From: Nemertoderma westbladi
Lineage: Eukaryota; Animalia; Xenacoelomorpha
Assembly (NCBI GenBank): GCA_032718475.1
Contig: JAUCBJ010001403.1
Location: 1 to 63,675 of the forward strand
DNA: 63,675 nucleotides
Reading direction: 5' to 3'
Shown: positions 1 through 63,675 of the stretch, piece after piece
Numbering within the stretch: the first letter of the stretch is position 1
Layout of the letters: the number at the start of each line of letters is the position of its first letter
The notes under the pieces: generated by a model
The model's database searches: none
What the model was told of the DNA's origin: nothing
The model's input: only the letters and a program-made list of their open reading frames with translations
Made by a program: the position numbers and the translations under genes

Positions 1-4
1 GTCA

Positions 5-57
5 AGTACTCTGCGTTGATACCACTGCTTTAAGCAGTGGTATCAACGCAGAGTACT
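5..57. other. Library adapter artefact: head-to-head pair of SMART / PacBio ultra-low-input PCR adapter
   Basis: 5-30 is the reverse complement of AAGCAGTGGTATCAACGCAGAGTACT and 32-57 is the forward copy; this is the well-known SMART/ULI amplification primer. Confidence 0.97.
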
Positions 58-737
58 AACATATATAAATAGGTTGGATAAGTTATAAAGCGAAGTTATA
101 AAATGCGAACAATTTATTTTGGTATATAAATAAAAATACATTCTGCTTGATCAATAATTAAGTTTTTGGAGAATAAAGGTGCAATGTGCATTCACACAGT
201 AACAACTATGTTTACCAAAGGAATTACCTGTTCACTGCCATTGGAAAGCTTCCACAGTAAAAACCCTTCCACTCGGTTTCCAAAGTAACCTTGTTTTATA
301 AGTGTTTTAAAAAGTGTCTTTGGCGAAATCGCACCTTCCGTTACGTACCGGTAGCTTAGTATATAAGAGTCGTAATTTTTTCATTTCAATAGAAAAGAAT
401 GCTTGCGTTGCACGGATTCAAAATATGTAACAATATCAGAATTTCGTTGAGAATCAGATGAGATGTAGGCATTTAAAGATTGCAAGAAGCATCGTTCCTG
501 AAGGCCATTTATTCTATTTAATAAATACATATGTTCTGGGACATTTTGTTTATGTATGAATAGCTACGCAATACCAATAGAGCATCTTGTATAGGCATCT
601 GTAATCGATTTTTTAAGCCCTCGCAGGCAGACACCTAAAGACGCGCTCCCTCGTGATTTAGTTTCAGTAACATAAATTCACTCCATATTATCTCCATAAT
701 TCTACATATTATATTACAGTATCTACATAATATCTTA

Positions 738-966
738 AATATACGCCGACCTTTGTTTAAAAAAATATACGCCTACCTTTGTTTAAAAAATATACGCCTA
801 CCTTTGTTTAAAAAATATACGCCTACCTTTGTTTAAAAAATATACGCCTACCTTTGTTTAAAAAATATACGCCTACCTTTGTTTAAAATATATACGCCGA
901 CCTTTGTTTAAAAAATATACGCCGACCTTTGTTTAAAAAATATACGCCTACCTTTGTTTAAAAAAT
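738..966. repeat. 25-bp minisatellite, about 9 copies (TATACGCC[T/G]ACCTTTGTTTAAAAAA)
   Basis: Unit starts at 791, 816, 841 etc., read directly. Confidence 0.95.
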
Positions 967-1654
967 ACCGCACCATAAAAATACTTAAGTTGTAAACAAA
1001 AATAGATATTTGAAAACGGTTTTTCCTGGAAACTAAATTTGGCATTTAATTCCACCATTAAAAAAATCAATGTTTTGAACTCTCAAAGGTACATTCTCAC
1101 CTTTAAATTAATTTACCTCATTTAGTAATGGTTGATTTCTTGCTGATAATAATAATTATTCACTTTAAACTTTCTGTGAGTGGGGCTGAATACTGAAAAT
1201 ATTTAGTAATCAAAAACTGAAATTACTGAAATCAATTGGCAATCTAAACTTTTTAGCAACACCTTGCTAAGAAAAAAAAAGCATAAATACTGTAATTCAA
1301 GATTCAGGACAAACTATGATTATGATATTCAGCATTTATTTCGATTCAACAAAATAATTTATCCTACAGCAGTGCTAACAGTACCCGGTAATAGCAATAA
1401 AAGTAAATTGTTAGAAATACGAAACTTAAAGTGTATTATACACTTTTTTATACACCGATTTTGTAACTGCTACACTTTGTCTATCACAAAATAGTACTTT
1501 TTTTTTTGTACGCAGTCATCCAAAGAAAATACTTTATATTTCCATTGCAACATTTTCACAATTTCAGTTGTTTTTAGCAGTTGTTTCTTTTGAAAGGGTT
1601 TGCGGAAAAATAATATCAATTTTCGGGCCATTTTTGGAAATTACTAAAATGTGC

Positions 1655-1686
1655 CTTAGGGCCACCAGAGGCTTAATCCGGCACTG
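1655..1686 (-). mobile_element. Possible single terminus of a hAT-like non-autonomous DNA transposon
   Basis: Minus strand reads CAGTGCCGGATTAAGCCTCTGGTGGCCCTA, resembling CAGNGCCGGATT-type MITE ends; no partner end found. Confidence 0.3.
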
Positions 1687-1967
1687 AGTGTATAGCCAGT
1701 CAGCCTACTGTTAAAGTAATGAATTGAAATCCACAACCTACTGTAAGTTAATGATGATATGGAAAACAGAAACTAAAATGTTTGAAATTTAATTTCAGTG
1801 TTCAGTACTACCTGTGATTTACCATAAGTATTTCATAATTATTATTCATAATTATTATATTATTTATTCGTTATTATAAGCATTTCAAACTAGAAACAGT
1901 TTTGCTGTTATTACCCGCCCAGCTGTTATATTTTTCTTTGAGCAAATTTTTGGGAAGTCGTCATCGA

Positions 1968-2036
1968 CGTCCAACCAGGATCGGAACAGGTGATCTCAAA
2001 GTTAGAAGTCAGACATACTAACATTGAGCCGAGGTC
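1968..2036 (-). mobile_element. Degenerate tRNA-derived sequence (SINE head or tRNA pseudogene)
   Basis: Minus strand: A-box-like GGCTCAATGTTAG, anticodon-loop-like GACTTCTAA, B-box-like GTTCCGATCC; stems too decayed for a functional tRNA. Confidence 0.3.
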
Positions 2037-2824
2037 ACAACAGCGCTGCATTCTCCACGAAAAATTGTATTAATTATAATTACGAATCATCATTCACCCA
2101 ATAATAACTTCTGTCTGTCAACGCAATTAATTATGACCTGCATTTATTACACTACAGTACTACCACTGTACTAGGTCGAGCGACCTCGAACAATAAATTA
2201 TTATACACTTCAGACTTATTCTGACCCACGCATTTTCAACTGTAATTTTATAAACGTTTGGTGTAATTTATACAGACACGGAATTAATTATCTTACGGAT
2301 AGGATAATTAACAAACATTTTGTGCCACTAGGACGGAAATGATTCGCAGTTCCCTTCAGCAACAATCGATGTTGATTCCCCGGGGGTAATGAGTGGCAAT
2401 ACTGGTACGGGATCAGGTAACAGGTATCCAAGGTCATTATCATAAAAATATCATTAACATTCCGACTAAAGATAATATAAAAACCCTTCAAAATGCGGCC
2501 ATTTGTTACTTTCCTACAACCCAATCTGTCATTCAACTTACGATACTATTGTATATGCAAATGGTTGATTCCCCTAGAGTAATGTCGAGTTGTCCTACAT
2601 GCTGGTTAGGGCTGCTATCAGAGGTTGTCATAGAAACAAGAAAACAACACCCAGAGTGGAATTTAAAACGCCCAAATATCCATATAAGAATCATTCTTGA
2701 CGAAATATTATCTTATGAAAAAGAAAAATGCCTTAGGATTCAAGGTTTCTTGCATGATGTGGTTGTTGTTTTTCATTTGTAAATAAATTCATGATGTAAA
2801 TATGTTTATATATCATGTAAAACT

Positions 2825-4282
2825 ATGTTTTTGTTTACAATATTGCTGGTTTTCGTAAACCCCGATTGTTCGCTCACTAAGTATGTAAGCGGTGAGATTA
2901 ATTCAACCTCCGATTTCGTATTTCTCACTCGATTTTGTTTTTTGCGGCGATACGGAAAGATTTCCTACGACATCGAATACGACGGTGGCGACCCAGCACC
3001 GAAACTTCTGTTCTATTTCGACACGCCCACGCAATGGCCAGCTGTATACGCCTCCAACGAAACGTGCGAACACAAAGTATCATCGGCGAAACGACACGAA
3101 AACCAACAGATTATTCTAGAACCAAATTACCCATTCTCAGGATGCGCCGAAAAATCGGGCGAACTACGGTGCAAGGCGAGTCACAGTTTCCATAGCGACC
3201 GTGAGCGCTGGTGGTACATAGTTGTGGCGTCGTGTGGTGCTGGGGGTATTCGTCTGCGGTATAACTTCACACTACTGAACGGGAGGCGTTTCAATAAACA
3301 CCTGTCTGCGGATGAAGACGGTCTTATTATCGTTTACAGTTTGTTTATTTTACTCTTTGTTGTTTTACTAACGGCGGCTTCCGTTACTGCTAGACAACTC
3401 TATCTGCGCCAGTACCTCCATCCCACCTACCTCATCTACATGGGGGCGGTTGTATCCGAGACAATATCCGTGTTGCTATTAACGACCAGTTACGTCGTGT
3501 ACGCGGCTACGGGGTTCGAGCGACCGGCTATTAAACTCGCAGGTAAAATTCTAGAAATTATAAGCGATGTTGGATTTCTTCTCGCGGTGCTGTTATTCAG
3601 TCAAGGATACACAGTGACCCGGAGCAATCTCCCTCTATCGGCGCGAATCTGCACTGTTTGTTACTTAGTGGTTTACTCTTTAGCATACATGGGGGCGTTC
3701 CTATTCAGTGTGTTCCTATCGGACTCAGCTACAGTTCTGTACTTCTACGAATCTATCCCTGGCTACGTATCTATCGGATTAAAGTTCATCTCCTGGCTGT
3801 ACATGAGCGCGAGTGTGTGTCGAACTGCGTATTCTAACTCTGGTAAAATAAAGTTTTATATTATCTTCTTTTCATTTTTCACCTGGTGGCTATTAATTGG
3901 ACCCATTTTAATTCTTGTCGCAATGTTCGCAATGGCGAAATATTTCCGAGAGAAACTCATAACTTCTGTGATGCTCACAGCGACGCTGATTGCTTACGTC
4001 TTCCTATTGGCTATTACTCATCCATCGTTGATTAAGTCGTCATTTCCGTTTCACATTCGAACCAATCAGACCGGCCCGATGAGTGACGGTAGAGGTAACT
4101 TTATCGCACACCCCTACGCGGCCGGTGCTGGAACTTACAATCAGATGGACATATTCACGATAACGAAATTAAACGAACCTAATGTTCGTTCACACCATAA
4201 CGGAGAAGCCGAAAACGGCCGAATGCCCAATAATATTTCAACAAATACGGATACAATCGAATATTCGCCAAAAAATGCATAA
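2825..4282 (+). CDS. TMEM145: Transmembrane protein 145-like (GPR180/TMEM145 family; luminal GOLD-like domain plus 7 TM helices), single exon
   Basis: 485-aa ORF with N-terminal signal peptide, family motifs FLTRFCF, LLFYFD..QW, S.RERWWY..VASC, HLSADE, YLHPTY, GYTVTR, LY.YES.PGY, FPFHIRT.Q and seven hydrophobic segments; GC higher than flanks. Confidence 0.9.
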   Translation: MFLFTILLVFVNPDCSLTKYVSGEINSTSDFVFLTRFCFLRRYGKISYDIEYDGGDPAPKLLFYFDTPTQWPAVYASNETCEHKVSSAKRHENQQIILEPNYPFSGCAEKSGELRCKASHSFHSDRERWWYIVVASCGAGGIRLRYNFTLLNGRRFNKHLSADEDGLIIVYSLFILLFVVLLTAASVTARQLYLRQYLHPTYLIYMGAVVSETISVLLLTTSYVVYAATGFERPAIKLAGKILEIISDVGFLLAVLLFSQGYTVTRSNLPLSARICTVCYLVVYSLAYMGAFLFSVFLSDSATVLYFYESIPGYVSIGLKFISWLYMSASVCRTAYSNSGKIKFYIIFFSFFTWWLLIGPILILVAMFAMAKYFREKLITSVMLTATLIAYVFLLAITHPSLIKSSFPFHIRTNQTGPMSDGRGNFIAHPYAAGAGTYNQMDIFTITKLNEPNVRSHHNGEAENGRMPNNISTNTDTIEYSPKNA

Positions 4283-4496
4283 AAATTTAATTATTTGATT
4301 TACTGCTGTATTTAAGGCAGTTATGGTTCATTTGTACACAGTGCCTTTGCCATTATTGTTGACAATTGATTTTGATTGTTGTTTTCCCTTGGTGTTGTGT
4401 GCCTGCCTGTGTCTGCACAGCTAAAATGAATATTAATGGAAATTGGAGGTCCTAAATTTTATTAATTTTTGTTATTTACTCGATATGATGTTGGGC

Positions 4497-4502
4497 AATA
4501 AA
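4497..4502 (+). promoter_or_regulatory. Candidate polyadenylation signal of TMEM145-like gene
   Basis: AATAAA about 215 nt after the stop codon. Confidence 0.45.
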
Positions 4503-5314
4503 CGAAAAATATAATTATACAGAGTATTACATGAGAAAAAAAGTATAACTTTATTTTCACTATTCGAGGCATTTTATTTACCGAGCGCCAGCGAGGTTAA
4601 TAAAGGATCGAGAGAATATTGAAAAAAAAATGTTTTGCGTACGTTTCTGTTGCTCAACTCTTTAATAAAACATAGAGCGATATAGTGTTACAAAATAAAT
4701 TGAACTGTAGTATTTTACTATATTGCTTCCATAGTTACTGCGATTCAAATTATTTTACTCTATAACTCCTGACGCTGCTTTATTCAATGTTAAATAATTT
4801 AGTGTCATCGAATATTTATTACGATACTATTACGATTATTGGATATTGAGTTCCGTTTTGGAGTTCGCCTTGAAGTTGCAATAACTTTTGAGTGTGTGAA
4901 TGGATTTTGCTCAAATTAGGCCTACGTGCAAACCTTTCCTGGCCTGTTATTAACAGCGCTTATTTTGACGCTTATTTGCTCAATCATCAGTAATCACTTT
5001 ATGGTGAGCACTGCCTTGTAATGTATTGTTTATTTATACTTATAAGTTTGCAAATAAAAGAGACCTATCTATCTATCTATCTTTTCTGCTTCGATTCTTT
5101 TTCAACACATGTAATCAAAAATAATTTATTTTACTTTTACTTTTTCCAAAAATAATTTATTTTACTTTTTTCGCCGGGAAAAAGGAAAATCAATGCAAAC
5201 CTATTTTTTGTTTTACAATGGGAATAGAGAATGAATCTTTAAATCTGACCTTGAAACCTTGGTAACTAATGATCTTGATTTTTAATCACCCAAGGATAAT
5301 CTCTGTATATTGTA

Positions 5315-5555
5315 CAAAATAGTGCGGCACGTCTACTATGTGGCATTAAAACGCGGGACCCTATGCACAGCGACCCCAGTATTAAGAAATCTCCACTGGC
5401 TACCGATATTACGACGCATCGAATATAAAATAGCCCTATTGACATACAAATGCTTAAAATGACTCGCTCCTGATTACTGGAGTGACTTGCTTGTGCGCTA
5501 CAATCCTCCCAGAAACCTACGTTCGAGTAACCAACATTTATTGGTTACACCATTG
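5315..5555 (+). mobile_element. Decayed CR1/L2-group LINE ORF2 C-terminal fragment
   Basis: Translates, with frameshift and stop, as QNSAARLL...TPVLRNLHWLPILRRIEYKIALLTYKCLK*LAPDY.SDLL...PRNLRSS, the typical L2-type HWLP tail. Confidence 0.8.
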
Positions 5556-5649
5556 AGATGCTATGCTGGTTTGACAAAAATTTTGCCACCACCATGCAAT
5601 CATTAATTGGCAAGCCCAATGCAGCGTGCATTAAGAATGCTATGCCGGC

Positions 5650-5915
5650 TTATCAACAAAGTTGCACCCCGACAACTCCCTTTCCCCCATGACTTTCGCG
5701 AGATTATCCGCATCTTCAAGGCCAGTGTCCTTTAGGGGCGTCTTACGAAAGTCATGGGTTGTCCTGGACTGGAACTACTGCTGCTCTAAATAATCGGACC
5801 TTAAGTTTCCGATTAATTATCGGTGACTTCCAAATCCTGGAAAGCCTATCCAAGGCTGCCCATGGATTTCCCTTACGTATTCGAAGGTCCTCACCTGACC
5901 AGTAAGTAATCAGTG
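5650..5915 (-). mobile_element. Decayed RTE-type LINE reverse transcriptase C-terminal fragment
   Basis: ORF 5752-5964 contains DLRIRKG..WAAL.RLSRIWKS.....KLKVRLFRAAVVPV, followed by an LKDTGL segment, typical of the RTE-clade post-RT region; internally deleted. Confidence 0.7.
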
Positions 5916-6182
5916 CTCGGGGGACATGAATATCGACTTTAAACCCAACCCACCTACCAACCAATCAATCCATCACTGGACATGACCCAACTAATAAAAT
6001 ATACAGATTACTGTGAAATGTTATTATTTCATAAATGTATAATAGTTTAAATTCACTTAAATTCAAGCTTTTAACACAAAAGGTGTAAATCAAATTTACA
6101 AGAGAATAAACTATTATGTTAAATTATTATTCTATGTAGTTACCATAACTACGAGTTAGCAACATGGCCACTACAACATCGA

Positions 6183-6188
6183 TTTAAT
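6183..6188 (-). promoter_or_regulatory. Candidate RPLP0 polyadenylation signal (ATTAAA)
   Basis: TTTAAT on +, about 77 nt past the RPLP0 stop codon. Confidence 0.4.
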
Positions 6189-6264
6189 ATCGATACCAAC
6201 CAAACAACATTCATGGAATATCGATGTACCCGGAACATATTGGGCCGACAACAATCAACCCCGA

Positions 6265-6629
6265 CTAGTCGAACAAACCGAATCCCATGTCATCGTCGCT
6301 CTCTTCCTCAGGCTCCGGCTCGGGTTTCTTCTCCTCGGCGGCAGCTCCGGTAGCCCCGGCTACGGGGGCCGCGGCTATAAAGGCCGACGGGTCCGCCAGG
6401 TAGGCGAGCATCGCTTCTGCTTCCGGGAAGGCGTAGTCGGTCTCGGCTGCGACGGCGAGGACGTTCTTAAAGGCGTTGGCGATGGAGTGGGGGGCGGAAG
6501 CGACGGTCGGGTAGCCGATCTCTAGGGAGACAGCCGCCACGTTGGCGACACCCGCCATAAACATGTTGCGGATGTCCGCGTCACTGATGTCGAGAATCAT
6601 AGGGCTGAATATAGAGCCCTGGTCGTAAA
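6265..6629 (-). CDS. RPLP0: 60S acidic ribosomal protein P0 (uL10), coding exon 5 (last)
   Basis: Acceptor ttctgtttgtttcAG at 6631-6630; phase 1 joins exon 4 to give IYDQGSIFSPMILDIS...GYPTVASAPHSIANAFKNVLAVA...EEESDDDMGFGLFD*, the canonical P-protein C-terminus; 365 nt. Confidence 0.96.
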
Positions 6630-9600
6630 CTGAAACAAACAGAATGTCCAACGTTAGTGATGGAATATAGAGCCCTGGTCGTAAACTGAAACAAACAGAA
6701 TGTCCACTGTTAGTGATGGAATATAGAGCCCTGGTCGTAAACTGAAACAAACAGAATGTCCAATGTTAGTGATGGAATATAGAGCCCTGGTCGTAAACTG
6801 AAACAAACAGAATGTCCAACGTTAGTGATGGAATATAGAGCCCTGGTCGTAAACTGAAACAAACAGAATGTCCAATGTTAGTGATGGAATATAGAGCCCT
6901 GGTCGTAAACTGAAACAAACAGAATGTCCAATGTTAGTGATGGAATATAGAGCCCTGGTCGTAAACTGAAACAAACAGAATGTCCAATGTTAGTGATGGA
7001 ATATAGAGCCCTGGTCGTAAACTGAAACAAACAGAATGTCCAATGTTAGTGATGGAATATAGAGCCCTGGTCGTAAACTGAAACAAACAGAATGTCCAAC
7101 GTTAGTGATGGAATATAGAGCCCTGGTCGTAAACTGAAACAAACAGAATGTCCAATGTTAGTGATGGAATATAGAGCCCTGGTCGTAAACTGAAACAAAC
7201 AGAATGTCCAACGTTAGTGATGGAATATAGAGCCCTGGACGTAAACTGAAACAAACAGAATGTCCAACGTTAGTGATGGAATATAGAGCCCTGGTCGTAA
7301 ACTGAAACAAACAGAATGTCCAATGGTAGTGAGGGAATATAGAGCCCTGGTCGTAAACTGAAACAAACAGAATGTCCAATGTTAGTGATGGAATATAGAG
7401 CCCTGGTCGTAAACTGAAACAAACAGAATGTCCAATGTTAGTGATGGAATATAGAGCCCTGATCGTAAACTGAAACAAACAGAATGTCCAATGTTAGTGA
7501 TGGAATATAGAGCCCTGATCGTAAACTGAAACAAACAGAATGTCCAATGTTAGTGATGGAATATAGAGCCCTGATCGTAAACTGAAACAAACAGAATGTC
7601 CAACGTTAGTGATGGAATATAGAGCCCTGGTCGTAAACTGAAACAAACAGAATGTCCAACGTTAGTGATGGAATATAGAGCCCTGGTCGTAAACTGAAAC
7701 AAACAGAATGTCCAACGTTAGTGATGGAATATAGAGCCCTGGTCGTAAACTGAAACAAACAGAATGTCCAACGTTAGTGATGGAATATAGAGCCCTGGTC
7801 GTAAACTGAAACAAACAGAATGTCCAATGTTAGTGATGGAATATAGAGCCCTGATCGTAAACTGAAACAAACAGAATGTCCAACGTTAGTGATGGAATAT
7901 AGAGCCCTGGTCGTAAACTGAAACAAACAGAATGTCCAACGTTAGTGATGGAATATAGAGCCCTGGTCGTAAACTGAAACAAACAGAATGTCCAATGTTA
8001 GTGATGGAATATAGAGCCCTGGTCGTAAACTGAAACAAACAGAATGTCCAACGTTAGTGATGGAATATAGAGCCCTGGTCGTAAACTGAAACAAACAGAA
8101 TGTCCAACGTTAGTGATGGAATATAGAGCCCTGGTCGTAAACTGAAACAAACAGAATGTCCAACGTTAGTGATGGAATATAGAGCCCTGGTCGTAAACTG
8201 AAACAAACAGAATGTCCAACGTTAGTGATGGAATATAGAGCCCTGATCGTAAACTGAAACAAACAGAATGTCCAACGTTAGTGATGGAATATATAGACCT
8301 GGTCGTAAACTGAAACAAACAGAATGTCCACTGTTAGTGATGGAATATAGAGCCCTGGTCGTAAACTGAAACAAACAGAATGTCCAACGTTAGTGATGGA
8401 ATATAGAGCCCTGGTCGTAAACTGAAACAAACAGAATGTCCAACGTTAGTGATGGAATATAGAGCCCTGGTCGTAAACTGAAACAAACAGAATGTCCAAC
8501 GTTAGTGATGGAATATAGAGCCCTGGTCGTAAACTGAAACAAACAGAATGTCCAATGTTAGTGATGGAATATAGAGCCCTGATCGTAAACTGAAACAAAC
8601 AGAATGTCCAACGTTAGTGATGGAATATAGAGCCCTGGTCGTAAACTGAAACAAACAGAATGTCCAACGTTAGTGATGGAATATAGAGCCCTGGTCGTAA
8701 ACTGAAACAAACAGAATGTCCAACGTTAGTGATGGAATATAGAGCCCTGGTCGTAAACTGAAACAAACAGAATGTCCAATGTTAGTGATGGAATATAGAG
8801 CCCTGGTCGTAAACTGAAACAAACAGAATGTCCACTGTTAGTGATGGAATATAGAGCCCTGGTCGTAAACTGAAACAAACAGAATGTCCAACGTTAGTGA
8901 TGGAATATAGAGCCCTGGTCGTAAACTGAAACAAACAGAATGTCCAATGTTAGTGATGGAATATAGAGCCCTGGTCGTAAACTGAAACAAACAGAATGTC
9001 CAATGTTAGTGATGGAATATATAGACCTGGTCGTAAACTGAAACAAACAGAATGTCCAATGTTAGTGATGGAATATAGAGCCCTGGTCGTAAACTGAAAC
9101 AAACAGAATGTCCAACGTTAGTGATGGAATATAGAGCCCTGGTCGTAAACTGAAACAAACAGAATGTCCAATGTTAGTGATGGAATATAGAGCCCTGGTC
9201 GTAAACTGAAACAAACAGAATGTCCAATGTTAGTGATGGAATATAGAGCCCTGGTCGTAAACTGAAACAAACAGAATGTCCAATGTTAGTGATGGAATAT
9301 AGAGCCCTGGTCGTAAACTGAAACAAACAGAATGTCCAATGTTAGTGATGGAATATAGAGCCCTGATCGTAAACTGAAACAAACAGAATGTCCAACGTTA
9401 GTGATGGAATATAGAGCCCTGGTCGTAAACTGAAACAAACAGAATGTCCAACGTTAGTGATGGAATATAGAGCCCTGGTCGTAAACTGAAACAAACAGAA
9501 TGTCCAATGGTAGTGATGGAATATAGAGCCCTGGTCGTAAACTGAAACAAACAGAATGTCCAATGTTAGTGATGGAATATAGAGCCCTGGTCGTAAACTG

Positions 9601-12600
9601 AAACAAACAGAATGTCCAATGTTAGTGATGGAATATAGAGCCCTGGTCGTAAACTGAAACAAACAGAATGTCCAATGTTAGTGATGGAATATAGAGCCCT
9701 GGTCGTAAACTGAAACAAACAGAATGTCCAATGTTAGTGATGGAATATAGAGCCCTGGTCGTAAACTGAAACAAACAGAATGTCCAATGTTAGTGATGGA
9801 ATATATAGACCTGGTCGTAAACTGAAACAAACAGAATGTCCAATGTTAGTGATGGAATATAGAGCCCTGGTCGTAAACTGAAACAAACAGAATGTCCAAC
9901 GTTAGTGATGGAATATAGAGCCCTGGTCGTAAACTGAAACAAACAGAATGTCCAACGTTAGTGATGGAATATAGAGCCCTGGTCGTAAACTGAAACAAAC
10001 AGAATGTCCAACGTTAGTGATGGAATATAGAGCCCTGATCGTAAACTGAAACAAACAGAATGTCCAACGTTAGTGATGGAATATAGAGCCCTGGTCGTAA
10101 ACTGAAACAAACAGAATGTCCAACGTTAGTGATGGAATATAGAGCCCTGGTCGTAAACTGAAACAAACAGAATGTCCACTGTTAGTGATGGAATATAGAG
10201 CCCTGGTCGTAAACTGAAACAAACAGAATGTCCAACGTTAGTGATGGAATATAGAGCCCTGGTCGTAAACTGAAACAAACAGAATGTCCAACGTTAGTGA
10301 TGGAATATAGAGCCCTGGTCGTAAACTGAAACAAACAGAATGTCCACTGTTAGTGATGGAATATAGAGCCCTGGTCGTAAACTGAAACAAACAGAATGTC
10401 CAACGTTAGTGATGGAATACAAAGCCCTGGTCGTAAACTGAAACAAACAGAATGTCCAACGTTAGTGATGGAATATAGAGCCCTGGTCGTAAACTGAAAC
10501 AAACAGAATGTCCAACGTTAGTGATGGAATATAGAGCCCTGGTCGTAAACTGAAACAAACAGAATGTCCAATGTTAGTGATGGAATATAGAGCCCTGGTC
10601 GTAAACTGAAACAAACAGAATGTCCAACGTTAGTGATGGAATATAGAGCCCTGGTCGTAAACTGAAACAAACAGAATGTCCAATGTTAGTGATGGAATAT
10701 AGAGCCCTGATCGTAAACTGAAACAAACAGAATGTCCAATGTTAGTGATGGAATATAGAGCCCTGGTCGTAAACTGAAACAAACAGAATGTCCAATGTTA
10801 GTGATGGAATATAGAGCCCTGGTCGTAAACTGAAACAAACAGAATGTCCAATGTTAGTGATGGAATATAGAGCCCTGGTCGTAAACTGAAACAAACAGAA
10901 TGTCCAACGTTAGTGATGGAATATAGAGCCCTGGTCGTAAACTGAAACAAACAGAATGTCCAATGTTAGTGATGGAATATAGAGCCCTGGTCGTAAACTG
11001 AAACAAACAGAATGTCCAACGTTAGTGATGGAATATAGAGCCCTGGTCGTAAACTGAAACAAACAGAATGTCCAACGTTAGTGATGGAATATAGAGCCCT
11101 GGTCGTAAACTGAAACAAACAGAATGTCCAATGTTAGTGATGGAATATAGAGCCCTGGTCGTAAACTGAAACAAACAGAATGTCCAATGTTAGTGATGGA
11201 ATATAGAGCCCTGGTCGTAAACTGAAACAAACAGAATGTCCAATGTTAGTGATGGAATATAGAGCCCTGGTCGTAAACTGAAACAAACAGAATGTCCAAC
11301 GTTAGTGATGGAATATAGAGCCCTGGTCGTAAACTGAAACAAACAGAATGTCCAACGTTAGTGATGGAATATAGAGCCCTGGTCGTAAACTGAAACAAAC
11401 AGAATGTCCACTGTTAGTGATGGAATATAGAGCCCTGGTCGTAAACTGAAACAAACAGAATGTCCAACGTTAGTGATGGAATATAGAGCCCTGGTCGTAA
11501 ACTGAAACAAACAGAATGTCCAATGTTAGTGATGGAATATAGAGCCCTGGTCGTAAACTGAAACAAACAGAATGTCCAACGTTAGTGATGGAATATAGAG
11601 CCCTGGTCGTAAACTGAAACAAACAGAATGTCCAATGTTAGTGATGGAATATATAGACCTGGTCGTAAACTGAAACAAACAGAATGTCCAACGTTAGTGA
11701 TGGAATATAGAGCCCTGATCGTAAACTGAAACAAACAGAATGTCCAATGTTAGTGATGGAATATAGAGCCCTGGTCGTAAACTGAAACAAACAGAATGTC
11801 CACTGTTAGTGATGGAATATAGAGCCCTGGTCGTAAACTGAAACAAACAGAATGTCCAATGTTAGTGATGGAATATAGAGCCCTGGTCGTAAACTGAAAC
11901 AAACAGAATGTCCAATGTTAGTGATGGAATATAGAGCCCTGGTCGTAAACTGAAACAAACAGAATGTCCAACGTTAGTGATGGAATATAGAGCCCTGGTC
12001 GTAAACTGAAACAAACAGAATGTCCAATGTTAGTGATGGAATATAGAGCCCTGGTCGTAAACTGAAACAAACAGAATGTCCACTGTTAGTGATGGAATAT
12101 AGAGCCCTGGTCGTAAACTGAAACAAACAGAATGTCCAACGTTAGTGATGGAATATAGAGCCCTGGTCGTAAACTGAAACAAACAGAATGTCCAATGTTA
12201 GTGATGGAATATAGAGCCCTGGTCGTAAACTGAAACAAACAGAATGTCCAATGTTAGTGATGGAATATAGAGCCCTGGTCGTAAACTGAAACAAACAGAA
12301 TGTCCAATGTTAGTGATGGAATATAGAGCCCTGGTCGTAAACTGAAACAAACAGAATGTCCAACGTTAGTGATGGAATATAGAGCCCTGGTCGTAAACTG
12401 AAACAAACAGAATGTCCAACGTTAGTGATGGAATACAAAGCCCTGGTCGTAAACTGAAACAAACAGAATGTCCAATGTTAGTGATGGAATATAGAGCCCT
12501 GGTCGTAAACTGAAACAAACAGAATGTCCAACGTTAGTGATGGAATATAGAGCCCTGGTCGTAAACTGAAACAAACAGAATGTCCAATGTTAGTGATGGA

Positions 12601-15600
12601 ATATAGAGCCCTGGTCGTAAACTGAAACAAACAGAATGTCCAATGTTAGTGATGGAATATAGAGCCCTGGTCGTAAACTGAAACAAACAGAATGTCCAAT
12701 GTTAGTGATGGAATATAGAGCCCTGGTCGTAAACTGAAACAAACAGAATGTCCAATGTTAGTGATGGAATATAGAGCCCTGGTCGTAAACTGAAACAAAC
12801 AGAATGTCCAATGTTAGTGATGGAATATAGAGCCCTGGTCGTAAACTGAAACAAACAGAATGTCCAATGTTAGTGATGGAATATAGAGCCCTGGTCGTAA
12901 ACTGAAACAAACAGAATGTCCAATGTTAGTGATGGAATATAGAGCCCTGGTCGTAAACTGAAACAAACAGAATGTCCAACGTTAGTGATGGAATACAGAG
13001 CCCTGGTCGTAAACTGAAACAAACAGAATGTCCAATGTTAGTGATGGAATATAGAGCCCTGGTCGTAAACTGAAACAAACAGAATGTCCAACGTTAGTGA
13101 TGGAATATAGAGCCCTGGTCGTAAACTGAAACAAACAGAATGTCCAATGTTAGTGATGGAATATAGAGCCCTGGACGTAAACTGAAACAAACAGAATGTC
13201 CAATGTTAGTGATGGAATATAGAGCCCTGGTCGTAAACTGAAACAAACAGAATGTCCAATGTTAGTGATGGAATATAGAGCCCTGGTCGTAAACTGAAAC
13301 AAACAGAATGTCCAATGTTAGTGATGGAATATAGAGCCCTGGTCGTAAACTGAAACAAACAGAATGTCCAATGTTAGTGATGGAATATAGAGCCCTGGTC
13401 GTAAACTGAAACAAACAGAATGTCCAATGTTAGTGATGGAATATAGAGCCCTGGTCGTAAACTGAAACAAACAGAATGTCCAATGTTAGTGATGGAATAT
13501 AGAGCCCTGGTCGTAAACTGAAACAAACAGAATGTCCAACGTTAGTGATGGAATATAGAGCCCTGGACGTAAACTGAAACAAACAGAATGTCCAACGTTA
13601 GTGATGGAATATAGAGCCCTGGTCGTAAACTGAAACAAACAGAATGTCCAATGTTAGTGATGGAATATAGAGCCCTGGTCGTAAACTGAAACAAACAGAA
13701 TGTCCACTGTTAGTGATGGAATATAGAGCCCTGGTCGTAAACTGAAACAAACAGAATGTCCAATGTTAGTGATGGAATATAGAGCCCTGGTCGTAAACTG
13801 AAACAAACAGAATGTCCAACGTTAGTGATGGAATATAGAGCCCTGGACGTAAACTGAAACAAACAGAATGTCCAATGTTAGTGATGGAATATAGAGCCCT
13901 GGTCGTAAACTGAAACAAACAGAATGTCCAACGTTAGTGATGGAATATAGAGCCCTGGACGTAAACTGAAACAAACAGAATGTCCAACGTTAGTGATGGA
14001 ATATAGAGCCCTGGACGTAAACTGAAACAAACAGAATGTCCAATGTTAGTGATGGAATATAGAGCCCTGGTCGTAAACTGAAACAAACAGAATGTCCAAC
14101 GTTAGTGATGGAATATAGAGCCCTGGACGTAAACTGAAACAAACAGAATGTCCAATGTTAGTGATGGAATATAGAGCCCTGGTCGTAAACTGAAACAAAC
14201 AGAATGTCCAACGTTAGTGATGGAATATAGAGCCCTGGTCGTAAACTGAAACAAACAGAATGTCCAATGTTAGTGATGGAATATAGAGCCCTGGTCGTAA
14301 ACTGAAACAAACAGAATGTCCAATGTTAGTGATGGAATATAGAGCCCTGATCGTAAACTGAAACAAACAGAATGTCCAACGTTAGTGATGGAATATAGAG
14401 CCCTGGTCGTAAACTGAAACAAACAGAATGTCCAATGTTAGTGATGGAATATAGAGCCCTGGTCGTAAACTGAAACAAACAGAATGTCCAATGTTAGTGA
14501 TGGAATATAGAGCCCTGGTCGTAAACTGAAACAAACAGAATGTCCAATGTTAGTGATGGAATATAGAGCCCTGGTCGTAAACTGAAACAAACAGAATGTC
14601 CAATGTTAGTGATGGAATATAGAGCCCTGGTCGTAAACTGAAACAAACAGAATGTCCAATGTTAGTGATGGAATATAGAGCCCTGGTCGTAAACTGAAAC
14701 AAACAGAATGTCCAATGTTAGTGATGGAATATAGAGCCCTGGTCGTAAACTGAAACAAACAGAATGTCCAACGTTAGTGATGGAATATAGAGCCCTGGAC
14801 GTAAACTGAAACAAACAGAATGTCCAACGTTAGTGATGGAATATAGAGCCCTGGTCGTAAACTGAAACAAACAGAATGTCCAATGTTAGTGATGGAATAT
14901 AGAGCCCTGGTCGTAAACTGAAACAAACAGAATGTCCAACGTTAGTGATGGAATATAGAGCCCTGGACGTAAACTGAAACAAACAGAATGTCCAATGTTA
15001 GTGATGGAATATAGAGCCCTGGTCGTAAACTGAAACAAACAGAATGTCCAACGTTAGTGATGGAATATAGAGCCCTGGTCGTAAACTGAAACAAACAGAA
15101 TGTCCAATGTTAGTGATGGAATATAGAGCCCTGGTCGTAAACTGAAACAAACAGAATGTCCAATGTTAGTGATGGAATATAGAGCCCTGATCGTAAACTG
15201 AAACAAACAGAATGTCCAACGTTAGTGATGGAATATAGAGCCCTGGTCGTAAACTGAAACAAACAGAATGTCCAATGTTAGTGATGGAATATAGAGCCCT
15301 GGTCGTAAACTGAAACAAACAGAATGTCCAATGTTAGTGATGGAATATAGAGCCCTGGTCGTAAACTGAAACAAACAGAATGTCCAACGTTAGTGATGGA
15401 ATATAGAGCCCTGGTCGTAAACTGAAACAAACAGAATGTCCAATGTTAGTGATGGAATATAGAGCCCTGGTCGTAAACTGAAACAAACAGAATGTCCAAT
15501 GTTAGTGATGGAATATAGAGCCCTGGTCGTAAACTGAAACAAACAGAATGTCCAATGTTAGTGATGGAATATAGAGCCCTGGTCGTAAACTGAAACAAAC

Positions 15601-17197
15601 AGAATGTCCAACGTTAGTGATGGAATATAGAGCCCTGGTCGTAAACTGAAACAAACAGAATGTCCAATGTTAGTGATGGAATATAGAGCCCTGGTCGTAA
15701 ACTGAAACAAACAGAATGTCCAATGTTAGTGATGGAATATAGAGCCCTGGTCGTAAACTGAAACAAACAGAATGTCCAATGTTAGTGATGGAATATAGAG
15801 CCCTGGTCGTAAACTGAAACAAACAGAATGTCCAATGTTAGTGATGGAATATAGAGCCCTGGTCGTAAACTGAAACAAACAGAATGTCCAACGTTAGTGA
15901 TGGAATATAGAGCCCTGGTCGTAAACTGAAACAAACAGAATGTCCAATGTTAGTGATGGAATATAGAGCCCTGGTCGTAAACTGAAACAAACAGAATGTC
16001 CAATGTTAGTGATGGAATATAGAGCCCTGGTCGTAAACTGAAACAAACAGAATGTCCAATGTTAGTGATGGAATATAGAGCCCTGGTCGTAAACTGAAAC
16101 AAACAGAATGTCCAACGTTAGTGATGGAATATAGAGCCCTGGACGTAAACTGAAACAAACAGAATGTCCAATGTTAGTGATGGAATATAGAGCCCTGGTC
16201 GTAAACTGAAACAAACAGAATGTCCAACGTTAGTGATGGAATATAGAGCCCTGGTCGTAAACTGAAACAAACAGAATGTCCAATGTTAGTGATGGAATAT
16301 AGAGCCCTGGTCGTAAACTGAAACAAACAGAATGTCCAACGTTAGTGATGGAATATAGAGCCCTGGTCGTAAACTGAAACAAACAGAATGTCCAATGTTA
16401 GTGATGGAATATAGAGCCCTGGTCGTAAACTGAAACAAACAGAATGTCCAATGTTAGTGATGGAATATAGAGCCCTGATCGTAAACTGAAACAAACAGAA
16501 TGTCCAACGTTAGTGATGGAATATAGAGCCCTGGTCGTAAACTGAAACAAACAGAATGTCCAATGGTAGTGAGGGAATATAGAGCCCTGGTCGTAAACTG
16601 AAACAAACAGAATGTCCAATGTTAGTGATGGAATATAGAGCCCTGGTCGTAAACTGAAACAAACAGAATGTCCACTGTTAGTGATGGAATATAGAGCCCT
16701 GGTCGTAAACTGAAACAAACAGAATGTCCAATGTTAGTGATGGAATATAGAGCCCTGGTCGTAAACTGAAACAAACAGAATGTCCAATGTTAGTGATGGA
16801 ATATAGAGCCCTGATCGTAAACTGAAACAAACAGAATGTCCAACGTTAGTGATGGAATATAGAGCCCTGGTCGTAAACTGAAACAAACAGAATGTCCAAT
16901 GTTAGTGATGGAATATAGAGCCCTGGTCGTAAACTGAAACAAACAGAATGTCCAATGTTAGTGATGGAATATAGAGCCCTGGACGTAAACTGAAACAAAC
17001 AGAATGTCCAACGTTAGTGATGGAATATAGAGCCCTGGTCGTAAACTGAAACAAACAGAATGTCCAATGTTAGTGATGGAATATAGAGCCCTGGACGTAA
17101 ACTGAAACAAACAGAATGTCCAACGTTAGTGATGGAATATAGAGCCCTGGTCGTAAACTGAAACAAACAGAATGTCCAATGTTAGTGATGGAATATA
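6607..17197. repeat. 56-bp tandem array, 189 units, each containing the RPLP0 intron-4 branch point, 3' splice site and first 23 nt of exon 5
   Basis: GAATATA at 6607 and 17191 are 10584 = 189 x 56 apart. Sense (-) unit: CATCACTAAC(A/G)TTGGACATTCTGTTTGTTTCAG|TTTACGACCAGGGCTCTATATTC. Confidence 0.97.
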
Positions 17198-17386
17198 TAT
17201 TCTTCATATAATGAATAAAGAATATATTCTTCAACATTTACTTTGGAGATCCATTGAACTATAAATTGATATTGTTTTGGTTTCCTATCTCCCGGGTTAC
17301 ATATAATAAATTACATTGTTATGAACTGACTGGAAGTTATGAACTAAAAATCTTTGCCGAGGGAATGTAAATAAAAATCATCAACA

Positions 17387-17440
17387 TCAGAATTGCAGGA
17401 TTATTTCATAAAAAGTCAAAGTATCTTGATTTATCATCAC
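17387..17440 (-). ncRNA. SNORD96: Box C/D snoRNA, SNORD96-like (5.8S rRNA Gm75 guide), copy 1 (box C to box D)
   Basis: Minus strand GTGATGA...TTGA...TAATCCTGCAATT-CTGA closed by 10-bp stem AATCATCAAC/GTTGATGATT; guide pairs with 5.8S AAUUGCAGGA and D+5 selects the G, as in vertebrate SNORD96. Confidence 0.88.
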
Positions 17441-17624
17441 CAGTTGATGATTCTAATTAACTACTAATTACACGAAATGGGGCCTTCGCGCAGCACTGCA
17501 TAATTTTATGATATTTTATGTCCGGTGTAACCAATGGGAATGCACCATTAACATAATAAATAATATTGTAGTTGATTAACTGTTTAAAACACAATGGGAT
17601 TAATGGACAACAAAATTCCGTTAC

Positions 17625-17691
17625 TCAGATATTAAAACATAGACATTAAAATAATCATTTAGGTCATTCGACGAGACACAAATATCATCAT
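17625..17691 (-). ncRNA. Box C/D snoRNA family B (unassigned), copy 1
   Basis: Minus strand ATGATGA...ATGA (D') cctaa ATGATT (C')...CTATGTTTTAATAT-CTGA, closed by stem TCTGTTAT/GTAACGGA. Confidence 0.75.
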
Positions 17692-18240
17692 TATAACAGA
17701 GATATGAGCTTACAATGAAAACAACATATTGTAATTAGTCAAAATTTACTCTAAATATCTACCATATAACCAAAATTATGCGTATTATTGGGGTTTTAAA
17801 TTCAATGACAAATATTTTGAGTCCGTACCGGGACTGCCAATAAAGAATACCTTGCAGAGCAGTCGCCAAGGAAACTGACTATTATATAGACACCTAACTG
17901 ACTCTACAACACATAAGGGGGGAGGGGGCGGGGGGGGGGGGGGGGGGGGGGTAAACATTTTTATTCTATCGTGTGTCGAATTTAATGGAGAATTCAAATC
18001 TGCAAGAAGATTTCTCATATCTTTTCTCAAACTCAAGTTATTACCCAAAACATAAGAGCTAGTCTGACTTATGAAAAGCCTTCGAGCAGCACTATATTTT
18101 AAAATTGTACGGGGCCCTTTTCATAAAAAAAGGCTCTCACGGTACAGATATGAATAAAATATCTAAAATAGCGGGAAGATTTAAATTGTTTCTTAAACTT
18201 TAAACACCCATATCTCAGAATGACGTTTTTTCATGAAAAA

Positions 18241-18520
18241 GGCTATTTCTCCGCCAATTTTAATTGAAATGAGTTGAAATTTGGTACACTTGTTAAGAAT
18301 ACATTTCTCCATACTTCTTCTGAACAAATTTGGTTGGAAATGACCTGGCGCCTTTTTATATCAAAAAGGCCCAAAAAGCCGTTTATGGGGCCTTTTTGTT
18401 ATAAAAAGGCTCCAGAGCATTTGAGGCAAAATTTGTTCAGAAGAATTGGATACAGGGTTCTTCTGAACTTATATTCCAAATTTCGACAAATTTCAACAAA
18501 TATTGGTGGCGAAATAGCCC
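18241..18520. mobile_element. Palindromic MITE/foldback-like element inside the 1.75-kb unit (present in each full unit)
   Basis: Nested inverted arms: GGCTATTTCTCCGCCAAT / ATTGGTGGCGAAATAGCC, TTCTTCTGAACAAATTT / AAATTTGTTCAGAAGAA, AAAAAGGCCC / GGGCCTTTTT. Confidence 0.65.
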
Positions 18521-19138
18521 TTCGGCGCAAAAAGGCACTTTTGGCCATTACGGAGCCATTTTGGGGCCAATTTTAAAAATATTTGGCTTGGTTGTTTAGA
18601 AGTACAAAAAATAATTTTTACCCAATATTAGGGTCCCGAGACACAAAAATGTGAGGTTTAAATTTTGGGGTGCTACCCCCCCCCCTTAAGGGGAGTCATA
18701 AATATAATAAAATTGTTTCATAAATTGGCTCAGATAAATTTGGATTGTTGGGAACGAAAAGTTTCTTCAAAGTAAAAAAGAACTCAAAGCGAGCTGAGAT
18801 TATCATCATAGCCAAAACTCAATCAAATAATATTTACACAATAAAACTAAGAACTTCACAGCCATTTCAATGCATCTGTAAAATTGTATGTTGGTTTATC
18901 ATTTTTAAATTATATTAAATTTTAACATAACAACAACTTTATACCTCACAGAAACCAAAGTTCACTAATTATAGAATATTCTTCAACATTTACTTTGGAG
19001 ATCCATTGAACTATAAATTGATATTGTTTTGGTTTCCTATCTCCCGGGTTACATATAATAAATTACATTGTTATGAACTGACTGGAAGTTATGAACTAAA
19101 AATCTTAGCCGAGGGAATGTAAATAAAAATCATCAACA

Positions 19139-19192
19139 TCAGAATTGCAGGATTATTTCATAAAAAGTCAAAGTATCTTGATTTATCATCAC
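19139..19192 (-). ncRNA. SNORD96: SNORD96-like snoRNA, copy 2
   Basis: Same boxes, guide and stem as copy 1. Confidence 0.85.
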
Positions 19193-19376
19193 CAGTTGAT
19201 GATTCTAATTAACTACTAATTACACGAAATGGGGCCTTCGCGCAGCACTGCATAATTTTATGATATTTTATGTCCGGTGTAACCAATGGGAATGCACCAT
19301 TAACATAATAAATAATATTGTAGTTGATTAACTGTTTAAAACACAATGGGATTAATGGACAACAAAATTCCGTTAC

Positions 19377-19443
19377 TCAGATATTAAAACATAGACATTA
19401 AAATAATCATTTAGGTCATTCGACGAGACACAAATATCATCAT
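19377..19443 (-). ncRNA. C/D snoRNA family B, copy 2
   Basis: Same boxes and stem as copy 1. Confidence 0.72.
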
Positions 19444-20894
19444 TATAACAGAGATATGAGCTTACAATGAAAACAACATATTGTAATTAGTCAAAATTTA
19501 CTCTAAATATCTACCATATAACCAAAATTATGCGTATTATTGGGGTTTTAAATTCAATGACAAATATTTTGAGTCCGTACCGGGACTGCCAATAAAGAAT
19601 ACCTTGCAGAGCAGTCGCCAAGGAAACTGACTATTATATAGACACCTAACTGACTCTACAACACATAAGGGGGGAGGGGGGGCGGGGGGGGGGGGGGGGG
19701 GGGTAAACTTTTCTTATTCTATCGTGTGTCGAATTTAATGGAGAATTCAAATCTGCAAGAAGATTTCTCATATCTTTTCTCAAACTCAAGTTATTACCCA
19801 AAACATAAGAGCTAGTCTGATTTATGAAAAGCCTTCGAGCAGCACTATATTTTAAAATTGTACGGGGCCCTTTTCATAAAAAAAGGCTCTCACGGTACAG
19901 ATATGAATAAAATATCTAAAATAGCGGGAAGATTTAAATTGTTTCTTAAACTTTAAACACCCATATCTCAGAATGACGTTTTTTCATGAAAAAGGCTATT
20001 TCTCCGCCAATTTTAATTGAAATGAGTTGAAATTTGGTACACTTGTTAAGAATACATTTCTCCATACTTCTTCTGAACAAATTTGGTTGGAAATGACCTG
20101 GCGCCTTTTTATATCAAAAAGGCCCAAAAAGCCCTTTATGGGGCCTTTTTGTTATAAAAAGGCTCCAGAGCATTTGAGGCAAAATTTGTTCAGAAGAATT
20201 GGATACAGGGTTCTTCTGAACTTATATTCCAAATTTCGACAAATTTCAACAAATATTGGTGGCGAAATAGCCCTTCGGCGCAAAAAGGCACTTTTGGCCA
20301 TTACGGAGCCATTTTGGGGCCAATTTTAAAAATATTTGGCTTGGTTGTTTAGAAGTACAAAAAATAATTTTTACCCAATATTAGGGTCCCGAGACACAAA
20401 AATGTGAGGTTTAAATTTTGGGGTGCTACCCCCCCCCCCCCTTAAGGGGAGTCATAAATATAATAAAATTGTTTCATAAATTGGCTCAGATAAATTTGGA
20501 TTGTTGGGAACGAAAAGTTTCTTCAAAGTAAAAAAGAACTCAAAGCGAGCTGAGATTATCATCATAGCCAAAACTCAATCAAATAATATTTACACAATAA
20601 AACTAAGAACTTCACAGCCATTTCAATGCATCTGTAAAATTGTATGTTGGTTTATCATTTTTAAATTATATTAAATTTTAACATAACAACAACTTTATAC
20701 CTCACAGAAACCAAAGTTCACTAATTATAGAATATTCTTCAACATTTACTTTGGCGATCCATTGAACTATAAATTGATATTGTTTTGGTTTCCTATCTCC
20801 CGGGTTACATATAATAAATTACATTGTTATGAACTGACTGGAAGTTATGAACTAAAAATCTTAGCCGAGGGAATGTAAATAAAAATCATCAACA

Positions 20895-20948
20895 TCAGAA
20901 TTGCAGGATTATTTCATAAAAAATCAAAGTATCTTGATTTATCATCAC
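20895..20948 (-). ncRNA. SNORD96: SNORD96-like snoRNA, copy 3
   Basis: Same boxes, guide and stem. Confidence 0.85.
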
Positions 20949-21132
20949 CAGTTGATGATTCTAATTAACTACTAATTACACGAAATGGGGCCTTCGCGCA
21001 GCACTGCATAATTTTATGATATTTTATGTCCGGTGTAACCAATGGGAATGCACCATTAACATAATAAATAATATTGTAGTTGATTAACTGTTTAAAACAC
21101 AATGGGATTAATGGACAACAAAATTCCGTTAC

Positions 21133-21199
21133 TCAGATATTAAAACATAGACATTAAAATAATCATTTAGGTCATTCGACGAGACACAAATATCATCAT
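21133..21199 (-). ncRNA. C/D snoRNA family B, copy 3
   Basis: Same boxes and stem. Confidence 0.72.
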
Positions 21200-22658
21200 T
21201 ATAACAGAGATATGAGCTTACAATGAAAACAACATATTGTAATTAGTCAAAATTTACTCTAAATATCTACCATATAACCAAAATTATGCGTATTATTGGG
21301 GTTTTAAATTCAATGACAAATATTTTGAGTCCGTACCGGGACTGCCAATAAAGAATACCTTGCAGAGCAGTCGCCAAGGAAACTGACTATTATATAGACA
21401 CCTAACTGACTCTACAACACATAAGGGGGGAGGGGGCGGGGGGGGGTGGGGTGGGTAAATTTTTCTTATTCTATCGTGTGTCGAATTTAATGGAGAATTC
21501 AAATCTGCAAGAAGATTTCTCAAATATTTTCTCAAACTCAAGTTATTACCCAAAACATAAGAGCTAAAACATAAGAGCTAGTCTGATTCATGAAAAGCCT
21601 TCGAGCAGCACTATATTTTAAAATTGTACGGGACCCTTTTCATAAAAAAAAGGCTCTCACGGTACAGATATGAATAAAATAGCTAAAATAGCGGGAAGAT
21701 TTAAATTGTTTCTTAAACTTTAAACACCCATATCTAAGAATGACGTTTTTTCATGAAAAAGGCTATTTCTCCGCCAATTTTAATTGAAATGAGTTGAAAT
21801 TTGGTACACTTGTTAAGAATACATTTCTCCATACTTCTTCTGAACAAATTTGGTTGGAAATGACCTGGCGCCTTTTTATATCAAAAAGGCCCAAAAAGTC
21901 GTTTATGGGGCCTTTTTGTTATAAAAAGGCTCCAGAGCATTTGAGGCAAAATTTGTTCAGAAGAATTGGATACAGGGTTCTTCTGAACTTATATTCCAAA
22001 TTTCGACAAATTTCAACAAATATTGGTGGCGAAATAGCCCTTCGGCGCAAAAAGGCACTTTTGGCCATTACGGAGCCATTTTGGGGCCAATTTTAAAAAT
22101 AGTTGGCTTGGTTGTTTAGAAGTACAAAAAATAATTTTTACCCAATATTAGGGTCCCGAGACACAAAAATGTGAGGTTTAAATTTCGGAGTGCTACCCCC
22201 CCCCCTTAAGGGGAGTCATAAATATAATAAAATTGTTTCATAAATTGGCTCAGATAAATTTGGATTGTTGGGAACGAAAAGTTTCTTCAAAGTAAAAAAG
22301 AACTCAAAGCGAGCTGAGATTATCATCATAGCCAAAACTCAATCAAATAATATTTACACAATAAAACTAAGAACTTCACAGCCATTTCAATGCATCTGTA
22401 AAATTGTATGTTGGTTTATCATTTTTAAATTATATTAAATTTTAACATAACAACAACTTTATACCTCACAGAAACCAAAGTTCACTAATTATAGAATATT
22501 CTTCAACATTTACTTTGGAGATCCATTGAACTATAAATTGATATTGTTTTGGTTTCCTATCTCCCGGGTTACATATAATAAATTACATTGTTATGAACTG
22601 ACTGGAAGTTATGAACTAAAAATCTTAGCCGAGGGAATGTAAATAAAAATCATCAACA

Positions 22659-22712
22659 TCAGAATTGCAGGATTATTTCATAAAAAATCAAAGTATCTTG
22701 ATTTATCATCAC
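22659..22712 (-). ncRNA. SNORD96: SNORD96-like snoRNA, copy 4
   Basis: Same boxes, guide and stem. Confidence 0.85.
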
Positions 22713-22896
22713 CAGTTGATGATTCTAATTAACTACTAATTACACGAAATGGGGCCTTCGCGCAGCACTGCATAATTTTATGATATTTTATGTCCGGTGT
22801 AACCAATGGGAATGCACCATTAACATAATAAATAATATTGTAGTTGATTAACTGTTTAAAACACAATGGGATTAATGGACAACAAAATTCCGTTAC

Positions 22897-22963
22897 TCAG
22901 ATATTAAAACATAGACATTAAAATAATCATTTAGGTCATTCGACGAGACACAAATATCATCAT
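22897..22963 (-). ncRNA. C/D snoRNA family B, copy 4
   Basis: Same boxes and stem. Confidence 0.72.
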
Positions 22964-24429
22964 TATAACAGAGATATGAGCTTACAATGAAAACAACATA
23001 TATGGTAATTAGTCAAAATTTACTCTAAATATCTACCATATAACCAAAATTATGCGTATTATTGGGGTTTTAAATTCAATGACAAATATTTTGAGTCCGT
23101 ACCGGGACTGCCAATAAAGAATACCTTGCAGAGCAGTCGCCAAGGAAACTGACTATTATATAGACACCTAACTGACTCTACAACACATAAGGGGGGAGGG
23201 GGAGGGGGCGGGGGGGGGGGGGGGTGGGTAAATTTTTCTTATTCTATCGTGTGTCGAATTTAATGGAGAATTCAAATCTGCAAGAAGATTTCTCAAATAT
23301 TTTCTCAAACTCAAGTTATTACCCAAAACATAAGAGCTAAAACATAAGAGCTAGTCTGATTTATGGAAAGCCTTCGAGCAGCACTATATTTTAAAATTGT
23401 ACGGGACCCTTTTCATAAAAAAAAGGCTCTCACGGTACAGATATGAATAAAATAGCTAAAATAGCGGGAAGATTTAAATTGTTTCTTAAACTTTAAACAC
23501 CCATATCTAAGAATGACGTTTTTTCATGAAAAAGGCTATTTCTCCGCCAATTTTAATTGAAATGAGTTGAAATTTGGTACACTTGTTAAGAATACATTTC
23601 TCCATACTTCTTCTGAACAAATTTGGTTGGAAATGACCTGGCGCCGTTTTATATCAAAAAGGCCCAACAAGCCCTTTATGGGGCCTTTTTGTTATAAAAA
23701 GGCTCCAGAGCATTTGAGGCAAAATTTGTTCAGAAGAATTGGATACAGGGTTCTTCTGAACTTATATTCCAAATTTCGACAAATTTCAACAAATATTGGT
23801 GGCGAAATAGCCCTTCGGCGCAAAAAGGCACTTTTGGCCATTACGGAGCCATTTTGGGGCCAATTTTAAAAATATTTGGTTTGGTTGTTTAGAAGTACAA
23901 AAAATAATTTTTACCCAATATTAGGGTCCCGAGACACAAAAATGTGAGGTTTAAATTTTGGGGTGCTACCCCCCCCTTAAGGGGAGTCACAAATATAATA
24001 AAATTGTTTCAAAAATTGGCTCAGATAAATTTGGATTGTTGGGAACGAAAAGTTTCTTCAAAGTAAAAAAGAACTCAAAGCGAGCTGAGATTATCATCAT
24101 AGCCAAAACTCAATCAAATAATATTTACACAATAAAACTAAGAACTTCACAGCCATTTCAATGCATCTGTAAAATTGTATGTTGGTTTATCATTTTTAAA
24201 TTATATTAAATTTTAACATAACAACAACTTTATACCTCACAGAAACCAAAGTTCACTAATTATAGAATATTCTTCAACATTTACTTTGGCGATCCATTGA
24301 ACTATAAATTGATATTGTTTTGGTTTCCTATCTCCCGGGTTACATATAATAAATTACATTGTTATGAACTGACTGGAAGTTATGAACTAAAAATCTTTGC
24401 CGAGGGAATGTAAATAAAAATCATCAACA

Positions 24430-24483
24430 TCAGAATTGCAGGATTATTTCATAAAAAGTCAAAGTATCTTGATTTATCATCAC
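24430..24483 (-). ncRNA. SNORD96: SNORD96-like snoRNA, copy 5
   Basis: Same boxes, guide and stem. Confidence 0.85.
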
Positions 24484-24667
24484 CAGTTGATGATTCTAAT
24501 TAACTACTAATTACACGAAATGGGGCCTTCGCGCAGCACTGCATAATTTTATGATATTTTATGTCCGGTGTAACCAATGGGAATGCACCATTAACATAAT
24601 AAATAATATTGTAGTTGATTAACTGTTTAAAACACAATGGGATTAGTGGACAACAAAATTCCGTTAC

Positions 24668-24734
24668 TCAGATATTAAAACATAGACATTAAAATAATCA
24701 TTTAGGTCATTCGACGAGACAAAAATATCATCAT
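24668..24734 (-). ncRNA. C/D snoRNA family B, copy 5
   Basis: Same boxes; one substitution in the D'-side guide. Confidence 0.7.
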
Positions 24735-25916
24735 TATAACAGAGATATGAGCTTACAATGAAAACAACATATATGGTAATTAGTCAAAATTTACTCTAAA
24801 TATCTACCATATAACCAAAATTATGCGTATTATTGGGGTTTTAAATTCAATGACAAATATTTTACTATATTTTAAAATTGTACGGGGCCCTTTTCATAAA
24901 AAAAGGCTCTTACGGTACAGATATGAATAAAATATCTAAAATAGCGGGAAGATTTAAATGGTTTCTTAAACTTTAAACACCCAATATCTCAGAATGACGT
25001 TTTTTCATGAATAATGCTATTTCTCCGCCAATTTTAATTGAAATGAGTTGAAATTTGGTACACTTGTTAAGAATACATTTCTCCATACTTCTTCTGAACA
25101 AATTTGGTTGGAAATGACCTGGCGCCTTTTTATATCAAAAAGGCCCAAAAAGCCGTTTATGGGGCCTTTTTGTTATAAAAAGGCTCCAGAGCATTTGAGG
25201 CAAAATTTGTTCAGAAGAATTTGATACAGGGTTCTTCTGAACTTATATTCCAAATTTCGACAAATTTCAACAAATATTGGTGGCGAAATAGCCCTTCGGC
25301 GCAAAAAGGCACTTTTGGCCATTACGAAGCCATTTTGGGGCCAATTTTAAAAATATTTGGCTTGGTTGTTTAGAAGTACAAAAAATAATTTTTACCCAAT
25401 ATTAGGGTCCCGAGACACAAAAATGTGAGGTTTAAATTTTGGGGTGCTACCCCCCGCCCCCCCTTAAGGGGAGTCATAAATATAATAAAATTGTTTCATA
25501 AATTGGCTCAGATAAATTTGGATTGTTGGGAACGAAAAGTTTCTTCAAAGTAAAAAATAACTCAAAGCGAGCTGAGATTATCATCATAGCCAAAACTCAA
25601 TCAAATAATATTTACACAATAAAACTAAGAACTTCACAGCCATTTCAATGCATCTGTAAAATTGTATGTTGGTTTATCACTTTTAAATTATATTAAATTT
25701 TAACATAACAACAACTTTATACCTCACAGAAACCAAAGTTCACTAATTATAGAATATTCTTCAACATTTACTTTGGAGATCCATTGAACTATAAATTGAT
25801 ATTGTTTTGGTTTCCTATCTCCCGGGTTACATATAATAAATTACATTGTTATGAACTGACTGGAAGTTATGAACTAAAAATCTTTGCCGAGGGAATGTAA
25901 ATAAAAATCATCAACA

Positions 25917-25971
25917 TCAGAATTGCAGGATTATTTCATAAAAAAATCAAAGTATCTTGATTTATCATCAC
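25917..25971 (-). ncRNA. SNORD96: SNORD96-like snoRNA, copy 6
   Basis: Same boxes, guide and stem; one extra internal base. Confidence 0.85.
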
Positions 25972-26155
25972 CAGTTGATGATTCTAATTAACTACTAATT
26001 ACACGAAATGGGGCCTTCGCGCAGCACTGCATAATTTTATGATATTTTATGTCCGGTGTAACCAATGGGAATGCACCATTAACATAATAAATAATATTGT
26101 AGTTGATTAACTGTTTAAAACACAATGGGATTAATGGACAACAAAATTCCGTTAC

Positions 26156-26222
26156 TCAGATATTAAAACATAGACATTAAAATAATCATTTAGGTCATTC
26201 GACGAGACACAAATATCATCAT
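26156..26222 (-). ncRNA. C/D snoRNA family B, copy 6
   Basis: Same boxes and stem. Confidence 0.72.
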
Positions 26223-26741
26223 TATAACAGAGATATGAGCTTACAATGAAAACAACATATTGTAATTAGTCAAAATTTACTCTAAATATCTACCATATAA
26301 CCAAAATTATGCGTATTATTGGGGTTTTAAATTCAATGACAAATATTTTGAGTCCGTACCGGGACTGCCAATAAAGAATACCTTGCAGAGCAGTCGCCAA
26401 GGAAACTGACTATTATATAGACACCTAACTGACTCTACAACACATAAGGGGGGAAGGGGCGGGGGGGGGGGTAAATTTTTCTTATTCTATCGTGTGTCGA
26501 ATTTAATGGAGAATTCAAATCTGCAAGAAGATTTCTCATATCTTTTCTCAAACTCAAGTTATTACCCAAAACATAAGAGCTAGTCTGACTTATGAAAAGC
26601 CTTCGCGCAGCACTGCATAATTTTATGATATTTTATGTCCGGTGTAACCAATGGGAATGAACCATTAACATAATAAATAATATTGTAGTTGAATAACTGT
26701 TTAAAACACAATGGGATTAGTGGACAACAAAATTCCGTTAC

Positions 26742-26808
26742 TCAGATATTAAAACATAGACATTAAAATAATCATTTAGGTCATTCGACGAGACACAAAT
26801 ATCATCAT
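26742..26808 (-). ncRNA. C/D snoRNA family B, copy 7 (in rearranged sub-duplication)
   Basis: Same boxes and stem. Confidence 0.72.
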
Positions 26809-27213
26809 TATAACAGAGATATGAGCTTACAATGAAAACAACATATTGTAATTAGTCAAAATTTACTCTAAATATCTATCTACCATATAACCAAAATTAT
26901 GCGTATTATTGGGGTTTTAAATTCAATGACAAATATTTTACTATATTTTAAAATTGTACGGGGCCCTTTTCTTAAAAAAGGCTCTCACGGTACAGATATG
27001 AATAAAATATCTAAAATAGCGGGAAGATTTAAATTGTTTCTTAAACTTTAAACTCCCAATATCTCAGAATGACGTTTTTTCATGAAAAAGGCTATTTCTC
27101 CGCCAATTTTAATTGAAATGAGTTGAAATTTGGTACACTTGTTAAGAATACATTTCTCCATACTTCTTCTGAACAAATTTGGTTGGAAATGACCTGGCCA
27201 TAAAGCAGCAACA

Positions 27214-27266
27214 TCAGAATTGCAGGATTATTTCATTAAAGTCAAAGTATCTTGATTTATCATCAC
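27214..27266 (-). ncRNA. SNORD96: SNORD96-like snoRNA, copy 7 (outside the tandem repeat)
   Basis: Core nearly identical, but flanks differ and form a different stem AGCAAC/GTTGCT. Confidence 0.88.
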
Positions 27267-27929
27267 AGGTTGCTTGTAAGCGGATTTTTACCTGCTAAAT
27301 CGCGTTCGTCCTTTACTCAATTCGCAATTCGTAATACATAAATAAGAATGATATAATATCATGAATAATGATAATCTCATATTTAAGAGATAGCAACATG
27401 TGATCGACTAGTACAGTAACAAAAGTAATCCTCCAATAGAAACGTCCCAATCAATCCCTAATTAATGTGTGACGTCACCCAAGCATCACCCAACGAAACT
27501 AATTATACCTACTTATATTGCACGTGTGAGGCGTGTGGTAATTAATACTCGTTAGTCACCCATTGCTAGCCTATGGATGGCTGCCCCATTATTGCTAGCC
27601 TATGGATGGATGGCTGCATGACTGGTTTGTATAACACTTATTGCTGCTATTAATAGCCATTGACATTATGGACTGTTTGAGTCCAAAACGATAATTCACG
27701 GATTTTATGACTGGGCGTTCAGCTTATTCTATTTTGTAAGGGCCCTTCCTGGATTTAATTCATTATTCAGTATGACATGCTGCAAACGTTTCCGACACTA
27801 GCAATTACAAGATAAGAGTTGGACCAGCCTGTGTACAATTTAATTATTCGGTCAGTCGTTTTATAGTAAACTTACACTTAGAAATCGTCGTAATTCTAAA
27901 GATTACTATAGACAAAATAATTCAGTTAT

Positions 27930-27996
27930 TCAGATATTAAAACATAGACATTAAAATAATCATTTAGGTCATTCGACGAGACACAAATATCATCAT
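27930..27996 (-). ncRNA. C/D snoRNA family B, copy 8 (outside the tandem repeat)
   Basis: Identical core in unrelated flanks, with an alternative stem TTCTGTTATT/AATAACTGAA. Confidence 0.78.
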
Positions 27997-28125
27997 AATA
28001 ACAGAATGTAATTAATTAGCCTTGCTGATATGGAATGAACACCAAAACTATTATAATTATCTTAACCTTAACTACCGAATATGTAACTAATAATGATATA
28101 ATAGTGATATTGTCATTGAACTGAA

Positions 28126-29850
28126 CAGCTTACACTACGACTACACACCGTAACCGCCAGCTTACCCTACGACTACACACCGTAACCGCCAGCTTACACT
28201 ACGACTACACACCGTAACCGCCAGCTTACCCTACGACTACACACCGTAACCGCCAGCTTACCCTACGACTACACACCGTAACCGCCAGCTTACACTACGA
28301 CTACACACCGTAACCGCCAGCTTACCCTACGACTACACACCGTAACCGCCAGCTTACACTACGACTACACACCGTAACCGCCAGCTTACACTACGACTAC
28401 ACACCGTAACCGCCAGCTTACCCTACGACTACACACCGTAACCGCCAGCTTACACTACGACTACACACCGTAACCACCAGCTTACCCTACGACTACACAC
28501 CGTAACCGCCAGCTTACACTACGACTACACACCGTAACCGCCAGCTTACACTACGACTACACACCGTAACCACCAGCTTACCCTACGACTACACACCGTA
28601 ACCGCCAGCTTACACTACGACTACACACCGTAACCGCCAGCTTACACTACGACTACACACCGTAACCACCAGCTTACCCTACGACTACACACCGTAACCG
28701 CCAGCTTACACTACGACTACACACCGTAACCGCCAGCTTACACTACGACTACACACCGTAACCACCAGCTTACCCTACGAATACACACCGTAACCGCCAG
28801 CTTACACTACGACTACACACCGTAACCGCCAGCTTACCCTACGACTACACACCGTAACCGCCAGCTTACACTACGACTACACAACGTAACCGCCAGCTTA
28901 CACTACGACTACACACCGTAACCGCCAGCTTACACTACGACTACACACCGTAACCGCCAGCTTACACTACGACTACACACCGTAACCACCAGCTTACCCT
29001 ACGACTACACACCGTAACCGCCAGCTTACACTACGACTACACACCGTAACCGCCAGCTTACACTACGACTACACACCGTAACCACCAGCTTACCCTACGA
29101 CTACACACCGTAACCACCAGCTTACCCTACGACTACACACCGTAACCGCCAACTTACACTACGACTACACACCGTAACCGCCAGCTTACACTACGACTAC
29201 ACACCGTAACCACCAGCTTACCCTACGAATACACACCGTAACCGCCAGCTTACACTACGACTACACACCGTAACCGCCAGCTTACACTACGACTACACAC
29301 CGTAACCGCCAGCTTACCCTACGACTACACACCGTAACCGCCAGCTTACACTACGACTACACACCGTAACCGCCAGCTTACACTACGACTACACACCGTA
29401 ACCGCCAGCTTACACTACGACTACACACCGTAACCGCCAGCTTACACTACGACTACACACCGTAACCGCCAGCTTACACTACGACTACACACCGTAACCG
29501 CCAGCTTACACTACGACTACACACCGTAACCGCCAGCTTACACTACGACTACACACCGTAACCGCCAGCTTACACTACGACTACACACCGTAACCGCCAG
29601 CTTACACTACGACTACACACCGTAACCGCCAGCTTACACTACGACTACACACCGTAACCGCCAGCTTACACTACGACTACACACCGTAACCGCCAGCTTA
29701 CACTACGACTACACACCGTAACCGCCAGCTTACCCTACGACTACACACCGTAACCGCCAGCTTACACTACGACTACACACCGTAACCGCCAGCTTACACT
29801 ACGACTACACACCGTAACCGCCAGCTTACACTGCGACTACACACCGTAAC
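28126..29850. repeat. 32-bp minisatellite, about 54 copies (CAGCTTAC[A/C]CTACGACTACACACCGTAACC[G/A]C)
   Basis: Period read directly (CTACACACCG at 28141 and 28173). Confidence 0.96.
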
Positions 29851-30142
29851 TGCACTAACAACACTGCGATAAATAGCAGAGACAATGCGAGAGAAATAAA
29901 GCGAATAGACAGACTAAGTAGTTTGTATCTATTAATATTCTACTTCACACAAACAACCCAACATAATTCCTCTACAAACCTATTAATAATAGCCACAATA
30001 ATTCAATTAGACCTGTATAGGACACCTTTACTATACAGGTACCCGCTCCACGTCTGGCACGTCTTGGCTATTCCAGAATTATCACACCACGCGCGCTATG
30101 GTGGGAGTTAGGTAATGATATTTTCGTGTACACATAACAACA

Positions 30143-30196
30143 TCAGAATTGCAGGATTATTTCATTTAAAGTCAAATTATATTTACTTATCATCAC
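30143..30196 (-). ncRNA. SNORD96: SNORD96-like snoRNA, copy 8 (diverged paralog)
   Basis: Boxes C, D' and D and the TCCTGCAATT guide intact, 5' half diverged; short CAACA/TGTTG stem. Confidence 0.85.
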
Positions 30197-30403
30197 CAGT
30201 GTTGCTGCTGCACATAACCAAGTATCAATAAATCACCTTCAGTCACAAATAATACCCGTGAGTTTGTTGTTAGTTAAACTCAAGACAAGATGGTCTTAAT
30301 AATTAATTAATTAATTAATATAATTAGCGGACCTGACCCGAGATAATTGCGAAGGATATCAACCAGATATGGTATTCTGTTTGTTTATAATAGTTAAACT
30401 TAC

Positions 30404-30512
30404 TGTATTCGATTTCCAATCCGTAACTGAACGGCGACATTTTCAACATGTTTAGTAGAGTCGCCTCACTGGCGCCGACTTTAGTGCCAACGTGGATTAG
30501 ATGGACGTCGTT
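30404..30512 (-). CDS. RPLP0: 60S acidic ribosomal protein P0, coding exon 4 (absent from ORF track)
   Basis: ctgtttccAG|[36 protein letters not shown]+A|GTAAGT; 109 nt, phase 0 in, phase 1 out. Confidence 0.95.
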
Positions 30513-30535
30513 CTGGAAACAGATAAGGAATATAT

Positions 30536-30569
30536 ATATTCGTACTGTAGCTAGTTAATCATACGTCAG
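30536..30569. repeat. 34-bp direct repeat, left copy, flanking the giant array
   Basis: ATATTCGTACTGTAGCTAGTTAATCATACGTCAG, identical to 60191-60224. Confidence 0.95.
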
Positions 30570-33500
30570 AGACTGGGACCAACAGTAATATGGACTAGAG
30601 ACTGGGACCAACCCAACAGTAATAGGGACTAGAGACTGGGACCAACAGTAATAGGGACTAGAGACTGGGACCAACAGTAATAGGGACTAGAGACTGGGAC
30701 CAACAGTAATAGGGACTAGAGACTGGGACCAACAGTAATAGGGACTAGAGACTGATGGACCAACAGTAATAGGGACTAGAGACTGGGACCAACAGTAATA
30801 GGGACTAGAGACTGGGACCAACAGTAATAGGGACTAGAGACTGGGACCAACAGTAATAGGGACTAGAGACTGGGACCAACAGTAATAGGGACTAGAGACT
30901 GGGACCAACAGTAATAGGGACTAGAGACTGATGGACCAACAGTAATAGGGACTAGAGACTGGGACCAACAGTAATAGGGACTAGAGACTGGGACCAACAG
31001 TAATAGGGACTAGAGACTGGGACCAACAGTAATAGGGACTAGAGACTGGGACCAACAGTAATAGGGACTAGAGACTGGGACCAACAGTAATAGGGACTAG
31101 AGACTGGGACCAACAGTAATAGGGACTAGAGACTGGGACCAACAGTAATAGGGACTAGAGACTGGGACCAACAGTAATAGGGACTAGAGACTGGGACCAA
31201 CAGTAATAGGGACTAGAGACTGGGACCAACAGTAATAGGGACTAGAGACTGGGACCAACAGTAATAGGGACTAGAGACTGGGACCAACAGTAATAGGGAC
31301 TAGAGACTGGGACCAACAGTAATAGGGACTAGAGACTGGGACCAACAGTAATAGGGACTAGAGACTGATGGACCAATAGTAATAGGGACTAGAGACTGGG
31401 ACCAACAGTAATAGGGACTAGAGACTGGGACCAACAGTAATAGTGCCAAGAGACTGGGACCAACAGTAATAGGGACTAGAGACTGATGGACCAACAGATA
31501 TAGGGACTAGAGACTGATGGACCAACAGTAATAGGGACTAGAGACTGATGGATGGACCAACAGTAATAGGGACTAGAGACTGATGGACCAACAGTAATAG
31601 GGACTAGAGAGTGATGGACCAACAGTAATAGGGACTAGAGACTGGGACCAACAGTAATAGGGACTAGAGAGTGATGGACCAACAGTAATAGGGACTAGAG
31701 ACTGGGACCAACAGTAATAGGGACTAGAGACTGGGACCAACAGTAATAGGGACTAGAGACTGGGACCAACAGTAATAGGGACTAGAGACTGGGACCAACA
31801 GTAATAGGGACTAGAGACTGATGGACCAACAGTAATAGGGACTAGAGACTGATGGACCAACAGATATAGGGACTAGAGACTGATGGACCAACAGTAATAG
31901 GGACTAGAGACTGATGGATGGACCAACAGTAATAGGGACTAGAGACTGATGGACCAACAGTAATAGGGACTAGAGACTGGGACCAACAGTAATAGGGACT
32001 AGAGACTGGGACCAACAGTAATAGGGACTAGAGACTGGGACCAACAGTAATAGGGACTAGAGACTGGGACCAACAGTAATAGGGACTAGAGACTGATGGA
32101 CCAACAGTAATAGGGACTAGAGACTGGGACCAACAGTAATAGGGACTAGAGAGTGATGGACCAACAGTAATAGGGACTAGAGACTGGGACCAACAGTAAT
32201 AGGGACTAGAGACTGGGACCAACAGTAATAGGGACTAGAGACTGGGACCAACAGTAATAGGGACTAGAGACTGGGACCAACAGTAATAGGGACTAGAGAC
32301 TGATGGACCAACAGTAATAGGGACTAGAGACTGGGACCAACAGTAATAGGGACTAGAGAGTGATGGACCAACAGTAATAGGGACTAGAGACTGGGACCAA
32401 CAGTAATAGGGACTAGAGACTGGGACCAACAGTAATAGGGACTAGAGACTGGGACCAACAGTAATAGGGACTAGAGACTGATGGACCAACAGTAATAGGG
32501 ACTAGAGACTGATGGACCAACAGATATAGGGACTAGAGACTGATGGACCAACAGTAATAGGGACTAGAGACTGGGACCAACAGTAATAGGGCCTAGAGAC
32601 TGATGGACCAACAGTAATAGGGACTAGAGACTGATGGATGGACCAACAGTAATAGGGACTAGAGACTGATGGACCAACAGTAATAGGGACTAGAGACTGG
32701 GACCAACAGTAATAGGGACTAGAGACTGGGACCAACAGTAATAGGGACTAGAGACTGGGACCAACAGTAATAGGGACTAGAGACTGGGACCAACAGTAAT
32801 AGGGACTAGAGACTGATGGACCAACAGTAATAGGGACTAGAGACTGGGACCAACAGTAATAGGGACTAGAGACTGGGACCAACAGTAATAGGGACTAGAG
32901 ACTGGGACCAACAGTAATAGGGACTAGAGACTGGGACCAACAGTAATAGGGACTAGAGACTGGGACCAACAGTAATAGGGACTAGAGACTGGGACCAACA
33001 GTAATAGGGACTAGAGACTGGGACCAACAGTAATAGGGACTAGAGACTGGGACCAACAGTAATAGGGACTAGAGACTGGGACCAACAGTAATAGGGACTA
33101 GAGACTGATGGACCAACAGTAATAGGGACTAGAGACTGGGACCAACAGTAATAGGGACTAGAGACTGGGACCAACAGTAATAGGGACTAGAGACTGGGAC
33201 CAACAGTAATAGGGACTAGAGACTGGGACCAACAGTAATAGGGACTAGAGACTGGGACCAACAGTAATAGGGACTAGAGACTGGGACCAACAGTAATAGG
33301 GACTAGAGACTGGGACCAACAGTAATAGGGACTAGAGACTGGGACCAACAGTAATAGGGACTAGAGACTGGGACCAACAGTAATATGGACTAGAGACTGA
33401 TGGACCAACAGTAATAGGGACTAGAGACTGATGGACCAACAGATATAGGGACTAGAGACTGATGGACCAACAGTAATAGGGACTAGAGACTGATGGATGG

Positions 33501-36500
33501 ACCAACAGTAATAGGGACTAGAGACTGATGGACCAACAGTAATAGGGACTAGAGACTGGGACCAACAGTAATAGGGACTAGAGACTGGGACCAACAGTAA
33601 TAGGGACTAGATACTGGGACCAACAGTAATAGGGACTAGAGACTGGGACCAACAGTAATAGGGACTAGAGACTGGGACCAACAGTAATAGGGACTAGAGA
33701 CTGGGACCAACAGTAATAGGGACTAGAGACTGGGACCAACAGTAATAGGGACTAGAGACTGATGGACCAACAGTAATAGGGACTAGAGACTGATGGACCA
33801 ACAGATATAGGGACTAGAGACTGATGGACCAACAGTAATAGGGACTAGAGACTGATGGATGGACCAACAGTAATAGGGACTAGAGACTGATGGACCAACA
33901 GTAATAGGGACTAGAGACTGGGACCAACAGTAATAGGGACTAGAGACTGGGACCAACAGTAATAGGGACTAGAGACTGGGACCAACAGTAATAGGGACTA
34001 GAGACTGGGACCAACAGTAATAGGGACTAGAGACTGATGGACCAACAGTAATAGGGACTAGAGACTGGGACCAACAGTAATAGGGACTAGAGAGTGATGG
34101 ACCAACAGTAATAGGGACTAGAGACTGGGACCAACAGTAATAGGGACTAGAGACTGGGACCAACAGTAATAGGGACTAGAGACTGGGACCAACAGTAATA
34201 GGGACTAGAGACTGGGACCAACAGTAATAGGGACTAGAGACTGATGGACCAACAGTAATAGGGACTAGAGACTGGGACCAACAGTAATAGGGACTAGAGA
34301 GTGATGGACCAACAGTAATAGGGACTAGAGACTGGGACCAACAGTAATAGGGACTAGAGACTGGGACCAACAGTAATAGGGACTAGAGACTGGGACCAAC
34401 AGTAATAGGGACTAGAGACTGATGGACCAACAGTAATAGGGACTAGAGACTGATGGACCAACAGATATAGGGACTAGAGACTGATGGACCAACAGTAATA
34501 GGGACTAGAGACTGGGACCAACAGTAATAGGGCCTAGAGACTGATGGACCAACAGTAATAGGGACTAGAGACTGATGGATGGACCAACAGTAATAGGGAC
34601 TAGAGACTGATGGACCAACAGTAATAGGGACTAGAGACTGGGACCAACAGTAATAGGGACTAGAGACTGGGACCAACAGTAATAGGGACTAGAGACTGGG
34701 ACCAACAGTAATAGGGACTAGAGACTGGGACCAACAGTAATAGGGACTAGAGACTGATGGACCAACAGTAATAGGGACTAGAGACTGGGACCAACAGTAA
34801 TAGGGACTAGAGACTGGGACCAACAGTAATAGGGACTAGAGACTGGGACCAACAGTAATAGGGACTAGAGACTGGGACCAACAGTAATAGGGACTAGAGA
34901 CTGGGACCAACAGTAATAGGGACTAGAGACTGGGACCAACAGTAATAGGGACTAGAGACTGGGACCAACAGTAATAGGGACTAGAGACTGGGACCAACAG
35001 TAATAGGGACTAGAGACTGGGACCAACAGTAATAGGGACTAGAGACTGATGGACCAACAGTAATAGGGACTAGAGACTGGGACCAACAGTAATAGGGACT
35101 AGAGACTGGGACCAACAGTAATAGGGACTAGAGACTGGGACCAACAGTAATAGGGACTAGAGACTGGGACCAACAGTAATAGGGACTAGAGACTGGGACC
35201 AACAGTAATAGGGACTAGAGACTGGGACCAACAGTAATAGGGACTAGAGACTGGGACCAACAGTAATAGGGACTAGAGACTGGGACCAACAGTAATAGGG
35301 ACTAGAGACTGGGACCAACAGTAATATGGACTAGAGACTGATGGACCAACAGTAATAGGGACTAGAGACTGATGGACCAACAGATATAGGGACTAGAGAC
35401 TGATGGACCAACAGTAATAGGGACTAGAGACTGATGGATGGACCAACAGTAATAGGGACTAGAGACTGATGGACCAACAGTAATAGGGACTAGAGACTGG
35501 GACCAACAGTAATAGGGACTAGAGACTGGGACCAACAGTAATAGGGACTAGATACTGGGACCAACAGTAATAGGGACTAGAGACTGGGACCAACCCAACA
35601 GTAATAGGGACTAGAGACTGGGACCAACAGTAATAGGGACTAGAGACTGGGACCAACAGTAATAGGGACTAGAGACTGGGACCAACAGTAATAGGGACTA
35701 GAGACTGGGACCAACAGTAATAGGGACTAGAGACTGATGGACCAACAGTAATAGGGACTAGAGACTGGGACCAACAGTAATAGGGACTAGAGACTGGGAC
35801 CAACAGTAATAGGGACTAGAGACTGATGGACCAACAGTAATAGGGACTAGAGACTGGGACCAACAGTAATAGGGACTAGAGACTGGGACCAACAGTAATA
35901 GGGACTAGAGACTGGGACCAACAGTAATAGGGACTAGAGACTGGGACCAACAGTAATAGGGACTAGAGACTGGGACCAACAGTAATAGGGACTAGAGACT
36001 GGGACCAACAGTAATAGGGACTAGAGACTGATGGACCAATAGTAATAGGGACTAGAGACTGGGACCAACAGTAATAGGGACTAGAGACTGGGACCAACAG
36101 TAATAGTGCCAAGAGACTGGGACCAACAGTAATAGGGACTAGAGACTGATGGACCAACAGATATAGGGACTAGAGACTGATGGACCAACAGTAATAGGGA
36201 CTAGAGACTGATGGATGGACCAACAGTAATAGGGACTAGAGACTGATGGACCAACAGTAATAGGGACTAGAGAGTGATGGACCAACAGTAATAGGGACTA
36301 GAGACTGGGACCAACAGTAATAGGGACTAGAGAGTGATGGACCAACAGTAATAGGGACTAGAGACTGGGACCAACAGTAATAGGGACTAGAGACTGGGAC
36401 CAACAGTAATAGGGACTAGAGACTGGGACCAACAGTAATAGGGACTAGAGACTGGGACCAACAGTAATAGGGACTAGAGACTGATGGACCAACAGTAATA

Positions 36501-39500
36501 GGGACTAGAGACTGATGGACCAACAGATATAGGGACTAGAGACTGATGGACCAACAGTAATAGGGACTAGAGACTGATGGATGGACCAACAGTAATAGGG
36601 ACTAGAGACTGATGGACCAACAGTAATAGGGACTAGAGACTGGGACCAACAGTAATAGGGACTAGAGACTGGGACCAACAGTAATAGGGACTAGAGACTG
36701 GGACCAACAGTAATAGGGACTAGAGACTGGGACCAACAGTAATAGGGACTAGAGACTGATGGACCAACAGTAATAGGGACTAGAGACTGGGACCAACAGT
36801 AATAGGGACTAGAGAGTGATGGACCAACAGTAATAGGGACTAGAGACTGGGACCAACAGTAATAGGGACTAGAGACTGGGACCAACAGTAATAGGGACTA
36901 GAGACTGGGACCAACAGTAATAGGGACTAGAGACTGGGACCAACAGTAATAGGGACTAGAGACTGATGGACCAACAGTAATAGGGACTAGAGACTGGGAC
37001 CAACAGTAATAGGGACTAGAGAGTGATGGACCAACAGTAATAGGGACTAGAGACTGGGACCAACAGTAATAGGGACTAGAGACTGGGACCAACAGTAATA
37101 GGGACTAGAGACTGGGACCAACAGTAATAGGGACTAGAGACTGATGGACCAACAGTAATAGGGACTAGAGACTGATGGACCAACAGATATAGGGACTAGA
37201 GACTGATGGACCAACAGTAATAGGGACTAGAGACTGGGACCAACAGTAATAGGGCCTAGAGACTGATGGACCAACAGTAATAGGGACTAGAGACTGATGG
37301 ATGGACCAACAGTAATAGGGACTAGAGACTGATGGACCAACAGTAATAGGGACTAGAGACTGGGACCAACAGTAATAGGGACTAGAGACTGGGACCAACA
37401 GTAATAGGGACTAGAGACTGGGACCAACAGTAATAGGGACTAGAGACTGGGACCAACAGTAATAGGGACTAGAGACTGATGGACCAACAGTAATAGGGAC
37501 TAGAGACTGGGACCAACAGTAATAGGGACTAGAGACTGGGACCAACAGTAATAGGGACTAGAGACTGGGACCAACAGTAATAGGGACTAGAGACTGGGAC
37601 CAACAGTAATAGGGACTAGAGACTGGGACCAACAGTAATAGGGACTAGAGACTGGGACCAACAGTAATAGGGACTAGAGACTGGGACCAACAGTAATAGG
37701 GACTAGAGACTGGGACCAACAGTAATAGGGACTAGAGACTGGGACCAACATTAATAGGGACTAGAGACTGATGGACCAACAGTAATAGGGACTAGAGACT
37801 GGGACCAACAGTAATAGGGACTAGAGACTGGGACCAACAGTAATAGGGACTAGAGACTGGGACCAACAGTAATAGGGACTAGAGACTGGGACCAACAGTA
37901 ATAGGGACTAGAGACTGGGACCAACAGTAATAGGGACTAGAGACTGGGACCAACAGTAATAGGGACTAGAGACTGGGACCAACAGTAATAGGGACTAGAG
38001 ACTGGGACCAACAGTAATAGGGACTAGAGACTGGGACCAACAGTAATAGGGACTAGAGACTGATGGACCAACAGTAATAGGGACTAGAGACTGATGGACC
38101 AACAGATATAGGGACTAGAGACTGATGGACCAACAGTAATAGGGACTAGAGACTGATGGATGGACCAACAGTAATAGGGACTAGAGACTGATGGACCAAC
38201 AGTAATAGGGACTAGAGACTGGGACCAACAGTAATAGGGACTAGAGACTGGGACCAACAGTAATAGGGACTAGATACTGGGACCAACAGTAATAGGGACT
38301 AGAGACTGGGACCAACAGTAATAGGGACTAGAGACTGGGACCAACAGTAATAGGGACTAGAGACTGGGACCAACAGTAATAGGGACTAGAGACTGGGACC
38401 AACAGTAATAGGGACTAGAGACTGGGACCAACAGTAATAGGGACTAGAGACTGATGGACCAACAGTAATAGGGACTAGAGACTGATGGACCAACAGATAT
38501 AGGGACTAGAGACTGATGGACCAACAGTAATAGGGACTAGAGACTGATGATGGACCAACAGTAATAGGGACTAGAGACTGATGGACCAACAGTAATAGGG
38601 ACTAGAGACTGGGACCAACAGTAATAGGGACTAGAGACTGATGGACCAACAGTAATAGGGACTAGAGACTGGGACCAACAATAATAGGGACTAGAGACTA
38701 ATGCACCAACAGTAATAGGGACTAGAGACTGATGGACCAATAGTAATAGGGACTAGAGACTGGGACCAACAGTAATAGGGACTAGAGACTGGGACCAACA
38801 GTAATAGGGACTAGAGACTGGGACCAACAGTAATAGGGACTAGAGACTGGGACCAACAGTAATAGGGACTAGAGACTGGGACCAACAGTAATAGGGACTA
38901 GAGACTGATGGACCAACAGTAATAGGGACTAGAGACTGATGGACCAACAGTAATAGGGACTAGAGACTGGGACCAACAGTAATAGGGACTAGAGACTGGG
39001 ACCAACAGTAATAGGGACTAGAGACTGGGACCAACAGTAATAGGGACTAGAGACTGATGGACCAACAGTAATAGGGACTAGAGACTGGGACCAACAGTAA
39101 TAGGGACTAGAGACTGGGACCAACAGTAATAGGGACTAGAGACTGATGGACCAACAGTAATAGGGACTAGAGACTGGGACCAACAGTAATAGGGACTAGA
39201 GACTGATGGACCAACAGTAATAGGGACTAGAGACTGATGGACCAACAGTAATAGGGACTAGAGACTGGGACCAACAGTAATAGGGACTAGAGACTGGGAC
39301 CAACAGTAATAGGGACTAGAGACTGGGACCAACAGTAATAGGGACTAGAGACTGATGGACCAACAGTAATAGGGACTAGAGACTGATGGACCAACAGTAA
39401 TAGGGACTAGAGACTGATGGACCAACAGTAATAGGGACTAGAGACTGGGATCAACAGTAATAGGGACTAGAGACTGATGGACCAACAGTAATAGGGACTA

Positions 39501-42500
39501 GAGACTGGGACCAACAGTAATAGGGACTAGAGACTGATGGACCAACAGTAATAGGGACTAGAGACTGGGACCAACAGTAATAGGGACTAGAGAGTGATGG
39601 ACCAACAGTAATAGGGACTAGAGACTGGGATCAACAGTAATAGGGACTAGAGACTGATGGACCAACAGTAATAGGGACTAGAGACTGGGACCAACAGTAA
39701 TAGGGACTAGAGACTGATGGACCAACAGTAATAGGGACTAGAGACTGGGACCAACAGTAATAGGGACTAGAGACTGATGGACCAACAGTAATAGGGACTA
39801 GAGACTGATGGACCAACAGTAATAGGGACTAGAGACTGATGGACCAACAGTAATAGGGACTAGAGACTGATGGACCAACAGTAATAGGGACTAGAGACTG
39901 GGATCAACAGTAATAGGGACTAGAGACTGATGGACCAACAGTAATAGGGACTAGAGACTGGGACCAACAGTAATAGGGACTAGAGACTGATGGACCAATG
40001 GTAATAGGGACTAGAGACTGGGACCAACAGTAATAGGGACTAGAGACTGGGACCAACAGTAATAGGGACTAGAGACTGGGACCAACAGTAATAGGGACTA
40101 GAGACTGGGACCAACAGTAATAGGGACTAGAGACTGATGGACCAACAGTAATAGGGACTAGAGACTGATGGACCAACAGTAATAGGGACTAGAGACTGGG
40201 ATCAACAGTAATAGGGACTAGAGACTGATGGACCAACAGTAATAGGGACTAGAGACTGATGGACCAACAGTAATAGGGACTAGAGACTGATGGACCAACA
40301 GTAATAGGGACTAGAGACTGATGGACCAACAGTAATAGGGACTAGAGACTGATGGACCAACAGTAATAGGGACTAGAGACTGGGATCAACAGTAATAGGG
40401 ACTAGAGACTGATGGACCAACAGTAATAGGGACTAGAGACTGATGGACCAACAGTAATAGGGACTAGAGACTGATGGACCAACAGTAATAGGGACTAGAG
40501 ACTGATGGACCAACAGTAATAGGGACTAGAGACTGATGGACCAACAGTAATAGGGACTAGAGACTGGGACCAACAGTAATAGGGACTAGAGACTGGGACC
40601 AACAGTAATAGGGACTAGAGACTGATGGACCAACAGTAATAGGGACTAGAGACTGGGACCAACAGTAATAGGGACTAGAGACTGATGGACCAACAGTAAT
40701 AGGGACTAGAGACTGGGACCAACAGTAATAGGGACTAGAGACTGATGGACCAACAGTAATAGGGACTAGAGACTGGGACCAACAGTAATAGGGACTAGAG
40801 ACTGGGACCAACAGTAATAGGGACTAGAGACTGATGGACCAACAGTAATAGGGACTAGAGACTGATGGACCAACAGTAATAGGGACTAGAGACTGGGATC
40901 AACAGTAATAGGGACTAGAGACTGATGGACCAACAGTAATAGGGACTAGAGACTGATGGACCAACAGTAATAGGGACTAGAGACTGGGACCAACAGTAAT
41001 AGGGACTAGAGACTGGGACCAACAGTAATAGGGACTAGAGACTGATGGACCAACAGTAATAGGGACTAGAGACTGATGGACCAACAGTAATAGGGACTAG
41101 AGACTGGGATCAACAGTAATAGGGACTAGAGACTGATGGACCAACAGTAATAGGGACTAGAGACTGATGGACCAACAGTAATAGGGACTAGAGACTGATG
41201 GACCAACAGTAATAGGGACTAGAGACTGGGGCCAACAATAATAGGGACTAGAGACTGGGACCAACAGTAATAGGGACTAGAGACTGGGATCAACAGTAAT
41301 AGGGACTAGAGACTGATGGACCAACAGTAATAGGGACTAGAGACTGATGGACCAACAGTAATAGGGACTAGAGACTGATGGACCAACAGTAATAGGGACT
41401 AGAGACTGGGACCAACAGTAATAGGGACTAGAGACTGGGACCAACAGTAATAGGGACTAGAGACTGGGACCAACAGTAATAGGGACTAGAGACTGGGACC
41501 AACAGTAATAGGGACTAGAGACTGGGACCAACAGTAATAGGGACTAGAGACTGGGACCAACAGTAATAGGGACTAGAGACTGGGACCAACAGTAATAGGG
41601 ACTAGAGACTGGGACCAACAGTAATAGGGACTAGAGACTGGGACCAACAGTAATAGGGACTAGAGACTGATGGACCAATGGTAATAGGGACTAGAGACTG
41701 ATGGACCAATAGTAATAGGGACTAGAGACTGATGGACCAACAGTAATAGGGACTAGAGACTGGGACCAACAGTAATAGGGACTAGAGACTGGGACCAACA
41801 GTAATAGGGACTAGAGACTGATGGACCAACAGTAATAGGGACTAGAGACTGGGACCAACAGTAATAGGGACTAGAGACTGATGGACCAATGGTAATAGGG
41901 ACTAGAGACTGGGACCAACAGTAATAGGGACTAGAGACTGGGACCAACAGTAATAGGGACTAGAGACTGATGGACCAATGGTAATAGGGACTAGAGACTG
42001 ATGGACCAATAGTAATAGGGACTAGAGACTGATGGACCAACAGTAATAGGGACTAGAGACTGGGACCAACAGTAATAGGGACTAGAGACTGGGACCAACA
42101 GTAATAGGGACTAGAGACTGGGACCAACAGTAATAGGGACTAGAGACTGGGACCAACAGTAATAGGGACTAGAGACTGATGGACCAATGGTAATAGGGAC
42201 TAGAGACTGATGGACCAATAGTAATAGGGACTAGAGACGGATGGACCAACAGTAATAGGGACTAGCCAACAGTAATAGGGACTAGAGACTAATGCACCAA
42301 CAGTAATAGGGACTAGAGACTAATGCACCAACAGTAATAGGGACTAGAGACTGATGGACCAACAGTAATAGGGACTAGAGACGGATGGACCAACAGTAAT
42401 AGGGACTAGAGACTGATGGACCAACAGTAATAGGGACTAGAGACTGGGATCAACAGTAATAGGGACTAGAGACTGATGGACCAACAGTAATAGGGACTAG

Positions 42501-45500
42501 AGACTAATGCACCAACAGTAATAGGGACTAGAGACTAATGCACCAACAGTAATAGGGACTAGAGACTGATGGACCAACAGTAATAGGGACTAGAGACGGA
42601 TGGACCAACAGTAATAGGGACTAGAGACTGGGACCAACAGTAATAGGGACTAGAGACTGGGACCAACAGATATAGGGACTAGAGACTGATGGACCAACAG
42701 TAATAGGGACTAGAGACTGATGGACCAACAGTAATAGGGACTAGAGACTGATGGACCAACAGTAATAGGGACTAGAGACTAATGCACCAACAGTAATAGG
42801 GACTAGAGACTGATGGACCAACAGTAATAGGGACTAGAGACGGATGGACCAACAGTAATAGGGACTAGAGACTGGGATCAACAGTAATAGGGACTAGAGA
42901 CTGATGGACCAACAGTAATAGGGACTAGAGACTGATGGACCAACAGTAATAGGGACTAGAGACGGATGGACCAACAGTAATAGGGACTAGAGACTGATGG
43001 ACCAACAGTAATAGGGACTAGAGACTAATGCACCAACAGTAATAGGGACTAGAGACTAATGCACCAACAGTAATAGGGACTAGAGACTGATGGACCAACA
43101 GTAATAGGGACTAGAGACGGATGGACCAACAGTAATAGGGACTAGAGACTGGGATCAACAGTAATAGGGACTAGAGACTGATGGACCAACAGTAATAGGG
43201 ACTAGAGACTGATGGACCAACAGTAATAGGGACTAGAGACGGATGGACCAACAGTAATAGGGACTAGAGACTGATGGACCAACAGTAATAGGGACTAGAG
43301 ACTGGGATCAACAGTAATAGGGACTAGAGACGGATGGACCAACAGTAATAGGGACTAGCCAACAGTAATAGGGACTAGAGACTAATGCACCAACAGTAAT
43401 AGGGACTAGAGACTAATGCACCAACAGTAATAGGGACTAGAGACTGATGGACCAACAGTAATAGGGACTAGAGACGGATGGACCAACAGTAATAGGGACT
43501 AGAGACTGATGGACCAACAGTAATAGGGACTAGAGACTGGGATCAACAGTAATAGGGACTAGAGACTGATGGACCAACAGTAATAGGGACTAGAGACTGA
43601 TGGACCAATAGTAATAGGGACTAGAGACGGATGGACCAACAGTAATAGGGACTAGCCAACAGTAATAGGGACTAGAGACTAATGCACCAACAGTAATAGG
43701 GACTAGAGACTAATGCACCAACAGTAATAGGGACTAGAGACTGATGGACCAACAGTAATAGGGACTAGAGACTGATGGACCAACAGTAATAGGGACTAGA
43801 GACTGGGATCAACAGTAATAGGGACTAGAGACTGATGGACCAACAGTAATAGGGACTAGAGACTGATGGACCAACAGTAATAGGGACTAGAGACTGATGG
43901 ACCAACAGTAATAGGGACTAGAGACTGATGGACCAACAGTAATAGGGACTAGAGACTGATGGACCAACAGTAATAGGGACTAGAGACTGGGATCAACAGT
44001 AATAGGGACTAGAGACTGATGGACCAACAGTAATAGGGACTAGAGACTGATGGATGGACCAACAGTAATAGGGACTAGAGACTGATGGACCAACAGTAAT
44101 AGGGACTAGAGACTGGGACCAACAGTAATAGGGACTAGAGACTGATGGACCAATGGTAATAGGGACTAGAGACTGATGGACCAACAGATATAGGGACTAG
44201 AGACTGATGGACCAACAGTAATAGGGACTAGAGACTGGGACCAACAGTAATAGGGACTAGAGACTGGGACCAACAGTAATAGGGACTAGAGACTGGGACC
44301 AACAGTAATAGGGACTAGAGACTGATGGACCAACAGTAATAGGGACTAGAGACTGATGGATGGACCAACAGTAATAGGGACTAGAGACTGATGGACCAAC
44401 AGTAATAGGGACTAGAGACTGGGACCAACAGTAATAGGGACTAGAGACTGATGGACCAATGGTAATAGGGACTAGAGACTGATGGACCAACAGATATAGG
44501 GACTAGAGACTGATGGACCAACAGTAATAGGGACTAGAGACTGATGGACCAACAGTAATAGGGACTAGAGACTGATGGACCAACAGTAATAGGGACTAGA
44601 GACTGATGGACCAACAGTAATAGGGACTAGAGACTGATGGACCAACAGTAATAGGGACTAGAGACTGATGGACCAACAGTAATAGGGACTAGAGACTGAT
44701 GGACCAACAGTAATAGGGACTAGAGACTGATGGACCAACAGTAATAGGGACTAGAGACTGGGATCAACAGTAATAGGGACTAGAGACTGATGGACCAACA
44801 GTAATAGGGACTAGAGACTGATGGACCAACAGTAATAGGGACTAGAGACTGGGACCAACAGTAATAGGGACTAGAGACTGGGACCAACAGTAATAGGGAC
44901 TAGAGACTGATGGACCAACAGTAATAGGGACTAGAGACTGATGGACCAACAGTAATAGGGACTAGAGACTGGGATCAACAGTAATAGGGACTAGAGACTG
45001 ATGGACCAACAGTAATAGGGACTAGAGACTGATGGACCAACAGTAATAGGGACTAGAGACTGATGGACCAACAGTAATAGGGACTAGAGACTGGGGCCAA
45101 CAATAATAGGGACTAGAGACTGGGACCAACAGTAATAAGGACTAGAGACTGATGGACCAACAGTAATAGGGACTAGAGACTGGGACCAACAGTAATAGGG
45201 ACTAGAGACTGATGGACCAATGGTAATAGGGACTAGAGACTGGGACCAACAGTAATAGGGACTAGAGACTGGGACCAACAGTAATAGGGACTAGAGACTG
45301 ATGGACCAATGGTAATAGGGACTAGAGACTGATGGACCAATAGTAATAGGGACTAGAGACTGATGGACCAACAGTAATAGGGACTAGAGACTGGGACCAA
45401 CAGTAATAGGGACTAGAGACTGGGACCAACAGTAATAGGGACTAGAGACTGGGACCAACAGTAATAGGGACTAGAGACTGGGACCAACAGTAATAGGGAC

Positions 45501-48500
45501 TAGAGACTGATGGACCAATGGTAATAGGGACTAGAGACTGATGGACCAATAGTAATAGGGACTAGAGACGGATGGACCAACAGTAATAGGGACTAGAGAC
45601 TGGGACCAACAGTAATAGGGACTAGAGACTGGGACCAACAGTAATAGGGACTAGAGACTGGGACCAACAGTAATAGGGACTAGAGACTGATGGACCAATG
45701 GTAATAGGGACTAGAGACTGATGGACCAACAGTAATAGGGACTAGAGACTGATGGACCAACAGATATAGGGACTAGAGACTGATGGACCAACAGTAATAG
45801 GGACTAGAGACTGATGGACCAACAGTAATAGGGACTAGAGACTGATGGATGGACCAACAGTAATAGGGACTAGAGACTGGGACCAACAGTAATAGGGACT
45901 AGAGACTGGGACCAACAGTAATAGGGACTAGAAACTGGGACCAACAGTAATAGGGACTAGAGACTGGGACCAACAGTAATAGGGACTAGAGACTGGGACC
46001 AACAGTAATAGGGACTAGAGACTGGGACCAACAGTAATAGGGACTAGAGACTGGGACCAACAGTAATAGGGACTAGAGACTGATGGACCAACAGTAATAG
46101 GGACTAGAGACTGATGGACCAACAGTAATAGGGACTAGAGACTGATGGACCAACAGATATAGGGACTAGAGACTGATGGACCAACAGTAATAGGGACTAG
46201 AGACTGATGGATGGACCAACAGTAATAGGGACTAGAGACTGGGACCAACAGTAATAGGGACTAGAGACTGGGACCAACAGTAATAGGGACTAGAGACTGG
46301 GACCAACAGTAATAGGGACTAGAGACTGGGACCAACAGTAATAGGGACTAGAGACTGGGACCAACAGTAATAGGGACTAGAGACTGGGACCAACAGTAAT
46401 AGGGACTAGAGACTGGGACCAACAGTAATAGGGACTAGAGACTGATGGACCAACAGATATAGGGACTAGAGACTGATGGACCAACAGTAATAGGGACTAG
46501 AGACTGGGACCAACAGTAATAGGGACTAGAGACTGGGACCAACAGTAATAGGGACTAGAGACTGGGACCAACAGTAATAGGGACTAGAGACTGGGACCAA
46601 CAGTAATAGGGACTAGAGACTGATGGACCAACAGATATAGGGACTAGAGACTGATGGACCAACAGTAATAGGGACTAGAGACTGGGACCAACAGTAATAG
46701 GGACTAGAGACTGGGACCAACAGTAATAGGGACTAGAGACTGATGGACCAACAGATATAGGGACTAGAGACTGATGGACCAACAGTAATAGGGACTAGAG
46801 ACTGATGGATGGACCAACAGTAATAGGGACTAGAGACTGATGGACCAACAGTAATAGGGACTAGAGACTGGGACCAACAGTAATAGGGACTAGAGACTGA
46901 TGGACCAATGGTAATAGGGACTAGAGACTGATGGACCAACAGATATAGGGACTAGAGACTGATGGACCAACAGTAATAGGGACTAGAGACTGGGACCAAC
47001 AGTAATAGGGACTAGAGACTGGGACCAACAGTAATAGGGACTAGAGACTGGGACCAACAGTAATAGGGACTAGAGACTGATGGACCAACAGTAATAGGGA
47101 CTAGAGACTGGGACCAACAGTAATAGGGACTAGAGACTGGGACCAACAGTAATAGGGACTAGAGACTGGGACCAACAGTAATAGGGACTAGAGACTGGGA
47201 CCAACAGTAATAGGGACTAGAGACTGATGGACCAACAGTAATAGGGACTAGAGACTGGGACCAACAGTAATAGGGACTAGAGACTGGGACCAACAGTAAT
47301 AGGGACTAGAGACTGGGACCAACAGTAATAGGGACTAGAGACTGGGACCAACAGTAATAGGGACTAGAGACTGGGACCAACAGTAATAGGGACTAGAGAC
47401 TGGGACCAACAGTAATAGGGACTAGAGACTGGGACCAACAGTAATAGGGACTAGAGACTGGGACCAACAGTAATAGGGACTAGAGACTGGGACCAACAGT
47501 AATAGGGACTAGAGACTAATGCACCAACAGTAATAGGGACTAGAGACTGATGGATGGACCAACAGTAATAGGGACTAGAGACTGATGGACCAACAGTAAT
47601 AGGGACTAGAGACTGGGACCAACAGTAATAGGGACTAGAGACTGGGACCAACAGTAATAGGGACTAGAGACTGGGACCAACAGTAATAGGGACTAGAGAC
47701 TGGAACCAACAGTAATAGGGACTAGAGACTGGGACCAACAGTAATAGGGACTAGAGACTGGAACCAACAGTAATAGGGACTAGAGACTGGGACCAACAGT
47801 AATAGGGACTAGAGACTGGGACCAACAGTAATAGGGACTAGAGACTGGGACCAACAGTAATAGGGACTAGAGACTGGGACCAACAGTAATAGGGACTAGA
47901 GACTAATGCACCAACAGTAATAGGGACTAGAGACTGATGGATGGACCAACAGTAATAGGGACTAGAGACTGATGGACCAACAGTAATAGGGACTAGAGAC
48001 TGGGACCAACAGTAATAGGGACTAGAGACTGGGACCAACAGTAATAGGGACTAGAGACTGGGACCAACAGTAATAGGGACTAGAGACTGGAACCAACAGT
48101 AATAGGGACTAGAGACTGGGACCAACAGTAATAGGGACTAGAGACTGATGGACCAACAGATATAGGGACTAGAGACTGATGGATGGACCAACAGTAATAG
48201 GGACTAGAGACTGATGGACCAACAGTAATAGGGACTAGAGACTGGGACCAACAGTAATAGGGACTAGAGACTGGGACCAACAGTAATAGGGACTAGAGAC
48301 TGGGACCAACAGTAATAGGGACTAGAGACTGGGACCAACAGTAATAGGGACTAGAGACTGGGACCAACAGTAATAGGGACTAGAGACTGATGGACCAACA
48401 GTAATAGGGACTAGAGACTGATGGACCAACAGTAATAGGGACTAGAGACTGATGGACCAACAGTAATAGGGACTAGAGACTGGGACCAACAGTAATAGGG

Positions 48501-51500
48501 ACTAGAGACTGGGACCAACAGTAATAGGGACTAGAGACTGGGACCAACAGTAATAGGGACTAGAGACTGGGACCAACAGTAATAGGGACTAGAGACTGGG
48601 ACCAACAGTAATAGGGACTAGAGACTGGGACCAACAGTAATAGGGACTAGAGACTGGGACCAACAGTAATAGGGACTAGAGACTGATGGACCAACAGTAA
48701 TAGGGACTAGAGACTGGGACCAACAGTAATAGGGACTAGAGACTGGGACCAACAGTAATAGGGACTAGAGACTGGGACCAACAGTAATAGGGACTAGAGA
48801 CTGATGGATGGACCAACAGTAATAGGGACTAGAGACTGATGGACCAACAGTAATAGGGACTAGAGACTGATGGACCAACAGTAATAGGGACTAGAGACTG
48901 GGACCAACAGTAATAGGGACTAGAGACTGGGACCAACAGTAATAGGGACTAGAGACTGATGGACCAACAGTAATAGGGACTAGAGACTGATGGACCAACG
49001 GTAATAGGGACTAGAGACTGATGGACCAACAGTATATAGGGACTAGAGACTGATGGACCAACAGTAATAGGGACTAGAGACTGATGGATGGACCAACAGT
49101 AATAGGGACTAGAGACTGATGGACCAACAGTAATAGGGACTAGAGACTGATGGACCAACAGTAATAGGGACTAGAGACTGATGGACCAACAGTAATAGGG
49201 ACTAGAGACTGATGGACCAACAGTAATAGGGACTAGAGACTATGGGACCAACAGTAATAGGGACTAGAGACTGGGACCAACAGTAATAGGGACTAGAGAC
49301 TGGGACCAACAGTAATAGGGACTAGAGACTGATGGACCAACAGTAATAGGGACTAGAGACTGGGACCAACAGTAATAGGGACTAGAGACTGGGACCAACA
49401 GTAATAGGGACTAGAGACTGGGACCAACAGTAATAGGGACTAGAGACTGGGACCAACAGTAATAGGGACTAGAGACTGGGACCAACAGTAATAGGGACTA
49501 GAGACTGATGGACCAACAGTAATAGGGACTAGAGACTGGGACCAACAGTAATAGGGACTAGAGACTGGGACCAACAGTAATAGGGACTAGAGACTGGGAC
49601 CAACAGTAATAGGGACTAGAGACTGGGACCAACAGTAATAGGGACTAGAGACTGGGACCAACAGTAATAGGGACTAGAGACTGGGACCAACAGTAATAGG
49701 GACTAGAGACTGATGGACCAACAGTAATAGGGACTAGAGACTGATGGACCAACAGTAATAGGGACTAGAGACTGATGGACCAACAGTAATAGGGACTAGA
49801 GACTGGGACCAACAGTAATAGGGACTAGAGACTGATGGACCAACAGTAATAGGGACTAGAGACTGGGACCAACAGTAATAGGGACTAGAGACTGGGACCA
49901 ACAGTAATAGGGACTAGAGACTGATGGACCAACAGTAATAGGGACTAGAGACTGATGGACCAACAGTAATAGGGACTAGAGACTGGGACCAACAGTAATA
50001 GGGACTAGAGACTGATGGACCAACAGTAATAGGGACTAGAGACTGGGACCAACAGTAATAGGGACTAGAGACTGATGGACCAACAGTAATAGGGACTAGA
50101 GACTGATGGACCAACAGTAATAGGGACTAGAGACTGGGACCAACAGTAATAGGGACTAGAGACTGGGACCAACAGTAATAGGGACTAGAGACTGGGACCA
50201 ACAGTAATAGGGACTAGAGACTGGGACCAACAGTAATAGGGACTAGAGACTGGGACCAACAGTAATAGGGACTAGAGACTGGGACCAACAGTAATAGGGA
50301 CTAGAGACTGGGACCAACAGTAATAGGGACTAGAGACTGGGACCAACAGTAATAGGGACTAGAGACTGATGGACCAACAGTAATAGGGACTAGAGACTGA
50401 TGGACCAACAGTAATAGGGACTAGAGACTGGGACCAACAGTAATAGGGACTAGAGACTGGGACCAACAGTAATAGGGACTAGAGACTGATGGACCAACAG
50501 TAATAGGGACTAGAGACTGATGGACCAACAGTAATAGGGACTAGAGACTGGGACCAACAGTAATAGGGACTAGAGACTGATGGACCAACAGTAATAGGGA
50601 CTAGAGACTGATGGACCAACAGTAATAGGGACTAGAGACTGATGGACCAACAGTAATAGGGACTAGAGACTGATGGACCAACAGTAATAGGGACTAGAGA
50701 CTGGGACCAACAGTAATAGGGACTAGAGACTGGGACCAACAGTAATAGGGACTAGAGACTGGGACCAACAGTAATAGGGACTAGAGACTGATGGACCAAC
50801 AGTAATAGGGACTAGAGACTGATGGACCAACAGTAATAGGGACTAGAGACTGGGACCAACAGTAATAGGGACTAGAGACTGGGACCAACAGTAATAGGGA
50901 CTAGAGACTGGGACCAACAGTAATAGGGACTAGAGACTGGGACCAACAGTAATAGGGACTAGAGACTGATGGACCAACAGTAATAGGGACTAGAGACTGA
51001 TGGACCAACAGTAATAGGGACTAGAGACTGATGGACCAACAGTAATAGGGACTAGAGACTGATGGACCAACAGTAATAGGGACTAGAGACTGATGGACCA
51101 ACAGTAATAGGGACTAGAGACTGATGGACCAACAGTAATAGGGACTAGAGACTGGGACCAACAGTAATAGGGACTAGAGACTGATGGACCAACAGTAATA
51201 GGGACTAGAGACTGATGGACCAACAGTAATAGGGACTAGAGACTGGGACCAACAGTAATAGGGACTAGAGACTGGGACCAACAGTAATAGGGACTAGAGA
51301 CTGGGACCAACAGTAATAGGGACTAGAGACTGATGGACCAACAGTAATAGGGACTAGAGACTGATGGACCAACAGTAATAGGGACTAGAGACTGATGGAC
51401 CAACAGTAATAGGGACTAGAGACTGGGACCAACAGTAATAGGGACTAGAGACTGGGACCAACAGTAATAGGGACTAGAGACTGGGACCAACAATAATAGG

Positions 51501-54500
51501 GACTAGAGACTGGGACCAACAGTAATAGGGACTAGAGACTGGGACCAACAGTAATAGGGACTAGAGACTGGGACCAACAGTAATAGGGACTAGAGACTGG
51601 GACCAACAGTAATAGGGACTAGAGACTGATGGACCAACAGTAATAGGGACTAGAGACTGATGGACCAACAGTAATAGGGACTAGAGACTGATGGACCAAC
51701 AGTAATAGGGACTAGAGACTGGGACCAACAGTAATAGGGACTAGAGACTGGGACCAACAGTAATAGGGACTAGAGACTGGGACCAACAGTAATAGGGACT
51801 AGAGACTGGGACCAACAGTAATAGGGACTAGAGACTGATGGACCAACAGTAATAGGGACTAGAGACTGGGACCAACAGTAATAGGGACTAGAGACTGGGA
51901 CCAACAGTAATAGGGACTAGAGACTGGGACCAACAGTAATAGGGACTAGAGACTGGGACCAACAGTAATAGGGACTAGAGACTGATGGACCAACAGTAAT
52001 AGGGACTAGAGACTGGGACCAACAGTAATAGGGACTAGAGACTGGGACCAACAGTAATAGGGACTAGAGACTGGGACCAACAGTAATAGGGACTAGAGAC
52101 TGGGACCAACAGTAATAGGGACTAGAGACTGATGGACCAACAGTAATAGGGACTAGAGACTGATGGACCAACAGTAATAGGGACTAGAGACTGATGGACC
52201 AACAGTAATAGGGACTAGAGACTGGGACCAACAGTAATAGGGACTAGAGACTGATGGACCAACAGTAATAGGGACTAGAGACTGATGGACCAACAGTAAT
52301 AGGGACTAGAGACTGATGGACCAACAGTAATAGGGACTAGAGACTGATGGACCAACAGTAATAGGGACTAGAGACTGGGACCAACAGTAATAGGGACTAG
52401 AGACTGATGGACCAACAGTAATAGGGACTAGAGACTGGGACCAACAGTAATAGGGACTAGAGACTGGGACCAACAGTAATAGGGACTAGAGACTGATGGA
52501 CCAACAGTAATAGGGACTAGAGACTGATGGACCAACAGTAATAGGGACTAGAGACTGATGGACCAACAGTAATAGGGACTAGAGACTGGGACCAACAGTA
52601 ATAGGGACTAGAGACTGATGGACCAACAGTAATAGGGACTAGAGACTGGGACCAACAGTAATAGGGACTAGAGACTGATGGACCAACAGTAATAGGGACT
52701 AGAGACTGGGACCAACAGTAATAGGGACTAGAGACTGATGGACCAACAGTAATAGGGACTAGAGACTGATGGACCAACAGTAATAGGGACTAGAGACTGG
52801 GACCAACAGTAATAGGGACTAGAGACTGATGGACCAACAGTAATAGGGACTAGAGACTGGGACCAACAGTAATAGGGACTAGAGACTGGGACCAACAGTA
52901 ATAGGGACTAGAGACTGATGGACCAACAGTAATAGGGACTAGAGACTGATGGACCAACAGTAATAGGGACTAGAGACTGATGGACCAACAGTAATAGGGA
53001 CTAGAGACTGGGACCAACAGTAATAGGGACTAGAGACTGATGGACCAACAGTAATAGGGACTAGAGACTGGGACCAACAGTAATAGGGACTAGAGACTGA
53101 TGGACCAACAGTAATAGGGACTAGAGACTGGGACCAACAGTAATAGGGACTAGAGACTGATGGACCAACAGTAATAGGGACTAGAGACTGGGACCAACAG
53201 TAATAGGGACTAGAGACTGATGGACCAACAGTAATAGGGACTAGAGACTGATGGACCAACAGTAATAGGGACTAGAGACTGATGGACCAACAGTAATAGG
53301 GACTAGAGACTGATGGACCAACAGTAATAGGGACTAGAGACTGATGGACCAACAGTAATAGGGACTAGAGACTGGGACCAACAGTAATAGGGACTAGAGA
53401 CTGGGACCAACAGTAATAGGGACTAGAGACTGGGACCAACAGTAATAGGGACTAGAGACTGATGGACCAACAGTAATAGGGACTAGAGACTGGGACCAAC
53501 AGTAATAGGGACTAGAGACTGTGGACCAACAGTAATAGGGACTAGAGACTGGGACCAACAGTAATAGGGACTAGAGACTGATGGACCAACAGTAATAGGG
53601 ACTAGAGACTGGGACCAACAGTAATAGGGACTAGAGACTGATGGACCAACAGTAATAGGGACTAGAGACTGGGACCAACAGTAATAGGGACTAGAGACTG
53701 ATGGACCAACAGTAATAGGGACTAGAGACTGGGACCAACAGTAATAGGGACTAGAGACTGATGGACCAACAGTAATAGGGACTAGAGACTGATGGACCAA
53801 CAGTAATAGGGACTAGAGACTGATGGACCAACAGTAATAGGGACTAGAGACTGATGGACCAACAGTAATAGGGACTAGAGACTGATGGACCAACAGTAAT
53901 AGGGACTAGAGACTGATGGACCAACAGTAATAGGGACTAGAGACTGATGGACCAACAGTAATAGGGACTAGAGACTGATGGACCAACAGTAATAGGGACT
54001 AGAGACTGATGGACCAACAGTAATAGGGACTAGAGACTGGGACCAACAGTAATAGGGACTAGAGACTGATGGACCAACAGTAATAGGGACTAGAGACTGA
54101 TGGACCAATAGTAATAGGGACTAGAGACTGGGACCAACAGTAATAGGGACTAGAGACTGGGACCAACAGTAATAGGGACTAGAGACTGGGACCAACAGTA
54201 ATAGGGACTAGAGACTGGGACCAACAGTAATAGGGACTAGAGACTGGGACTAACAGTAATAGGGACTAGAGACTGGGACCAACAGTAATAGGGACTAGAG
54301 ACTGGGACCAACAGTAATAGGGACTAGAGACTGATGGACCAACAGTAATAGGGACTAGAGACTGATGGACCAACAGTAATAGGGACTAGAGACTGATGGA
54401 CCAACAGTAATAGGGACTAGAGACTGGGACCAACAGTAATAGGGACTAGAGACTGGGACCAACAGTAATAGGGACTAGAGACTGATGGACCAATAGTAAT

Positions 54501-57500
54501 AGGGACTAGAGACTGGGTCCAACAGTAATAGGGACTAGAGACTGATGGACCAACAGTAATAGGGACTAGAGACTGGGACCAACAGTAATAGGGACTAGAG
54601 ACTGGGACCAACAGTAATAGGGACTAGAGACTGATGGACCAACAGTAATAGGGACTAGAGACTGGGACCAACAGTAATAGGGACTAGAGACTGGGACCAA
54701 CAGTAATAGGGACTAGAGACTGGGACCAACAGTAATAGGGACTAGAGACTGGGACCAACAGTAATAGGGACTAGATACTGATGGACCAATAGTAATAGGG
54801 ACTAGAGACTGGGACCAACAATAATAGGGACTAGAGACTGGGACCAACAGTAATAGGGACTAGAGCATGATGGACCAATAGTAATAGGGACTAGAGACTG
54901 GGACCAACAGTAATAGGGACTAGAGACTGGGACCAACAGTAATAGGGACTAGAGACTGGGACCAACAGTAATAGGGACTAGAGACTGGGACCAACAGTAA
55001 TAGGGACTAGAGACTGGGACCAACAGTAATAGGGACTAGAGACTGGGACCAACAGTAATAGGGACTAGAGACTGGGACCAACAGTAATAGGGACTAGAGA
55101 CTGGGACCAACAGTAATAGGGACTAGAGACTGGGACCAACAGTAATAGGGACTAGAGACGGATGGACAAACAGTAATAGGGACTAGAGACTGATGGACCA
55201 ACAGTAATAGGGACTAGAGACTGATGGACCAACAGTAATAGGGACTAGAGACTGGGACCAACAGTAATAGGGACTAGAGACTGGGACCAACAGTAATAGG
55301 GACTAGAGACTGGGACCAACAGTAATAGGGACTAGAGACTGGGACCAACAGTAATAGGGACTAGAGACTGGGACCAACAGTAATAGGGACTAGAGACTGG
55401 GACCAACAGTAATAGGGACTAGAGACTGGTGGACCAATAGTAATAGGGACTAGAGACTGGGACCAACAGTAATAGGGACTAGAGACTGGGACCAACAGTA
55501 ATAGGGACTAGAGACTGATGGACCAACAGTAATAGGGACTAGAGACTGGGACCAACAGTAATAGGGACTAGAGACTGGGACCAACAGTAATAGGGACTAG
55601 AGACTGGGACCAACAGTAATAGGGACTAGAGACTGATGGACCAACAGTAATAGGGACTAGAGACTGATGGACCAATAGTAATAGGGACTAGAGACTGGGA
55701 CCAACAGTAATAGGGACTAGAGACTGGGACCAACAGTAATAGGGACTAGAGACTGGGACCAACAGTATTAGGGACTAGAGACTGGGACCAACAGTAATAG
55801 GGACTAGAGACTGGGACCAACAGTAATAGGGACTAGAGACTGGGACCAACAGTAATAGGGACTAGAGACTGGGACCAACAGTAATAGGGACTAGAGACTG
55901 ATGGACCAACAGTAATAGGGACTAGAGACTGATGGACCAACAGTAATAGGGACTAGAGACTGATGGACCAACAGTAATAGGGACTAGAGACTGATGGACC
56001 AACAGATATAGGGACTAGAGACTGGGACCAACAGTAATAGGGACTAGAGACTGATGGACCAACAGTAATAGGGACTAGAGACTGATGGACCAACAGTAAT
56101 AGGGACTAGAGACTGGGATCAACAGTAATAGGGACTAGAGACTGATGGACCAACAGTAATAGGGACTAGAGACTGGGACCAACAGTAATAGGGACTAGAG
56201 ACTGGGACCAACAGTAATAGGGACTAGAGACTGATGGACCAACAGTAATAGGGACTAGAGACTGGGACCAACAGTAATAGGGACTAGAGACTGGGACCAA
56301 CAGTAATAGGGACTAGAGACTGGGACCAACAGTAATAGGGACTAGAGACTGGGACCAACAGTAATAGGGACTAGAGAATGGGACCAACAGTAATAGGGAC
56401 TAGAGACTGGGACCAACAGTAATAGGGACTAGAGACTGGGACCAACAGTAATAGGGACTAGAGACTGGGACCAACAGTAATAGGGACTAGAGACTGGGAC
56501 CAACAGTAATAGGGACTAGAGACTGGGACCAACAGTAATAGGGACTAGAGACTGATGGACCAACAGTAATAGGGACTAGAGACTGGGATCAACAGTAATA
56601 GGGACTAGAGACTGATGGACCAACAGTAATAGGGACTAGAGACTGGGACCAACAGTAATAGGGACTAGAGACTGGGACCAACAGTAATAGGGACTAGAGA
56701 CTGATGGACCAACAGTAATAGGGACTAGAGACTGGGACCAACAGTAATAGGGACTAGAGACTGGGACCAACAGTAATAGGGACTAGAGACTGGGACCAAC
56801 AGTAATAGGGACTAGAGACTGGGACCAACAGTAATAGGGACTAGAGAATGGGACCAACAGTAATAGGGACTAGAGACTGGGACCAACAGTAATAGGGACT
56901 AGAGACTGGGACCAACAGTAATAGGGACTAGAGACTGGGACCAACAGTAATAGGGACTAGAGACTGGGACCAACAGTAATAGGGACTAGAGACTGGGACC
57001 AACAGTAATAGGGACTAGAGACTGGGACCAACAGTAATAGGGACTAGAGAATGGGACCAACAGTAATAGGGACTAGAGACTGGGACCAACAGTAATAGGG
57101 ACTAGAGACTGGGACCAACAGTAATAGGGACTAGAGACTGGGACCAACAGTAATAGGGACTAGAGACTGATGGACCAACAATAATAGGGACTAGAGACTG
57201 GGACCAACAGTAATAGGGACTAGAGACTAATGCACCAACAGTAATAGGGACTAGAGACTGATGGACCAACAGTAATAGGGACTAGAGACTGGGACCAACA
57301 GTAATAGGGACTAGAGACTGGGACCAACAGTAATAGGGACTAGAGACTGGGACCAACAGTAATAGGGACTAGAGACTGATGGACCAACAGTAATAGGGAC
57401 TAGAGACTGGGACCAACAGTAATAGGGACTAGAGACTAATGCACCAACAGTAATAGGGACTAGAGACTGATGGACCAACAGTAATAGGGACTAGAGACTG

Positions 57501-60190
57501 GGACCAACAGTAATAGGGACTAGAGACTGGGACCAACAGTAATAGGGACTAGAGACTGGGACCAACAGTAATAGGGACTAGAGACTGATGGACCAACAGT
57601 AATAGGGACTAGAGACTGGGACCAACAATAATAGGGACTAGAGACTAATGCACCAACAGTAATAGGGACTAGAGACTGATGGACCAATAGTAATAGGGAC
57701 TAGAGACTGGGACCAACAATAATAGGGACTAGAAACTGGGACCAACAGTAATAGGGACTAGAGACTGGGACCAACAGTAATAGGGACTAGAGACTGGGAC
57801 CAATGGTAATAGGGACTAGAGACTAATGCACCAACAGTAATAGGGACTAGAGACTGATGGACCAACAGTAATAGGGACTAGAGACTGATGGACCAACAGT
57901 AATAGGGACTAGAGACTGGGACCAACAGTAATAGGGACTAGAGACTGGGACCAACAGTAATAGGGACTAGAGACTGATGGACCAATAGTAATAGGGACTA
58001 GAGACTGATGGACCAATAGTAATAGGGACTAGAGACTGGGACCAACAGTAATAGGGACTAGAGACTGGGACCAACAGTAATAGGGACTAGAGACTGGGAC
58101 CAACAGTAATAGGGACTAGAGACTGATGGACCAATAGTAATAGGGACTAGAGACTGATGGATGGACCAACAGTAATAGGGACTAGAGACTGATGGACCAA
58201 CAGTAATAGGGACTAGAGACTGGGACCAACAGTAATAGGGACTAGAGACTGGGACCAACAGTAATAGGGACTAGAGACTGGGACCAACAGTAATAGGGAC
58301 TAGAGACTGATGGACCAATAGTAATAGGGACTAGAGACTGATGGACCAATAGTAATAGGGACTAGAGACTGGGACCAACAGTAATAGGGACTAGAGACTG
58401 GGACCAACAGTAATAGGGACTAGAGACTGGGACCAACAGTAATAGGGACTAGAGACTGGGACCAACAGTAATAGGGACTAGAGACTGGGACCAACAGTAA
58501 TAGGGACTAGAGACTGATGGACCAATAGTAATAGGGACTAGAGACTGATGGACCAACAGTAATAGGGACTAGAGACTGATGGACCAACAGTAATAGGGAC
58601 TAGAGACTGATGGACCAACAGTAATAGGGACTAGAGACTGATGGACCAACAGTAATAGGGACTAGAGACTGGGACCAACAGTAATAGGGACTAGAGACTG
58701 GGACCAACAGTAATAGGGACTAGAGACTGATGGACCAACAGTAATAGGGACTAGAGACTGGGACCAACAGTAATAGGGACTAGAGACTGGGACCAACAGT
58801 AATAGGGACTAGAGACTGATGGACCAATAGTAATAGGGACTAGAGACTGATGGACCAATAGTAATAGGGACTAGAGACTGGGACCAACAGTAATAGGGAC
58901 TAGAGACTGGGACCAACAGTAATAGGGACTAGAGACTGGGACCAACAGTAATAGGGACTAGAGACTGGGACCAACAGTAATAGGGACTAGAGACTGGGAC
59001 CAACAGTAATAGGGACTAGAGACTGGGACCAACAGTAATAGGGACTAGAGACTGGGACCAACAGTAATAGGGACTAGAGACTGGGACCAACAGTAATAGG
59101 GACTAGAGACTGGGACCAACAGTAATAGGGACTAGAGACTGGGACCAACAGTAATAGGGACTAGAGACTGGGACCAACAGTAATAGGGACTAGAGACTGA
59201 TGGACCAATGGTAATAGGGACTAGAGACTGATGGACCAACAGATATAGGGACTAGAGACTGGGACCAACAGTAATAGGGACTAGAGACTGGGACCAACAG
59301 TAATAGGGACTAGAGACTGGGACCAACAGTAATAGGGACTAGAGACTGGGACCAACAGTAATAGGGACTAGAGACTGGGACCAACAGTAATAGGGACTAG
59401 AGACTGGGACCAACAGTAATAGGGACTAGAGACTGGGACCAACAATAATAGGGACTAGAGACTGATGGACCAACAGTAATAGGGACTAGAGACTGGGACC
59501 AACAGTAATAGGGACTAGAGACTGATGGACCAACAGTAATAGGGACTAGAGACTGGGACCAACAGTAATAGGGACTAGAGACTGATGGACCAACAGTAAT
59601 AGGGACTAGAGACTGGGACCAACAATAATAGGGACTAGAGACTGATGGACCAACAGTAATAGGGACTAGAGACTGGGACCAACAGTAATAGGGACTAGAG
59701 ACTGATGGACCAACAGTAATAGGGACTAGAGACTGGGACCAACAGTAATAGGGACTAGAGACTGGGACCAACAGTAATAGGGACTAGAGACTGGGACCAA
59801 CAATAATAGGGACTAGAGACTGATGGACCAACAGTAATAGGGACTAGAGACTGGGACCAACAGTAATAGGGACTAGAGACTGATGGACCAACAGTAATAG
59901 GGACTAGAGACTGGGACCAACAGTAATAGGGACTAGAGACTGGGACCAACAGTAATAGGGACTAGAGACTGGGACCAACAGTAATAGGGACTAGAGACTG
60001 GGACCAACAGTAATAGGGACTAGAGACTGATGGACCAATAGTAATAGGGACTAGAGACTGGGACCAACAGTAATAGGGACTAGAGACTGGGACCAACAGT
60101 AATAGGGACTAGAGACTGATGGACCAACAGTAATAGGGACTAGAGACTGGGACCAACAGTAATAGGGACTAGAGACTGATGGATGGACCA
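30570..60190. repeat. 29.6-kb minisatellite of interspersed 29-bp and 31-bp units (roughly 1000 copies) in RPLP0 intron 3
   Basis: Units AGAGACTG[GG/ATGG]ACCAACAGTAATAGGGACT, with rarer 35-bp and point variants. Confidence 0.97.
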
Positions 60191-60224
60191 ATATTCGTAC
60201 TGTAGCTAGTTAATCATACGTCAG
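60191..60224. repeat. 34-bp direct repeat, right copy
   Basis: Identical to 30536-30569. Confidence 0.95.
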
Positions 60225-60789
60225 GGCTCACCATTCAGCAAAATCGAAGAACAATTATTGTAAATGTCGTTTACTGCAACTATTTTTTTATAATATTTAT
60301 TGCTGTGAAAAAAAAACAATATTCATTTTTGATACTTTATTTGACCGCGGGGCACGAAAATAGATCTAAGAGAGCGCAGCTCCATTTTAGGCGCAACTAA
60401 ATGTCAAACATAAAGTGACAATTATTTTCACCTCGGTTGGCTATGCATGGCATGGGTGTTTACTGTTTATTAACGGGATTAAAATGGCTAAATATGGAAA
60501 ACCGAAATTAGACTAAATAATGATATGTGAAAATGCCAAATTTGGGGTCTAGGTGGTTTCCAAATGGAACAAACGAAGTGAAAGTACTTGAAATCTAACA
60601 GAAGTAAAACACTACAGTCTGAAAACGATACCAGAAGCCGAGTAAACGAATAAAGACCAACAATACATCACGATCACTTTAAAATGGTGGAATTTTTCAG
60701 AACAATCAAGAAATATCCGACCATGTGAATTCATACTCGTTACACTGCATAACTGTATAAAAATATACAAGAATAAAAAGCCAACTCAC

Positions 60790-61024
60790 AATGATTTCAA
60801 TAGTTCCACGAGATATTTTCGTGGGAATAGCTAATGCCTGGAAGAACGAGGTCTTCTCAGGACCGAGGCCGCTGTTCTGTGCCGGTATGGTCACATCCAC
60901 CGGCGCTATAGCCCCGGCTCGGGCCGGCGCTTTGGTTCGATTCACGTTAATCAGGTCCCGAATGTGGCTGAGATCGTATTTGGTAAAGACCAGACCCACG
61001 TTGCCACGGAGATACGGGAGCAAT
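60790..61024 (-). CDS. RPLP0: 60S acidic ribosomal protein P0, coding exon 3
   Basis: cttcccttttcAG|[16 protein letters not shown]...[47 protein letters not shown]|GTGAGT; 235 nt. Confidence 0.96.
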
Positions 61025-61746
61025 CTGAAAAGGGAAGTAAAAACGACCCGACAAATGATATACTCATATCGATTTCTATTTGGCGTAAAAAAAATAATTT
61101 TCATTTTCACTACTGAACAGAAATCCTTCAAGCAGGGTTGCGGAGTTGACAAAATCATAGGATTCCGACTCCAGGGTAAAAAATGAATTAGACTCTGACT
61201 TCGACCAAAATTTTTCCAAAACCTAAAATTAAAAAATGAAACGTGCGTTTTTAATTTAAACTATCATTGTCAGCAAATACGTTATTTTCTTAATGAAAAA
61301 CGATTACTTTCATTTAAATAATGCTGATTTTTTTCGTCGGCGTCCTGTACATTTCTTAAGGACTCCGACTTCAACTAAAAACATGGACTGTAACTGCAGT
61401 ACACTGCCTTCAGCTATCCAGTATATATAGAGCATATAGAAACTAAGAACAAACAAATAAAATGTATTTTGGGATAAAAAAGAATGCAGTAGTTTTTGGT
61501 GCTGCGAGTAAAAAAGGAAAAATATTAAACTGACTAAAATCAATTAGCGAAACAACAATTATTGCGTGAAATAGACCTAAAAGTTGACATATAACGTAAA
61601 ACAATAATTGCATGGCAGTATCAGTATGATATATAGCCTAAATTTAATGGTGTTTGAGACCTACGTCTACTAATAATAGTGCAGTGCAGTAAAGACAGAG
61701 TGGTATACCATACGAATATAACAATAGGCCTATCAGTTATCCTTAC

Positions 61747-61922
61747 TTCTCCAGACTAGGGTTGTTCTCCATATGACCGCGAACTGCCTTCCTCATCATT
61801 GTGTTTTTACCCATAAGGACCTCTGCCTCACCCCGTAAAGCAATCCGGATGTTCTGCATCTGTTTCGAACGAACATTGTCTGCCCCAACAATGAAACATT
61901 TGGGATATTCGTCGAGAAGTCG
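61747..61922 (-). CDS. RPLP0: 60S acidic ribosomal protein P0, coding exon 2 (absent from ORF track)
   Basis: AG|[58 protein letters not shown]+AA|GTAAGG; 176 nt. Confidence 0.96.
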
Positions 61923-62288
61923 CTATTATGGATAACAATACAACATAATAATAAAACCTGCCAACTTTGTAAGTTATAAATATAAATAAATACGCAGTTA
62001 ATAATGTAAGATGTAGGTAGGTTTAGTAGATGTATGTCTACCGATCCGATAGGTACGTATGTACAGATGTACGTACGATACCGATACGTACGTTACGTAC
62101 GTGCTGCCGGTACCGGTACGTCAGTAGGTGCAGAGGTGCTGCAGTCAGATTGGAACAATAGCTACTACCGCTAGGCCTAGGCCTACTGCACTTCAATTAT
62201 TTTTCATTATGACGTTAGAACAGTGGTGGTGTCGGAGCTTTTACTTCTTTACTGGTAAGCAGCTAAGTTAGGGTACTGTAATACTTAC

Positions 62289-62345
62289 GACCATCTTGAT
62301 GAAGTAGTTGGATTTCCATGTTGCCTTGTCTACTCCCCTCACCAT
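62289..62345 (-). CDS. RPLP0: 60S acidic ribosomal protein P0, coding exon 1 (start codon; absent from ORF track)
   Basis: AAAG ATG, MVRGVDKATWKSNYFIKMV|GTAAGT; 57 nt. The five exons sum to 942 nt = 313 aa plus stop. Confidence 0.95.
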
Positions 62346-62415
62346 CTTTGCAGATTGTGTATGAAGGGTTTCCCGTTAAACAGGTTTAAAGTTAATCTGC
62401 AAGGTAAGTAAGAAT
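62346..62415 (-). promoter_or_regulatory. RPLP0 5' UTR segment and upstream splice acceptor (5' UTR intron or trans-splice site)
   Basis: Minus strand ttcttacttaccttgcAG (AG at 62398-62397), 51 nt upstream of the ATG; candidate upstream donor AG|GTAAGT at 63200. Confidence 0.6.
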
Positions 62416-63675
62416 AAGCGATAAATGATGGCGAAGGCGTACAGGCGTCTGGCCGTGCCGTGGCTGTGACAGTAAAACACAGGCTGGACGCAATTTGCAG
62501 ATTTGAGATAACCGACCACGACCACCGGCTGACTGCAGGACTGGTAGCAGAGGCAACACGAGTTTGTACAGTTGTAACTGCGAACTGTACTGTCATACTG
62601 CTGTACTGTGACTGTCTGAGCAGTGCAGTACAGTAGTCTGGTAGTAGGTAGTCATGCCAGCATGCAGCAATGCAGGGCAGGCTGGCTGGCTTCAGATGTT
62701 CAGGGCTTAGGTCAGTAGGTTGTTAGGCAGTTAGGAGTAGGACACACTCCCGCACAGGCAGACAGGCAGACAGGGACACGTGCGCAAATGTGACACAGCA
62801 GTCTGGCTACCAGCTGACCAGACTACAGGATGACAGGACTACAGGACTATGGACTACTGTCTGACTGCAGGACTGTGCTAGGCCATTACCTGATTACTGC
62901 ATTACATCAGTGCAGTTCCAGTAGGCCTGTACAGATACACTACCTGACCAGCCTGACTGCTGCACCAGTGCACTGCAGACTACACTCCTGCACTCTCACC
63001 TCACACCTGCAGACCTGGCACTGACTAGCTGAAATACTGACTACCCTGCTACTGTGCTACATACAGTGTTACCATTCTGACAGTACTGCAATAAGCAGGT
63101 AAGGCTGTAAGGGAAAGGGAGTACCGGGCCGGTACAGTACGGCTGTACCGGCAACCGGTAGCTGTCGAACACGTCCTTTCCACTAAATACTGAAACTTAC
63201 CTACCTAACAACAGCAACCACGAAACCGGTACACGGAATTGACTTCAAGTGGTGAATGCTTTATATACTGATTGCAGAATTACCAGTAGGCCTACCGGTA
63301 CCATAACTTCAACCTCAGCCTTTCACGGCACCTGATTGGTTAAAGTTAAATTATAAGATAATTAGACATTAGATAATTATTGAGACACCGTACTGATGCA
63401 ACCTTAGATCTGGCAGAATCGCAGGCAAATTTATTGATCATGCAATTAGGCAATGCAGCCTTAACCCCGAACATAGTCATTATGTGTTTAACCCAATAAT
63501 TTAATTTGTTTAAAGGGTTGGGTTCAACAATAACGGGGTGGGGGTGTGCGCTGTACTTACATACCATAAGGTGATTTGCACCATATCCCGGACAAACTAA
63601 TGTATACCTTTGCTACAATTAATTAGTGTTGTACAGTATATACCAATTTGAAAGGAATACTGCAGACTTGGGAGA

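Follow-up and report, generated by a model that had tools for sequence, protein, structure and literature searches.

Organization of the RPLP0 locus

The window, which here means the whole stretch of 63,675 nucleotides that was analysed, carries on its reverse strand the gene for the essential ribosomal protein P0 (RPLP0/uL10). Three of the four exon pieces scanned matched PF00466, PF17777 and PF00428 (the 36-aa exon-4 piece was without match), and the five coding exons, joined by their coordinates, gave one intact 313-aa P0 frame with 68–72% identity to the best P0 relatives over its full length, which agrees with the gene assignment of the preliminary description. For TMEM145 the identities were 29–35%, and the values for both proteins point to an animal as the source. 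Eight runs were listed and six of them (X1–X6) were compared with the window, X7 and X8 being nearly without window words; X3, X5 and X6 were taken as cDNA, judging from their spliced contigs and exon-only cover.

Coding exon 1 (62289–62345, ATG at 62345) was placed by the joined frame, coding exon 2 (61747–61922, PF00466) by domain match and joined frame, coding exon 3 (60790–61024, PF17777) by domain match, contigs and joined frame, the 109-nt coding exon 4 (30404–30512) by contigs and joined frame, and the coding part of the last exon (6265–6629, PF00428) by domain match and joined frame. The end of the 3' UTR (5988–6264) is approximate, and was taken from the length of the X5 contig and from the X3 cover, which starts in bin 5981–6007. 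Intron 4 (6630–30403; 23,774 nt, GT-AG) was placed by contigs and joined frame. In the label "exon 5" only coding exons are numbered; one further, non-coding exon is suggested by an acceptor that lies 51 nt before the ATG and by the lengths of the X5 and X6 contigs. The locus looks like a working RPLP0 gene.

Of the 56-kb gene, 75% is minisatellite, in three arrays. Repeat search showed that intron 3 is filled by a 29/31-bp satellite of ~980 units (30568–60190, no strand assigned), bounded by a 34-bp direct repeat (30536–30569 and 60191–60224). In intron 4, sequence comparison revealed a 1.76-kb tandem unit with internal inverted repeats in about six copies (17224–27200, right end approximate, no strand assigned), namely four whole copies that are 97–99% alike and then deleted copies, and repeat search revealed an array of 54 units of 32 bp (28126–29850, reverse strand), each with a sense-strand GTAAG that resembles a donor. 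Whether the exon-4 donor gave rise to the 32-bp array was considered post hoc, and this origin was rejected, because its score was matched by 7.7% of unrelated windows and by 3.8% of shuffles.

An array of 189 acceptors before the last exon

In front of the last exon, TRF found a period-56 tandem repeat (6607–17197) of 189.1 copies with 98% matches and 0 indels. TRF, motif spacing and the unit table together define an array of 189 units of 56 bp (6607–17190, reverse strand, ~10.6 kb), and each unit joins the final 33 nt of the intron, with branch point, pyrimidine tract and AG, to the opening 23 nt of the last RPLP0 exon. The 189 acceptor motifs are spaced by exactly 56. The unit at 6607–6662 is the real junction, whose first exonic base is 6629, and the 188 decoy units lie upstream of it. 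The true acceptor has its branch-point motif, CACTAAC, at 6653–6659 (a motif match with predicted branch use), and the AG at 6630–6631 is the one used, since X5 and X6 contigs, on leaving exon 4, match window 6600–6629 letter for letter (both features on the reverse strand).

The tract and AG, TTCTGTTTGTTTCAG, are kept in 189/189 units and CACTAAC in 186/189, the presumed branch A being lost in the other three. The preliminary description had the true acceptor matching all upstream ones from the branch point to +23; near-identity was borne out but identity was not, as 56 of the 188 decoys equal the true unit over all 56 nt and the unit table counts an unchanged 23-nt exon stub in 155 of them. 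GC content is 63% in the last exon beyond the stub versus 40% in the array.

Fifteen unit types were found with a mean pairwise difference of 1.8%, and the boundary unit holding the real junction is as homogenised as the others. Nine columns of the unit vary and no variant is a singleton, every one being common to several units; column 11 shows all four allele combinations with five other columns (a four-gamete pattern). The longest run of identical units (7) and the longest repeated block (8 units) are no longer than in shuffles (means 6.2 and 7.8), so there is no block copying in the array, and a search for a higher-order repeat within the 56-bp array found none. Four of the five stub columns that vary alter the amino acid, and as far as their letters tell the decoy stubs show no coding constraint. 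No unit varies in columns 13–39, which hold the tract and AG (P = 0.024 by scan; 0.036 when tract and AG are taken alone), and this may hint weakly at constraint, which neutrality would not predict.

That a 56-bp array of 189 acceptors precedes the last exon, as first described, was upheld by TRF, by the exact spacing and by DNA runs of two studies: all three runs examined, X1 and X2 (study P1) and X4 (study P3), contain the amplified unit. The flank contigs of X1, X2 and X4 had depths of 14.8, 22 and 28.4 and stopped 30 nt inside the array; the unit contigs had depths of 421 + 284, 936 + 595 and 1361. Unit depth relative to flank was 21, 31 and 48 times in the three runs, versus 189 units here, and such contig depth is no copy number, as it counts majority words only (123/189 in this array). 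A rough correction of the ratios gave 33–73 copies in the other runs, fewer than the 189, which is a count from this assembly alone, and array length may differ between individuals. An amplification or assembly artefact is unlikely, because variants are common to units, units have recombined and the unit stands at about 20–50 times flank depth in the DNA runs.

Acceptor use in spliced transcripts

Two long spliced contigs run through exon 3, exon 4 and exon 5 with the productive 30 letters, one in X5 (1387 nt, depth 390) and one in X6 (983 nt, depth 6.9), and X5 has the sample code of the array-bearing X1 and X2. In mature transcripts exon 4 is spliced to the last acceptor, so steady-state molecules bypass 10.5 kb of acceptors that are nearly identical, as had been proposed; the contigs show the presence of the productive junction and not a rate of decoy use. 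Heavy mis-splicing, which the preliminary description had offered as an alternative, was not seen in the spliced contigs but may occur, and its suggestion of re-splicing was not supported, as no unit and no exon 4–decoy junction makes a usable donor.

Several observations place the transcripts at this locus. Exon 4 is letter-identical across the main X3, X5 and X6 contigs, and exon 5 is covered by one contig in each of the three DNA runs; a second RPLP0 copy was looked for in these runs, and neither a second exon-5 contig nor an intron-less form was found among their contigs, which show presence and not absence. X3 contains both 3' UTR forms, that of the window (depth 16,390) and that of X2 (11,938); its last-exon contigs exceed a depth of 10,000, with variant contigs of depth 7–53 retained. 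The X3 junction contig extends 38 nt into exon 4 and 22 nt into the exon after it, which is too short to separate the true site from a decoy. X3 has no cover at 6652–6700 and reaches bin 6629–6655, where 926.9 × 27 equals one base at a depth of ~25,000, and the hole was not counted as evidence.

Splicing to a decoy would truncate P0 from 313 aa, with a stop at codon 203 (202 aa) for 185/188 decoys and at codon 259 for 3/188, the stop codon after any decoy being the TAA inside CACTAAC. The first decoy is transcribed 10.5 kb ahead of the true site. The 23-nt stub is followed by CAT in all units except two with CCT, and never by GT, which does not fit tandem microexons; each AG is followed by TTTAC and the unit is without a donor-like site, which does not fit recursive splice sites. 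RNA structure as the selector was rejected, as decoys were predicted to be at least as open as the true site at their branch point, tract and AG (values for 8 of the 13 units folded).

Probable tolerance of the array and related systems

In our judgment the array is rather probably a neutral mirage minisatellite whose 188 spare acceptors are ignored, the exon body and poly(A) site lying only behind the last acceptor. The junction may first have been copied when 56 bp were duplicated in tandem across a pair of 7-nt microhomologies; the letters of 6607–6613 recur at 17191–17197 (reverse strand), which probably mark the seed of that event. Unequal exchange and conversion would then have expanded and mixed the units, as in other stretches of the gene, and the four-gamete pattern is consistent with this. 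The spliceosome may commit to an acceptor only once the terminal exon has been defined by factors bound to it and by the poly(A) machinery; intron 4 would then stay unspliced until polymerase passes the array, and the acceptor adjoining the GC-rich exon body would win. The outcome is seen in contigs, and the mechanism is suggested by analogy with CBS 844ins68, duplicated globin acceptors and mirages. The spare acceptors are likely ignored because the exon stretch behind each one stops after 23 nt, where intron sequence of the following unit begins, and we infer that exon definition with delayed last-intron splicing is the best route for skipping. The array itself is probably neutral. Choice of the distal site with duplicated acceptors has precedents, mammalian or lancelet, in the available parts of PMC2630376, PMC5389562 and PMC3087553. 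Against this explanation, poly(A)-site distance alone cannot separate the true site from a decoy 56 nt upstream, the contigs do not place RNA and array on one molecule, and some decoys may be used before decay. The assembly-only count of 189, the lower depth ratios of the other runs and the invariant tract and AG weigh against it too.

Substantial decoy use, with early-stop products (3' UTR up to 11 kb longer) cleared by NMD or nuclear decay so that steady-state RNA looks clean, is in our view unlikely; if it occurred, array length could tune P0 output. Unproductive splicing of ribosomal protein genes occurs in nematodes, and the stops at codon 203 or 259, a predicted openness of decoy branch points and AGs equal to that of the true ones, the 10.5-kb lead of the first decoy and the invariant tract and AG are all in line with such leakage. 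But both long spliced contigs carry the productive junction only, and for the nearest decoys, which add only modestly to the 3' UTR, decay would be expected to be weak, as no downstream exon junction marks the stop; published mirages, in the available parts of PMC3087553 and PMC3902484, reportedly leave splicing undisturbed. It is improbable that the array is a working element, in which 188 acceptors would delay or divert last-intron splicing so that repeat number sets P0 output via unproductive splicing, or nascent RNA of this highly transcribed gene would hold much U2AF/SF1/U2 at the locus; in that case selection would act on the invariant tract and AG.

We also give little credence to the possibility that long-array alleles are silent or unproductive and that the mRNA is supplied by an undetected second copy or by an allele with a short array. 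The array is collapsed in contigs, where an allele of one unit would give the same graph, X1 and X2 flanks differ, so S1 has more than one haplotype, and the second-copy search covered the contigs of the DNA runs; yet the amplified unit is in every DNA run and in the window, both 3' UTR forms stand at similar depth in X3, the DNA contigs yielded no second copy, and the coding frame is intact. An array of tens of copies, inflated to 189 by amplification or assembly, would accord with the ratios of 21–48 and with the adapter-like inverted repeat at which the window begins (1–57), presumably an amplification primer. This is quite improbable given the lack of long identical runs, repeated blocks and singleton variants; moreover, contig depth takes majority words only and minisatellites vary between individuals. 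Least credible, and very improbable, is stepwise splicing, in which exon 4 is joined to a decoy and then re-spliced down the array: recursive splicing exists in long introns, which is the sole point for it, but the exon 4–decoy joint does not rebuild GT, the three GT contexts and one GC context of the unit are far from the donor consensus, and splicing from the GC would add 12 nt that the observed junction lacks.

The array is a natural stress test for 3' splice-site choice. First-come-first-served selection would fail, because the true site comes 10.5 kb after the first of 188 rivals and without a downstream donor. Unit variants are barcodes that name the acceptor used by a read, so the system could gauge the strictness of terminal-exon definition and the cost to a housekeeping gene, and the array illustrates the extent to which a functional splice junction can be overrun by repeat turnover.

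The array has several features of mirage minisatellites: the unit crosses the exon–intron boundary and the end unit is the real junction, 56 bp lies within their size range (10–160 bp, available part of PMC3087553), many units keep the splice signals, low divergence with dispersed shared variants and the four-gamete pattern indicate concerted evolution, and the normal transcript continues to be produced (the X5 and X6 contigs hold the productive junction, presence only). The amphioxus cases, as far as covered by the available parts of PMC3087553 and PMC3902484, are globin BflGb6 (acceptor type), Adh3, troponin C and PGBD5, and share with RPLP0 the tandem intron 3' end plus next exon's start, splice signals kept in many copies, normal mRNA and homogenised units; BflGb6 has 3–6 units of 150–160 bp with 81–100% identity before an internal exon. 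In contrast, the RPLP0 array has 189 units with 98% identity over 10.6 kb, before the terminal exon of a housekeeping gene. The Adh3 mirage is reportedly unstable in somatic cells.

Among other systems, as described in the available parts of the cited papers, human CBS 844ins68 (PMC2630376) likewise has a duplicated intron/exon junction, a strongly preferred distal site and normal mRNA, but two copies and an internal exon. In the donor-side junction VNTRs of F7 intron 7, IFI6 (6-16), CBS intron 13, LMNB2 and PDGF (PMC1557585), a minisatellite also reiterates identical splice sites, the end unit is the real junction and the site adjoining the exon is used, with leakage into the nearest two pseudo-sites in IFI6 and CBS; unlike at RPLP0, these are 5' sites in 5–25 copies, and transcription reaches the true site before the others, which spares them a timing problem, while at RPLP0 it is reached last. 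Beta-globin substrates with a duplicated 3' splice site (exon of 14, 55 or 205 nt; PMC5389562) also skip an upstream acceptor and exon stub, and both their sites can bind U2AF, but they are artificial, two-site and inefficiently spliced in extract, stub length being without effect. Giant introns of Drosophila Y genes (PMC11207136, PMC6508621) are inflated by tandem repeats in working genes too, but are megabase introns of testis genes whose repeats are not described, in the available parts, as copies of their own splice sites. The available part of PMC10078293 holds no junction-spanning acceptor array, and the published cases found have, in the parts available, 2–6 acceptor copies or up to 25 donor copies. 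The preliminary claim of no described case at this scale therefore holds for scale, within the literature searched, but not for kind, given the amphioxus mirages, CBS 844ins68 and the F7 intron 7 VNTR: the array is a known kind of repeat, a mirage minisatellite, and its largest instance found in that literature.

The RPLP0 gene and its acceptor array

The RPLP0 gene was modelled on the minus strand with five coding exons in one 313-aa frame (62345-62289, 61922-61747, 61024-60790, 30512-30404 and, the last, 6629-6265), separated by introns of 366, 722, 30,277 and 23,774 nt, all GT-AG. Of the 120 proteins listed, the best P0 proteins were 68-72% identical to the product over its whole length, and Pfam matches were found too. 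A good acceptor was present at 62396-62420, 51 nt 5' of the ATG, and contigs of the RNA-like runs X6 and X5, judged by length, reach back 54 and 168 nt from the start codon; RPLP0 may have a spliced leader or a first exon without coding sequence. Tail to tail with it lies an intron-less TMEM145/GPR180-family gene (479 aa, 2843-4282, + strand; PF21892, PF10192).

At 6607-17197, Tandem Repeats Finder gave a period of 56, 189.1 copies and no indels, and the 189 acceptor motifs on the minus strand were spaced by exactly 56 nt, each unit comprising the last 33 nt of the intron and the first 23 nt of the exon (the stub). The preliminary description of 189 complete acceptors before the last exon was borne out, with the pyrimidine tract and AG kept in every unit and the branch-point motif CACTAAC in 186. 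Its equation of the 188 upstream decoys with the true unit held as near-identity (15 types, mean difference 1.8%) but not as full identity, which was found in only 56 of them. Splicing to a decoy would meet a stop two codons past the stub, leaving 202 aa for 185 decoys and 258 aa for 3. The C-terminal third of P0 contains the P1/P2-binding and acidic tail region, and decoy use would cost P0 this third.

Reality and origin of the array

An adapter-like 26-nt repeat, inverted and head-to-head, stands at the very start of the window (5-57); we take it to be an amplification primer remaining in the assembly, which points to a library amplified from little input; artefacts of amplification therefore had to be weighed. 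That the array length was inflated to 189 in this way is nevertheless highly improbable, because no singletons were found among the nine variable columns (positions within the unit), and both the longest run of identical units (7, against 6.2 on average in shuffles) and the longest repeated block (8 units, against 7.8) were close to what shuffling gives. For column 11 paired with each of five others, all four allele combinations occurred. This pattern is that of a repeat turned over by unit-to-unit exchange, not of copying error. In three DNA-like runs from two studies (X1, X2 and X4), the flank contig ended 30 nt inside the array at depths of 14.8, 22 and 28.4, and the unit contigs had depths of 421+284, 936+595 and 1361. 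The unit/flank ratio was 21, 31 and 48, or 33-73 once variant words were allowed for, contig depth being a rough guide only to copy number and the figure of 189 coming from this assembly alone. Either study may have supplied the window; with one set aside, the amplified unit was still present in the other.

Both array ends carry one and the same 7-letter sequence (6607-6613 and 17191-17197), as would be expected if two microhomologies separated by 56 nt gave rise to the first duplication. Of the 56-kb RPLP0, 75% consists of three minisatellite arrays, about six 1.76-kb tandem copies occupy much of the remaining intron 4, and introns 3 and 4 minus extra copies would measure about 0.6 and 3 kb. 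Most simply, the acceptor array is one such expansion that fell by chance across a junction. The decoy stubs carry amino-acid-changing variants in four of five variable columns. The invariance of columns 13-39 (P = 0.024 by scan; 0.036 for tract and AG) is a weak hint against simple neutral expansion; it may reflect chance, or may result from the capacity of any unit to become the last one.

The 1.76-kb copies (17224-27200, 97-99% alike) have nested internal inverted repeats and G-runs, and the unit possibly holds a small transposon-like element. The 32-bp array (28126-29850) lies 0.6-2.3 kb downstream of the true exon-4 donor. Its sense strand contains 54 donor-like GTAAG, 16 of which are preceded by AGG, and the unit was amplified in X4 too (depth 567). 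Donor-like repeats thus lie towards the 5' end of intron 4 and acceptor repeats towards its 3' end; the 32-bp unit did not significantly resemble the true exon-4 donor. The 30-kb 29/31-bp satellite of intron 3 (30536-60224) has a 34-bp direct repeat on both flanks, and its 29-mer was very abundant in X4 (contig depth about 7000). An X4 contig passes directly from its left to its right flank (60225 on), as if without the array, with an intron of 622 nt; this is either an empty allele, in which case the array would be an insertion flanked by a target-site-like duplication, or the result of the graph collapsing at the 34-bp repeat. A further small minisatellite (9 x 25 bp) lies at 737-967.

Use and selection of the last acceptor

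X3, X5 and X6 were taken as RNA from their spliced, exon-only contigs; in contrast, exon 4 was unspliced in the DNA run X4. A 1387-nt contig of X5 (depth 390; sample code common to X1 and X2) and a 983-nt contig of X6 (depth 6.9) contained the exon 3-exon 4 junction, and both joined exon 4 to the 30 letters of 6600-6629. These are told apart from their decoy counterpart (6656-6685) by the final seven letters in the direction of transcription. The productive junction was thus present in two of three RNA-like runs, the X3 junction contig being too short to discriminate; such contigs give its presence rather than a rate of decoy use, and the RNA is unphased with array length. The proposed skipping of upstream acceptors is therefore supported at steady state. 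An X3 contig of intron-4 sequence (30151-30285, depth 11) had an oligo-T loose end, equivalent to poly(A) on the sense strand, and comes either from an intronic 3' end that is seldom used or from a related repeat transcribed elsewhere.

Exon 4 was letter-identical to the window in the main contigs, X3 contained the window's 3' UTR form, and in each DNA run a single contig spanned the last exon, next to a short match best explained by the P1/P2 tail that these proteins have in common. At contig level, the single contig argues against the second RPLP0 locus that had been considered, and the window locus looks like the expressed RPLP0. A silent long-array allele is improbable, since in X3 the window's 3' UTR form had a depth similar to that of the X2 form. 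The 3' UTR (5950-6320) varies between runs by several substitutions and by insertions of 10-11 nt near 6030 and 6255-6260; these variants could serve to phase alleles with array length. Leakage to decoys, with subsequent decay of the products, is rather unlikely. Re-splicing through the array, one of the routes suggested earlier, is hardly credible, because neither AG nor stub is followed by a donor; recursive splicing and microexon use were ruled out on the same sequence. Folding as a concealer of decoys was also rejected, as predicted folding leaves them unhidden.

The best explanation, which we regard as reasonably probable, is that the terminal exon and 3' end machinery select the last acceptor and that the array is a neutral expansion. 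Beyond +23, the true site continues into an exon body of 63% GC, and the transcript ends some 630 nt downstream of the acceptor; the decoys continue into another branch point and tract in a 40% GC repeat. Exon-bound factors and 3' end machinery would be required before acceptor commitment, and intron 4 splicing would be held back until the exon body and 3' end sequences appear. The acceptor adjoining the exon body would then win, each decoy perhaps being hindered by the next unit's branch point. The position is telling, as the true site is transcribed last and has no downstream donor.

Comparison with known junction repeats

The array is real, expressed and correctly spliced at steady state, and it is a known kind at unusual size. 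The supposed lack of precedent stood for scale, nothing near 189 copies being found in the literature searched, mostly freely accessible articles. It did not stand for kind, because junction-spanning minisatellites are already described in amphioxus as mirages (PMC3087553, PMC3902484), and the RPLP0 array shares their minisatellite-sized unit across a junction, splice signals kept in many units, regular mRNA and concerted evolution of units. The amphioxus BflGb6 is an acceptor-type mirage, but with 3-6 units, and no harm to splicing is reported for mirages. The proposed mechanism fits two duplicated junctions. In human CBS 844ins68, the distal copy is strongly preferred (PMC2630376), as here, but between two copies rather than 189. 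With duplicated globin acceptors in extract, splicing likewise went to the distal site only, although there stub length was without effect (PMC5389562). Human donor-type junction repeats reach up to 25 pseudo-sites (PMC1557585), whereas the RPLP0 array consists of 189 acceptors.

Follow-up and report, generated by a model that had tools for sequence, protein, structure and literature searches.

Twenty-one box C/D snoRNA-like copies of three families in a single RPLP0 intron of Nemertoderma westbladi

Intronic snoRNA clusters are already known and host switching is ordinary; the multi-family, 21-copy box C/D cluster described here is a variant of these. In rice, polycistronic and intronic snoRNA clusters in which C/D snoRNAs of different families follow one another and are released by cleavage were reportedly described by Liang et al. 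in 2002. Compared with such plant clusters, the present one has an animal host, longer spacers and a recent tandem amplification that includes a MITE. The intronic H/ACA clusters of Drosophila are alike in that several guides, often tandem paralogues, share one intron of ribosomal-protein or translation genes (PMC11028025, PMC3089462), but the C/D loci given for Drosophila in PMC3089462 lie one per intron, unlike the box C/D cluster here. Among 30 of the 356 animal cluster places of PMC11028025, all 19 Drosophila rows are H/ACA and six rows are C/D clusters; larger animal C/D clusters may be among the remaining places. More than one C/D snoRNA in a single animal intron is reported there for C. 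elegans top-2 (three C/D) and for zebrafish, and also for mammals, where such introns yield sno-lncRNAs, long RNAs ending in a snoRNA on either side (PMC4234469). These cases comprise two or three copies, whereas the RPLP0 intron holds 21 copies of three families. SNORD115 and SNORD116 are likewise tandemly amplified C/D units, but are described as orphan, one per intron and in a non-coding host (10.1101/2023.10.24.563766), while here putative rRNA guides lie in one intron of a coding gene. In our literature search, which ran outside subscription journals, no C/D cluster of several families turned up for a ribosomal-protein intron of an invertebrate.

The window, a stretch of 63,675 nt (contig JAUCBJ010001403.1), contains an intact RPLP0 gene with GT-AG joins, whose five exons (62289-62345, 61747-61922, 60790-61024 and exons 4 and 5 of Table 1) encode an open 313-aa uL10 protein with 66-74% identity to each of 17 homologues compared. 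Because exon 4 joins exon 5 in frame, intron 4 contains no hidden coding exon. The neighbouring gene TMEM145 has 32-37% identity to many animals, and the animal matches of both genes point to an animal host. Besides the snoRNA cassette, the RPLP0 introns carry three further large tandem arrays. In the 56-bp array, splicing to any upstream acceptor would lead to a stop 10 codons further on; the depth of its unit is 28-48 times that of exon 5 in sequencing runs X1-X3. From the exon-confined depth of run X4 we infer that this is an RNA run, although the automatic guess was DNA, and that the host RPLP0 is expressed and spliced.

A strict scan of both strands for box C (RTGA[TG]GA) followed by box D (CTGA), with the 56-bp and 29-bp satellites excluded, gave 21 box C/D snoRNA-like copies in intron 4, between coding exons 4 and 5: eight of family A (SNORD96-like), eight of family B and five of family C (snR71/SNORD29-clan-like). 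Each copy has a perfect box C and box D, and all 21 are on the minus strand, that is, sense to RPLP0. Elsewhere in the window the scan found one candidate overlapping exon 2 (61733) and one outside RPLP0 (2009-2093). The original prediction had named 16 copies; its eight A and eight B copies were found at their places and all sense, with the same split into 13 copies within the array (six A, seven B) and three outside it (27214, 27930, 30143), but the total was an undercount that missed the five copies of family C. Terminal stems of 5-10 contiguous pairs are present in the six distinct copies examined. In 3237 nt of non-redundant intron sequence, six stem-closed C/D candidates were sense and none antisense, and none of 1000 dinucleotide shuffles exceeded two such candidates. 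Boxes, stems and this shuffle test bear out the prediction that several real C/D snoRNA-like families share one intron. A relaxed C/D scan of intron 4 gave no further family, and at gathering level Rfam had no match in the whole window. We consider it very probable that genuine snoRNA genes are present here and that the surplus copies are passive.

Table 1 Features of the RPLP0 snoRNA locus
Feature	Position	Strand	Remarks
RPLP0 exon 4	30404..30512	-	donor side of the cluster's host intron
RPLP0 intron 4 (23,774 nt)	6630..30403	-	hosts snoRNA cluster; flanking exons coding, homologues uL10/P0
RPLP0 exon 5, coding part	6265..6629	-	productive acceptor at 6630; X4 cover very deep, ending at acceptor
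56-bp x189 array	6607..17197	-	per unit: branch-point-like motif, pyrimidine tract, AG, 23 nt of exon 5
32-bp x54 satellite	28126..29850	-	between A30143 and B27930; donor-like GTAAGC in 53 units
Tandem cassette, ~1.75-kb units	17224..27198	.	transcript order MITE-B-A-C; self-BLAST and unit alignment
MITE-like element, one per unit (first copy)	17916..18686	.	inverted arms, fold z -13.6, contig depth
Family A founder copy 1	30143..30196	-	box C to box D; 205 nt past exon-4 donor
Family A founder copy 2	27214..27266	-	core 52/54 vs cassette; compensatory U-A to G-C stem pair
Family A cassette copy	25917..25971	-	SNORD96 sub-threshold match, strict scan
Family A cassette copy	24430..24483	-	SNORD96 sub-threshold match, strict scan
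Family A cassette copy	22659..22712	-	SNORD96 sub-threshold match, strict scan
Family A cassette copy	20895..20948	-	SNORD96 sub-threshold match, strict scan
Family A cassette copy	19139..19192	-	SNORD96 sub-threshold match, strict scan
Family A last copy	17387..17440	-	strict scan; 228 nt ahead of first 56-bp-array acceptor, 10.7 kb ahead of productive acceptor
Family B founder copy, outside array	27930..27996	-	core equal to cassette B at 67/67 positions
Family B partial cassette copy	26742..26808	-	strict scan
Family B cassette copy	26156..26222	-	strict scan
Family B cassette copy	24668..24734	-	private change at 24722; same variant in X4 contig
Family B cassette copy	22897..22963	-	strict scan
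Family B cassette copy	21133..21199	-	strict scan
Family B cassette copy	19377..19443	-	strict scan
Family B cassette copy	17625..17691	-	strict scan
Family C cassette copy	25508..25587	-	Rfam snosnR71 43.2 bits, E 2.4e-4, gathering 60
Family C cassette copy	24021..24100	-	sub-gathering snosnR71 match, strict scan
Family C cassette copy	22250..22329	-	sub-gathering snosnR71 match, strict scan
Family C cassette copy	20486..20565	-	sub-gathering snosnR71 match, strict scan
Family C cassette copy	18730..18809	-	sub-gathering snosnR71 match, strict scan

Guide targets were sought in 108 fetched loci, 60 of which were rDNA by BLAST; four covered the B site and two served as the main targets. All eight A copies match Rfam SNORD96 (RF00055), the identity originally predicted, but at 22.3-26.3 bits (E 0.26-3) they stay below the gathering threshold of 43 bits. 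The D guide of family A is identical to the SNORD96 consensus guide and in the same register, whereas the consensus D' guide is missing and the span of the two boxes is short, at 53-55 nt. Directly at box D, this guide forms an 11-bp Watson-Crick duplex with positions 69-79 of 5.8S rRNA of other eukaryotes, in rDNA loci that had been fetched using a 5.8S motif that family A itself matches. In both 5.8S sequences that were fetched, the guide base five positions from box D is paired to G74, the SNORD96 site (G75 in human numbering), and family A may direct 2'-O-methylation there. Under a permissive score, 37 of 200 shuffles were as good as the D guide, which is not significant. Human SNORD96 is hosted by RACK1, unlike family A in RPLP0. 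This difference had been pointed out, but mobility of snoRNAs between hosts is described as ordinary in PMC3511168 and also confirmed by PMC6984369. The A stems have five of eight pairs invariant among five aligned copies (of eight); the outer pairs show one U-A to G-C change plus G-U changes. Their covariation of 0.237 was reached by 8 of 500 shuffles, and a control stem slid by +3 scored 0.217, almost equal to the true stem. With these invariant pairs, and B stems that differ at only 2 of 10 positions per arm, the notion that terminal stems were rebuilt from different sequence falls.

Family C matches snR71 (RF00479) in all five copies (42.4-43.2 bits, E 2-4e-4; gathering threshold 60 not reached). 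Its D' guide has the same element and register as the consensus of the snR71/SNORD29 clan (CL00051) and is directed at the LSU adenosine modified by snR71/U29, as judged on LSU of other eukaryotes; U29 and snR71 are given a common clan and a common site in PMC3511168. The guide pairs with one fetched LSU sequence (L030) near 3285, including two G-U pairs, and this pairing was matched by 6 of 300 and 9 of 200 shuffles; an extra 10-bp pairing lies 20-30 nt upstream on LSU. 2'-O-methylation of the snR71/U29 adenosine by family C would be the expected outcome. For family B, no Rfam family fits (best E 1.0). In rDNA of other eukaryotes it can form nine Watson-Crick pairs, a mismatch and two further pairs with a single LSU site, a pairing matched by 97 of 2000 shuffles; 55 nt upstream of this site, 12 of 13 positions pair in one of four rDNA loci; under the permissive score 30 of 200 shuffles were as good as its D guide, which is not significant.

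The 21 copies go back to six founder genes (three A, two B, one C) with conserved cores and diverged flanks: the cores are identical at 67/67, 52/54 and 48/54 positions, against 5-19 of 40 in the distal flanks. In B27930 the two distal 40-nt flanks retain 5/40 and 19/40 of the cassette positions, and in A30143 the 48/54 core keeps boxes and D guide unchanged. Conservation confined to the snoRNA in the three outlying copies, as originally noted, was upheld, and purifying selection on these copies is supported. The remaining 15 copies derive from a 1.75-kb tandem expansion with six unit starts (17227, 18979, 20735, 22499, 24270, 25757), deletions at 24863 and 26599-26940, and units about 98% identical. 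Within the array, snoRNA cores vary at 3/201 sites and spacers at 12/890 (p=0.75); because cores vary as often as spacers, copy number is no evidence of function. Judged from the sequence, it is likely that the six founders are old and conserved, while the other 15 copies are passive products of recent expansion, most likely by MITE-assisted unequal crossing-over. The MITE-like element has G-rich/C-rich inverted ends, TA on both sides and an internal 280-nt palindrome; its contigs reach depths in the thousands where unique intron sequence has 9-26 (X1-X3), which points to a very high genomic copy number.

B and C copies are always flanked by A on both sides, and A stands at the cluster ends. 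Since B and C are never terminal, their release would take more than exonucleases if every copy assembles. The earlier claim that endonucleolytic cuts or internal splicing are needed is sound to this extent, but it overlooked partial snoRNP occupancy. We propose, tentatively and at somewhat less than even confidence, that the whole is best explained by six old and 15 passive copies whose inner snoRNAs are freed by internal cuts and trimming. The snoRNAs would be co-transcribed with RPLP0 and, because every copy is far from the productive acceptor, would assemble independently of splicing on their 5-10-bp terminal stems; according to PMC4150776, snoRNAs distant from the acceptor require extended stems for such processing. 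An endonuclease would then cleave within the 184-1057-nt spacers of the excised intron, candidate places being U-rich spacers and the MITE hairpin, and exonuclease trimming would yield the inner snoRNAs. Endonucleolytic release is known in animals from XendoU (PMC10557570). Against cuts, a mammalian intron with two snoRNAs is described to yield one sno-lncRNA instead of separate cut products (PMC4234469, PMC11028025). No conserved spacer hairpin was found either; just two of nine spacer regions fold better than shuffles, namely the MITE (z -13.6) and, to a weak degree, the A-C spacer (z -2.6). Hidden splicing, in which a minor RPLP0 isoform with short non-coding exons would place one snoRNA in each small intron, like in hosts of the UHG/GAS5 type, and be lost as a by-product to nonsense-mediated decay, is somewhat unlikely. 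It would agree with the animal rule of one snoRNA per intron (PMC11028025) and with the NMD-sensitive variants reported as frequent in human snoRNA hosts (PMC4233243). Acceptor-like sites 20-51 nt past box D of the six founders score above background on average (p=0.04; donors p=0.10), acceptor-donor pairs over the five intervals total 22.9-25.0, where shuffles average 15.6 (p=0.06-0.13), and p falls to 0.02-0.04 for the C-B interval when the MITE is left out; the matrices behind these values, however, hold crude frequencies, and the choice of windows was made after looking. Candidate exons occur in three of five intervals (29863-29830, 27905-27876, 19655-19466) and sites are weak in two, the B-A interval being near zero and the A-C acceptor weak. 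Moreover, the candidate exons are unmatched among 15 of 103 joints listed, and the X4 intronic contig is unspliced across a candidate donor 22 nt upstream of B. This contig, the only non-MITE intronic one in X4, extends from 334 nt upstream of a single B copy to near its box D; A copies, C copies and the intronic 56-bp part are without X4 contigs, and missing cover is not counted as evidence.

The same contig resembles a 5'-extended intermediate, although contigs cannot prove RNA ends, and would thus also suit a route without cuts, in which one or few copies per excised intron assemble and exonucleases trim to the outermost, leaving a single mature snoRNA or else a sno-lncRNA whose length varies. 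Here the known path of debranching and exonucleases would suffice, either snoRNP class is reported to stop trimming and give sno-lncRNAs (PMC4234469), and assembly may be inefficient as every copy is far from the productive acceptor (PMC4150776). With 21 copies, however, most introns would finish as long sno-lncRNAs, and the strict conservation of inner B paralogues (67/67) suggests a product, so that we regard this route as unlikely. We think it very unlikely that the array arose as an artefact of assembly or amplification, or that each snoRNA is driven by a promoter of its own with the intron playing no part. For X1, the cassette has a depth of 26.7, which is 2.9 times that of a unique intron contig but only 0.9 times that of exon 5; contig depth does not equal copy number, but the value is compatible with a single cassette, and the X1 sample may hold only one. 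Window bases 6-55 resemble what we take to be a head-to-head library amplification adapter. Against an artefact, a C-A contig has a depth of 140.6 in X2 (unique intron 25.7, exon 5 22) and 58.3 in X3 (12.8 and 14.8; X2 and X3 are one sample); this 4-6-fold depth, in short-read contigs from another sample, indicates a multi-copy cassette outside the assembly. The copies also carry shared and private changes (36 variable columns), one private variant and one deletion junction of which recur in X4 contigs. Every one of the 21 copies runs sense to RPLP0, and the six founders persist even with one cassette.

Release of the inner snoRNAs by internal cuts could be extended further: an animal lineage would cut a three-family C/D polycistron from a 24-kb intron by endonuclease in the plant or yeast manner, independently of splicing, so that copy number, and with it the dosage of an rRNA-methylation cassette, could differ among individuals, with the host still choosing the last of 189 identical acceptors. 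We hold this extended picture to be doubtful. The number of 21 copies matters less, because the tandem expansion looks neutral in a repeat-prone gene. B and C, found only in inner positions and conserved there, offer a natural test of inner C/D release in an animal; the routes to be told apart are cuts, hidden exons and partial occupancy, and copy-specific changes ease the reading of such a test.

Some minor candidates also came up. A SNORD43-like match at 18844 is without proper boxes and was rejected, and in spacers and other introns there was one weak SNORD108 match without boxes; further guides sought in the same regions gave only 11-12-nt matches at about chance level. The A-C spacer hairpin, a possible H/ACA candidate, has no clear H box and no Rfam match. 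Rfam microRNA matches at 20006-25281 (MIR8562 and others), far below gathering level, correspond to the MITE palindrome and were rejected.

The box C/D snoRNA cluster in intron 4 of RPLP0 is real and bigger than first reported, and it consists mostly of known parts, namely an old small cluster and neutral tandem growth. A strict box C/D scan recovered the eight SNORD96-like copies (family A) and eight family B copies of the original prediction at their positions, all sense to RPLP0. The scan added five sense copies of a third, snR71/SNORD29-clan-like family (C), which makes the earlier count of 16 too low. In transcript order the copies follow as A, B, A, B, then four times B-A-C with deletions between, another B-A-C and a last B-A, with gaps of 184–2146 nt between successive copies. 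In 3237 nt of non-redundant sequence six C/D candidates lie in sense and none in antisense orientation; more than two were found in 0 of 1000 shuffles. At gathering level no Rfam family matched in the window. The predicted SNORD96 identity stands as a sub-threshold match in all eight A copies (22.3–26.3 bits) and fails at the gathering threshold of 43. All five C copies matched snR71 with 42.4–43.2 bits (E 2–4 × 10−4), below the threshold of 60, and for family B no Rfam family was found. A solitary pair of perfect boxes C and D with a 5-bp stem lies outside RPLP0; a search for rRNA targets of this pair gave none.

The three outlying copies are, as had been proposed, conserved in the snoRNA only: their cores are identical to the cassette at 67 of 67, 52 of 54 and 48 of 54 positions, compared with only 5–19 of 40 in the distal flanks. 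In the A copy at 30143 the differences are confined to the stretch that follows box C and precedes the D guide. The terminal stems, thought to be rebuilt from other sequence, were instead repaired, since five of the eight A pairs are unchanged and one compensatory pair was gained. This covariation was equalled in 8 of 500 shuffles, yet a slid control scored nearly as high. The comparison supports a model in which purifying selection, or gene conversion, would have acted on paralogues of at least families A and B. Within the array, 3 of 201 core sites are variable in comparison to 12 of 890 spacer sites (p = 0.75) and 21 of 610 sites of the MITE-like element; we therefore distinguish six founders (three A, two B, one C) from 15 copies that are recent and show no sign of selection. 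Every unit of the ~1.75-kb cassette contains this MITE-like element of ~770 bp, and the deletions of the array terminate in MITE sequence, which suggests that the array may have grown by unequal crossing-over.

Against rDNA loci of other eukaryotes, used in place of the organism's own rRNA, family A is predicted to form an 11-bp duplex with 5.8S 69–79 at box D, in which G74 is paired by the fifth base. The duplex was equalled in 18 of 2000 shuffles with a strict score and in 37 of 200 with a permissive score, the loci having been selected by the same 5.8S motif that A matches. Independent support for the 5.8S target comes from the A guide, which is identical to that of the SNORD96 consensus. 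Family C has the snR71 D′ guide in register and pairs with the LSU near 3285 (equalled in 6 of 300 and 9 of 200 shuffles), with a second LSU pairing of 10 bp immediately upstream; clan and site are common to U29 and snR71 (PMC3511168). At a conserved LSU site family B forms 9 bp in each of the four loci that include it (equalled in 97 of 2000 shuffles), and it forms 12 of 13 pairs at a site 55 nt further upstream in just one of these four. We regard this candidate LSU target as a lead and not yet as a result.

Other short-read runs were compared by contig depth, which does not equal copy number. In X2 and X3, two runs of one sample, the cassette contig had depths of 140.6 and 58.3, compared with 25.7 and 12.8 for unique intron and 22 and 14.8 for exon 5. 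In run X1 the values were 26.7, 9.15 and 28.4, respectively, which fits one to three copies. The simplest reading is that several cassette copies exist in one other sample and that their number varies between samples. The depth of the 56-bp unit, which forms an array of acceptors, was 28–48 times that of exon 5 in X1–X3, and this array is therefore present beyond the assembly studied here. In run X4, depths of 10^4 to 2.5 × 10^5 are restricted to exon 5 and the 3′ UTR and stop at the acceptor; we read X4 as an RNA run, its DNA label being a guess. Of its intronic contigs just one lies outside the MITE (395 nt, depth 21); it corresponds to the B copy at 24668, private change included, extends over 334 nt of unspliced upstream sequence and stops ~6 nt short of the box D end, although this is a single contig and contig ends cannot prove an RNA end. 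Close to the start of the window lies a head-to-head copy of what we take to be a library amplification adapter, which suggests that the library was amplified from low input and that the contig ends here.

The question worth testing is how inner C/D snoRNAs get freed in an animal. The snoRNAs would be co-transcribed with RPLP0, whose productive acceptor is distant from all copies. For snoRNAs far from the acceptor, processing that is independent of splicing is described to require extended stems (PMC4150776); the terminal stems here measure 5–10 bp. Because every B and C copy has A copies on both sides, debranching and trimming alone would, provided that the outermost copies assemble, leave a sno-lncRNA of 13 kb, an outcome described for mammals (PMC4234469, PMC11028025). 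The route that we favour, at somewhat less than an even chance, is that the inner snoRNAs would be released by internal cuts and then trimmed. An endonucleolytic route exists in animals with XendoU (PMC10557570), and no conserved cut signal is visible in the spacers.

A serious rival, albeit an unlikely one, is that hidden non-coding exons lie between the snoRNAs. Acceptor-like sites downstream of the snoRNAs (p = 0.04), exon-like site pairs within the intervals (p = 0.06–0.13) and the well-known snoRNA hosts with NMD by-products (PMC4233243) point to such exons, whereas the scoring matrices were crude and the windows were picked after inspection. The candidate exons lie at 29863-29830, 27905-27876 and 19655-19466. 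Partial snoRNP occupancy without cuts appears less likely again, and we consider it highly improbable that the array is an artefact or that the snoRNAs have their own promoters.

Animal introns predominantly carry one snoRNA, and intronic clusters are a recognised minority class (PMC11028025). Among 30 of the 356 cluster places in the supplement of that study, six are C/D (worm, zebrafish), two are of unknown type and 22 are H/ACA. All 19 Drosophila rows among these 30 are H/ACA, matching PMC3089462, whereas the RPLP0 cluster is C/D. Within the literature coverage searched, no multi-family C/D cluster this large was found in an animal intron. RPLP0 as host in place of RACK1 had been pointed out and is ordinary, because host switching of snoRNAs is common (PMC3511168).

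Coordinates of RPLP0 and of further features in the window
Feature	Position	Strand	Basis
RPLP0 exons	62289-62345, 61747-61922, 60790-61024, 30404-30512, 6265-6629	minus	translation and joins
RPLP0 intron 4	6630-30403	minus	
Adapter-like sequence	6-55		
Solitary box C/box D pair	2009-2093	minus	
TMEM145-like gene	2825-4282	plus	
56-bp acceptor array	6607-17197		
Hairpin in A-C spacer (and copies)	20646-20800	minus	
32-bp satellite	28126-29863		
Acceptor-like site	29864		
29-bp array, intron 3	30539-60224		

RPLP0 is intact, with an open protein of 313 amino acids encoded by five exons with GT-AG joins; the join of exons 4 and 5 is in frame and therefore leaves no coding exon within intron 4. 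For RPLP0 and the TMEM145-like gene next to it, the homologues come from animals and are distant; the latter gene is intronless and encodes 485 amino acids with 32–37% identity to animal homologues. Introns 3 and 4 contain tandem arrays of 29 bp (989 copies), 32 bp (54 copies), 56 bp (189 copies) and the 1.75-kb cassette. Two 7-nt microhomologies, in the intron and in exon 5 respectively, apparently mark the borders between which the 56-bp array arose. A stop follows 10 codons later whichever of its upstream acceptors is used; RPLP0 mRNA is nonetheless abundant in the RNA-like run X4, from an individual that may or may not carry the array. In 53 units of the 32-bp satellite the sense strand contains a donor-like GTAAGC. 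The satellite directly follows a pyrimidine-rich acceptor-like site, an arrangement that looks like amplification of a donor in parallel to that of the acceptor. The spacer between A and C contains a long hairpin across the unit boundary (z −2.6), followed by a second weak hairpin and then ACA; this is a possible H/ACA RNA candidate, with no clear H box and no Rfam match. The 29-bp array of intron 3 spans 30 kb and has a direct repeat of ~32 bp on both sides; its end lies 55 nt before the exon 4 acceptor.
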